From positions 89,941,691 through 90,005,690 of the forward strand of contig NC_090387.1 of the NCBI RefSeq assembly GCF_036365525.1: 64,000 nucleotides of DNA. Direction: 5' to 3'. Both the position numbers and the translations under genes were made by a program. Numbering within the stretch: the stretch's first letter is position 1; each line of letters begins with the position of its first letter. Of the stretch, positions 1-64,000 are shown in pieces. The notes below the pieces were generated by a model that saw only the letters and a program-made list of their open reading frames with translations, ran no database searches and had not been told where the DNA came from. The stretch comes from Heterodontus francisci (taxonomy: Eukaryota).

Positions 1-3000
1 GCAGGTAGTGAAATTGTATATTATTCACCAGAGGGTGATATTGTAAACAAGTTTGCCAGAAAGTAAGATTGTATATTGTTCAGCAGAGGGTGAGATTGTA
101 TACTAGTTCACAGGGAGTGTGATTGTATATGATTCACCAATGGGCGAGATTACATACAAATTCAATTGGGAATAATATGTATATTGTTCACCAGGGAGTG
201 AGATTATATACTAGTTCACAAGAGGTGAGATTGGATACGTGTTCAACAAGGGTGAGATTGTGTACTAGCTCACCAGGGAATAAGACTGTATCCTTGCTCA
301 CCACGCGGTGAGATTGTATACTAGTTTGCCCGAAAGTGAGATTGTATACTAATTCACCAGGGGGTGAGATTATATGCTAGTTCTCCAGGGAGTGAGATTG
401 TGCACTAGTTTATCTGGGGTTTGTTTGTATATTAGTTGACCAGAGGGTGAGATTGTATACTAGTTCACCAGGGGGTGAGAGCGCATACAAGATCGCCAGG
501 CAGTGAGATTATATACTAGTTCACAAGGGAGTGAGATTGTATATTGTTCGCCATTGGGGGTTGAGATCATATAGACGTTTGCCAGGGAATGAGATTGCAT
601 GTTGTTCAGCAGAGAATGAGATTGTATACAAATTCTCCAGGAGGTGAGATTGTATACTAGTTCACCAGGGGGTGAGATTGTATGCTAGTTCGCCACAGGG
701 TGAGGATGCATACTAGATTGCCAGGGAGTGAAATTGTATTCTAGTTCACCAGGGACTGAGAATGTATACTAGTACATCAGGGGTCAGATTGTATAATAGT
801 TCACCAGGGGTGAGATTGTACACATGTTCACCAAGGGTGAGATTGTATACTAGTTCGCCAGGAGGTGAGATTGTATCCTAGCTCACCAGGAGTGAGATTG
901 TATACATGTTCATCAAAGGTAAGATTGTATACTAGTTTGCCAGGGAGTGAGATTATATACTAGTTCACAAGGGAGTGAGATTGTATATTGTTCGCCATTG
1001 GGGGTTGAGATCATATAGACGTTTGCCAGGGAATGAGATTGCATGTTGTTCAGCAGAGAATGAGATTGTATACAAATTCGCCAGGAGTGAGACTGTATAC
1101 TCGTACGCCAGGGAGTGAAATTGTATCCTAGTTCGCCAAGGGATGAAATTGCATAATAGTTCGCCAGGGAGTGAATTTGTATGCGAGTTCACCAGGGAGT
1201 AAGACTGAATACTAATTTGCCAGGGGTGAGATTGTATCCTAATGCACCAGGGGCTGAGATTGTGCACTATTTCGCCAGAGGTGAGATTGTATACTAGTTC
1301 GCCAGTGGGTGAGATTTTATCCTAGTTCGTCAGTGGTCGAGATTGCATACTAGTTCGCCAGAATGTGAGGTTGTATACTAACCCACCAGGGAGTGAGGTT
1401 GTATCTTGTTCACCAGATGGTGAAATCACATACAAGTTCACCAGAGAATGAGATTGTATATTGTTCACAAGCGGTGAGATTGTATACAAGTTCACCAGGG
1501 GTTAGATTGTATAATAGTTTACCGGGGAGTGAGATGGTTTACTAGTTCGCCAGGGAGTGTGAGTGCATACTAGTTGGCTAGTGGGTGGGATTGCAGACCA
1601 GTTTGCCAGCGAGTGAGATTGTATCCTAGTTCACCCGGGAGTGAGATTGTACGCTAGTTCACCAGGGAGTGAGATTGTATTCTTGTACAACAGGGAGTGA
1701 TATTGTATACTAGTTTGCCAGGGAGTGAGATCGTACATTAGTTTGCCATTGGGTGAGACCGCATACTATTTTGCCAGGCTGTGAGGTTGTATACTAGCTC
1801 ACCAGGGAGTGAGGTTGTATATTGTTCACCATTGGGGGTTGAGATCATATACAAGTTCGCCAGAGAATGAAATGGTATATTGTTCAGCAGGGGGTGAGAT
1901 TGTATGCTAATTCGCCAGAGGGTGAGAGCGCATACTAGTTCACAAGGGAGTGAGATTGTATACTAGTTCGCCAGAGCCTGAGGTTGTATACTAGTTTGCC
2001 AGGGATCAGATTGTATACTAGCTCACCAGGGGTAAGATTGTATAACAGTTTACCGGGGAGGAGATGGTTTACGAGTTCACCAGGGAGTGTGACCACATAC
2101 TATTTTGCCAGGCTGTGAGGTTGTATACTAGCTCACCAGGGAGTGAGGTTATATATTGTTCACCATTGGGGGTTGAGATCGTATACAAGTTCGTCAGGGA
2201 ATGAAATGGTATATTGTTCATCAGGGGGTGAGATTGTATGCTAATCTGCCAGAGGGTGAGAGCGCATACCAGTTCGCTAGGGAGTGAGATTGTATACTAG
2301 TTCACCAGGGAGTGAGATTGTGTTCTAGTTCACCAGTGAGTGAGACTGTATACTAGTTCTCCAGAGACTGAGATTGTATACTAGTTCACCAGGGGTCAGA
2401 TTGTAAACTAGTTCTCCAGGGAGTGCAATTGTGCACTAGTTTACCAGGGGTTGTTTGTATACTAGTTGACCAGAGGGTGAGTTTGTATACTAGTTCACCA
2501 GTATGTGAGATTTTTTACTAGTTCACCAGGGGGTGAGATTGTATACTCGTTCGCCACAGGGTGAGAGTGTATACTAGATCGCCAGAGAGTGAGATTGTAT
2601 ACTTGTTCATCAGGGAGTGAGATTGTATACTGGTTCGCCAGGGACTGAGGTTGTATACTAGTTTGCCAGGGATCAGATTGTATACTAGCTCACCAGGGGT
2701 GAGATTGCATCATAGTTTATGCAGGGAGTGAGATGGTTTACTAGTTCGCCAGGGAGTGTGAGTGCATACCAGTTGGCCAGTGGGTGGGATTGCATGCCAG
2801 TTCGTCCGGGAGTGAGATTGTGTACGAGTTTGCCAGTGGGTGAGATTGTTTCCTAGTTCACCCGGGAGTAAGATAGTATACTAGTTCAACAGGGAGTGAG
2901 ATTGTATGCTAGTTCACCAGGAAGTGAGATTGCATACCAGTTCATCTGGGAGTGAGATTGTATACTAGTTCACCAGGGGGTGAGTTTGTACACTAGTTCG

Positions 3001-6000
3001 CCAGAGGTGAGATTGTATACTGGTTCGCCATGGGGTGAAATTTTATACAAGTTCACCAGTGACTGAGACCGCATACTGGTTTGCCAGGGTGTGAGGTTGT
3101 ATACTAGCTCACCAGGGAGTGAGGTTGTATATTGTTCACCATTGGAGGTTGAGATCATATACAAGAATGAAATGGTATATTGTTCAGCAGGGGGTGAGAT
3201 TGTATACAAATTCAGCAGGGGGTGAGATTGTATACAAATTCAGCAGGGAGTGAGATTGTATACTAGTTCACCAAAGGGTGAGAGCGCACACTAGTTAACC
3301 AGGTAGTGAGATTGCATTTTAGTTGGCCAAGGAGTGAGATTGTATACTAGTTCTCCAGGGACTGAGATTGTATACTAGTTCACCAGGGGTCAGATTGTAT
3401 ACTAGTTCACCAATGAGTGCGATTGTGCACCAGTTTAACAGAGGTTTGTTTGTATACTAGTTTACCAAAGGGTGAGTTTGTATACTAGTTCACCAGTATG
3501 TGAGATTTTGTACTAGTTCACAAGGGGGTGAGATCATATACTAGATCGCCAGGGAGTGAGATTGTATCCTAGTTCACAAGGGAGTGAGATTGCATACTAT
3601 TTCGCCAGGGACTGAAATTGTATACTAGTTCGCCAGGGGTCAGATTGTATACTTGTTCACCGGGGAGTGAGATTGTATACTAGTTTACCAGGGGTTTGAT
3701 TGTATATTGGTTGACCAGAGGGTGAGTTTGTATACTAGTTCACCAGGGAGTGAGATTGTGTTCTAGTTCACCAGAGGGTGAGTTTGTATACTAGTTCACC
3801 AAGGAGTGAGATTGTGTTCTAGTTCACCAGAGGGACTGAGATTGTATACTAGTTCACCAGGGGTCAGATTGTATACTAGTTCACCAGAGAGTGCAATTGT
3901 GCACTAGTTTACCACGGTTTTGTTTGTATACTAGTTGACCAGAGGGTGAGTTTGTATACTAGTTCACCAGTATTTAAGATTTTGTACTAGTTCACCGGGG
4001 GTGGGGGGGGGGGGGGTGAGATTGTGTACTAGTTCGCTAGAGGTGAGAGCGCATACTAGATTGCCAGGGAGTGAGATTGTATACTAATTCACAAGGGAGT
4101 GAGATTGTATTCTAGTTTGCCAGGGATTGAGATTATATACCAGTTCACCCAGGGAGTGAGATTGTATACTAGTTTGCCAGACAGTTAGATGTTATCCCAA
4201 TTAGCCGGGGGTTAAGATTGTATACTAGTTCACCAGGGGTGAAGTTGTATATTGTTTAGCAGGGGTTGATATTGTATAAAATCTCAACAGGCAATGAGAT
4301 TGTATATTGTTCAGCAGCTGTCAGATTGTATACTTGTTCACCAGGTAGTGAGATTGTATATTATTCACCAGGTGGTGAGATTGTATACAAATTCACCTAG
4401 GAATGAGATGTATATTGTTCACCAGGGAGTGAGATTGTATAATAGTTCACAAGAGGTGAGATTGTATACATGTTCACCAAGGATGTGATTGTGTACGAGT
4501 TCACCAGGGAATGAGATTGTATCCTAGTTCACCAGGGAGTGAGACTGCATACTAATTTGCCTGGGAATGAGTTTATACACTATATTCGCCAGGGTTTGAG
4601 ATTGCATCCTAGTTCACCAGGGAATGAGATTGTATTTTGTTCCCCATGGGGTGAGATTGTATAATAGTTTACCAGCAAGTGAGATGGTTTACTAGTTTGC
4701 CAGGGTTTGAGATTGCATACCAGTTCACCAGGGAGTGAGGTTGTATATTGTTCACCAGAGGGTGAAATTGTATGCAAGTTCTCCAGGGAATGAGATTGTA
4801 TATTTTTCACCAAGAGGTGAGATTGTCTACTAGTTCACCAGGCAGTAAGATTGTACACTAGTTTGCCAGGGGTGATATTGTATCCTAATTCGCCAAGGGA
4901 TGAGATTGTGTATTATTTCGCCAGAGGTGAGATTTTGTACTAGTTTGCCAGTGGGTGAGATTTTATACTAGTTCGCCAGTGGTCGAGATTGCATACTAGA
5001 TCGCCAGAGTGTGAAGTTGTACACTAGCTCACCCTAGTATACTAGGAGTGAGGTTGTATCTTGGGAATGAGATTGTATATTGTTCACAAGGGGTGAGGTT
5101 GTATAATAGCTCATTTCGGAGTGAGGTTGTGCCTTGTTCACCAGGTGGTGAGATCATATACAAGTTCGCCAGGGAATGAGATTGTAAATTGTTCACAAGG
5201 GGTGAGATTGTATACAAGTTCGCCAGGGGTTAGATTCGATACAAGTTCCCAGGGGTGCGATTGTATAACAGTTTACCGGGGGTGAGATTGTATGCTAGTT
5301 CACCAGGGAGTGAGATTGTATTCTTGTTCAACTGGGGGTGATATTGTATACTGGTTTGCCAGGGGATGAGATTGCATACCAGTTCGTCAGGGGGTGAAAT
5401 TGTATACTAGCTCACCAGGGAGTGAGGTTGTATATTGTTCACCATTGAGGGTTGAGATCGCATACAAGTTCGTCAGGGAATGAAATGGTATATTGTTCAG
5501 CAGTGGGTGAGATTGTATGCTAGTTCGCCAGAGGGTGAGAGCGCATACTAAATCGCCAGGGAGTGAGATTGTATACTAGTTCACCAGGGAGTGAGATTGT
5601 ATACTAGATCGCCAGGGAGTGAGATTGTATTCTTGTTCAGAAGGGGGTGCGATTGTATACTAGTTCTCCAGGGGATGAGATTGCATACCAATGCGCCAGG
5701 GAATGAGATTGTATTCTAGTTCGCCAAGGCGTGAGATTGTTTACTAGTTCGGCAGTGGGTGAGATTGCATACAAGTTTGCCAGGGGGTGAGATTGTATGT
5801 TAGTTTACCAGGGAGTGAGATTGTATACTAGTTCGCCAGGAAGTGCGAGTGTATTCTAGTTCGTCAGGGAGAGAGAGTGTATACTCGTTTGCCAGAGAGT
5901 GAGTGTATACTAGTTCGTCAGGGAGTGAGATTGTATCATATTTCGCCCAGGGGCGAGATTGTACACTAATTAGCGAGGGATTGAGATTGTATATTTTTCA

Positions 6001-7828
6001 CTGGGGAGTGAGATTGCATACTAGGTCACCAGAGGGTGAGATTGTATACTATTTCACCAGGGAGTGAGACTGCATACACGGTCACCAGAGGGTGAGATTG
6101 TATACTAGTTCACCAGGGAGTGAGATTGTATGTTATTCACCAGGGGGTGAGATTGTGTACAGGTTCACCTGGGAATGAGATGTATATTGTTCACCAAGGG
6201 GTGAGATTTATACCAGTTCCTCAGGGGATGAGATAGTATGCATGTTCACCAAGGGTGAGATGGTGTACCAGTTCACCAGGGAGTGAGATTGTATTCTTGT
6301 TCAACAGGGGGTGAGAGTGTATACTAGTTTACCAGGGGTGAGATTGTATACTTGTTCGCCAGGGGGTAAGATTGTGTACTAGTTTACCAGGGGTGAGATT
6401 GTATACTAGTGCACCAGGGAGTGAGATTGTATCCTAGTTTACCAGGGAGTGCGATTGCATACTAATTCACCAGGGAGTGAGTTTATACACTATATTCGCC
6501 AGGGTTTGAGATTGCATACTAGTTCACCAGGGCGTGAGGTTGTATATTGTAAGATTGTAACCTAGTTCGCCCGGTGGCGAGATTGTACTCTAGTTAGCCA
6601 GGGATTGAGATTGTATACTAGTACACCAGGGAGTGAGATTGCATACTTGTTCACCAGGTGTAAAATTGTACCGTAGTTCACCAGGGAATGAGATTGTATA
6701 CTAGGTCACCAGGGGGTCAGATTACATACAAGTTTGCCAGGGAGTGGGATTGGATAAACTTACTCCCTGGTGAGAGTGTATACTAATTTGCCAGGGAATG
6801 CGATTGTATCTTGTTCACCAGGGGGTCAGATTGCATACAAGTTTGCCAGGGAGTGGGATTGCACATTACTACACCAGGGAGTGAGATTGCATACTAGTTC
6901 ATCAGGTGTAAAATGGTATCATAGTTCACCAGGGAATGAGATTGTATCTTGTTCACCAGGGGGGGAGTTTGTATACAAGTTTGCGAGGGGGTGAGATTGT
7001 ATGCTAGTGCACCAGGGCTGAGATTGTATACTAGTTTACCAGGGGTGAGATTGTAAATTATTTCACCAGGGGGTGAGATTGTATAATGGTTTGTCAGGGG
7101 TGAGATTGTGTACACGTTCACCAGGGGGTGAGATTGTATACTAGTACACCAGGGAGTGAGATTATTTCCTAGTTCACCAGGGAGTGAGATGCATACTAGT
7201 TCACCAGGGAGTGATTTTGTACACTCGTTTGCCAGGGTCTGAGATTATATACTAGTTCACCAGGGAATGAGATTGTATATTGTTCACCAGGGGGTGAGAT
7301 CGTATACAAGTTCAACAGGGAATGAGAATGTGTATTGTTCACCAGGGGTTGAGATTGTATACATGTTCACCAGGGGCTGAGATTGTATACTAGTTTACCG
7401 GGGGTGAGATTGTATACGAGTTCACCAGGGGGTGAGATTGTATACTAGTTTGCCTGGGGTGAGATTGTATACTAATTGACCAGAGGTGAGATTGTATACA
7501 TGATCTGCAAGGCAGTGATTGAATCTTAGTTCGCCAGGGATTGAGATTGTATTCTAGTTCACCAGGGGCTGAGATGTATACTAATTCACCAGGGAGTGAG
7601 ATGGTATATTATTCATGAAGGGGTGAGATTGTATATATGTTCGTCAGGAATTGAATTTGCATCCTCGTACACCTGGGAGTGAGATTGCATACTGGTTCAC
7701 CAGGGGTGTGATTGTATCATAGTTCACCAGGGAATGAGGCTGCATATTAGTTCGCCAGGGACTGAAACTGTATTCTAGTTTACCAGGGGTGTGATTGGAG
7801 ACTGGTTTTCACCAGGGAGTGAGATTGT
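1..7828. repeat. 28-bp satellite array (27-29 bp variants), block 1
   Basis: Continuous diverged tandem copies of GAGATTGTATACTAGTTCACCAGGGAGT; top strand G/T-rich; ORFs here are artefacts of the periodicity. Confidence 0.97.
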
Positions 7829-9556
7829 GAGCGAGGGAGAATCCCAAGGCTTTATATACGTATATAAAGGGCAAGAGAGTAACCAGGGAAAAGGTTGGCC
7901 CAAACAAGGACAGAGGAGGGAATCTATGTGTGGAGCCAAAGGAAATGAGCAAGGAACTAAATGAGTACTTTGCATCAGTATTCACCAAAGAGAAAGACTT
8001 GGTGGATGATGAGTCTAGGGAAGGGAGTGTAGATAGTCTGGGTCATGTCGTTATCAAAAAGGAAGAGGTGTTGGGCGTCTTGCAAAGCATTAAGGTAGAT
8101 AAGTCCCCAGGGCCTGATGGGATCTACCCCAGAATACTGAGGGAGGCAAGGGAAGAAATTGCTGGGGTCTTGACAGAAATCTTTGTATCCTCATTGGCTA
8201 CAGGTGAGGTCCCAGAGGACTGAAGAATGGCCAATGTTGTTCCTTTGTTTAAGAAGGGTAGCAAGGATAATCCAGGAAATTATAGGCCGGAGAGCCTTAT
8301 GTCAGTGGCAGGGAAATTATTAGAGAGGATTCTTCGGGGCAGGATTTACTCCCATTTGGTAACAAATGAACTTATGAGCGAGAGGCAGCATGGTTTTGTG
8401 AAGGGGAGGTCGTGTTTCACCAGCTTGATCGAGTTTTTTGAGGAAGTGGCGAAAATGATTAATGAAGAAAGGGCGGTGGATGTTGTCCATATGAACTTCA
8501 GTAAAGCCTTTGACAAGGTCCCTCATGGCAGACTGGTACAAAAGGTGAAGTCACACGGGATCAGAGGAGAGCTGGCAAGATGGTTACAGAACTGGCTTGG
8601 TCATAGAAGACAGAGGGTAGCAGTGGAAGGGTGCTTTTCTGAATGGAGGGCTGTGACTAGTGGTGTTCCGCAGGGATCAGTGACCTTTGCTGTTTGTATT
8701 ATATATAAATGATTTGGAGGAAAATGTAGCTGGTCTGATTAGTAAGTTCGCGAACGACACAAAGGTTGGTGGAGTTGCGGATAGTGATGAGGATTGTCAG
8801 AGGATACAGCAGGATATAGATTGGTTGGAGACTTGGGCGGAGAAATGGCAGATGGAGTTTAATCCGGACAAATGTGAGGTAATGCATTTTGGAAGATCTA
8901 ATACAGGTGGGAAGGATACAGTAAATGGCAGAACCCTTAGGAGTATTGACAGGCAGAGAGATCTGGGCGTACAGGTCCACAGGTCACTGAAAGTGGCAAC
9001 GCAGGTGAATAAGGTAGTCAAGAAGGCATACGGCATGCTTGCCTTCATTGGTTGGGGCATAGAGTATAAAAATTGGCAAGTCATGCAGCAGCTGTACAGA
9101 ACCTTAGTTAGGCCACACTTAGAATATTGTGTGCAATTCTGGTCGCCACACTACCAGAAGGACGTGGAGGCTTTGGAGAGGGTACAGAGGAGGTTTACCA
9201 GGATGTTTCCTGGTCTGGAGGGCATTAGCTATGAGGAGAGGTTGGATAAACTCGGGTTGTTTTCACTGGAACGACGGAGGTGGAGGGGCGACCTGATAGA
9301 GATTTACAAAGTTATGAGCGGCATGGACAGAGTGGATAGTCAGAAGCTTTTTCCCAGGGTGGAAGAGTCAGTTACCAGGGGACGTAGGTTTAAGGTGCGA
9401 GGGGCAAAATTTAGAGGGGATGTGGGAGGCAAGTTCTTTACACAGAGGGTGGTGAGTACCTGGAACTTGCTGCTGGGGGAGGTGCTGGAAGCAGGTACGA
9501 TAGCGTCGTTTAAGAGGCATCTTGACAAATACATGAATAGGAAGGGAATAGAGGGA
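7829..9556 (+). mobile_element. 5'-truncated CR1 LINE (copy A), RT region; 3' UTR displaced to 12177-12286 by a nested insertion
   Basis: ORF pieces KSPGPDGIYP, GNYRP, DFSKAFD-like, SGVPQGSV, KFANDTK (FADD mutated), VRPHLEYCVQFWSP; stop codon and frameshifts. Confidence 0.96.
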
Positions 9557-12176
9557 ATTAGAATTAGAATTAGAACATTACAGCGCAGTACAGGCCCTTC
9601 GGCCCTCGATGTTGCGCCGACCTGTGAAACCATCTGACCTACACTATTCCATTTTCATCCATATGTCTATCCAATGACCACTTAAATGCCCTTAAAGTTG
9701 GCGAGTCTACTACTGTTGCAGGCAGGGCGTTCCACGCCCCTACTACTCTCTGAGTAAAGAAACTACCTCTGACATCTGTCCGAAATCTATCACCCCTCAA
9801 CTTAAAGCTATGTCCCCTCGTGTTTGCCATCACCATCCGAGGAAAAAGACTCTTACTATCTACCCTATCTAACCCTCTGATTATCTTATATGTCTCTATT
9901 AAGTCACCTCTCCTCCTCCTTCTCTCCAACGAAAACAACCTCAAGTCCCTCAGCCTTTCCTCGTAAGACCTTCCCTCCATACCAGGCAACATCCTAGTAA
10001 ATCTCCTCTGCACCCTTTCCAAAGCTTCCACATCCTTCCTATAATGCGGTGACCAGAACTGCACGCAATACTCCAGGTGCGGTCTCACCAGAGTTTTGTA
10101 CAGCTGCAGCATGACCTCGTGGCTCCGAAACTCGATCCCCCTACTAATAAAAGCTAACACACCATATGCCTTCTTAACAGCCCTATTAACCTGGGTAGCA
10201 ACTTTCAGGGATTTATGTACCTGGACACCAAGATCTCTCTGCTCATCTACACTACCAAGAATCTTCCCATTAGCCCAGTACTCTGCATTGCTGTTACTCC
10301 TTCCAAAGTGAATCACCTCACACTTTTCCGCATTAAACTCCATTTGCCATCTCTCAGCCCAGCTCTGCAGCCTATCTATGTCCCTCTGTACCCGACAACA
10401 TCCTTCGGCACTATCCACAACTCCACCGACCTTCGTGTCATCCGCAAATTTACTAACCCACCCTTCTACACCCTCTCCCAGGTCATTTATAAAAATGACA
10501 AACAGCAGTGGCCCCAAAACAGATCCTTGCGGTACACCACTAGTAACTAAACTCCAGGATGAACATTTGCCATCAACCACCACCCTCTGTCTTCTTTCAG
10601 CTAGCCAATTTCTGATCCAAAGCTCTAAATCACCTTCAACCCCATACTTCCGTATTTTCTGCAATAGCCTACCGTGGGGAACCTTATCAAACGCCTTACT
10701 GAAATCCATATACACCACATCCACTGCTTTACCCTCATCCACCTGTTTGGTCACCTTCTCGAAAAACTCAATAAGGTTTGTGAGGCATGACCTACCCTTC
10801 ACAAAACCATGCTGACTATCGCTAATGAACTTATTCTTTTCAAGATGATTATAAATCCTGTCTCTTATAACCCTTTCCAACATTTTACCCACAACTGAAG
10901 TAAGGCTCACAGGTCTATAATTACAGGGCTGTCTCTACTCCCCTTCTTGAACAAGGGGACAACATTTGCTATCCTCCAGTCTTCTGGCACTATTCCTGTC
11001 GACAATGACGACATAACGATCAAGGACAAAGGCTCTGCAATCTCCTCCCTGGCTTCCGAGAGAATCCTAGGATAAATCCCATCTGGCCCAGGGGACTTAT
11101 CTATTTTCACACTTTCCAAAATTGCTAACACCTCCTCCTTGAGAACCTCAATCCCATCTAGCCTAGTAGTCTGAATCTCAGTATTCTCCTTGAAAACATT
11201 TTCTTTCTCTACTGTAAATGCTGACGAAAAATATTCATTTAACGCTTCCCCTATCTCCTCTGATTCCACACACAACTTCCCACTCCTATCCTTGATTGGC
11301 CCTAATCTAACTCTAGTCATTCTTTTATTCCTGATATACCTATAGAAAGCCTTAGGGTTTTCCTTGATCCTATCCGCCAATGACTTCTCATGTCCTCTCC
11401 TCGCTCTTCTTAGCTCTCCCTTTAGATCCTTCCTGGCTAGCTTGTAACTCTCAAGCGCCCCAACTGAGCCTTCACGTCTCATCCTTACATAAGCCTTCTT
11501 CTTCCTCTTGACAAGCGCTTCAACTTCTTTAGTAAACCACGGCTCCCTCGCTCGACAACTTCCTCCCTGCCTGACAGGTACATACTTATCAAGGACACGC
11601 AGTAGCTGCTCCTTGAATAAGCTCCACATTTCGATTGTGCCCTTCACTGCAGTTTCCTTCCCCATCCTACACATCCTAAATCTTGCCTAATCGCATCATA
11701 ATTTCCTTTCCCCCAGCTATAATTCTTGCCCTGCGGTATATACCTGTCCCTGCCCATCGTTAAGGTAAACCTAACCGAATTGTGATCACTATCACCAAAG
11801 TGCTCACCTGCATCTAAATCTGACACCTGGCCGGGTTCATTACCCAGTACCAAATCCAATGTGGCGTCGCCCCTGGTTGGCCTGTCTACATACTGTGTCA
11901 GAAAACCCTCCTGCACACTGGACAAAAACTGACCCATCTAAAGTACTCGTACTATAGTATTTCCAGTCAATATTTGGAAAGTTAAAGTCCCCCATAACAA
12001 CTACCCTGTTACTCTCGCCCCTATCGAGAATCATCTTCACTATCCTTTCCTCTACATCTCTGGAACTATTCGGAGGTCTACAGAAGACTCCCAACAGGGT
12101 GACCTCTCCTCTCCTGTTTCGAACCTCGGCCCATACTACCTCAGTAGACAAGTCCTCAAATGTCCTTTCTGCCTCT
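9557..12176 (-). mobile_element. 5'-truncated CR1 LINE with (TTCTAA)n tail, nested in copy A
   Basis: Minus-strand APE C-terminal part (GDFNFP, SDH) and a 423-aa RT ORF with FADD; tail reads attagaattagaattagaa at 9557; GGA is duplicated at the junctions relative to the uninterrupted copy B. Confidence 0.95.
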
Positions 12177-12286
12177 GGATAGGGTCCCAGAAGTGCATAA
12201 GGTTTTAGTTTAGAAAGGCATCAAGATCGGCGCAGACTTGGAGGCCCGAATGGCCTGCTCCTGTGCTGTACTGTTCTTTGTTCTTT
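12177..12286 (+). mobile_element. 3' UTR and (TTCTTTG)n tail of CR1 copy A
   Basis: Matches 21191-21300, the 3' end of uninterrupted copy B. Confidence 0.93.
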
Positions 12287-13954
12287 ATATACTTGTTCGC
12301 CAGGGAGTGATATTGTACACTAGTTGGTCAGGGAGTGAGATTGTATACTAGTTTATCAGGGGTGAGACTGTATACTAGTTCACCTGGGAGTGAGATTGTA
12401 TTTTATTCGCCAGGGGGTGAGATTGTATACAGGTTCACCAAGGAGTGAAATTGTATACTAGTTCACCAGAGGGTGAATTTGTATGCTAGTTCACCAGGGA
12501 ATTATATTGCATATTGTTGACCTGGGAGTGAGATTGTATACTAGTTGACCGGAGGTGAGATTGTATACTAATTCACCAGGGTTGAGATTGTATCCTTGTC
12601 ACCAGGGGATGAGATTGTATACTAGTTCAGCAAGGCAGTGACTGAATCCCAGTTCACCAGTGAGTGAATTTATATCCCTGTTCAACAGGGATTGAGAATG
12701 TATCCTAATTCACCAGGGGGTGAGGCTGTATATTATTCACCAGGGGGTGAGATTGTAGACAAGTTCGCCAGGAAATGAGATTGTGTACTGCTCAGCAGGG
12801 GTTGAGATTGTATATTAGTTCACCAGGGAGTGAGATTCTATATTATTCAATCAGGGGGTGAGATTGTCTACAAATTTGCCAGGAAATGAGATGAATATTA
12901 TTCGCCAGGGAGTGAGATTCCATACTAGTAGTCCAGTGGGTGAGATTGTGCACAGGTTCACAAGAGGCGAGATTGTATACATGCTCAGCAAGGCAGAGAT
13001 TGAATTTTAGTTCACCAGGGAGTGAGATTATATCCTTGTTCACCAGGGGGTGAGATGGTTGATTAGTTCACCAGGGGGTGAGATTGTATACTAGTTCGCC
13101 AGTGATTAAGATTGTATCCTAGTTCACCAGAGAGTGAGATTGCATACTAGTTCATCAGTGATCGAGATTATATCCTAGTTCATCTGGGGGCGAGATCGTA
13201 TACTACTTAGTCAGGGACTGAGATTGTATACTAGTTCACCAGGGGGTGAGATTGAATACTAGTTTACCAGGGGCGAGATTGTATACAAGTACACCAGGTA
13301 GTGAGGTTGTATCCTAGTTCACCAGAGAGTGAAATTGTGTATTATTCACCAGGGGGTGAGATTGTATACAATTTCGCCAGGCAATGAGATTGTATATTGT
13401 ACCACTGGTGTGAGATTGTATACTAGTTCATCAAGGAGTGAGATTGCATATTATTGAATCAGGGGCTGAGATTGTATACAAGTTAGCCAGGGAATGAGAT
13501 GTATATTATTTGCCAGGGAGTGATATTCTATACTAGTAGTCCAGTGGGTGAGATTGTACACAAGTTCACAAGAGGTGAGATTGTATACATGTTCATCAAT
13601 GCAGAGATTTTAGTTCACCAGGGAGTGAGATTATATCCTTGTTCACCAGGGGGTGAGATTATATCCTTGTTCACCAGGGAGTGAGACTGTATACTAGCTT
13701 GCCAGGCAGTTAGACTGTATCCTAGTTTGCCTGGGGATGGGATTGTATACTACTTAGTCAGGGATTGAGATTGTTCACGAGTTCGCCAGGGGCGAGGTTG
13801 CATACTGTTCAGCAGGGGTTGAGAATGTATATAAGTTCGCCAGGAAATAAAATTGTATATTGGTCAGCAGGGGGTCAGATTGTCTCCAAGATCACCAGAG
13901 AGTGAGATTGTACACATGTTCACCAAGTGTGAGATTGTGTACTAGTTCACCAGT
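12287..13954. repeat. 28-bp satellite array, block 2
   Basis: Same monomer as block 1. Confidence 0.96.
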
Positions 13955-14339
13955 GGGCTGCTGGATAAGTAAAACCCTAAATATTTGGGCCGTTTAAAAT
14001 AACTTGCCTTTCATTGCAGCAGCTTTTTCGGGAGCTGAGCGTGCGTGTGAGTGAGCATCTGGGAAGGTCAGTTTAAAGTAAACTTAATTTCTTTTTGTTT
14101 TCGGCGGAGACCAGGGGGCTGCTGGGTAAGTAAAACACTATATATTTGGGCCGTTTCTGTACCTGAGACACTACACCTGTAGTGTCTCCCACCCGCCCTC
14201 CTCCTCTAACCAAAAAAAAAAGGACTCGGTGGTGTGTAGATAAGGTAAGGCTTTTTCTATTTCCCTTTTTTTATCGTGTGATTGGTTAAAAACTTTTCGT
14301 TCCTTTTGCATTTAACTAAGTTTAAGCTTAAGATTAAAA

Positions 14340-15269
14340 ATGGCAGGAGATCTCAGACCCGTGACATGCTCCTCTTGCTCAATGTGGGAGCTCAGGGACA
14401 TGGCTGATGTCCCTGACTCCTTCACGTGCAGGAAGTGTGTCCAGCTGCAGCTCTTGTTAGACCGCATGACGGCTCTGGAGCTGCGGATGGACTCACTTTG
14501 GAGCATCCGCGATGCTGAGGAGGTCGTGGATAGCACGTTTAGCGAATTGGTCACACCGCAGATTAGGATTGCTGAGGCAGAAAGGCAGAGAAAGAGCAGG
14601 AAGGCAGCGCAGGTGTCCCCTGCGGTCATCTCCCTCCACAACAGGTATACCGTTTTGGATACTGTTGAGGGAGATGGCTCACCAGGGGAAGGCAGCAGTA
14701 GTCAGGTTCATGGCACTGTGGCTGGCTCTGCTGTTCAGAAGGGCGGGAAAAAGAGTGGAAGGGCTATAGTCATAGGGGATTCGATTGTAAGGGGAGTAGA
14801 TAGGCGGTTCTGTGGTCGAAAATGAGACTCCCGAATGGTATGTTGCCTCCCAGGTGCACGGGTCAGGGATGTCTCAGATCGGCTGCAGAACATTCTGAAG
14901 GGGGAGGGTGAACAACCAGTTGTCGTTGTGCACATAGGCACCAATGATATAGGTAAAAAACGGGATGAGGTCCTACAAGCAGAATTTAGGGAGTTAGGAG
15001 CCAAGTTAAAAAGTAGGACCTCAGAGGTAGTAATCTCAGGATTGCTACCAGTGCCACGTGATAGTCAGAGTAGAAATGAAAGAATAGTCAGGATGAATGC
15101 GTGGCTTGAGAGATGGTGCAGGAGGGAGGGGTTCAGATTTTTGGGACATTGGGACCGGTTCTGGGGGAGGTGGGACTATTACAAATTGGACGGTCTACAC
15201 CTGGGCCGGACTGGAACCAATGTCCTTGGGAGTGCTTTTGCTAACGCTGTTGGGGAGTGTTTAAACTAA
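14340..15269 (+). pseudogene. CR1 ORF1p (CxxC...CxxC zinc finger, coiled coil, SGNH/GDSL esterase domain), one in-frame TGA at 14823-14825
   Basis: CSSC...CRKC, IVIGDSIVR, HIGTND and DGLHL motifs in ORFs 14340-14825 and 14835-15269, same frame. Confidence 0.92.
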
Positions 15270-18050
15270 TGTGGCAGGGGGATGGGAACCAAATGAGGTC
15301 AGTGGAGAGTAAGGAGGTAGTACCTAAAGCCTGGAAGGAACTAGATAATGAAGTCAGCGTGACTAAAGGAAAGAGTAGGCAGGGAGCAGATGATGAAAGC
15401 AAAGGGACTGGTGGTCTGAGGTGTATTTGTTTTAATGCAAGAAGTGTAGTGGGTAAGGCAGATGAACTTAGGGCTTGGATTAGTACCTGGGAGTATGATG
15501 TTATTGCTATTACTGAGACTTGGTTAAGGGAAGGGCATGATTGGCAACTAAATATCCCAGGATACCGATGCTTCAGGCGGGATAGAGAGGGAGGTAAAAG
15601 GGGTGGAGGAGTTGCATTACTGGTCAAAGAGGATATCACAGCTGTGCTGAAGGAAGGCACTATGGAGAACTCGAGCTGTGAGGCAATATGGGCAGAACTC
15701 AGAAATAGGAAGGGTGCGGTAATAATGTTGGGGCTGTACTACAGGCCTCCCAACAGCGAGCGTGAGATAGAGGTACAAATATGTAAACAGATTATGGAAA
15801 GATGTAGGAGCAACAGGGTGGTGGTGATAGGAGATTTTAATTTTCCCAACATTGACTGGGATTCACTTAGGGTTAGAGGTCGAGATGGAGCAGAATTTGT
15901 AAGGAACATCCAGGAGGGTTTTCTCGAGCAGTATGTAAATAGTCCAACTCGGGAAGGGGCCATACTGGACCTGCTGTTGGGGAATGAGCCGGGCCAGGTG
16001 GTTGAAGTTTCAGTAGGGGACTACTTTGGGAATAGTGATCACAATTCCGTAAGTTTTAGAATACTCATGGACAAAGACGAGAGTGGTCCTAAAGGAAGAG
16101 TGCTAAATCGGGGGAAGGCCAACTATACCAAAATTCGGCAGGAGCTGGGGAATGTAGATTGGGAGCAGCTGTTTGAAGGTAAATCCACATTCGATGTGTG
16201 GGAGGCTTTTAAAGAGAGGTTGATTAGTGTTCCTGTGAAAATGAGGGGTAGAAATGGCAAGATTAGGGAACCATGGATGACAGGTGAAATTGTGAGACTT
16301 GCTAAGAGGAAAAAAGGAAGCATACATAAGGTCTAGGTGGCTGAAGAAAGACAAAGCTTTGAAAGAATATTGGGATTGTCGGCGCAATCTGAAACGAGGA
16401 ATTAAGAGGGCTAAAAGGGGTCATGAAATATCTTTAGCAAACAGGGTTAAGGAAAATACCAAAGCCTTTTATTCATATATAAGGAGCAAGAGGGTAACTG
16501 GAGAAAGGATTGGCACACTCAAGGACAAAGGAGGAAAGTTATGCGTGGAGTCAGAGAAAATGGGTGAGATTCTAAACGAGTACTTTGCATCGGTATTCAC
16601 CGAGGAGAGGGACATGACGGATGTTGAGGTTAGGGACAGATGTTTGATTACTCTAGGTCAAGTCGGCATAAGGAGGGAGGAAGTGTTGGGTATTCTAAAA
16701 GGCATTAAGGTGGACAAGTCCCCAGGTCCGGATGGGATCTATCCCAGGTTTATGAGGGAAGCGAGAGAGGAAATAGCTGGGGCCTTAACAGATATCTTTG
16801 CAACATCCTTAAACACGGGTGAGGTCCCGGAGGACTGGAGAATTGCTAATGTTGTCCCCTTGTTTAAGAAGGGTAGCAGGGATAATCCAGGTAATTATAG
16901 ACCGGTGAGCCTGACGTTAGTGGTAGGGAAGCTGCTGGAGAAGATACTGAGGGATAGGATCTATTCCCATTTGGAAGAAAATGGGCTTATCAGTGATAGG
17001 CAACATGGTTTAGTGCAGGGAAGGTCATGTCTTACCAACTTAATAGAATTCTTTGAGGAAGTGACAAAGTTGATTGATGAGGGAAGGGCTGTAGATGTCG
17101 TATACATGGACTTCAGTAAGGCATTTGATAAGGTTCCCCATGGTAGGCTGATGGAGAAAGTGAAGGCGCATGGGGTCCAAGGTGTACTCGCTAGATGGAT
17201 AAAGAACTGGCTGGGCAACAGGCGACAGAGAGTAGCAGTGGAAGAGAGTTTCTCAAAATGGAGACGTGTGACCAGTGGTGTTCCACAGGGATCCGTGCTG
17301 GGACCACTGTGGTTTGTGATATACATAAATGATTTGGAGGAAAGTATAGGTGGTCTGATTAGCAAGTTTGCAGACGACACTAAGATTGGTGGAGTAGCAG
17401 ATAGTGAAGGGGACTGTCAGAGAATACAGCAGAATATAGATAGACTGGAGAGTTGGGCAGAGAAATGGCAGATGGAGTTCAATCAGGGCAAATGCGAGGT
17501 GATGCATTTTGGAAGATCCAATTCAAGAGTGAACTATACAGTAAATGGAAAAGTCCTGGGGAAAATTGATGAACAGAGAGATTTGGGTGTTCAGGTCCAT
17601 TGTTCCCTGAAGGTGGCAACGCAGGTCAATAGAGTGGTCAAGAAGGCATATGGCATGCTTTCCTTCATCGGATGGAGTATTGAGTACAGGAGTTGGCAGG
17701 TCATGTTACAGTTGTATAGGACTTTGGTTCGGCCACATTTGGAATACTGCGTGCAGTTCTGGTCGCCACATTACCAAAAGGATGTGGATGCTTTGGAGAG
17801 GGTGCAGAGGAGGTTCACCAGGATGTTGCCTGGTATGGAGGGCGCTAGCTATGAAGAGAGGTTGAGTAGATTAGGATTATTTTCATTCGAAAGACAGAGG
17901 TTGAGGGGGGACCTGATTGAGGTGTACAAAATCATGAGAGGTATAGACAGGGTGGATAGCAAGAAGTTTTTTCCCAGAGTGGGGGATTCAATTACAAGGG
18001 GACACGAGTTCAAAGTGAAAGGGGAAAGGTTTAGGGGGGATCTGCGTTGA
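15257..18050 (+). pseudogene. CR1 ORF2p (APE endonuclease + reverse transcriptase), frameshift in an A-run near 16310, premature stop at 18048-18050
   Basis: FNARS, ITETW, YRPP, GDFN, SDH; RT motifs QGSVLGP and FADD. Confidence 0.93.
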
Positions 18051-18280
18051 AAGTTCTTTACGCAGATGGTGGTGGGTGCATGGAACGCATTGCCAGCGGG
18101 CACGATAGCGTCTTTTAAGATGTATCTAGACAGACACATGAATGGGCAGGAAGTAAAGAGATACAGACCCTTTCGAAAATAGGCGACAGGTTTAGATAGA
18201 GGATTTGGATCGGCGTCGGCTTGGAGGGCCGAAGGGCCTGTTCCTGTGCTGTAATTTTCTTTGTTCTTTGTTCTTTGTTC

Positions 18281-19460
18281 ACCAGGGAGTGAGATTGTCT
18301 CCTTGTTCACCAGGGAGTGAGATTGTATACGAGTTCACCAGGAGTAAGATTGGATACATGTTTGCCAGGCAGTGAGATTGTATTCTTGTTCAGAAGATGG
18401 TGAGATTGTATACTAGTTCTCCAGGGGGTGAGATTGCATACCAATGCGCCAGGGAGTGAGATTGTATTCTAGTTCGTCAGGGCGTGAGATTGTATGTTAG
18501 TTTATCAGGGAGTGAGATTGTATACTAGTTCGGCAGTGGGTGAGATTGCATACAAGTTTGCCAGGGGGTGAGATTGTATGTTAGTTTATCAGGGAGTGAG
18601 ATTGTATACTAGTTCGCCTGGGAGTGCGAGTGTATTCTAGTTCTTCAGCGAGTGAGAGTGTATACTCGTTTGCCGGAGAGTGAGTGTATACTAGTTCGTC
18701 AGGAGTGAGATCGTATCATATTTCGCCCAGGGGCAAGATTGTACACCAGTTAGCGAGGGATTGATATTGTATATTTTTCACTAGGGAGTGAGATTGTATA
18801 CTAGTTCACCAGAGGGTGAGATTGTATACTAGTTCACCAGGGAGTGAGATTGCATACTAGTTCACCAGGTGTGAAATTGTATCGCAGTTCACCAGGGAAT
18901 AAGATTGTATACTCGGTCACCAGAGGGTGAGAGTGTATACTAATTTGCCAGGGAATGAGATTGTATCTTGTTCACCAGGGGGTCAGATTGTATACAGGTT
19001 TGCCAGGGAGTGAGATTGTATACTACTACACCAGGGAGTGAGATTGCATACTAGTTCACCAGGTGTAAAATGGTATAGTTCACCATATTGTGATGAGATT
19101 GTATACATGTTCTGCAAGGCAGAGATTGAATCTTAGTTCAACAGGGAGTGTGATTGTATCCTTGTTCACCAGGGGCTGAGATGGTATATTAGTTCGCCAG
19201 GGATTGAGATTGTATTCTAGTTCACCAGGGGCTGAGATGGTATATCATTCATGAGGGGGTGAGATTGTATATATGTTCGTCAGGAACTGAATTTGTATAC
19301 TAGTACACCTGGGAGATTGCATACTGGTTCACCAGGGGTGTGATTGTATCATAGTTCACCAGGGAATGAGGCTGCATATTAGTTCGCCAGGGACTGAAAC
19401 TGTATTCTGGTTTACCAGGGGTGTGAATGTATACTGGTTTTCACCAGGGAGTGAGATTGT
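18281..19460. repeat. 28-bp satellite array, block 3 (paralogous to ~5610-7828)
   Basis: Same monomer; shares rare variants with 5610-6030 and 7550-7828. Confidence 0.95.
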
Positions 19461-21300
19461 GAGTGAGGGAGAATCCCAAGGCTTTTTATACGTATATAAA
19501 GGACAAGAGAGTAACCAGGGAAAAGGTTGGCCCACTCAAGGACAGAGGAGGGAATCTATGCGTGGCACCAGAGGAAATGGGCGAGGTACTAAATGAGTAC
19601 TTTGCATCAGTATTCACCAAAGAGAAGGACTTGGTGGATGATGAGTCTAGGGAAGGGAGTGTAGATAGTCTGGGTCATGTTGTTATCAAAAAGGAGGAGG
19701 TGTTGGGTGTCTTGCAAAGCACTAAGGTAGATAAGTCCCCAGGGCCTGATGGGATCTACCCCAGAATACTGAGGGAGGCAAGGGAAGAAATTGCTGGGGT
19801 ATTGACTGAAATCTTTGTATCCTCATTGGCGACAGGTGAGGTCCCAGAGGACTGGAGAATAGCCAATGTTGGTCCTTTGTTTAAGAAGGGTAGCAAGGAT
19901 AATCCAGAAAATTATAGGCCAGTGAGCCTTACGTCAGTGGTAGGGAAATTATTAGAGAGGATTCTTCGGGACAGGATTTACTCCCATTTGGAAACAAATG
20001 AACTTATTAGCGAGAGGCAGCATGGTTTTGTGAAGAGGAGGTCGTGTTTCACTAACTTGATCGAGTTTTTTGAGGAAGTGGCGAAAATGATTAATGAAGA
20101 AAGGGCAGTGGATGTTGTCTATATGGACTTCAGTAAAGCCTTTGACATGGTCCCTCATGGCAGACTGGTACAAAAGGTGAAGTCACACGGGATCAGAGGT
20201 GAGCTGGCAAGATGGATACAGAACTGGCTCTGTCATAGAAGACAGACGGTAGCAGTGGAAGGGTGTTTTTCTGAATGGAGGGGTGTGACTAGTGGTGTTC
20301 CGCAGGGATCAGTGCTGGGACCTTTGCTGTTTGTAGTATATATAAATGATTTGGAGGAAAATGTAGCCGGTCTGATTAATAAGTTTGTGAATGGCACAAA
20401 GGTTGGTGGAGTTGCGGATAGTGATGAGGATTGTCAGAGGATACAGCAGGATATAGATTGGTTGGAGACTTGGGTGGAGAAATGGCAGATGGAGTTTAAT
20501 CCGGAGAAATGTGAGGTAATGCATTTTGGAAGATCTAATACAGGTGGGAAGTATCCAGTAAATGGCAGAACCATTAGGAGTATTGACAGGCAGAGAGATC
20601 TGGGTGTACAGGTCCACAGGTCACTGAAAGTGGCAACGCAGGTGGATAAGGTACTCAAGAAGGCATACGGCATGCTTGCCTTCATTGGTCGGGGCATAGA
20701 GTATAAAAATTGGCAAGTCATGCTGCAGCTGTGCAGAACCTTAGTTAGGCCACACTTAGAATATTGCGTGCAATTCTGGTCGCCACGCTACCAGAAGGAT
20801 GTGGAGGCTTTGGAGAGGGTACAGAAGAGGTTTACCAGGATGTTGCCTGGTCTGGAGGGCATTAGCTATGAGGAGAGGTTGGATAAACTCGGGTTGTTTT
20901 CATTGGAACGACGGAGGTGGAGGGGTGACCTGATAGAGGTTTACAAAGTTATGAGTGGCATGGACAGAGTGGATAGACAGAAGCTTTTTCACAGGGTGGA
21001 AGAGTCAGTTACTAGGGGACATAGGTTTAAGGTGCGAGGGGCAAAATTTAGAGGGGATGTGCGAGGCAAGTTCTTTACACAGAGGGTGGTGAGTGCTTGG
21101 AACTTGCTGCTGGGGGAGGTGGTGGAAGCAGGTACGATAGCGTCGTTTAAGTGGCATCTTGACAAATACATGAATAGGATGGGAATAGAGGGATAGGGTC
21201 CCAGAAGTGCATAAGGTTTTAGTTTAGACAGGCATCAAGATCAGCGCAGACTTGGAGGCCCGAATGGCCTGTTCCTGTGCTGTACTGTTCTTTGTTCTTT
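19461..21300 (+). mobile_element. 5'-truncated CR1 LINE (copy B), duplicate of copy A
   Basis: 577-aa open frame 19463-21196 but catalytic FADD reads FVNG; same 5' truncation point and flanks as copy A. Confidence 0.96.
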
Positions 21301-22098
21301 GTATACCTGTTTGCTAGGGAGTGATATTGTATGCTAGTTCGTCAGGGAGTGAGACTGTATACTAGTTTATCAGGGGTGAGACTGTATACTAGTTCACCTG
21401 GGAGTGAGATTGTATTTTATTCACCAGGGCGTGAGATTGTATACAGGTTCGCCAAGGAGTGAGATTGCATACTAGTTCACCAGAGGGTGAGTTCGTATCC
21501 TAGTTCGCCAGGGAATTATATTGTATATTGTTGACCTGGGAGTGAGATTGTATACTAGTTCACCAGGGAATGAGTTAGTATACTAATGCACCAGGGAGTG
21601 AGATTGTATACTAGTTGACCGGGGGTGAGTTTGTATACTAGTTCTCCAGGGAATGAGATTGTACACCAGTTCGCCAGGAAGTGAGATTGTATATTAGTTG
21701 ACCAGGGGTGAGATGGTATACTAGTTTATCAGGGAATGAGATTATACACTCGTTCATCATTGGTGAGATTGTATACTAATGTATCAGGGAATGAGGTTGT
21801 ACACTCGTTCATCATGGGTGAGATTGTATCTTAGTTCAGCAGGGAGTGAGACTACATACTAGTTTTCCATGGAGTGAGTTTGTATTCTGGTTCACCAGGG
21901 GGTGAGATTGCTTCCTAGTTCACCAGGGAGTGAGCTTGTACACTCGGAGGTGAGATTCTATAATAGTTTACCAACAAGTGAGATAGTTTACTAGTTTGCC
22001 AGGGTTTGAGACTGTATACATGTTTGCCAAGGGTGAGATTGTATACTGCTTACCAGGGGTGAGATTACCTGCTAGTTTACCAGGGGTGAGATTGTATA

Positions 22099-22210
22099 CT
22101 GGCAGCATCTGTGGAAAGAGAAGCAGACCTGCCAGACCTGCTGAGTGGTTCCAGCATTTCTTGTTTTTATTACAGATTTCCAGCATCCGCAGTATTTTGC
22201 TTTTATTTTT
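22099..22210. mobile_element. Penelope-like short repeat fragment (inverted plus direct pLTR pieces)
   Basis: ctggcagcatctgtgga... followed by ...ccagacctgctgagt...cagatttccagcatccgcagtattttgctttt; same family as 43661-43795. Confidence 0.7.
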
Positions 22211-23456
22211 GTGAGTTTGTATACTAGTTCGCCAGGGAGTGAGATTGCATACTAATTCACCAAGAGGTAAGATTGTATATAAATTCGCCGAGGTGTCAGA
22301 TTGTTTACTACTTTACCAGGGGTGAGATTGTACACCAGTATACCAGAGAGTGAGATGGTCTACTAGTTTTCCAGGGATGATGTTGTACACTAGTTTACCA
22401 GTGGTGAGATTGACCACTAGTTTACCAGGGGTGAGATTGTATACAAGTTCGCCAGGGGGTGAGATTGTATACTAGTTCACCAGAGGTTCAGATTGCATAC
22501 TAGTTTGCCTGGGGTGCGATTGTATACCAATTGTCCGGAGGTGATATTGTATACTAGTTCACCGGGGGTGAGATTGTTTACTAGTTCACCGGGGGTGAGA
22601 TTGTATACTAGTTGACCAGGGGTGAGATTGTATACTAGTTGACCAGGGGTGAGATTGTTTACTAGTTCACCAGGGGTGAGATTCTATATATGTTCTGCAA
22701 GGCAGAGATTGAATCTTAGTTCAACAGGGAGTGTGATTGTATCCTTGTTCACCAGGGGCTGAGATGGTATTCCAGTTCACCAGGAATTGAGATTGTATTC
22801 TAGTTTGCCAGGGAGTGAGATTGTATATTATTCACCAGTGGGGTGCGATTGTATACAAATGCGCCAGGGAGTGAGATTGTATATTGTTCAGCAGGGAGTG
22901 AGATGGTATATAATTCATGAGGGGATGAGATTGTATACATGTTCGCCAGGCAATGAGGTTATATATTGTTCACCAGAGGGTGAGTTTGTATACTGGTTCG
23001 CCAGGGAGGGAGATTGTATACAAGATAACCAGGGGATGAGATTGTCTACTAGTTTTTCAGTGGATGAGTTTTTTACTAATTCACCAGGGAGTCAGACTTC
23101 ATACTAGCTCTCCAGGGATTGAGATTGTATACTAGTTCACCGGGGGTCAGATTGTATATTGTTCAGCAAGGGTGAGATTGTATACAAGTTCGCCTGGGAA
23201 TACGATGCACATTGTTCGCCAAGGAGTGGGATTGAATACTAGTTTGTCAGGGGGTGAGATTGTATACATGTTCACCAAGGGTCAGATTGTGTCCTAATTC
23301 ACCAGGAAGTGAGATCGTATACTAGTTTGCTGGGCAGTTTGATTGCATCTTAGTTCGCCTGGGGGTGAGTTTGTATACTAGTACACCTAGGAGTGAGATT
23401 GTTTTGTAGTTCACCAGGGAATGAGACTGCATATTAGTTCACCAGGGAGTGATATT

Positions 23457-23734
23457 AGAGTCATACAGCATTGAAACAATCCCTTCAGCACACCGAGTCT
23501 GTGTTGACCATCAACCACCCATTTATACTAATCCTACATTAATCCCATATTCCCTACCTACACTAAGGGCAATTTACAATGGGCAATTTACCTATTAACC
23601 TGCAAGTCTTTGGGAGGAAACCGGAAAACCCACGCAGACGCAGGGAGAACTTGCAAACTCCACTCAGGCAGTACCCAGAACTGAACCTGGGTCGCTGGAG
23701 TTGTGAGGCTGCGGTGCTAACCACTGTGCCGCCC
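23457..23734 (-). mobile_element. HE1-type V-SINE (tRNA-derived head, V domain, CR1-derived tail)
   Basis: Minus strand begins GGGCGGCACAGTGGTTAGCACCGC...GGTTC; V-domain GGAGTTTGCAAGTTCTCCC; paralogue at 35671-36017. Confidence 0.85.
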
Positions 23735-24649
23735 TAATTGTATACAAGTTTGCCAGGGAGTGCATTTGTATACCAGTTCACCAGTGGGTCAGTTTGTATA
23801 CTAGTTCGCCAGGGAGTGAGATTGTATATTATTCACCAGGGAGTGAGATTCTATATTATTCACCAGGGAGTGAGATTGTATACTGTTCACCAGGGATGAG
23901 ATCGTATATCGCTCGTCAAGGAGTGAGATTGTATACTCGTTCGCCAAGGTTTGAGAGTGCATACTAGTTTGTCAGGCAGTGAGATTGTATACTAGTTCAT
24001 CAAGGAATGACATTGTGTACTAATTTGCCAGAGAGTGAGATTGTATCCTAGTTCGCCACAGAGTGAGATTGTATCCTAGTTCACCAGGGAGTGAGACTGC
24101 ATATTAGTTCATCAGGGAGCGAGTTAGTATACGAATGCACCAGGGATTGAGATTGTATATTAGTTGACCAGGGGGTGAGTTTGTATACCAGTTCTCCAGG
24201 GAATGAGATTGTACACCAGTTTGCCAGGGAGCGTGATTGTATACTAGTTCACCTAGGGGTGAGACTGCCTACTAGTTCACTAGGGAGTGAGATTGTATAC
24301 CAGTTCGCCAGGGGATTAGATTGTATACTAGTTCACCTGGGGTTGAAACTGCATACTTAGTTCACTCGGGGTGAGATTGTATACTTGTTCACCAGTGGGT
24401 GAATTTTTTACTAGTTCACCAGGGAGTGAGATTGCATACTAGTGCACCAGGGATTGAGATTGTATACGAGTTCACCAGGGGGTGAGATTTTATACTAGTT
24501 CACCAGGAGTGAGATTGCATACCAGTTCACCAGGGGTGAGATTGCATACCAGTTCACCAGGAGTGAGATTGCATACCAGTTCACCAGGGGTGAGATTGCA
24601 GACGAATTCACCAGGGGATGAGATTGTGTACTAGGTCATCAGAGACTAG

Positions 24650-24850
24650 ACTTCAGGAAAGCATCTGATAAAATCCCTCATAACAGACTTTTGGCTAAAG
24701 TTGAAGCTCATGGAATTGAAGGTAATATATTGACCTGGTTCTGAAATTGACTGTGCAGCAGGAAACAGCTTCGGGATCATGTGCAGATACTCTAATTGGC
24801 AGTATGGGGCTAGTGGTATCCCACAAGTACGTGTGTTGGGGCTTCAATTA
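24650..24850 (+). mobile_element. Old CR1 RT fragment
   Basis: Encodes DFRKASDKIPH..LLAKVEAHGIEG and a GIPQ..VLG-like segment. Confidence 0.7.
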
Positions 24851-25646
24851 TTTACCAGGGAGTTAGATTCTATATTATTCACCAGGGAGTGAGATTGTAT
24901 ACTCGTTCACCAGGGAGTGAGATTGTATATTGTTCACCAGGGATAGGCACAAACATGTTGCACCACTAACATGTGACAAAATTATTGACACTGCCACAGA
25001 CATGGAGGCAATTAATCTGCATATAAAGTGTGTAACCTGACAATATTGAAAATGTGGGTCCCTTTAATTAAACAGGACTCATTTCAGTGTTAATAGGGAG
25101 CAGGTGATGCTCATTATGGTTTTGCATTTCAGGGCTGGGTTTTTGCCCAGTTTTGGGGGGAATTACCTCTGGACAGAGAGTTAGTTCAGAAGGGAAGAGT
25201 GGGAACTGATATTTGGACTGAACTATGAATTGTCAATAAAACAGTTATGGATCAGAGACTGTCATTGGCTTCCTCATGTTGGTGAATGGATATCTGCCTG
25301 TTTAACATAGCCAACCTAATGCCATCAAAGCACAGTCCGATTTAAAACAATTTCTCCCTGTAAGTAAAGGAGCTAAGCATACAAACATCAATGGACACCA
25401 GCACTATTGTATTAGCTAGCTAGCAAGCAAAACAGTATGCAATGCCAATGTGAATTACCTTTATTGACAGAATAGAGCTCGCTAAACCATGTGTTTACAT
25501 TTCATTAGCATGTAGCCAACCAGGACCGAGTTCGATACCCCGATGATCCCAATTCTTTCTAATTAATTTCACTCCTGGTAATTTTAAATGCTTGCTCCAA
25601 GCTTTTCAACATGTGTTTGAAAATAACCCAGCCGCCAGGCTTGGAT

Positions 25647-26080
25647 CAGGGGTATCCACCTAGTCGCGTTAGGGGCCACATTACAATTTTTGTCCTACAT
25701 GGGGGCCAGTGAGCAAATTTCAGAAAGATAAAGGCATTAGAAATTTATCTTACTATTAATCCAAACAACAAAAAAGTACATTTTTATGAACAAGTTTTAA
25801 ATGAGAAGACTAATTTATTAGCTTTTTGTTACAATGTTGAACACTGATTTAGTGAGATACCTGGCATTGTTCTTCCCAGCTATGTCTGCCCGCACACTTG
25901 ATATTGTAATGCAGAGTATATAGATGCCCATCTGTCAAGAATGATCTGGATCTTGTTTTGACACTTTTTATTCTTGACAAAAGCTGTTCACAGCAATATG
26001 TGCTGCTAAACAGTACGATGAATCAAAGGACATGTTTTGATAGATTTGGATAAGACACTGAGGCAACACATTGATTAAAG
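25647..26080 (-). mobile_element. hAT (Charlie/SPIN-like) DNA transposon 3' end
   Basis: CAGGGGT terminus at 25647; minus strand ~25925-26020 encodes LFSSTYCCEQLLSRIKSVKTRSRSFLTDGHL, like the hAT dimerisation domain. Confidence 0.72.
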
Positions 26081-26099
26081 TTACATGAACAGTACCGTC

Positions 26100-26480
26100 A
26101 AGCTATCGTAAACAAGGTTCTAGGTTATATCACAGGACAATTCACAACTAAACAAAGCATACCATTTTGTCCTTGTATAAGACCTTGATTAGAATACAGC
26201 ATTCAATTCTGGTCTCCTCACATGTTGAGGGATATTGAAGGTATTGGAGAGGGGCAGAGGAAGTATATATTATTGATACCTAGTTTAAAACATTACAGTT
26301 ATCCAGAAATGCTCAAAGAAATGGGGCTGTATACTTATGGCAGAGCTAGGTTGGATGTTAGGCAGTTCTTCTTTTCCCACATATTAGTGAATATGTGGAA
26401 CCAGTTGCCAGCTCTTGCAGTAAATGATGATGCACTGTAGTCCTGCAAGAGAGAGCTGGGCTTGTGTCTGGGGTGGAGAT
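26100..26480 (+). mobile_element. Highly decayed CR1 3' fragment
   Basis: LYKTLIR..QFWSP and FFSH..VNMWNQLP remnants. Confidence 0.6.
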
Positions 26481-27279
26481 CACCATCTACTGGAGGTAGG
26501 TACCCTGTAATATAAATCAGGGCTAATGTGATCTCTGTGACTAGTTTCAATCACCTAAAGGGGTCAAGAAGAACAGTCCAAATCTTTTCTTCACTTAATT
26601 GGCCTGGATTTTGACATCTCCCAGGTTACATGGCTCTGGGTGGGGAGGGAGTATAATGCGTAATACATCACAAGTAGATGGACAGTCTTTTCCTGTCTGT
26701 CATTTGCATATGTTTGTATGTATGAAAATCTAGTCTGGAGTTAGACAGAGACCTGCAGAGATTAGTGGTTCCTTCCTTTTATACATTAATATTAATCCCA
26801 TGAATTACATCCAGTTGCAGGTACTCATGTGTGTCGATGATATGGCTCACCTGATATGAATTCTTGATTTAATTAGGAAATTGGCATTGTATCTTTAGAA
26901 ACAGCAGCAGATGATGACTATTGTTTGATGATAAATACCCATTTTCTATTTCAATAATTATTTTAAAATATGATTTTCATGGTAAATAAATAAAATTTCA
27001 TGTTCAAATATTGGGAAAAGCATTTAGATTATTGATGTTATTAAAAGCATATATAATTGTTTAAATTTTGATTCAAATCACACTTCAACGCTGTCCCAAA
27101 TATATTAAATATTTTACCTCTGAGCATTTGTGAACAAATTAGAAGTTTTTAAATAAAGTTATGTTATTATTTTACTTTTCCAGAAGATCCTTTAAAATTA
27201 TGGATTCTATATAGCCACAGGGCCATGTGTTATCTGTTATTACAATTGTAATAATTCTTTGATTATGACACATTGTTTG

Positions 27280-29890
27280 ACATTGCACTATTGATCAAGG
27301 AGTCAATTACTGCAGTAAGGAAGAATGATATCTTAGAAGGTTCCTCAAATCAGGCTATATGGGTAGAACTTAAAAACAAAAAGGGGGCAATCACTTTGCT
27401 GGGAGTGTACTACAGGTGTCCAAACAGTCAGGGAGAGATAGAGGAGCAGATATGTAGGCAAATCTCAGAGAGGTGTAAAAATAATAGGGTAATTATCGCG
27501 GGGGATTTCAACTTCACCAATATTAACTGGGATAGTTATAGTGCAAAAGGCTTAAAGGTGGCAGAATTCTTAAAGTGCATTCAGGAGAGCTTTTTGAGCC
27601 AGCACATAGAAAGTCCTACAAGAGAAGGGGCAGTACTGGACCTAATCTGAGGGAATGAAGCAGGACAAGTGGTAGAAGTTTCAGTGGGGGAGCATTTCGG
27701 AGATAGTGACCATAACTCTGTAAGATTTAAGGTAGTTATAGAAAAGGACAAAGATGGACAGGAAATAAAGGTGCTGAATTGGGGGAAGGCCGATTTCAAT
27801 ATGATAAAACAGGATCTGGCCAAAGTGGACTGGGAGCAGCTACTCATAGGAAAGTCTACATCAGACCAGTGGGAGTCATTCAAAAAGGAAATAGTGAGGG
27901 TTCAGGGCCATCATGTTCCCTTAAAGGTGAAGGATAGGATCGACAAGTCCAGCAAACCCTGGATGTCAAGGGATACAGAGGATTGGATAAGGAAAAAAGA
28001 GGTGGCTGATGGCAAATTCAGAGGGCTAAAAACAGCGGAGGACCTAGAGGAGTATAGAAAGTCTAGGGGGGGACTTCAAAAAGTAATTAGGATAGCGAAG
28101 AAGAGGCATGAAAAAACACAGGCGGACAAGATAAAGGAAAATCCCAAGGCGTTTTATAAGTATATTAATGGCAAGAGGATAATCAGGGAAAGAGTAGGGC
28201 CCATTAGGGACCAAAGTGTCAATCTGTGTGTGGAGCCAGAGGACGTAGGTGAGGTTTTGAATGATTACTTTTCATCTGTGTTCACTCTGGAGAAGGCCGA
28301 AGTAGGTGTAGAGATCAGGGAGGGGGATTGTGATATACTTGAACAAATTAGCAGGGAAAGGGATGATATATTAGTGGTTTTAGTGGGCTTAAAGTGTATA
28401 AATCCCCAGGCCCAGATGAGATGTATCCCAGGCTGTTATGTGAGGCAAGGGAGGAGATCGCAGGGGCTCTGACACAAATTTTCAAATCCTCTCTGGCCAC
28501 AGGAGAGGTGCCAGAGCACGGAGGACAGCGAATGTGGTGCCATTATTCAAGCAGGGTAGCAGGGATAAACCAGGTAATTACAGGCTGGTGAGTCTAACAT
28601 CAGTGGTAGGGAAACTAGAGGAAAAAATTCTGAGAGACAGGATTAATCTCCACTTGGCGAGGCATGGATTAATCAGGTATAGTCAGCATGGCGTTGTCAG
28701 GGGGAGATCGTGTCTCACAAATTTGATGGAATTTTTCGAGGAGATGACTAGGTGTGCAGATGAGGGTACAGCAGTTGATGCAGTCTACATGGACTTCAGT
28801 AAGGCTTTTGATAAGGTCCTGCATGGGATCCAGAGCAATTTGGCAAATTGGATGCAAAAGTGGCTTAGTGGCAGGGGCAGAGGGTGATAGTGGAGGGTTG
28901 TTTTTAAGATTGGAAGCATGTGACCAGTGGTGTACCGCTGCTGGGATCCTTTCTGTTTGTAGTGTACATTAATGATTTGGATGTGAATCTAGGAGGTATG
29001 ATCAGTAAGTTTGCAGATGACACGAAAATTGGTGGTGTCGTAAATAGTCAGGTGGAAAGCCTTAGATCACAGGATGATATAGATGGGCTGGTAACTTGGG
29101 CGGAGCAGTGGTAAATGGAATTTAATCCTGAGAAGTGTGAGGTGATACATTTTGGGAGGACTAACAAGGCAAGGAAATATACAATGGATGGTAGGACCGT
29201 AGGAAGTACAGCAGGTCAGAGGGACCTTGATCTACTTGTCCATAGATCACTGAAGGCAGCAGCACAGGTAGATAAGGTGGTTAGGAAGGCATATGGGATA
29301 CTTGCCTTTATTAGCTGAGGCATAGAATATAAGAGCAGGGAGGTTATGATGGAGCTGTATAAAATTCTAGTTAGGCCACAGCTGGAGTACTGTGTACAGT
29401 TCTGGTTGCCACACTACAGGAAGGATATAATTGCACTGGAGAGGATGCAGAGTACATTCACCAGGATGTTGCCTGGGCTGGAGCATTTCAGCTATGAAGA
29501 GAGACTGGATAGGCTAGGGTTATTTTCCTTAGAGCAGAGAAGGCTGAGGGGAGACCTGATTGAGGTATACAAAATTATGAATGGAGGTGTCAATAACCAG
29601 GGGGGCATAGATTTAAGGTAAGGGGCAGGAGGTTTAGAGGGGATTTGTGGAAAAAGGTTTTTCACCCAGAGGGTGGTTGGAATCTGGAATACACTGCCTG
29701 AAGAGGTGGTAGAGGCAGGAACCATCATAATATTTAAGAAGTATTTAGATGAGAACTTGAAACACCATAGCATACAAGGCTATGGGCCAAGTACTGGAAA
29801 ATGAGATTAGAATAGATAGGTGCTTGATGGCCGGCACGGACACGATAGGCCAAAGGTCCTGTTTCTGTGTTGTGTAACTCAATGACTCTA
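27280..29890 (+). mobile_element. 5'-truncated, decayed CR1 LINE (APE-RT to tail)
   Basis: Serial ORF fragments 27273-29621 covering APE and RT (FADD); 3' UTR ending in a tgactc-type tail. Confidence 0.93.
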
Positions 29891-30369
29891 CTCATAGGGC
29901 ATATGTATTTTTTTAAATGGATAAATCTCTTCTGGATTGAGTAGAATGTTTAAATCTTCATTCCCCAATAGTGTCTTGTATCTGCAGCTGCCACCAGATC
30001 TCCCCCCTGCAGGAACTCGGCGTATTTGTTGATGGATGTGAAGTAGGGGCTGAAGATGTTCAGTTATTGTTCGGGGAGTCGGAGTCATGTGACGGCCCGG
30101 GCAGTGCTGTCGCTGGGAATCGACCAAAGCTACAAACTACACTGTCCACCTCTGCAGCCGTCAATTCGGAGCTGTCTCCTGATGCTGCTCACTTCCTGAG
30201 GATTGGCAGGTGGGATAGAAATCTTTGGCAGAGCTAATTCTGGCCCGCGGACTGTACGTTGGACAATCCTCTTTGAGATCCATGGTAATTTTAAATGTCT
30301 TTCTCGGAGCAAGATATCTAAAATTACCATGGACCTCAAAATTTTTACCTCTGACATGGACATGTTGCC

Positions 30370-32420
30370 GACCTCACTCATCTCCATCTTAAAAGGGAGA
30401 CCCCTTATTTTGAAACTGTGTCCATTACAAGGGAAACATCCTCCCAACATCTACCCTGTCAAGCCCCCTCAGAGTCTTATATATTTCAATAAGATCACCT
30501 CTCAATCTTCTAAACTCCAATGGGTATAAGCCCAACCTACTCAACATTTCCTCATAAGCCAAGCCCTTCATCCCAGGAATCAGCCAAATTAACATTCTCT
30601 GAACTACTTCCAATGCAAGTATATCCCTCCTTAAAGCTGCACACAGTACTCTAGGTGCAGTATCACCAATGCCCTGTATAGTTGTAGCAAGCCTTCCCTA
30701 CTTTTATACTCCATCCCCTTTGCAATAAATGTCAACCTTCCATTTGCCTTCCTAATTACTTGCTGTACCTGCATGCTAACATTTTGTAATTCATGTACAA
30801 GGATACCCAGATCCCTCTGATTCTGTGGTCTTGGTCCATGTAAATAATGTCCTGTTTTTGTGTTCTTCCTGCCAAAGTGGTCAACTCACATTTTCACACA
30901 TCATGTCTCCATCTGTCAAATTTTTGCTCACTCACTTAACCTATCTAGATCTTTTTGCAGACGCTTTGTGTCCTCCTCAGAACTTGTGTTTCTATCTTTG
31001 TTTCATCTGCAAATTTGACTACAATGCACTCAGTCCCTTCATCGAAGTCGTTAAGAAAGACCAAAAATAGTTGAGGCCCCAACACTGATCCCTGTGACAC
31101 TCCACTAGTTACAGTTTGCCAACCTGCAAATGCCCCATTTTTTCCAACTCTTTGTTTCCTGTTAGTTAGCCAATCGTCTATCCATGCTAAAATATCACCC
31201 CAACTCCATGAGTTCATATCATGTGTAGTAACGTTTTATGTGGCATTTATCAAATACCTTTTGGAAATCCAAATACGCGACATCTACTGGTTGCCCTTAA
31301 TCCATCCTGCTTGTTCCATCTTTAAAGAACTCCAATAAACTTGTCAAATGTTATTTCCCTTTCATAAAATCATGTTGATTTTGATTCCTGATTGTATTCG
31401 GATTTTCGAAATGTCCTGCTACTACTTCCTTAATAATGGATTCTAGCATTTTCCCAATGACAAATGTTAGTCTAACTGACCTATAGGGCTGAAATTACAG
31501 TGGCAGCCGTAAACAATGGTGTCACACACGTGCAGGCCAAGTTTTGCGGAGCCGCTGCGATATTAAATGCGAAGGCTCATTTAAATATTCGGGGTGGACC
31601 ACCACCCACCACCCACCCACCCCCCCACCAATGATGGGAAGGAGATGGGTGGTCCGTTCCTATCAAAGGTGTCAGGTGCCATTGCGCAGGCGCTGATGCC
31701 ATTGTTAAAAGGCTTTGAGCCCTACAGTACAATTTAAATTTTTAAAGGAATCCTCATTTTAAAAAATAAATAAAGTGATCCCAACCCTCTCCCAGCCCCC
31801 CTAATAAACACACAAGTAATTACCTGCCTTCTCCCCACAAAACACTTACCTTGTGCTGCCGAACTTTCCCCCCAAGGTTCATCAACTTTAAACTTTGCCC
31901 CTTCCCACCACCCCCAAGATGAATGAAATTAGATTGACTCCGCTCCTCCTGCTCCATCACTGGAAAACTTACCTGCTCCCCCCTCCCCATCAGTAGTCCA
32001 CCTTGGATACCTGGATGGGTATCTGAAGTCATGGGAGTGCCAGCCACTGGCCCCAATTTTGCACCAGAGCGGATGGCGGGAGCGGGTAAGTACTTAATTC
32101 CTTGAATTTAATAAATTTTGCAATGTAAATATGTCTCCCATCGCAGAGTCGTGGAGGGGGGGGGGGCGTGGAGGGGGGCTGCCACAAGGCCTCACTGCCA
32201 ATGGCAATATCGGGCCGGGCATTCCCAGCATCGAGGCTGCTGCAGGCCTGTGCCGGAGGCATTTTCCAGCCACCCACGCCATGTCTCCCAACGTTGGGGG
32301 GGCTGTAAAATCCAGTCCATAGTTTCCTGCTTTCTGTCTCCCCCTTTTCTTGAATAGAGTTGTTACATTTGTGATTTTCCAATCCACTGAGCCACTCCAG
32401 ATTCCAGGATGTGGGAAAAT
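30370..32420 (-). mobile_element. Decayed CR1 LINE interrupted by a MITE
   Basis: Minus-strand RT fragments (VSQGSVLGP, KFADE, RLRGDLIE); the sequence rejoins across 31486-32318. Confidence 0.88.
31486..32318. mobile_element. Harbinger-type MITE, TIR GGGCTGAATTTT-like, 3-bp TSD ATA
   Basis: ata|gggctgaaatta ... taaaatccagtcc|ata; removal restores the host CR1. Confidence 0.85.
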
Positions 32421-32539
32421 GAATCAACATTTAAATAGAATTACATTTGAACATACAGCACAGAAACTGACCATTTGGCCCATCAGGTCTATGCTGGTGT
32501 TTATGCTGCAGATGGTGAGTGGGATTGGACAGACGGTGA

Positions 32540-33650
32540 AACCAGCATACACCAGATCCTGTCAGTTTTCTGATGGGCGGCTTAGATTACAATTGCTGTC
32601 AGTATGTCTCATTTCTGGGCTTAACCCCGCCCAGCCTCAAACAGCTTGCAGTCCTTATATGGGCTCTCAAATCAGGGCCAACATCACCCTCCACATTATG
32701 ATGGAGGAGGTTGTCACATGACATACAGTGAAACCATGGCAACCCAGAGGGAAGTGGCTTGCACCAGTAGCTGAAGTGCAGACATTGAAAAGCTCTTGAC
32801 AAGTAGGGGCAAGTTTGTTTAAAGCTTAAGTCTTCAGCAGAACATTATGTCATGGAAGGAACAGATGAGACTGAGGAGCTTCAGGGGACAACCGGGTTTT
32901 CCCAAAATCTTGTAGAGCCCTACTCTGCTGATGGTTTTGAATGCTTTAGTGAGGTCTATAAAAGTAAGGTAAAGGGGTATACTCTGTTCCCTACACTTCT
33001 CTTGTTGCTGGCATATGGAGAAGATCATGTCCACAGTAGATCTGCTGACACAGAAACTGTGCTCTGCTTCTGGGTACACTCAGCCTGCAAGTAAATGGTG
33101 TCTTTTAAGCATGACCCTAGGAAAGGCCTTCACCGTGACGCCAAGGAGTGAGATGCCCCTCTAGATGTTGCAGTCTCCTCTATCACCTTTGTTTCCATAT
33201 CGTGTGATGATTTTGGCATCTCACATCTCCTGTAGAAAAGAGCCTACTTTCCAGCAGAGAAGCAGAAAGTCATAAATGTGTGGCAAGAGATGGGACTTTC
33301 CATGCTTGAGAAGTTCAGCTGGGATTCCGTCCTTACTGGGTGTCTTTCTATTCGCTAGGTGGTCTATGGCTCTCGAACTCCAGTGATGAGGGTCCTTCAT
33401 CTTATTCATCCATGGCAGGAAGTTGCCGGAGATTGTTATGCATGGATTGGGAGATGAGTACAGTTCACAGCAATGTTCAGCCCAGTGGAACATCTGTTTA
33501 CTTCTGTCGGTGAGTACTTCACCATCTGTCGACCTCAGGGGAACAACTTTGGTGATGACAGGGACAGGCGCATGCTTGGTCCCTTCATGCATTTGCTCCT
33601 AAATTTCCTTTGTCACATGTAGTTTGGATTTCTTGACATAAGTTGATCTA
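32540..33650 (-). mobile_element. RTE-clade LINE fragment
   Basis: RSTVDMIFS..QEKCREQ..PLYLTFIDLTKAF..GCP.KLLSLI and KTPSKDGIPAELLKHG. Confidence 0.88.
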
Positions 33651-34802
33651 GTGTTTGTTTGCACAGTATCTCCCTGTCCTTTGCACAGCTGTCTTGACTG
33701 TCAGAACCTGCCTCTCAAGGATTGGCCTTCACAGCCATCAGCAAAAGTGAACCAAGAGAAGACACCTCATCTAAATGGACTGTTGTTGTTGCATGTCCAT
33801 CATCTTCCCGAGATGAAGGGATGCCAACAACAACGTCTTCAGCATCAGCGGAGGTCAAAGTCGCTTCTTAATGTAACTTAATTCTTAAACTCATAAGAAC
33901 TTGTGGAGCTCTAAATCATTTGTTTCCAGAATTTAGCTTGGTGATAGATCCGAATCTGTGAAGATTGAAAATACTTTGTTTACAGAACAGTTCTTAAATT
34001 CATCAGATTGGAAATAACTCTCCTTCACAATATCAGGGCAAAATAATTGAAGAAACAAAGGTAACTTCAAGCTGTGAGTAAACAAAAGGAATCCTTGTTT
34101 GACGATTACCCGAAAAAGTGAAATGGTTTAACAGTGAGATTTCTCTTCAAATTGAACAGGAATAGTCACAGCAAATATAACAAGGACAGGGAAATGGAGC
34201 TGAAGAGCCAGGAATGCTTTCATGCTGCCTCATTTCCATGGGAATGGTTGCAGGCTGGGGTTTAGGCCCAAGGGAAGCCCCAGGTAATCCAGGAATGACG
34301 TAAATAGATCATTGGCCCAGTGATAAATGATAAATGTCTCTACCTTACTTCTTATCATTAGCAGTCTGGGAGAACCAGCCCTTTAAACTCCATGTGTCAA
34401 AAGTTATCTATAATACATTGTTTAAAGAAACCAGAGAGGAGGTGTACAGGGACCTGGGTAAGGAAATGGAAGAATCATATATAATGAGCCTGAATTAAAA
34501 TAAATATTCATTGGAATTCATGGTAGAAAGTGGGACAAGGAGAGAAAAAGCATTCATGAGAGCTACGGTGGTCAACTTGGGAGGCATCAATTGCTGGTGC
34601 GGCTTCATATATATCAGTGGTACAAAGCTCTGGGGTTGGTCTTCCAGGACATTAGGAAGCAGTATGGTTGGAAAGATAAGTCTGGTTGGTAAGTACGCAG
34701 ATTCTACAGGTCGATAGATAGGTAAGTATGTGGGAGAGAAAGTTATTCTGCACAGGCTGGTGGGCAAGCTGGAAAGCACTTGGGATAGGTGAGCAATTGG
34801 GG

Positions 34803-34883
34803 CAGGAAGCACTAATGTGGGTGGGTGACCAGGAAGCACTAATGTGGGTGGGTGACCAGGAAGCACTAATGTGGGTGGGTGAT
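34803..34883. repeat. Three near-perfect copies of a 27-bp unit CAGGAAGCACTAATGTGGGTGGGTGAC
   Basis: Direct reading. Confidence 0.9.
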
Positions 34884-34929
34884 CGGTGCAGAAGCTCTCA
34901 ATATGGCCAAGTTAGTTGGGCAACTCATG

Positions 34930-35360
34930 GAATTATAGCATCATACAACACTGAAGAAGGGCATTTGGCCCATCGGGCCTGTCCCAGCTCTTTGAAAGGA
35001 CTATCCAAGTAGTCCCACTACCCTGCTCTTTCTCCACTGCCCGACAAATTTTCCCCTTCAAGTATTTATCAAATCCCTTTTGAAATGTATTGTTAAATCT
35101 GTTCCCGCCACCAATCATAAAAACTGCCTTGGTTTAAAAAGAATTGTCTCTGCCTGTCACCTATGTTTCTTTTGCTAATTACCTTTAAATCTGTATCTTC
35201 TGGTTAATGACCCTTCTGCCACAGGAAGCAGTTTCTCCTTATTTCAAGATTTTGATCACCTATTTAAAATCTCCCCTTAGCCTTCTCTGCTGTGAGGAGA
35301 ACAATCCCAGTTTCATCTCTTCACATATCTGATGTCTTTTATCCCTGGTACCATTCTGGT
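34930..35360 (-). mobile_element. CR1 3' end fragment
   Basis: KLGLFSSQQRRLRGD and FDKYLK remnants followed by a CR1-type 3' UTR. Confidence 0.75.
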
Positions 35361-35670
35361 AAAACTCCTCTGCAGGATTCAGCAGGATATCTGGAGCATT
35401 GTACAAGGTAGCTAGATACATGTTAGACTGTATTGCTGGCCGTGACCTCAGAGCAAATCTCAAACCCCAGGTTCATGGCAGAAATTCAGCCTCATGGCAG
35501 AACACTTCTGCAAAAACTGAAATATATTAGCAGATTTTTAATGTTTTTACATTATGAATTATGCTGTTTATCCAGGAGTAATTGATTTGTTTCTGTGCAG
35601 AGTGGTTATTAATATTCTGATTGTTAAGATATGAAGGTGGTGATCTCTGAATGTTGAAATTTTCAAAATA

Positions 35671-36017
35671 TGATTTGATTTTGATTTGATTTAGAGATAC
35701 AGCACTGAAACAGGCCCTTCGGCCCACCGAGTCTGTGCCGACCATTAACCACCCATTTATACTAATCCTACACTAATCCCATATTCCTACCACATCCTCA
35801 CCTGTCGCTATATTCCCCTACCACCTACCTATACTAGGGTCAATTTATAATGGCCAATTTACCTATCAACCTGCAAGTCTTTTGGCTGTGGGAGGAAAGC
35901 GGAGCTCCCGGAGGAAACCCACGCAGGCACAGGGAGAACTTGCAAACTCCACACAGGCAGTACCCAGAATTGAACCTGGATCACTGGAGCTGTGGTGCTA
36001 ACCACTGCGCCACTGTG
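35671..36017 (-). mobile_element. HE1-type V-SINE with (AAATC)n tail
   Basis: Homologous to 23457-23734; tRNA-like head GCACAGTGGCGCAGTGGTTAGCAC on the minus strand. Confidence 0.87.
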
Positions 36018-36927
36018 CAAATGATATTAGGTAAAGTGCAGTCTAATGATGATAGACAGTTTTATTCCATACATGTGACACTGTTGAGGGTCTGGAGGTA
36101 TTGGGGAGGGTCTGGAGCCTCTGGGGAGACTCTGGGGTCTCCCAGGATTGGGAGCAGCAGTTTAGCAAAGCTGTCTGGTTTCAGGTGATGCTGGAGCATA
36201 GGGCAGGGGTGTCTGAGTTCAGTATCACAGGGGGTTCCAGGAGATTAAAGTTTTTAACTGTTTATTCTAGAAGGTTTTGATCTAGGAATTGGGCACATAG
36301 CCCCTGTTTTTCAGACACCATTGGTTTACCACATCTTCAAAATGATGGACAACAGGATGTGTGTCATCTGACATATCGGTGACACACCAGGCCACCTTGT
36401 TTCAATTTCCTTTCAGTATGTCAATGGAGCACCACGGAAGCTTGTGGGCTAGGGCCTGGATACCTCTCAGATTGGAGGATCTGCAATACACACCATTCTG
36501 TACTCTCTGACACATCACATTCCCTCTCCCCAATCTCACACATCACTCCCAAACTCTCAGACACACCACATTCCCAATCTCTCCCTATCTTCAATTTCAT
36601 ATACTCTTTCTCTAAGCTAAATTAGGAAAGAGAGGACACCAAAAAATAGGAGCAAGGAAAATCAAGGAAACCCCAAAAAGTTTTCTCAATACACAAAGAG
36701 TAAGTGGATAAGCAAGGAAAGAGTAGGACCATTTAGACACCAAAAAGTGAACTTTTGAGTGAAGGCGCAAGACATGGGTATTGTTCTTAATGAATACTTT
36801 GTGTCCATTTTCACAAAAGAGCATGACAAAGCAGACAAAACATGACAAGTAGTTTAGGAGGAGGAGGAATATGAAATATTGGATGGGATAAACGTGGTGA
36901 GGGAGGAAATATTAAGGTGTTTAGCAT

Positions 36928-37854
36928 TGTCATGCAGGTCCCCACCTGCCAAGAATGAGGCAGATTAATTTCTCCACATGAACATTGATTTTTAAACTGC
37001 TACTGGAGTAAAGAAAGAACTTGTTTTTTAAAAGAAAGCAACACCAGATCCTTGACTGGAAAGACATTTGCATATTCACAGACAGTACTTAAAAGGGACA
37101 AAAGACCATTCCCTGATACATTCAATCCACAATGGACTTTTGATTACCAGATGTTGAAGGTGGAGGAGTTAGCATTCCAGGTTGACTGGTAAGATGGCCA
37201 AATACACAAACAAACATGGTCAGACCAGTTTAGTCACGTGACTAATTGACTGTTGCAGTTTTTTTTTCCACTTGCCACTGAGAATTTGAACTCAGAAAGC
37301 TGTTTGCTCCTGGACTGACAAGACCTCTCGTGGCTGGCTTGCTGCAGCCACTCCTGCCTGCTTCCATCTCTTTCCCACAGAACTGAAAACCATTGAAGAC
37401 ACATGAACTCCAAGAGAGAAAGGTCTCCTACAGTGGACAAGGTTTAAGAAGAATGCTGGGCCCCAACAAAAAGACCATACCTCGAATCAAGGACTACAGC
37501 CCTCCTCAGAGATTGCCTCAAACTGTTCTACTTTATATTTTCTTCTGCTCTTTTCTGTCTCTATTTGCATGTACATATCAGGTATGCATGCTCGCGTGGA
37601 ACACGGTGTATATCCGTAGGCGTTAACTGAATTAGAGTTTGTAGTTTAAGTTTTAATAAATTTCACTTTCTTTCTTTAATCCTAAGAAAGCCTGTTTGTG
37701 CTCATTTCTTTGCCTTTTAATTGGAAAGCAGTGAACAAGGATTCACCAAAGGGAGAGCTAAAACACAGCGTGTTTAAAACAAAACCCTGTTACAGTAAGA
37801 TCAGGTGAAGGCTGAAAGGAAACCTCTAGATCGCTTTCTCACCTGGTTGTAACA
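36928..37854 (+). mobile_element. Solo LTR (927 bp), TG...CA, 4-bp TSD GCAT
   Basis: gcat|TGTCA...TAACA|gcat; AATAAA at ~37655. Confidence 0.85.
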
Positions 37855-37895
37855 GCATGCTTTAAAGTGGGCGAATCACAAAGCCTGGTCTAAAC

Positions 37896-38561
37896 TGTAA
37901 TCTGTTAACTGTAAGTAGTTAACCCCTTACAACAGGTCTGGATGTGACAAAAGTTCAGTTGTGAATCTACTTTATTGAGACAAAGTCAGAACAAGTTTAT
38001 CAAGTTTTGCTCAAACTAAAGCAATAAATTCAGGCAGCGATTTACAGTCTAATGTGGTCTATATACCTCCTGTATTAGTTCTGGATGGAACAGCACACAT
38101 CTTTTCCCTGCAGCTTTTAGTCTCCAGTCTTCAGATTTCTCTCTGTCTCTCCTTGACATCTTGGTTCTGTCTTCTCTGCCGCACTGACTTGATCGGGAGG
38201 GTCTCTTTTATCTTATCTCTTTTCCAATTAACCCCTCCTGGTTCCCATTCATACTCATCACTATGGTGTTTCACCAGAGCAGACGGACGTGTACCCTATT
38301 ATGACTTCTTCATTCATCTCAGTATCAGCTATCTCAGTCTGCTTCATTCCTTCAGTCGCTTATCTCTTAGCAGTCCCAGAACATTTTGTGTTTTCAGCCT
38401 ACACACGCAGTTAAAGTCTGCAAGGTATTTTTTCTGACACACATAGTTTGAAACTTGGCTCTACTTCTGGTTATTCCTCGACTTGATATTAGTTTATAGT
38501 ATGTCCTCATTATACTTATCCTAATAAAATTTTTTAAGGTATATTTATTTAATTTCCAACA
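37896..38561 (-). repeat. 3' LTR of the provirus
   Basis: Colinear with 43902-44496; minus strand TGTTGG...TTACA; AATAAA on the minus strand at ~37971-37976. Confidence 0.9.
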
Positions 38562-38573
38562 ATTCCCCACCTT
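38562..38573 (-). other. Polypurine tract
   Basis: Minus strand AAGGTGGGGAAT abuts the 3' LTR. Confidence 0.75.
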
Positions 38574-38658
38574 GAAGGGAGATAGACATATCAACCCCTC
38601 ATTGATTATTTTTAAGCAAAACTGCGAACTCTAAACTACACGTTTTGTGACTCACTTT

Positions 38659-40236
38659 TCATACAAGTTGTCTCAGATAGTAAAGCATAAAAATTCCTAC
38701 TACTAGCACTACTGCTTGGGTCAATACCACGAGCGGGAACAAGGTTCGGAGCCATGGGCGTTTCCCTACATTATACATAGTATTCCATCATGATTGTTCT
38801 CCTAACAGTTCTATTTTCTTCCTTCTTTGGTTGTTTTCTTGCATCATTTTACCAAGTGATTCTGTGAGATGGTAGCCCTCTCGATTCTTGATCATAGACT
38901 CAGAGATATGGAGGTATGGGATGTCCAACGCTCACAATGGCTTTGTGGGCTTCAGCCTGCATGGCGGAATAGATTGTCAGTTCGGTGACATTATGTATTG
39001 ACATGGGGAGCAGGACGTTGCCTCCTATTATGGTCATCTGGATGGGCTTGAAACAAAAGGTGGGTTCCAATAATAGGATACTCCTCCCCTCCATACCTCA
39101 TTGTTTGGGCATTAGTGGTGACACAATACATCTCCATCTGAAGGTAGACATATTTTGCACTACTTTCACCCCACCTTTGGACGTTCTTATTGCATACTAG
39201 TAGTTCCTAGTCTAGGGTGAACCCACACACAGGTCAACCTGGGTTCCGAACGTCACAGCGGCATAAGTAAACTTCTTCCCTTTCTGAGCAGCACTCGATG
39301 TTCAGGCTGTCCCAGGTTAGATTGCATTTGATCAAAATTGGTGGAGAGGTTTCATACGAGGGGTGGACATCTTAGTCTATCATCCCAATTAACTCTACTC
39401 TAAATACCTTCCATTCATCCTCTCTTTGTCGGCGGGGTAACCTTAACACGACCAGGACTATCGGTTTTATTGTCATAGTCCTTAATTCCTTTCACTGAAT
39501 AGGACAATCCATGCTGCCTGGCCACTTTGGTGTGGTCATGGTCTGTGAACCAACCCCTGATCATACTGTCATTCACAAGGATGGAATCTGTTTATTCCCA
39601 ATATCATCAAGGCCAGCCATTATCTGATCTAACATCATAGCTTCCATAAATTGAGCAGCCAATAGCCTTCGATATATTCCCTTCAGTTTCTCCTTTACCC
39701 TTTGTTACTGCATTGATGTGATCCTGGATTTGTGAGAATATCTTCACCTCATTCCTAACTGCCAGCAGGTTCTGAGATAATTTGTGAATTATATTTTTGC
39801 CTTCATTCATTCCTGCTAAAATCCCCTTTAATTGTCTCCTTCTGGCCTCATTGTGTTCCCACATATCCTCAATGTCTATTTTATTCCAGGCAGCTAACTC
39901 GCAGTGGCCGCGATATCGACCCATTCCCAAAACCCTCTCTCCCTTCTGCCGCTCCCATTTGCTCCCGTAGAATTCACCTCCATTGACAAATAAAACAGTA
40001 AGTGCTGGAAATACGCAGGTCTGGCAGCGTCTGTGGAGAGAGAAACAGAGTTAACATTTCAGAAATGTAATACACCGATTACAGTAAACTATCATGTTGC
40101 AGCTCGCTCACAGGTTCACATTCTCTTGATTCCCTTGGTCATCATGTGCAGTTACGCGTTGCAGAGTTGAATCTTATACCAACGTAGTCCAAATGAGTAA
40201 TAGTCCAACATCCATCCAGCAGAGAGGCGATCTCAT
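38659..40236 (-). pseudogene. env: env / class I fusion glycoprotein (F-like), with multiple frameshifts and stops
   Basis: Signal-like MRSPLCWMDVGLLLIWTTLV; RRER site (39936-39947) then GFWEWVDIAATAS-LAAWNKIDIE; heptad-like helix; IVLVVLRLP...WKVFRVELIG; Cys-rich ECC..YLCRC..VCG..YCVTT; C-terminal hydrophobic anchor. Confidence 0.75.
39989..40062 (-). mobile_element. Penelope-like short repeat fragment inserted in env
   Basis: gctggaaatacgcaggtctggcagcgtctgtggagagagaaacagagttaacatttcag is the reverse complement of the 43684-43765 family sequence. Confidence 0.72.
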
Positions 40237-40319
40237 TGTATACCTTGATTGTCCGGTTATTCCAGGCCTTCCTGTAACAGATCAATGAAGCATTTATTCT
40301 TTCACAGTTTTCAGCCGAT

Positions 40320-40790
40320 TAATATGATACTACTTTGTGTACTTTGAACTTCTTTACCCCAAGAAATGAATTAAGTAGACTGCGGGACACAAGCGGTCCA
40401 CAATTGGGTATCGCCCCTTCCATTTGCGTTGAACGACATGCTCTTTTTTGCCATAATACAGGACCATAACCATGCCTCCTACTTGGTACTGAAATGATCG
40501 CACCTTCTTGCCGCAGTATTTCTTGATCTGCTTCTTTGACTTCCCCAGAATTTGTGCTACAAACTGATTCATCTGATTTGTGTACACGATTACCTTTTCC
40601 AACCACTTAGAACTACATGGCCCTTGTAGCAGAGGGCTCATGCATGGCAAGGTCAGGTTCTCATCAGTCTCCTGGTCATAGTCTGATATGGTGATACTCC
40701 CGTTGCTTTGTGTGCGGTCGAGTGGATCACCATTAGACACGTTGGAGGCATACTCGCCAATGAGTGGGGTGGTCGGCACATAGTTTCTTC
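40320..40790 (-). pseudogene. pol: Integrase C-terminal region with GPY/F module
   Basis: ASPYQTMTRRLMRT, KKYCGKKVRSFQYQVGGMVM, KWKGRYPIVDRLCPAVYLI. Confidence 0.8.
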
Positions 40791-40999
40791 AACTTCATTC
40801 TCAGGGTCTTATTACCCCTCTCCACCACTCCCAAAGACTGGGAGGGGGGGGGGGGGGGTGTTGGTGGTGTTGGGAGATGTGTAACTTATGTTTTTCCCTA
40901 TTATTTCTTGATTTTCTATGATTGTCGTGATCATCAGGGAAATCATTTGGCCTAACATTTGCTCATCCCCGGATAGTTTTGTGTTGGGCTGGAGCAGAA

Positions 41000-43400
41000 G
41001 TGTGGCAGTGGCTCCTTCATGGAAGAGCAACAGTCCCGAGCCATGTGTCCCGCTTTTCCGCAGTTGTAACGGGATAACTCTTGTACCTTCCCGGAGTACT
41101 TTTTCGTCCTTCCACAGCGGCTACGGTTTTCTTTAGATGCGCAGCCATAGGGGTATCCACTCTCAGGGAGTCTCTTACTGCCTCATATGCGATTTGGGCA
41201 GTCTCAATTATATTAGCCTACTGTTGCTCTGTGTGGGTGGTTGTACCCATAGCCTTCTTCACCAGTGGTTGTGGTGGGCTTTTTTTATTATTCATTTCAT
41301 GGGATGTGGGTGTCGCTGAAAAGAACAACATTGGTTGCCCATCCCTAATTGCCCTTGGAAAGATATTGGTGGGCCGCCTTCTTGAACAGCTGCAGTTCAT
41401 CTGGTGCAGGTACACCCACAGTGCAGTTAGGGTGGGAGTTTCAGAATCTTGATCCAGCGACAGTGAAGGAACGATGATATATTTCCAAGTCAGAATGGTG
41501 TGTGGCTTGGAAGGGAACTTGCAGGTGGTGGTGTTCCCATGCGTCTGCTGCCTTTGTCCTTCTGGGTGGAAGAGGTGGCGGGTTTGGAAGGTGCTGTCCA
41601 AAGAGGTGTGGTGAGTTGCTGAAGTGTATCTTGTATATGGTACACACTGCTGCCACTGTGCCTCAGTGGTGGAGGGAGTGAATGTTTAAGGTGACGGATG
41701 GATTGCTGATCAAGCGGGCAGCTTCGTCTTGGATGGTGTTGAGCTTCCAGGAGCCACACCCATCCAGGCAAGTGGAGAGTCTTCCATCACACTCCTGACT
41801 TGTGCCTTGTCGATGATGGACTGGGGAGTCAAGAGGTGAGTTATTCACCTAAAAATTCCCAGTAGCTGACCTGCTGTTTTAGCCACAGTATTTATGTGGC
41901 TGCTCCAGTTCAGTTTCTGGTCAATAGTGCCCCCCCAGGGTGTTGATAATGGGAAATTCAGTGATGGTAATGTCGTTGAATACCAAGGGGAGATGGTTTG
42001 ATTCTCTCTTGTTGGACATCATCAGTGCCTGGCACTTGTGTGGCACGGATGTTACTTGCCACTTCTCCGCCCAAGCTTGAATATTGATAGAATGGTGCAA
42101 AAAACATAGTTCTAAATTGTACATGTTCCCTCCCATATGCAGCAGGAGCCCTTTTCTGGCATTGTTCGTACAGGTCATACAATCGATTGGCAAACACTTT
42201 TAGTTTCTCATCCTTCTCCTGTAGAGTCTGACCACATAATTCTATGAGGTTCTGATTCAGAATATCTAAATGATCAAGGACAGCCTGAATATCATCCTTG
42301 GAGGTCGCGCCTTCTTCACAAACATCTGCATCATAATTGGCCTTAATTTTGGTCACCAAAGACCTAAAAAGGATGCTTTTAAGGTCTCCCTCCTCTAATT
42401 CGGGGTGAATTCGTCTGAAGATAGCCCACCGCTTGTTCACAGCGATCGCATTTTATCCGTCCCATATGGCCCTATTTCCTGAGCCAAGTACTCTGCATCA
42501 GAGTGGGTCAAGGGCCTTGACTCCGTTATGGTCTTCTCATTATTACAGCTTTCACCTCCTCATTTCACAAATAATGCCACTTCTGAAAGTCAATTGTCCC
42601 ATTTTTCTGAGTCTCAAACCTCTCACTTTCTCACCTCAACTCTCCCCAATCTACCTCTCCACTATCCTCACAAGAGGCCAGGATGGTGCCTCCCGCTGTT
42701 ACTGCAGACACAATTGCCTGTTGCTTTCCCAATTTTCCCGGTAGCTTGTAAATTCTTGTAAATTTTGAGGCGGCACTGTAAGTAATCCACAACCTATTGA
42801 GGTTTGCTCATCACTTCTCTGAGCGCCCTACTAGCATCTTCCAATTCTCTCTTAAATATTAATTCTCTTCCTTTTGATGTTTTAACTGGTTTTTAGTTTC
42901 CGGAGCATCAATCCAACAGCACCAGCATTCAGGTTATAGACATGTTGCTGCTACTGCAACAAAGCAGTAATCTGCTGGTTACACAGTTCCAAATCTCAAA
43001 CCCACTGGTTCAGTCTCTCTATCTCTTGATCCTATTGGTTAACGGACTCTTGGATCTGTTGATTCAACCGCTCTAATTCCTGATATTTTTGGTTAATAGT
43101 TTAATCATCTCTCTGTGCGCAAACGTTCTTGACTTTTAACTTTTTCTAACCTATCCTACCTTGAATAAACTCTATGACATCCCTATATGGCTTCCGATCG
43201 CCCGCATTCAGGCATCCAGGCATTAACTCCTGTATCTTATTGATAGGTAACGTATCTAACGTTTCCTCGAGCACCTGTTTGATGTCTTTGAATGACATAA
43301 TGTACTATATCTATTCTCTCATAAGTGCCTTTGGTCACTGGAGAGAGGGTCTATTAGGGTTCTCACGTTCAAATAAGATTCCCATCCTGAGACCCGTATC
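41000..43400 (-). pseudogene. gag: gag remnant (capsid-like), split by a LINE insertion; boundaries approximate
   Basis: ORF 41958-42440 has a major-homology-region-like QEKDEKLKVFANRLYDLY; it lies between the PBS and pol. Confidence 0.6.
41280..42085 (-). mobile_element. 3' fragment of a CR1/L2-group LINE (same family as 53060-55840)
   Basis: NIQAWAEKWQV, KLNTIQDEAARLI; 3' end ACATCCCATGAAATGAATAATAAAAAAA on the minus strand. Confidence 0.85.
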
Positions 43401-43660
43401 ACAGTTGCTCTTTTCATTCCAGCTTTCATTTTTCTACCCCTGAGCAGCACTAACACTGAGCAGATACTGGAAATTGTGCCAGCAAGGGAAGGAATGAACG
43501 CTGAGGAGAGAGTTCACCATGAGTGGTCTCTGCTACTTGCTGGCGGCTAATGGAATGCAGCGCCATACTCTCTCTCTCCACTCCAAGGCAGGCGAATGAA
43601 AATCAGATAGATCACCCAAACATTCTGCCAAACAAAATAAACATCACAACAACCTTTGCC

Positions 43661-43795
43661 AGTTCTGATGAAGGGTCACTGACCTGAAACGTTAACTCTG
43701 GTTCTCTCTCCACAGATGCTGCCAGACCTGCTGAGTATTTCCAACATTTCTTGTTTTTATTTCAGATTTCCAGCATCCGCAGTATTGCGCTTTTA
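43661..43795 (+). mobile_element. Penelope-like pLTR copy with a minimal hammerhead ribozyme core at 43661-43697
   Basis: AGTT-CTGATGA-A-GGGTCactGACCT-GAAA-CG-TT-AACT followed by the conserved family body. Confidence 0.72.
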
Positions 43796-43875
43796 TCCCA
43801 CCCTGAGACCCGTGTTGGCTGGACTTACTAATCTTGAGGTTTTATTTCTCTCAAAATGGTTCACAACCTAGTCCT

Positions 43876-43893
43876 GTCCCATCTGGGTCATCA
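43876..43893 (-). promoter_or_regulatory. Primer-binding site, tRNA-Arg(CCG)-like
   Basis: Plus strand GTCCCATCTGGGTCATCA versus the vertebrate tRNA-Arg(CCG) 3' end GTCCCATCTGGGTCGCCA as recalled (16/18); adjacent to the 5' LTR. Confidence 0.75.
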
Positions 43894-43901
43894 CTGGAAC
43901 C

Positions 43902-44496
43902 TGTAATCTGTTAACTGTAAGGAGTTAACCCCTTACAACAGGTTTGGATGTAACAAAAGTTCAGTTGTGAATTTACTTTATTGAGACAAAGTCAGAAAAA
44001 AATTAAGTTTTATTCAAACTAAAACAATAAGTTCATTAGCGATTTACAGTCTAACGTTGGCTTTATACTTCTCATATTAGTTCTGGATGGAAGAGTGCAC
44101 GTCTTTTCCTTGCAGCTTTTCGTCTCGGTCTTCAGATTTCTCTCTCTCTCCTTGACTTCTTGGTTCTTGTCTTTACTGCTGCATGGACTTGATCAAGAGG
44201 GTCGGTTTTATCCTGATTCTTATTCAATTAACTCCTCCTAGTTCCCAATCATGCGCATCCCTATGGTGATTCACTGTTCATCAGTGTCTCATTTTCAGCT
44301 ATCTCAGTCTGCTTGATTTCTTCAGTCGCTTATCTTTTATCAGCCCCAGAACATTTTATGTTTTCAGTCTACACATGCAGTTAAAGTCTGCAAGGTTTTT
44401 TGTTTTACACACATGGTTTGAAGCTTATCCTTACTTCTGGTAACTCCTCCAACTTGACATTCGTTTAAAGTATGTCCCACTAAGAAATTTCCCACA
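43902..44496 (-). repeat. 5' LTR of the provirus
   Basis: Colinear with 37896-38561, with many substitutions and indels. Confidence 0.9.
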
Positions 44497-44972
44497 GTTG
44501 GTGAAATATGTCCCAGGATGCTAAGGGAAGCAAGGGATGAAATAGCGGAGGCTCAAACCATCATTTTCCAATCCTGTCTGGCTATAGATGTACTGGATGC
44601 TGGAAGTCTGCCAGCATTGAACCATTGTTAAAAAGGTAGAAAAGTAAAGCCTGGGTAATTATAGACTAGTCAGCCTAACCTTAGGGGTGGACACATTGTT
44701 GGAAAACAAGTTGAGAGGTAGTATAACTCATAATTAATCAAGGATAGTCAGCATGGATTTGTTAAGGAACGGTCTTGTCTGACTAAATTGACCACATTTT
44801 TTAAGGAAGTAGCAAGGAGGGTTGATGAGGGTAGCAGATTTGATGTATTCTTCATGAATGTTAGCAAGACTTTTAACAAGGTCTGACATGGCAGACTGAT
44901 CAGTAAGTTAAAAGCTTCCTGCCACGGAGCCAATTTTGGAACCAATTTGTCACTTTCCCTTAGATCCAAGGG

Positions 44973-45590
44973 AACATACGAACGTACGAATTGAGAGCAG
45001 GAGTAGGCCACTCGGCCGCCCGAGCCTGCTTCGCCATTAATAAGTTCATGGCTGAACTGATTAGTCACATTTCCACCTACCCCCGATAACCTTCCACCCC
45101 CTTTCTTATCAAGAATCTATCTACCTCTGCTTTAAAAAGATTCAAAGACTCTGCTTCCACTGCCTTTTGAGGAAGAGAATTCCAAAGACTCACGACATTC
45201 TGAGAGAAATGATTTCCTAAATGGGCGGACCCCTTATTTTCAAACAGTGACCGCTAGTTCGAGATTCTTCCACAAGGTGAAACATCCTTTTCACATCCCC
45301 CTGTCAAGACCCCTCAGGATCTTATATGTTTCCAGCAGACACAAGTCTAGCCTGTCCAATCTTTCCTCATAAGACAGTCCACCCATTCCAGGTATTAGTC
45401 TAGTAAACCTTCTCTGAACTGCTTCCAACGCATTTTCATCCTTCCCTAAATAAGGAGACCAGCACTGCACACAGTACCCAAGATGTGGTCCCACCAATGC
45501 ACTGTATAGCTAAAACATAACCTCCCTATTTTTGTATGCTGTTCCCTTGCAATAAATGATAACATTCTATTAGCTTTCCTAATTACTTGC
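44973..45590 (-). mobile_element. CR1 3' fragment with (TATGTTC)-type tail
   Basis: PHLGYCVQCWSPYL..QRRFTRLIPGM..YEERL on the minus strand. Confidence 0.85.
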
Positions 45591-46386
45591 ACAATATCAA
45601 TGTATTGCTGTGGTGGCCTGAAAAGTGACCAATGCAATTCAAACCAGAGAAATGTGAGCTCCTGCATTTGGGGAGGAAAAACAAGGCAAGGGAGTATACA
45701 CTAAATGGTAGGATTCTGAAAAGTGTAGAGGAACAGAGGGACCTTAGAGTGTATGTCTACAGATCCCTGAAGGTAGGAGGACAGGCAGAGAGGTGATCCA
45801 GAAAGCATATGGAATATTTTCCTTTATTGGCTGAGGCTTAGAGTAGAAGAGCAGGGAGTTTATGCTAGAACTGTATAAAACGCTAGTTAGACCTCGGCTG
45901 GAGTACTGTGCCGAGTTCTGGTCACCACATTACAGGAAGAATGTGATTATACTAGAGGGTAAGGAAGAGATTTATGAGGATATTGCCAGGAATGGAAATT
46001 TTAGCTTTGAGGAAAGATTTGATAGGCTGCCTGTGTTTAGTTCGATCAGAGGAGGCGGAGGGGAGATTTAATTGAGGTGTATAAAATTATAGGCGAAATT
46101 TTATTAGTGCACCACACTTCACAGCGGCATGCTTTGAACTCAGCAGCATGCCCGCACTGAGCGGCCACCACCGAGCACCCGCGATATTACACACAGGGGC
46201 TCATTAGCAACACTACGTTGTGACCCCCCTACGTGGGGAGAGGTGGGACATCCGGCACAGTGAGGGACCTTTTGACAGCTATGCAGCAGGTGCTGGAGCC
46301 CTATTTAAAGTGCCCTAGCACCTGCTTCCTGACATCTGCCAAAGAAATACATATCTCACTGTTGAAGAATGGGGCTGCTGTCAATC

Positions 46387-46702
46387 TGGTAGCAAAGCAG
46401 AAAGGGCCGGAGAAACTCAGCAGGTCAGGCAGGATCTGTGGAGAGAGAAGCAGAGTTAACGTTTAGGTCTGTGAACTTGGTCAAGTTAACTCTGGTGCAA
46501 ACTCTATGCTAGCAGCCTGACTGGAGGAAGGCTGCTGATCTCTTTGCCCTTTGGCTGTGGAAGACGTTGGTGGTCGTTCCCTATGCACACTCTGCAGAGT
46601 TAACCTGACCAAGTTCACATACCTGAAAGTTCACTCTGCTTCTCTCTCCACAGATGCTAGCTGACCAGCTGAGCTTCCCCAACACTTTCTGTTTTGCTGC
46701 CA
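46387..46702. repeat. Foldback of two inverted Penelope-like pLTRs (~105-bp arms) around a ~100-bp spacer
   Basis: 46387-46494 is the diverged reverse complement of 46595-46702. Confidence 0.85.
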
Positions 46703-48539
46703 CATACATACCCTGCTGTGTCCCAGTGTCCTGTAAAGTTGTGATCCTCTTCTCCCACTCAAGTGTAGCATTCCTTCATGTGGGCGTGTTGCACCTGGGT
46801 GAAGAATCTTAATTTCACACATTCCAGGACGTGAGAATTAAATGTACCATAAAAGACAAATACACAACAGAAATAAACCAGACTTGAAGAACATTTACAT
46901 ACTATGGGCTTCTAATCATCTGACTGTGAAAAGCCACAGACTAATATGCATTTGGAATCTGTATTTATTTCTCTGCTAACTGTTATGTGGAAATGCATGG
47001 AACTACAATGAAACGATGTTTGCAAAATGAAACAGGAAAATCTGTGCATATTCTGGCTGCATTGCCAACTAGAAACATTACACCAATAATTATGATCAGC
47101 TGCTGCAGAAGCAAGGTGTTTGCGAACATGTGTTGATGTGTAATAGTTGAAAAACCATGACAACAGCAGATTTCCTCACAACCCTGCATCGGTTTTCAAA
47201 CATGTGCAAGACAAACCTTGCAGACAGAAGTTAGAGCAGTTACATGGTGGAGTCACCTTTGCATTTAAAGGACCACACCAAAAAACGAGTATGACAGAGG
47301 ATGGCGCCATAGTTCAGTAAAACCTCCCCGCTCACTTTCCTTCAGGTTTTGCAGGAAAGGCGGGTTGTCCTTTTCCCCAGCGATGGTAAGAAGAGGACCT
47401 CCCACCTGAACAGGCCAGTCCAGCTTGAAGGGGGTAAACGAGCACTCCCCCATTCAGCCTGGGCCCTCTAGGCCTCATGTACACAGGGTACGACGACCAA
47501 CATTTTCCACAGCCAAAGGGCAATCAGATCAGCAATCTTCCTCCACAGGCTGCGAGCACAGAGGTTTCACCAAGAAGGGGCACTCGCAAATGTTTACAGA
47601 CAACACACTGACACAAATGAGAATGCATGGGTGTCACATCAATGTAACTATGTCTTTTGCTGAATGTTCTCCACCAACATGTGTCTCCTTTTCTCTGTGT
47701 GAATGATGTGTGCCAGCATGTAGCGCAAATGTCACTACCCTTTGCACTGTTGGCCCTTCAGGAGAGACAACGTATGCAATAACATCATTGCCATGCCACC
47801 ATTATTCATGAGCGTCTTCATGGATGCAGTGACATGGACATTGGCTCAGTCTTCTGCTGTCTCTCATGGTTCAGACAAAAATGTTGCAGATGCGGACTGG
47901 TGCACAGCAGGTGAGCGAGGTGATGTGTGGCTTGCAGAGCTCATGTTGGTTCCTATGGAACAGAGAGCCTTTGTTTGACAAGCCACTGCCGTACATCCCT
48001 AGTTCACTGCTAGCCCTGCATGCAGAGCCTGGGTGCCATTTGCCCTCCTGCGTGCCTTTCCTGTTGTGGGTCCTCAGTGGCCTCATAGTCTGAGAAGGAA
48101 TCCTGTTGATGTCTCTCCTCATCATGCCGGTCCTGCCCCCTATTGGGTGAGTAGTCATGCATAGCCTAGAGAGCAGCAAAGAAAGGAGCTGGCCTTTCCG
48201 GCCCATAGTACAGGACATCATCCTGTCTATCCAGGCATTGGAAGTCCCTTTTCAGCATGCTGATCGCCTGCTCAATGGTGCCTCTTGTAGCTCAGTGGTT
48301 GGCGTTGTATATCTCCTCTGCAGCCGTGTTGGAGTCTCTCACTGGTGTTGGGAGCCATGTCTGCAAGGGATAGCTCTTTTCTCCAAGAAGCCACCCCTCC
48401 ATCTGAGCAGTGGCATCTGGATCTGGCGCAGGGCCCAGGTGTCATGGCAGCTGCATGAGAAGCCGGCACAGATTTGCATGAAGTATCTCTGGTGATCACA
48501 TATCAGCCTCACCTAGATTGAGAGGATTCTTTTAATAGT

Positions 48540-48960
48540 GACATCTGCAGGTGGTAGCCTGGCGGGAGGCCTAATGGCCACATGGGTGCAGTCTATGACC
48601 ATTACAACCTATGGTACTCCGGCAGTGGTGCCAAAACCAATCGGCCTCTGGACCTGGCTGTGAGAGACCGTCCTGAAGTGGACATACTCACTGGCCCTCC
48701 GGTGCAGGGCATCAGTGACCTCCCTGATGCAGCGATGCATTGCTAACTGCATGATCCCACAAAGGTCTCTGGTGGGCCTCTGAAAAGCTGCATAGGCATC
48801 AAGCCTAAGAACCGCTGCCACAATGAGGACCACAGGCATGGCATGTCCACCGAAGCCCATGGGCTGCAGGTCATCCTTGTCACCACTCTCTCTATATGCA
48901 CAATCGCTTCTGACACTGGTGATCTGACATCTGATAGCATGTCATGTGGGGCCTATAGAT
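48540..48960 (-). pseudogene. Harbinger (HARBI1-like) DDE transposase fragment
   Basis: FQRPTRDLCGIMQLAMHRCIREVTDAL...GFGTTAGVP..VIDCTHVAIRPP. Confidence 0.85.
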
Positions 48961-50424
48961 GCACGGCGACCGTAATGGCGAGCTCTCCTTGGGGCCAGCT
49001 GCTCACACCCAGGGGCCTCTAATGTGGACCACACCTGCCTGTTGATTTTGCCTCCGGCCAGCGCATACAGATCCTCAGGAGAAACGGACCACACAATGTC
49101 GGATGATCCATAACCATTTCTATGTGATGAACAAAGTTGTATCCTTCAGTTATTCGAAGGTTCCGAACAGGGCAGTGATTGGTGTTGACGGGTACATCAG
49201 GTGCTTTCATGGATCAACTATGTGGTGTGGCATGTCATTGTTCATCTTGGCTAACACTCCGAGTGGCACAACATGACCACATCAAGTTCCTACCAGCTGC
49301 ATCGATTGCCCCGCACCATCCATATAACCTTAATGCTCCTACCCATTCTGACACACTCCCCACTTACATGCCATTACTCCTTCACACACACAAGCAAATG
49401 CAGAGTGTACACTGTTTACGGAGGGAGAGTACACAGTACCTCCGTAAACAGTGTACACAGTACCTCCCTTCATGCCTGCAGAGCTCTCCCTCCAGTAATC
49501 TCAGACCCACTCCCTCCTCCTTCCAGTATGGAGAGCTGAGACCCCTGTAATCCCCCCTCCCTTCTCCCTTCCAGAACGCAGAGCTGAGACCCCTGACAGT
49601 TCACAGTCCAGTACTCCTGCTTCTGCTGTCCCATCGGCTTTTCCGTTTATGACTGCCGCCCATTCTAAATAAAATGCGGAAGTGTGGAGCGAGGGCGGCG
49701 GGATGCATAAGCTGGACAGGTAAGTAGGGTTGACATGTTTTAATTGGGGTGCCGCCGCTGAGTGGTGGGGAGCCGCACTGAGGTCCCCTGATGCCAGTAG
49801 TATGCGGAGGGCCGCTCTCGATGTCAGGGTTGGAGACGGGCCTCTCCCCGCAGAATTTTACGGGCCCCCCGCCATGACCCATGGCGTCGAGAGACTCGTA
49901 AAATTCAGTCCTATGAATGGCCTAGGTGGTGATTAGGAAGGACCTATTTATTTTAGCAGAGAGGTTAATAAACAGGGGGCATAGATTTAAAGTGATCAGT
50001 GGAAGGATCCACCAGGTAAGCAGCTGAGTTTAAGAAAATGGAAGAGTTCACCATAGAGTTGGTTGCTGGGTTGAGGGAGCAGGTTTTCTAGAACTGAAGT
50101 TATGGATCAAAAGGCAATTTTTCTGTCCTTATGCCCTGCCTATAGTAATATTACAAAATGCAGAAACATGCATCGAGACCGCAAAAATATTCTGAGAACC
50201 AGGTAGAAAAATGAACTCCTTCTTGATGGCTCTGTTAAACAGACTGGTTGATGATGATCATAGCACTCACCAAGAAATATCCCGGACTATATATATACTG
50301 GATATCAGTGACCAGAATATCTCCTCCTCACTTACTCATACAACCTCCAGCAATGCATCTGTCAACTATCATACTGAACACCATGGAGGTGATGGTCAAA
50401 GGCAATCTCAGCCTCATTAGGGTG

Positions 50425-50524
50425 TGATGAAAGGTCACTGACCTGAAACGTTAACATTACTTCTCTCTCTACAGATGCTGCCAGATCAGCTGAGTATTTC
50501 CAGCATTTCATGTTTTTATTTCAG
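50425..50524 (+). mobile_element. Penelope-like pLTR copy with hammerhead core remnant and ~14-bp TSD
   Basis: TGATGA-A-AGGTCactGACCT-GAAA-CGTTAAC; flanked by tcagcctcattagg (50408-50421) and tcagcttcattagg (50521-50534). Confidence 0.75.
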
Positions 50525-50869
50525 CTTCATTAGGCCATCCATGGCCAGTTTCTCATCAAGTCCGTTTCCCTTAGAATGACCACAGTAAATGAGGTTCATC
50601 AGTAAAGCAAGGAAGCTGCATGTAACCTCATAGTTAACATTGGAAGAGGTGCCACTGATTGCACTGGAAGATGTGACGAAAGTGTATTGATGCCATATTT
50701 ATATGGTAAGAACATTGGTAAGGCTATCAACAATCCATGTCATGGAAAGGTACCTTTCATTAAATACATCTGAGGGATTCTGACTCCTGTAATTATGGAA
50801 GTAACATCAGATTACACTAAACCAGTGCCAGTTCATGTTCAGCAAGAACATCCTGCTCTATGTGGATAA

Positions 50870-52590
50870 TGTAATCTACTATCTCTACAGCCAACTCTTT
50901 CATCATTCTGGGATGTAGATAAGCAGGTTCAGGGGATTTACTAACTTTCAGTTCCATTAATTTCTCCGGTACTAGTTTTAGTGTAATACTTTTTTTTCAG
51001 TTCCCAATTCTCGCTAGTTCCTTGGCTCTCTAGTATTTCTGGGAGGTTGTCTTTATATCTTCCTCCGTGAAGATAGACACAATGGTCAGAGGTGGGGAAC
51101 CCATAGAATCACGACAGGTGGCAGATGATGGCGGACCGGTTTCCAAGCGATCTTGCTAGGGGCAGGAGAAGGCTGACGCTGACCGTCCCACACAGAGGGC
51201 AACTGAGGCCTTTAAGTGGCCTATTAACAGCCGCTTCAGGGCCTGTTTGCACTACCATGGGGGGTTCTCCACCACAGGGGGAGGCAGCCTTGTACAACTA
51301 GGCACCCTTCTGTGGGCTTGGGGGGGGGGGGGGGGATAGAGGGAGGAGAGGGGGTGGGTCCAGGGGGCGGGGTCATGGAAAGGCCGAGGTGTGGCTCCCC
51401 CGCCTTTTCAGCCTGGTGTCAGGAGCCCTGCCTTCTACACAAAATCCAGCCCAAAGTATTTCTTTAGTTTCTACACCATTTCCCATTACAATTTTCCTGT
51501 CTCTGCCTGTAATGGGCTCACATTTATTTTTGTTAATCTTTTCCCATTTACATACCGAGAGAAGCTTTTACAGTCCATTTTTATGTTTCTTGCGAGTTTA
51601 CTTTCATATTCTATTTTCCCTTTCTTTATCAGTTTCTTGGTCTGCCTTTGCTGAATTCTAAAATGCTCCCAGTCCTCAGGCTTGCTACTTTATTTGGCAA
51701 CTTTATAAACCTCTTGCTTTGATCTAATGCAATCTTTAACTTTTCATGTTAGCCATGGTTGCATGACTTTTCCTGTTGGATTTTTGTGCCTCAAAGGAAT
51801 GTATATTTGTTGTAAACCATATATTAATTCTTTAATTGCTAGCCATTGCCTGCCTATCATCATACCTTTTAATGTAGTTTCCCAATCTACACAGCCAACT
51901 TGCCTTGCATACCTTTATAGTTTATTTTGTTTATATTTAAGACCTAGTTTCAGATTGAACGGCATCATTTTCAAACTTAATGTAAAATTCTATCATTTTA
52001 TGGTCACTCTTCCCTAAAGGCCCCTTTACAATGAAATTATTAATTAACCCTTTCTCATTGCACAATACCAGATATAAAATAACCATTTCTCTAGTTGGTT
52101 CTTCAACATTATGTACTAGAAAACCATCTCGTATACATTACAGGAATTTGTGCTCCATAGCAATAGAGCACATTAGGTTTACCCAGTCTATATGTAGATT
52201 GAATTCCCCCATGATTACTGTATTACCCTTATTACATGCACCTCTAATATTACCACTACTGTTCTGTGGCCTATAAATAACTCCCATCAATGTTTTCTGC
52301 CCCTTGCTGTTTGTTACCTCCACCCAAACTGATTCTCCATCATGAACTAATAATCTGAGATCCTCTCCCACTAATGTACTTATCTCCACCCCACTTCCTT
52401 TTCCTTTTTTCCGATCCTTCCTAAATGTCGAATACCCGTGAATATTCAGTTCTCAGCTTCGGTCACCCTGCAGGCACCTCTCTGTAACGGCAATTAGCTC
52501 ATACCCGTTTACTTCTGTTTGTGGCGTCAATTCATCTGCCTCATTGCGAATACTGCGTGCATTCAGATAGAGTGCCTTTAATTTTGCCTG
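50870..52590 (-). mobile_element. Decayed CR1 LINE (APE region), interrupted by a MITE fragment at ~51083-51452
   Basis: ESVWVEVTNSKGQKTLMGVIYRP..GEFNLHIDW; MITE end aaaatccagccc at ~51441-51452. Confidence 0.8.
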
Positions 52591-53059
52591 ATTAACATTT
52601 ATAGTTATTCATAGTTTACCTGGCTATTTTTACCAATTATCAAATAAAAGGTGGCACAGAAAGCAACATAAACGGCCGTCCTACACACTGCACGTGGTTT
52701 ATGTTGGGATGTGCAGCAGTCACTGAAGTTACCGCGGGAGGCATTGAGTATATCACTAAATTTATGGGCCGTAGAGCTTTAAATATTTCACAATTTCCTG
52801 GACTGCGGTTCGAAACATCTCTGCTGTCTTAGTTGAAGTGACATAGATCATTGCGGGGGAATGTAGGCACAGATCTCGCAATTTCCTGCCGTATCTTCTC
52901 TGGACAATTAACGCAAACCCTGCACAAACGAGTAACGGCTGGAATTATCCATTCTCGCCGTTTTCCGGAAAGTCTGCCTGTTTCCTGTCAGAGAACTCCG
53001 TGGAAATTGAAATCCACCATTTCCGGACTACTCCATGACCTTTTCATCACAGCTTTCCT

Positions 53060-55840
53060 TAATGTAGGAGGTCCTGAGGCAAGGCCAGTCCAGCTGCTGT
53101 GTGTAATGAATCCGGGTGGACAACCTGGCATCAGCCGAAGCATCGGAAATGGCAACGGCACGCCAAATCCTGCAGAATCCTTACTACCATCTGGGAGCTC
53201 GTGCCGCAATTGGAAGAGCTGTCCCACAGACTGGTCAAACAACAGCCTGACATAGTCATACTCTCAGAATCATATCTTACAGCCAATGCCCTGGACACCA
53301 CCATCACCATCCCTGGACATGCCCTGTCCCACCGGTAGGGCAGACCCAGCCGAGCTGGCAGCACAGTGGTATACATTCGGGCGGAGTGCCCTGGGAGTAA
53401 TCCTCAACATTGAATCCGGACCACATGAAGTCTCATGGCATCAGGTCAAACATGGGCATGGAAACCTACTGATTACCATCTGGCAGAAGCACTGAGGGCC
53501 CATCATCAACAGTACTTCGGCAGCACAACTATTGACTGAGCTGGCCGAGTCCTGAAGAACCTATCTGCCAGACTGGGCCTGTGGCAGGTGGTTTGGGAAC
53601 TAATAAGGGAGAAAAATCTGCTACAGTATGTCCTCATCAATCCACCAGTCGCAGATGCATCCATTACTGTATAGGTAGGATTGACCAGCACACAGTCCTT
53701 GTGAAGACGAAGTCCTGTCTCCACACACTGGATAACTTCTATTGTGTTGTGTGGCACTACAACCATACTAAATGGGATAGATTCAGAACACGTCAAGCAG
53801 CTCCAAACTGGGCATCCATGAGGCGCTGTGGACCATCAGCAGCAGGAGAGTTGTATTCAACCTCAATCTGTAACCTCATGGCCCAGCATATCCCTCATTT
53901 CACCATTACCAACAAGTCAAGGGATCAACACTGAAGAGTTTAGAGGGGCATGTCAGCAGCAGAACCAGGCATACCTAAAAGTAAGGTGTTAACCAGGTGA
54001 AGCTACAACACGGGACTACTTGCATACCAAACAGCAGAAGCAGCATGCAATAGGGCTAAGTGATCCCACAATTAACCAATGAAGTCAAAGATCTGCAGTC
54101 CTGCCACATCCAGTTGTGAATGGTAATGAATGGATACTTAAGCAGCTAACAGGAAGAGGAGGCTCCACAAATATCCCCATCCTCAATGATGGGGAGCCTA
54201 GAACATCAGTGCAAAACACAAGGTTGAAACATTTGCATCCCCGTTCAGCCAGAAGTGCCAAGTCGATGATCCATCTCGGCCTCCTGCTGAGGTCCCCAGT
54301 ATCACAGATACTCTACCTGGTATTAAAAAACAGCTGAAGGCGTTGGATGCTGCAAAGACTTTAGGTCCTGACAACATCCCGGCAATAGTACTGAAGACTT
54401 GTACTCCAGAACTAGCCCACGCCCGTAGCCAAGATTTTCCAGTCCAGCTACAAAAGTGGCATCTACCCGACAATGTGGAAAATTGCTGAGGTATGTCCTA
54501 TCCACAAAAAACAGGAAAGATCCAATACAGGCAATTACGGCCCCACGAACCTCTTTTCGATCATCAGCAATGTCATGAGAGGTGTCATTGACAGTGCTAT
54601 CAAACAGCACTTACACAGCAATAACTTGCTCACTGACGCTCAGTTTGGGTTCTATCAGGACTACCCGGCTCCTGACCTCATTACAGCCCTGGTCCAAGCA
54701 TGAACACAAGACCAAGGTGGAGGTGAGAGTGACTGCCTTTGACATTAAGGCAGTATTTGACTGAGTAATGCATCAAAGATCCCGCACAAAATTGAACTCA
54801 ACGGAAATCAAGGGGAAAACTCTCCACTGGTTGGAGTCACACCTATCACAAAGGAAGATGGTTGTGGTTGTTGGAGGCCAATCATCTCAACTCCAGGACA
54901 TCACTGCAGGAGTTCCTCAGAGTAGTGTCCTAGGCCCAACCATCTTCAGCTGCTTCGTCAATGACCTCCCTTCAATCATAAGGGGATATTCGCTGATGAT
55001 TGCACAATGTTCAGTACCATTCCACCAGACTCCTCAGATACTGAAGCAGCCCATGTGAGGGCTGGACAACATTCAGGCTTCGGCTGATAAGCGGCAAGTA
55101 ACATTCACATCACACAAGTGACAGACAATGATCATCTCCAACAAGAGAAAATCTAACCATCTCCCCTTCACATTCAACGGCATTATCATGTTGAATCATC
55201 CCACTATCAACATCCTGGGGGGGGGGGGGGGGGGGGGTTACCTTTGACCAGAAACTGAACTCGAACAGCCATATACTATGGCTACAAGAGCAGGTCAGAG
55301 ACTGGGAATTCTGCCTTGCGTAACTCACCTCCTGACTTCAAAAAGCCTGCCCGCCATTTGCAAAGCCCAAGTGTGATGAAATACTGTATGCTTGTCTGGA
55401 TGTGTGCGGCTCCACCAACATTCAAAAAGCTTGACACCATTCAGCACAAATTAGTCCACTCGACCAGCATCCCACCTGAAACAATCACTCCCTTCACAGT
55501 GGCAGCAGTATGCAACATTGTCAAGATGTACTGCAGCAACACACCAAGGCTTCTTCCACAGTACCTTTCAAACCAGTGACCTCTTCCTCTTAGAAAGACA
55601 GGGGAAGCAGTTGCATGGGAGTGCCACCATCTACACGTTCCCCTCCAAAGCACAAACCATCCGGCTTCGAACTGTATCGTTACTTCACTGTTGCTGGATG
55701 ACAACCCTTGAATTCCCTTCCTAACAAAACTGTGGGTGTACCCATACCGATGGCACCACCACCTTCTCAATGGCAATTAGGGGTAGGTAACAAATGCTGG
55801 CCTTCCCGGCAATGCCCACATCCCATGAAAGAATAAAAAA
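53060..55840 (+). mobile_element. Near-complete but decayed CR1/L2-group LINE (APE-RT)
   Basis: QQPDIVILSESYL, GPDNIPAIVLKTCTPELA, QFGF, FDIKAVFD, GVPQSSVLGP, FADD; 3' end cacatcccatgaaagaataaaaaa. Confidence 0.88.
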
Positions 55841-55869
55841 TATTGCGAGCGGCGCCCTCGTCTGGCGAA

Positions 55870-55876
55870 TATAAAA
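55870..55876 (+). promoter_or_regulatory. Candidate TATA box of the IgSF gene
   Basis: TATAAAA about 160 bp upstream of the leader ATG; not verified. Confidence 0.35.
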
Positions 55877-56030
55877 CTGTTTTAGCAAAGAGACAACAAA
55901 AATATTTTGTGAACCCATGGACAGGATGTTACGCTTCTTTGAGGTGTTTGCCATACTCCGAAACTTCGGCTTTGTTACAAACCATCAGCCAGTTCATAAT
56001 CTGTCGTTCCGAGTGATCAAGTGCTTCAGA

Positions 56031-56085
56031 ATGTTAGCGAGTGTTGTACTTCAGTGCCTCTCTGTTTTGGGGATCATATTCACAG
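56031..56085 (+). CDS. IgSF receptor exon 1: signal peptide MLASVVLQCLSVLGIIFT (phase 1)
   Basis: Hydrophobic leader ending ACAG|GTAACA; in-frame upstream ATGs (from 55917) are possible alternative starts. Confidence 0.8.
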
Positions 56086-56246
56086 GTAACAGTTCCCTCT
56101 ATACCTTACTTTCCCATTAAATCTGGTAGTTATTTAGCTTTCCTTTGATACAACATGTTTCATTTTCCTTTGTACATATTCCCTGATTCCCTTATTCTCG
56201 CTCTTTTCCTTCTGTAATACAATCTAATTATCATCTTTTCCGATAG

Positions 56247-56567
56247 CTTGCGGCGAAACTTCAGTCAAAGTGAATCAGTACCCTGAGAGTATGAGCATAA
56301 ACCTGGGAAGAAATGTTTCCTTTCGCTGCACGCTTCCCATGTTTCAAGACGGCCCACCTGTGAATGTCTACTGGTGGAAGGAGGGTAATAATCAATATCT
56401 AATCACAGGACAGGATGACAGAAAATTAATTAGCGTTAAGACTGGATTCAGCGGCGTTCTTTGGATAATCAATGTGAGTGTACAAGACGCAGGAGCATAC
56501 TATTGCACTGTCACTCATCGAGGCAAAATAGTTGGAAACGGAACGGGATCCAATTTAGTTGTAACGG
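56247..56567 (+). CDS. IgSF receptor exon 2: V-set domain with germline-joined J-like G strand
   Basis: ttttccgatag| ... |gtaagt, phase 1-1; C..W..DAGAYYC..GNGTGSNLVV. Confidence 0.93.
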
Positions 56568-57576
56568 GTAAGTATAAAAACAACGAATGAGATCCCTGTA
56601 ACTGTAATATTTCACCATTCGGAACATTTCTTGACTGTGCTTCGAAGGATTCACATCGCAAATTAAATTCCATTGTTTTAGCATGCATACATTCAAATTG
56701 CACCTGTGACGGCTGCAATTATTTTTTGATATGCTTCAGAATATTTCAGCAATATTGATCAAGCCAAGCATTATCTCTTAGTTGCTTGATTCCCAAAATA
56801 CACAGTAAACGGCATACAGAAAACTATTGAAGTTAAAATTGCAGTATCATTTACGGAGGTGTATATCTCGACAGTGTTAGATACTAGCGCGGATCTGCCG
56901 CTCTGAGCACAGATATTGCCCTATTTGAGATTTATTTTGTCTCCGTTACGAGCGACTGACTGTTTCTATCTGGATTCAGATTTCCGTAGCTCTAATTTAA
57001 TAATCTATATGTCAGGATCTTTGAAAGGGCATATTACTGACAGTTAAATTTCACATTCTGTAGCTTGATCCTCCCGTCCCATTTTTCTTCATGATTTTCA
57101 CCTGTAAATAAGGTATCATACTGGACCTTGGCACCAGTGTCCCTCTAGTTTGGTAAATTATATTTTCTCATCAGTTCTTATGTTCAACAGAGTTCGCAGC
57201 GGTACCGCGAAACAGGGGAGCAACGCAAATTACATCCCGTTCAATTTTCTTTCCCATTTGAATCGAAAATTGGGAGAGCTGTAAAACGGACGACCCACTC
57301 GCTATCATCCGTTTTTTTTTGCCCGGCGGTAACATTGCAATTACCGCCGAAATAATGGCGACACTCGTGAAAATCTGTTTGCGATGCAAATACTGACAGC
57401 GCAAAGTGTCACATCTCCTCACCGCACCCTCCACCCCCAGCCCCGACTCCCCTCCGCCTACCGACCCACCCGCGACCTCCTCCAGTGTAAAGTTCGAAAT
57501 GGGCTGAAACAAAACCTCCGGTTGTTCACCTTGATTGATGTCCCATTAACGTTATTTTCCTTCATTTGTTTTTTAG

Positions 57577-57885
57577 CTCCGCCAACTCCACTGAAAATTA
57601 AATCTCAGCAATCTGAGGATTCATCTGTTTCTCTGACTGTTGTGTGCGTGACATCTCCCTTTTATCCAGAGAGTATCAGCTTCACTTGGTATAAGGATGG
57701 CAACAAAACTACAACAGGGATAAATAACGTTATTGAACCTAATACCGACGGACTATATGAAGCCTCCAGCCGCTTGCAAGAGACGCAGTTTGTCCCGCCC
57801 GGAACTGTTTATACCTGCCTGGTCTCTCACAGTACCCTCCAAATATCAGCCATTGCCACTTACACTGTCACCTATCCCAGCACAG
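57577..57885 (+). CDS. IgSF receptor exon 3: C1-set domain
   Basis: ttttttag| ... |gtgaga, phase 1-1; VCVTSPFYPESISFTWYKDG, GLYEASSRL, YTCLVSHSTL. Confidence 0.93.
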
Positions 57886-57904
57886 GTGAGATTTCAGATA
57901 AAAT

Positions 57905-58900
57905 CGGAGAATCGTACAGCATCGAAAGAGGTCATTTGGCCCAGCGTGTCTGTACGGCGTCTTTGAAAGAGCTGTCCAGTTTAGTCCCTATAACTCTGCA
58001 AATTAGACCCCTTCAAGCAACATGTCCAATTGCCTTTTGAAAATTCTTGTATAAATTGCTTCCAACAACCTTTCAGTTAATGTATTCGGCATCTCAACAA
58101 CCCCCGTGAGAAAAGAATTTGCCTCAAAACCCCTCCAGTCTTTTTGCCAATAGTTTTAAACCTATGATTGCCGGCTATCCACCCATTCCTTCAGAAGAAT
58201 GTTGCTTCCTCCTTCATTCATTAAAACCCTTCATAATTTTGAATATTTCTCTTCGATGTCCCTTTAATTTTCTCTGTTCCAATGAGAGCAATCCTCGCTT
58301 CGCCAATATCTCCACGTAGCTGAAGGTCCTCCTCTCTGTTAAAGCCGGTAAATCTCGTCCTTGACATTCTTTTAAAATGCGGTGCCCAGCATTGTGCACA
58401 ATAATCTAACTGAGAACTAACCAGAGATGTGCAAAATTTAGCATGGCTTCCATGTTTTTGTATCCAATACCTCTATTCGCAAAACTAATTGTCGCACAAG
58501 CTTCCTTAACCCTACTTATTAACTTGCTCTGCCACCTTTAAAGATTTGTAAATATGCACCCCTATCTTCTCCTGATTTAGTATGCCCCTCAAAATAGCAC
58601 CATTTCCATTATACTACCTCTCCATGTTGTTTCACCCAAAGTGCACACTTCAGACTTATCCACATTGAATTGCACTTACCATTCGTCTGCCCATTTCCTC
58701 ACTGTATTTTCTCCTATAGTCTGCTACTACCTTCTCACCATTTACTACGTTACCAATTTTGCATCATTAACAATTTTCAAATTGTGCTCCCTATATCAAG
58801 TCCAGATCATTTACGCATATCAGGTAAAGTATTAGTCCTGATACTGATCCCTGAGGGAATCCCACTGCATATTTCTCTCCTTTCAAAAAATCCACTCTCT
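57905..58900 (-). mobile_element. Decayed CR1 3' portion in intron 3
   Basis: GLLSLEQRKLKG..EIFKIMKGF on the minus strand plus a CR1-type 3' UTR. Confidence 0.75.
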
Positions 58901-59019
58901 GCCACCTATCACTTAGCAAATTGCATACCCAAGGTACCTCGGTGCATCAAATCCAATATGTCATAGCTCAACATTCTTTTGTTTAATAAAACAGCACTGT
59001 TTACTAAATGATTTTAAAA

Positions 59020-59467
59020 ATGCATTTATATAACGATTTTTACGACCACTGGACATCTCAAAATGCTTTACAGCCAATGAAGTACTTCTGAAGTATATTC
59101 ATGGTTGTAATGTAAAAAACGCGATAGCCAATTTGTACACGGCAAGCTCCCACAAACAGCAATGTGATAATGACCAGATAATTTGTTTTGTGATGTTGAT
59201 TGTGGGATAAATATTGGCGAGCACACCAAGGATAACTGCCCTGCTCTTCTTTGAAATAGTACCATGAGCGTTTTTATATCCCCTTGAGAAGGCAGATAGG
59301 GGCTTGATTTAATATCACATCGATAAATCAGCACCTCCAGCAGTGCAGCACTCCCTCAGTACTACATTGGAGTGTCAGCCTTAATTTTGCTGCTCAAGCC
59401 CTAAAGTAGAACTTAAACCCAAACTTTATGACTCAGAGGCAAGAGTGCTACCAATTCATCCATGGCT
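59020..59467 (-). mobile_element. Deu-domain SINE (SacSINE1/AmnSINE1-like)
   Basis: Minus strand tRNA-like head, GAGGGAGTGCTGCACTG..GAGGTGC..ATGGTACTATTTCAAAGAAGAGCAGGG core, and an L2-like tail ending TATATAAATGCA. Confidence 0.8.
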
Positions 59468-59585
59468 GATGTCAACTGCAATAACTGACTGAAAAGATTT
59501 CGAATTCTCTATCTTTCAGGGTATTGTCATATTGAATTGAACAGCATACAGGTTCGGATTAATTTTTTTAATTTACATCTTTTAG

Positions 59586-59696
59586 GTGGAGAAAACAACC
59601 ATTACTTGCTGATTGCTGCATCTGCAGGGGGCGTGGTGGTATTATTGGTGATAGGTCTCATTATTGCCAAGCGATGTGTGGCAAAGAAAAACAATG
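59586..59696 (+). CDS. IgSF receptor exon 4: transmembrane (GGENNHYLLIAASAGGVVVLLVIGLIIAKRCVAKKNN)
   Basis: cttttag| ... |gtaag, phase 1-1; ~22 uncharged residues then basic stop-transfer residues. Missed by the ORF track. Confidence 0.88.
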
Positions 59697-59882
59697 GTAA
59701 GAAATAATTCAGTTTTCTTTTACTAAAGTTAACACAGCTTTCAAAGCGACATTAGTTAGCCTGTCCCACAGGAACACAGGTGATTTCTGAACACAAACGT
59801 TTTACTGGGATTTAAAATATATGGGACCCTACACAGGCACTCCAGGGTACCAGTGTAGGGGTGCATTCAAATTTCTGAAGTG

Positions 59883-60544
59883 GAGTAGAATTTTCGAAGG
59901 TCTTCAGTCACTGATAGAGCTTCGGGGTGGATTTCTCTGAGCCCCCTAGTGACTGGAACTGAGGCGGTGGCCATAAGATATCGAAGGAAGTCAGCGGATG
60001 GACTGCCCTGCACCTTCCGTCGCCATGTGTTTGTTCTGGGACACGAAAGGCCATCCTACCCAGAGGCTAATTGGGAAGATCCCAATTCAACAAGGTGACT
60101 CCCTGCAGTCTTGGGGCGGGGCTCCTCTGTGGGCGAAGTGTGGTCCACAGAGGGCCCCCAGTGGCAAAGGCCACCATGAACAGCCCCTCTCATCCTCAAT
60201 GCCCTACGTCCTTCCTCCCCCTCGGCAGGGCCTGCCGGACTAGTCCTGCTGACCCCCGCCACTTTTCCGGGCGTGTGGGGCTCCAGCGAACGTCCACTTG
60301 TAGTACCAGCAATGCTCATGGCTCCCAGTGGCCACTAATCTGCTAGCCGTTTGATTGGCTGATAGTTCTTTGGGGTGGGATCCCCGTTCTGAAAAGGACC
60401 GAAACCACAGCCCAGGCAGTTACTTGCCCGACTGTCATTAAATAGAGACGGAGTTGGGGGTGGGGGGTTCTCCAAAGGTCGAAGGCGAGGTTGCCCTCTT
60501 AGGCCCAGCGTCAGGACCCCTGCTCTTTCCACGAAATTCAGCGC
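59883..60544. mobile_element. Harbinger-type MITE (degenerate TIRs)
   Basis: gagtagaatttt ... gaaattcagcgc; GC-rich body resembling the other MITEs. Confidence 0.55.
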
Positions 60545-60842
60545 TCAGACTTAGTGGGTGCTTTTTTGAAAAATCTCCTTTCATTGCCTGTGATTTAACG
60601 CCATTCCGGTAATGAACATAAAAACTTATGTTGTATCCATGCGATTTTTCAATCAGACTCTCACTACTTCACTGGAATTTGAACGATCTTAATCCTATTG
60701 TCAAATGTGATCATAAACCAAGCAATTCTGAATAACAAATGTGATATCTAGGTCATATTATAATTTACATTGAATCTACTAGAAGTGTCTTGATAAGCCG
60801 AGTAAATATTAAGGTAAAGTCTTAAACTTCATTCATTACCAG

Positions 60843-60886
60843 GAGTGAAGAACGACGGTGAAAGATCCAGCTCTCCCGAACAGCAG
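60843..60886 (+). CDS. IgSF receptor exon 5: first cytoplasmic exon (GVKNDGERSSSPEQQ), phase 1-0; gene continues beyond the window
   Basis: ttcattaccag| ... cag|gtaggt; open in the correct phase; a purine-rich island in AT-rich intron. Confidence 0.7.
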
Positions 60887-61039
60887 GTAGGTTTTGATAA
60901 TTCGTGCTAATGTATTTCAAATGTAAATATAAATGTAACAAAGTTGTACTCTATTTAATGCAATAATCTGCGCGTTTAATTCCCTACTGCACAAATTCAG
61001 ACAAAATAGCACAGGCTGAATTCAGTGCTTATGCAACAG

Positions 61040-64000
61040 ACAATCTTGTATAAGCGCATAACTAGTAAAAGGCTGGTAAAAAGGACGAGTGGGGCCGATT
61101 AGGGCCCTAAAAGGGAATTTAAGCATGGAGGCAGAGGGCATCACTGAGGCACAAAATGTGTACTTTGCCTCAGTCTTTACCAAGGAAGAAGATGCTGCCA
61201 AAGTCATAGGGAAAGGGAGGTAGTTGAGACACTGGATGGGCTAAAATGGGCAAAGAAGAAGTATTAGATCAATTGGCTGTACTTAAAGTTGATAAGTCAC
61301 CAGGTCTGGATGAGATGCATCCAATGATATGTAAGGGTAGAAATTGCAGATGCATTGGCTATAATCTTCTAATCCTCCTTAGATATAGGTGTGGTTCCAG
61401 GGGACTGGAGAATAGGAAATAGAACAAAGAACAAAGAAAATTACAGCACTGGCAATGCGTTCCAGGCACCCACCACCCTCTGCGTAAAGAACTTTCCACG
61501 CACATCCCCCCTAACCTTTTCCCCTCTCACTTTGAACTCGTGGCCCCTAGTATTTAAATCCCCCACTCTGGGAAAAAACTTCTTGCTATCCACCCTGTCT
61601 ATACCTCTCATGATTTTGTACACCTCAATCAGATCCCCCCTCAACCTCCGTCTTTCTAATGAAAATAATCCTAATCTACTCAACCTCTCTTCATAGCTAG
61701 CGCCCTCCATACCAGGCAACATCCTGGTGAACCTTCTCTGCACCCTCTCCAAAGCATCTACATCCTTTTGGTAATGTGGCGACCAGAACTGCACGCAGTA
61801 TTCCAAATGTGGCCGAACCAAAGTCCTATACAACTGTAACATGACCTGCCAACTCTTGTACTCAATACCCCGTCCGATGAAGGAAAGCATGCCGTATGCC
61901 TTCTTGACCACTCTATTGACCTGCGTTGCCACCTTCAGGGAACAATGGACCTGAACACCCAAATCTCTCTGTACATCAAATTTCCCCAGGACTTTTCCAT
62001 TTATTGTATAGTTCACTCTTGAATTGGATCTTCAAAAATGCATCACCTCGCATTTGCCCGGATTGAACTCCATCTGCCATTTCTCTGCCCAACTCTCCAG
62101 TCCATCTATATTCTGCTGTATTCTCTGACAGTCCCCTTCACTATCTGCTACTCCACCAATCTCAGTGTCGTCTGCAAACTTGCTAATCAGACCACCTATA
62201 CTTTCCTCCAAATCATTAATGTATATCACAAACAATAGTGGTCCCAGCACGGATCCCTGTGGAACAGCACTGGTCACATGTCTCCATTTTGAGAAACTCC
62301 TTTCCACTGCTACTCTCTGTCTCCTGTTGCCCAGCCAGTTCTTTATCCATCTAGCTAGTACACCTTGGACGGCATGCGACTTCACTTTCTCCATCAGCCT
62401 GCCATGGGGAACCTTATCAAACGCCTTACTGAAGTCCATGTATATGACATCTACAGCCCTTCCCTCATCAATCAACTTTGTCACTTCCTCAAAGAATTCT
62501 ATTAAGTTGGTAAGACATGACCTTCCCTGCACAACACCATGTTGCCTATCACTGATAAGCCCATGTTCTTCCAAATGGGAATAGATCCTATCCCTCAGTA
62601 TCTTCTCCAGCAGTTTCCCTACTGGTCTATAATTACCTGGATTATCCCTGCTACCCTTCTTAAACAAGGGGACAACATTAGCAATTCTCCAGTCCTCCGG
62701 GACCTCACCCGTGTTTAAGGATGCTGCAAAGATATCTGTTAAGGCCCCAGCTATTTCCTCTCTCGTTTCCCTCAGTAACCTGGGATAGATCCCATCTGGA
62801 CCTGGGGACTTGTTCACCTTAATGCCTTTTAGAATACCCAACACTTCCTCCCTCCTTATGCCGACTTGACCTAGAGTAATCAAACATCTGTCCCTAACCT
62901 CAACATCCGTCATGTCCCTCTCCTCGGTGAATACTGATGCAAAGTACTCGTTTAGAATCTCACCCATTTTCTCTGACTCCACGCATAACTTTCCTCCTTT
63001 GTCCTTGAGTGGGCCAATCCTTTCTCTAGTTACCCTCTTGCTCCTTATATATGAATAAAAGGCTTTGGTATTTTCCTTAACCCTGTTTGCGAAAGATATT
63101 TCATGACCCCTTTTAGTCCTCTTAATTCCTCGTTTCAGATTGGTCCTACATTCCCGATATTCTTTCAAAGCTTCGTCTTTCTTCAGCCGCCTAGACCTTA
63201 TGTATGCTTCCTTTTTCCTCTTAGCTAGTCTCACAATTTGATCTGTCATCCATGGTTCCCTAATCTTGCCATTTCTATACCTCATTTTCACAGGAACATG
63301 TCTCTCCTGCACGCTAATCAACCTCTCTTTAAAAGCCTCCCACATATCAAATGTGGATTTACCTTCAAACAGCTGCTCCCAATCTACATTCCCCAGCTCC
63401 TGCCGAATTTTGGTAGAGTTGGCCTTCCCCCAATTTAGCACTCTTCCTTTAGGACCACTCTCGTCTTTGTCCAAATGTTACACTATTGTTCAAAAATGTA
63501 TGTCAGGACAAGTCCAGCAACTGCAGGCCAGTCAGTTTAACTTCGGCAGCAGGAATGCTTTTAGAAACGATGATTCAGGACGAAATTAATAGTGACTTAG
63601 TCAAGTGTGGTGTAAGTAAGGAAAGTCAGCACGGATTTGTTAAGGGCAAATCGTGTATCACTAACTTGGTTGAGGTTTTTTTTTGATGAGGTAACAGGCA
63701 AGGTTGATGAGGGTAATGCAACTGACGTGCTGTACATGGACTTCCAAAAGGCCTTTGATATTGTGCCATATAACAAAGTTAGATCCATGGAATAAACGGG
63801 ACAGTAGCAACATGGATACGAAAATAGCTGAGTGACAGAAAGCAGAGAACAGCTGTGAACAGTTTCTTTTGGACTGGAGAAAGACTGGATTCCCAAGGGT
63901 TGGTGTTGGGACCTCTGCTTTTCTTGACACATATTACAGAGCTAGACTTGGTTGTACAAGGAGCAATTTCAAACTTTTCAGTGACATAAAACTTGGAATG
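61040..64000 (+). mobile_element. Old CR1 (pieces 61040-61420 and 63473-64000) split by a younger CR1
   Basis: VPGDWRI | NVTLLF..RPVSLTS..QHGFVKGKSC continuity across the insertion. Confidence 0.82.
61421..63472 (-). mobile_element. Young 5'-truncated CR1, same family as 13955-18280, TSD AAAT
   Basis: 480-aa and 191-aa ORFs nearly identical to 16066-18100; (TTCTTTG)n tail; aaat at 61417-61420 and 63473-63476. Confidence 0.95.

Follow-up and report, generated by a model that had tools for sequence, protein, structure and literature searches.

The window analysed here, 64,000 nucleotides of Heterodontus francisci DNA from NC_090387.1, carries a five-exon gene that is open, spliceable and encoded in the germline. 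Its product is probably a type I inhibitory immunoreceptor of the form leader-VJ-C1-TM-ITIM/ITSM and a member of a chondrichthyan paired-receptor family, the function being assigned by analogy. At least 43 V-C1 genes, all on a single chromosome, make up that family, which has both ITIM-tailed members and short-tailed members with an Arg in the TM. The receptor is probably a shark counterpart of receptors like SIRP-alpha, the 'don't-eat-me' receptor of mammals, rather than an antibody ancestor. Work on how antigen receptors arose is actively looking for single-exon VJ genes (PMC12227049).

Structure of the gene

Table 1. Features of the receptor gene. Positions are those of the window, except for the last exon.
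Feature	Position	Strand	Support
Leader exon; signal peptide MLASVVLQCLSVLGIIFT; phase-1 donor	56031..56085	+	Agrees with P0004
V exon: short VJ in one exon; J-like strand N-G-T-G-S-N-L-V-V; sequon at J-Phe position; no RSS	56247..56567	+	Pfam, RSS scan, model
C1-set domain exon	57577..57885	+	Pfam
Stalk, uncharged TM (AASAGG) and basic juxtamembrane exon; interchain Cys absent	59586..59696	+	Contig pieces, 0 differences, two runs
First cytoplasmic exon; terminates in phase 0	60843..60886	+	
Intron 5, extends past window end	60887..64000	+	
CR1-type LINE remnant within intron 5, antisense	61441..63477	-	Label read from RT-like ORFs
Last exon: ITIM LTYAAV, ITSM-like TEYAQL, VIYTEP, then stop	G000:C17:90010764-90010931 (L031:5764-5931), ~5 kb past window end	+	

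All exon ends were canonical (AG/GT), the five exons followed the phases 1-1-1-1-0 and no stop codons were present in the V, C1, TM or cytoplasmic exons, which bore out the intact leader-V-C1-TM-cytoplasmic gene proposed in the initial annotation. The TM was also as first described, uncharged and with a small-residue motif. The spliced product was 100% identical to the annotated shark protein P0004 (335 aa), which also includes the tail. An extra exon tried at 59521-59550 introduced a stop and was dropped. Pfam scored the V exon at 36.9 bits as V-set (cut-off 26), with Ig_3 higher at 43.6 bits, and the C1 exon, which contained FYP, WYKDG and YTCLVSH, at 52.9 bits as C1-set. The ectodomain has one C1 domain, with two Cys, and is not of the V-C1-C1 type. 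Duplicated C1 or V-C1 units were seen in a few gene models from other species.

The gene had been described as a non-rearranging VJ-C1 receptor, and this description held. The GNGTGSNLVV strand was inside the V exon, and a scan that allowed at most one heptamer mismatch and at most two nonamer mismatches found one RSS in the whole window (33032) and none within the gene. No RSS was found at any of the 27 paralogue V exons that could be parsed (30 examined). In control scans an RSS adjoined two of three rearranging V, but no site adjoined a germline-joined light chain.

The further description of the product as shaped like a TCR chain was not supported. Of 25 family rows, 24 had a V core (Trp to the second Cys) of 38-43 residues, compared to 48-61 residues in all but one of the 31 reference V domains, a shortfall of approximately 10 residues. 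The J-strand Phe/Trp was kept in none of the 88 parsed family J strands, and an N-x-S/T glycosylation sequon was found at its position in 62 of them. TCR chains have a stalk Cys and charged TM residues; both the stalk Cys and a TCR-type charged TM were absent from this gene.

Spliced transcripts of the family were seen. An 822-nt contig joined the leader, V, C1 and TM exons at the predicted junctions, but its source was a close paralogue and not this gene. The TM exon of this gene was itself matched with no differences in two runs, and at least two differences separated it from the five paralogues tested. The runs behind these contigs came from one sample in one study and are presumed to be RNA.

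The cytoplasmic tail

The initial annotation had expected an inhibitory receptor with an ITIM exon downstream; such a tail exon lies beyond the window (Table 1), and its stop is followed by AATAAA. The Tyr residues of the ITIM and the ITSM-like motif are 23 apart, and TEYAQL has Leu at the position where a strict ITSM has Val/Ile. SHP binding through an ITIM-ITSM pair with a spacing of approximately 23 is a generic module. SHP-binding sites are reported to be conserved from sharks onward (PMC12151841).

This gene retains only the second of the family's two ITIM/ITSM modules: a deletion of approximately 590 bp took out one whole tyrosine exon, which was present in all three checkable paralogues, and preserved the frame. 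In the four-Tyr family tail the Tyr spacing is typically 23-14-23, compared to 24-17-26 in bat and bird SIRP-alpha. An HMM of the family tail scored 51.0 and 45.6 bits on these SIRP-alpha tails; none of 500 motif-preserving shuffles matched these scores, and doubled generic ITIM-ITSM controls, drawn from only two non-SIRP tails, scored up to 36.2 bits. All four Tyr of the family and SIRP-alpha tails were placed in register by hhalign.

A receptor family on one chromosome

The suggestion of a shark multigene family was substantiated by the paralogue count. All 109 candidates were scored, which gave 46 V matches to the family; 46 C1 exons were found on C17, and the 43 same-strand V-C1 pairs and all 25 tail-exon matches were on this same chromosome. 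Of the 40 loci examined, 36 had a recognisable TM exon. Four loci (L122, L132, L144 and L145) had a short tail and an Arg...D/N-H TM; approximately eight further TM exons contained Arg, with a role that is uncertain on our reading. Both TM/tail classes were also found among proteins of other species, and named family members were present in chimaera, sharks and rays. Stops or a frameshift were seen in some family copies. To our knowledge, most of the inhibitory and activating receptors used by NK-like and myeloid cells of sharks have yet to be assigned. The present family, which has been retained from chimaera to rays and includes both signalling classes, offers a concrete and testable candidate. 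A literature search, for which most subscription papers were outside scope, gave no description of the family, and one supplement file of PMC3964593 contained no hits for SIRP, NKp30, ITIM or V-C1.

C17 carries FOXF1-FOXC2-FOXL1-like, MAF-like and C/EBP genes and an IRX trio plus MMP, with an MT-MMP 1.6 Mb from one family cluster, and C16 carries NSFL1C-, FKBP- and syntaphilin-type genes; except for the three Fox genes, these names are presumptive and derive from Pfam family and position. The family locus lies on the human-16q-like chromosome, the 2R sister of the chromosome of SIRP. The SIRP-flanking markers, which we take to be NSFL1C/FKBP1A/SNPH, mapped to C16 and the family to C17, so that the linkage of SIRP is not shared. 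The family was also off the MHC chromosome (C29) and the Ig/TCR chromosome (C34). Synteny with the MHC or its paralogons, which the initial annotation had listed as a check, was unsupported: PBX-type matches were on C8, C29, C32 and C43, the sole C17 match had two stops, and in a first look none of 41 proteasome matches was on C17. A search for the CD47 family matched nowhere and was therefore uninformative, and the transglutaminase and MARVEL markers likewise gave no information on the locus.

Relationship to known receptors

Trees were built from hand-picked family rows (25 V, 21 C1 and 12 V+C1) and did not include the TCR C domain, tapasin, NITR or PRARP; rows P0082, P0188 and P0159 were dropped by pattern from the V tree, and P0091 and P0164 from the C1 tree. 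The family and SIRP were separate clades in both the V tree and the C1 tree, and the V domain fell outside the Ig/TCR clade in the former. In the V+C1 tree B7H6-like proteins and a coelacanth gene grouped with the family (94/86), the B7H6-like rows adjoining the family with weak support (90/66). The C1 tree placed the coelacanth gene, XP_005987622 (P0201/P0137; automatic name SIRP-like), as the sister of the family (89/82), its 39 best matches in the shark genome were family C1 exons, and it is the closest bony-fish relative found. It shares the V-C1-TM-ITIM/ITSM layout, but has a longer V with an NCR3-like best match and one tail module. No one-to-one orthology to any named gene was found.

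The family resembles SIRP in its single-exon VJ followed by C1 and its clustered paired receptors, and SIRP-alpha in its four similarly spaced Tyr, set in tandem ITIM/ITSM-like modules, although this gene keeps one module. It differs from SIRP in having one C1 rather than two, a shorter V, approximately 43 genes and a place on a 16q-like chromosome, not adjoining NSFL1C/FKBP1A. SIRP-beta has a central Lys in the TM, whereas the putative activating family members carry Arg near its outer end. SIRP was the closest of the receptors initially listed for comparison; the tail matched that of SIRP-alpha, but the ectodomain did not clearly do so.

In shark NCR3/NKp30 the VJ exon likewise does not rearrange and includes a GxG strand, but the NCR3-like exons are MHC-linked and form their own V clade, and no C1 exon was seen in the NCR3-like stretches examined. 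The NITR of ray-finned fish are reported to be clustered VJ receptors with ITIM and Arg-TM forms (bioRxiv 10.1101/2021.06.11.448072); their second domain is I-type with six Cys and a J, whereas that of the family is a two-Cys C1. UrIg, UrIg2 and germline-joined shark light chains share the unsplit VJ exon plus C1, but are secreted or TM-less, have an Ig-like long V and show linkage to either the MHC or the antigen-receptor complex (PMC12227049); UrIg is a secreted VJ with three C1 domains, whereas this gene has one C1 plus a TM. An ITIM+ITSM tail is found in PD-1 and CD28HL3, and a GxG strand in some CD28-family members, but each of these genes exists in one copy, encodes a single V and has a synteny and CDR3 Pro motifs of its own (PMC11599192), in contrast to the V-C1 family; the CDR3 PPP/EIP motif, carried by the CD28 family except PD-1, was absent from alignment A1. 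The V of B7H6/tapasin-like V-C1 molecules lacks the J-type GxG strand, whereas the family has this strand and ITIM tails; even so, the B7H6-like rows stand next to it in the V+C1 tree, with the weak support given above.

Alternative explanations

The shark genes might be true SIRP orthologues that changed chromosome and have one C1 instead of two. The SIRP-alpha type of tail is consistent with this explanation, as are the SIRP clusters at ranks 1 and 4 of the ESM Atlas look-alikes (0.97 and 0.96), the automatic SIRP-like names on many members and the finding that none of 35 matches to a SIRP-like V exon was on C16 (150 of 322 candidates scored). It is nevertheless unlikely, given the V-C1 architecture, the location of the SIRP-flanking markers and a p-AU of 0.045 for family plus SIRP (0.108 with the coelacanth gene added). 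Furthermore, the coelacanth has two distinct genes, one SIRP-like and the other nearer to the shark family, and the best matches of its SIRP V were NCR3-like exons on the MHC chromosome, with none on C17. Slightly less improbable, but still doubtful, is that the family has already been described by another name, whether as PRARP, as amphibian VJC1 or as a subtype of shark NCR3 that lies outside the MHC. The GNGT J strand and the Arg-TM members resemble NKp30, and the V of the coelacanth relative matched an NCR3-like exon best. However, the NCR3-like V exons on C29, a label that we gave from motifs and position, were a separate clade (100/92), the p-AU for family plus NCR3 was 0.03 and the literature search was negative within its scope. 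NKp30 and PRARP are given as VJ genes in the MHC in PMC10751288, whereas the family is on C17.

The special link to the pre-RAG receptor that was originally proposed would make this gene a close, UrIg-like relic of the RAG-invaded VJ-C1 gene, forming a TCR-like dimer. It was suggested by the single VJ exon, the single C1 exon and the lack of RSS, and UrIg2 and Ig chains did lead the PDB sequence searches, as light chains led Foldseek. These matches reflect repeated C1 domains and the generic V-C fold at approximately 25% identity, with no clear leader, since B7-H6, HLA, NCAM and VNAR tie within 1 Z. A clade of the family with Ig/TCR/UrIg was rejected (p-AU 0.004), and the locus is on neither the MHC nor the Ig/TCR chromosome. 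Because of this rejection, the short V, the replaced J Phe and the missing stalk Cys, the reading as a TCR chain and pre-RAG relative is weak; such a relic is very improbable and largely refuted. VJ-C1 architecture is by itself no marker of a pre-RAG relic. Least probable of all is a decaying or non-expressed copy, for which the tyrosine-exon deletion and the disrupted family copies might be cited: the deletion kept the frame, the splice sites, stop and poly(A) signal are all intact, and contigs matching the exons exist.

Proposed function and origin

If the receptor works as SIRP-alpha and PD-1 do, its V domain would bind a ligand on a cell surface, of self or pathogen origin, and would probably do so without forming a V-V pair of the Ig/TCR type. 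Src-family kinases would phosphorylate the two tail Tyr, and these may then recruit the tandem SH2 phosphatases SHP-1/SHP-2, which would damp the activation of myeloid or NK-like cells. Sibling genes with Arg at the outer TM end and short tails may couple to an ITAM adaptor of the FcRgamma/CD3zeta type.

The most likely origin, proposed tentatively, is a sister lineage of SIRP kept on the ohnologous chromosome; against it stand the ectodomain trees, which do not join the family to SIRP, and the p-AU values given above. A broader and, taken as a whole, somewhat less probable reading is of an undescribed chondrichthyan complex in which dozens of VJ-C1 receptors, some inhibitory and some activating, would, with the coelacanth gene, be the 2R sister of SIRP. 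A SIRP-type four-tyrosine receptor, a 'self' checkpoint, would therefore have been present in the jawed-vertebrate ancestor, and the shark expansion would have moved into the role of KIR/Ly49/NITR, where the ligands might be MHC class I or B7H6-like molecules. If true, a SIRP-alpha-type tail in sharks on the sister chromosome of SIRP would take this design back to the gnathostome ancestor; the SIRP family is dated to tetrapods in one 2026 survey (PMC13262535).

Divergence among close paralogues

The five closest V exons showed few synonymous changes compared to this gene (for example, 7 non-synonymous to 0 synonymous, 9 to 0 and 10 to 1; these are small numbers from pairs that are not independent). 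Across nine close paralogues the C1 omega was likewise near 1 and deeper pairs gave a dN/dS of 0.2-0.5, again from small numbers and non-independent pairs.

Gene structure and transcription

The five exons proposed in the initial annotation were real, with splice phases of 1-1-1-1-0 from leader to cytoplasmic exon. Pfam assigned the first domain as V-set at 36.9 bits (Ig_3, 43.6; I-set, 31.0) and the second as C1-set at 52.9 bits. A database protein of 335 aa, labelled 'immunoglobulin lambda-1 light chain-like [Heterodontus francisci]', was identical to the spliced gene, and its last 55 residues were encoded by one exon 5 kb past the window. Since this exon contained LTYAAV and TEYAQL, followed by VIYTEP, a stop and AATAAA, the prediction of an ITIM tail downstream was correct. 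A middle tyrosine exon, present in all three paralogues where it was checkable, had been lost by a deletion of ~590 bp that left the frame intact. The reported absence of an RSS from the V exon also held: in a strict scan, which detected RSS beside two of three rearranging V controls, the window's only site was 23 kb upstream of the gene, and of 30 paralogue V exons examined, the 27 that could be parsed had none. The gene is a real, intact inhibitory member of a large chondrichthyan family of paired VJ-C1 receptors.

The expression data comprised three runs from one sample, taken as RNA by guess. In these runs the exons were covered and most repeat-free intron bins were empty. An 822-nt contig spanned leader, V, C1 and TM with the predicted junctions; with 25 differing letters and an insertion of 3 nt, it must have come from a close paralogue. 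TM-exon pieces of the gene itself showed no differences in two runs, and this exon differed from those of five paralogues tested by 2 to 28 bases. The zero-difference pieces lend modest support to transcription of the gene itself, which is probably expressed.

Features of the gene, its damaged relatives, other receptor-like loci and window repeats (C, shark chromosome or contig; L, genome stretch; P, protein)
Feature	Location	Strand	Details
Leader exon	window 56031-56085	+	AG/GT ends
V exon	window 56247-56567	+	AG/GT ends
C1 exon	window 57577-57885	+	AG/GT ends
TM exon	window 59586-59696	+	AG/GT ends
Cytoplasmic exon	window 60843-60886	+	AG/GT ends
Damaged family copy	G000:C17:90291698-90292007		C1 exon split over two frames
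Damaged family copies	G000:C17:76150334 and 76460427		V exon with stop
B7H6-like V and C1 exons, then CARD-domain ORF	L053:3-356, 3242-3838, 8993-9469; L054:4347-4781; G000:C17:44.03-44.05 Mb	-	same strand
Second receptor type, VJ-C1(-C1)-TM-ITIM/ITSM	P0188/P0139 (ray); L110, G000:C10:72.6-72.8 Mb		FGxG J strand
Two NCR3-like VJ clusters	L153, L154, L055, L056, L097, L098; G000:C29 14.8-15.4 and 31.0-32.0 Mb		single-exon
Several tandem VJ-like domains	L101, L163, L164; G000:C46:14.89-14.97 Mb		single-exon; one with FGNG
Germline-joined V exons	L073, L084; G000:C13:120.3-120.4 Mb		end VWGDISGNGTQ; Ig-like in V tree
Clusters of germline-joined light-chain-like VJ exons	L057, L155, L156, L158, L160; G000:C23:54.6-55.9 Mb		FGxG
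28-bp satellite arrays	window 2-7828, 12288-13957, 18277-19460, 21316-24943		strong G skew; broken by CR1-type LINE copies
Short ORFs like LTR-retroelement and Harbinger-type transposase remnants	window 39607-42452, 48609-48941	-	labels are the analyst's reading

Size and composition of the family

Searches of the 6.0-Gb shark genome placed the family on C17, the chromosome of the window (G000:C17:89941691-90005690). The V exon gave 46 matches, every one on this chromosome (all 109 candidates scored), and the C1 exon gave 47 rows there, representing 46 exons because one was split over two frames (150 of 392 candidates scored); unrelated C1 domains ranked below these rows. The exons paired on the same strand, forming 43 V-C1 pairs at 71, 76-77, 88-90 and 92.5 Mb, and the tail exon had 25 matches, on C17 only. 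A family TM exon was recognised in 36 of 40 stretches taken downstream of C1 exons. Most of these were uncharged and contained a GG motif of small residues. At four loci (L122, L132, L144, L145) Arg stood at the outer TM end and the helix was followed by D/N-H; about eight further TM exons had an Arg of ambiguous role. Proteins of the Arg class had short tails. The combination of neutral ITIM-tailed and Arg short-tailed members is that of paired receptors, with inhibitory and activating forms. V-only protein forms (P0111, P0081, P0132) also occurred.

Named members were found in chimaera, several sharks, skates and rays; in species with several, all lay on one contig per species. A profile search gave 50 matches among 8000 scored candidates, 49 of them assigned to chondrichthyans. 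Automatic names were inconsistent (SIRP-like, Ig lambda-like, NCR3LG1-like, tapasin-like). The literature search, whose coverage of relevant papers was incomplete, found no published account, and the family is apparently undescribed as such; there is a small but appreciable chance that a paper outside the search's reach already describes it.

Relationship to antigen receptors, NCR3 and SIRP

The suggestion that the gene was kin to the RAG-invaded receptor was not upheld. Between core Trp and second Cys, 24 of 25 family rows spanned 38-43 residues, whereas 30 of 31 reference V domains spanned 48-61, and the AlphaFold model (mean pLDDT 80.3) had no strand assigned between C and D. Of 108 proteins, counting isoforms, 88 were parsed; none of these had Phe or Trp at the J-Phe position, where 62 carried an N-x-S/T sequon. 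The gene under study had no stalk Cys. Ig/TCR-type V-V pairing is unlikely. The family was a starred clade in the three trees (V, 100/98; C1, 97/95; V+C1, 100/99). AU tests of V+C1 gave p = 0.004 when the family was grouped with Ig/TCR/UrIg, 0.03 for NCR3-like exons, 0.045 for SIRP alone and 0.108 once the coelacanth gene was added to SIRP; since the domains are short and reference labels partly the analyst's own, rejection was firm only for the Ig/TCR/UrIg grouping. MHC class I genes and NCR3-like exons lay on C29 and Ig/TCR V segments chiefly on C34 and C8. On the short V domain, the missing J Phe/Trp and stalk Cys and the AU result, a close relationship between the family and the RAG-invaded gene is unlikely. 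PMC11599192 names CD79, NITR, SIRP, CD8, NKp30 and PRARP among genes with a joined VJ.

A connection to SIRP was suggested by the tail. The search matches included SIRP-alpha of bat and bird, and alignment of the family profile with the bird protein extended along the tail and brought four tyrosines into register; these were spaced typically 23-14-23 in the family compared to 24-17-26 in SIRP-alpha. A tail HMM built from 27 family proteins scored the bat and bird tails at 51.0 and 45.6 bits, scores reached by none of 500 motif-preserving shuffles; in a small control set, artificially doubled ITIM-ITSM modules of two other receptors reached up to 36.2 bits. Single SIRP modules scored 21-29, compared to 13.5 and 16.9 for these same controls. 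Counting against SIRP membership, the family has a single C1, and the two were not joined in trees. By analogy, the gene may work like SIRP-alpha; SIRP identity itself is not claimed.

C17 carried FOXF1-FOXC2-FOXL1 together with a large Maf, two genes of the C/EBP type and five classical cadherins; it also had an IRX trio with an MMP behind it and, at 74.5 Mb, an MT-MMP. These correspond to the human 16q/19q12 set. C16 had NSFL1C-, FKBP- and syntaphilin-type genes plus a sister Maf, C/EBP and MMP; third copies of these three types were on C5. The family's chromosome is therefore the 2R sister of the one with the neighbours of amniote SIRP. Every chromosome has sisters and landing on one by chance is not uncommon, so the location is suggestive of a SIRP connection only when taken together with the tail.

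Of the non-chondrichthyan proteins compared, the coelacanth's P0201 (XP_005987622), a V-C1-TM-ITIM/ITSM protein, had the closest C1 (66 bits). The best 39 of its 54 matches in the shark genome were family C1 exons, and it was sister to the family in the C1 tree (89/82). A separate coelacanth SIRP-like protein was V-C1-C1. In the shark, coelacanth SIRP V matched the NCR3-like genes on C29 best (up to 45% identity), and its 35 matches included none on C16 or C17 (150 of 322 candidates scored). This result counts against SIRP membership of the family and hints that SIRP and NCR3 V domains may be related.

Proposed mechanism

The short V domain would bind a ligand, leading to phosphorylation of the tail; two tail tyrosines would recruit SHP-1/SHP-2 and the cell would be inhibited, with the Arg-TM siblings supplying activation via an ITAM adaptor. 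PD-1, according to PMC12151841, uses ITIM and ITSM jointly, with SHP binding sites conserved from sharks on.

Other receptor-like loci

The C1 domains of the second receptor type (P0188/P0139) grouped with Ig/MHC C1 domains (95/93), whereas those of the C17 family did not. The C46 VJ-like domains were near Ig/TCR V in the V tree and 1.7 Mb from a proteasome-subunit gene; no C1 exon was seen in the stretches examined, and these genes are possibly PRARP-, NITR- or CD8-like. The CARD ORF beside the B7H6-like exons scored 38.6 bits (Pfam CARD); if these are one gene, it would encode an Ig-domain protein with a CARD.
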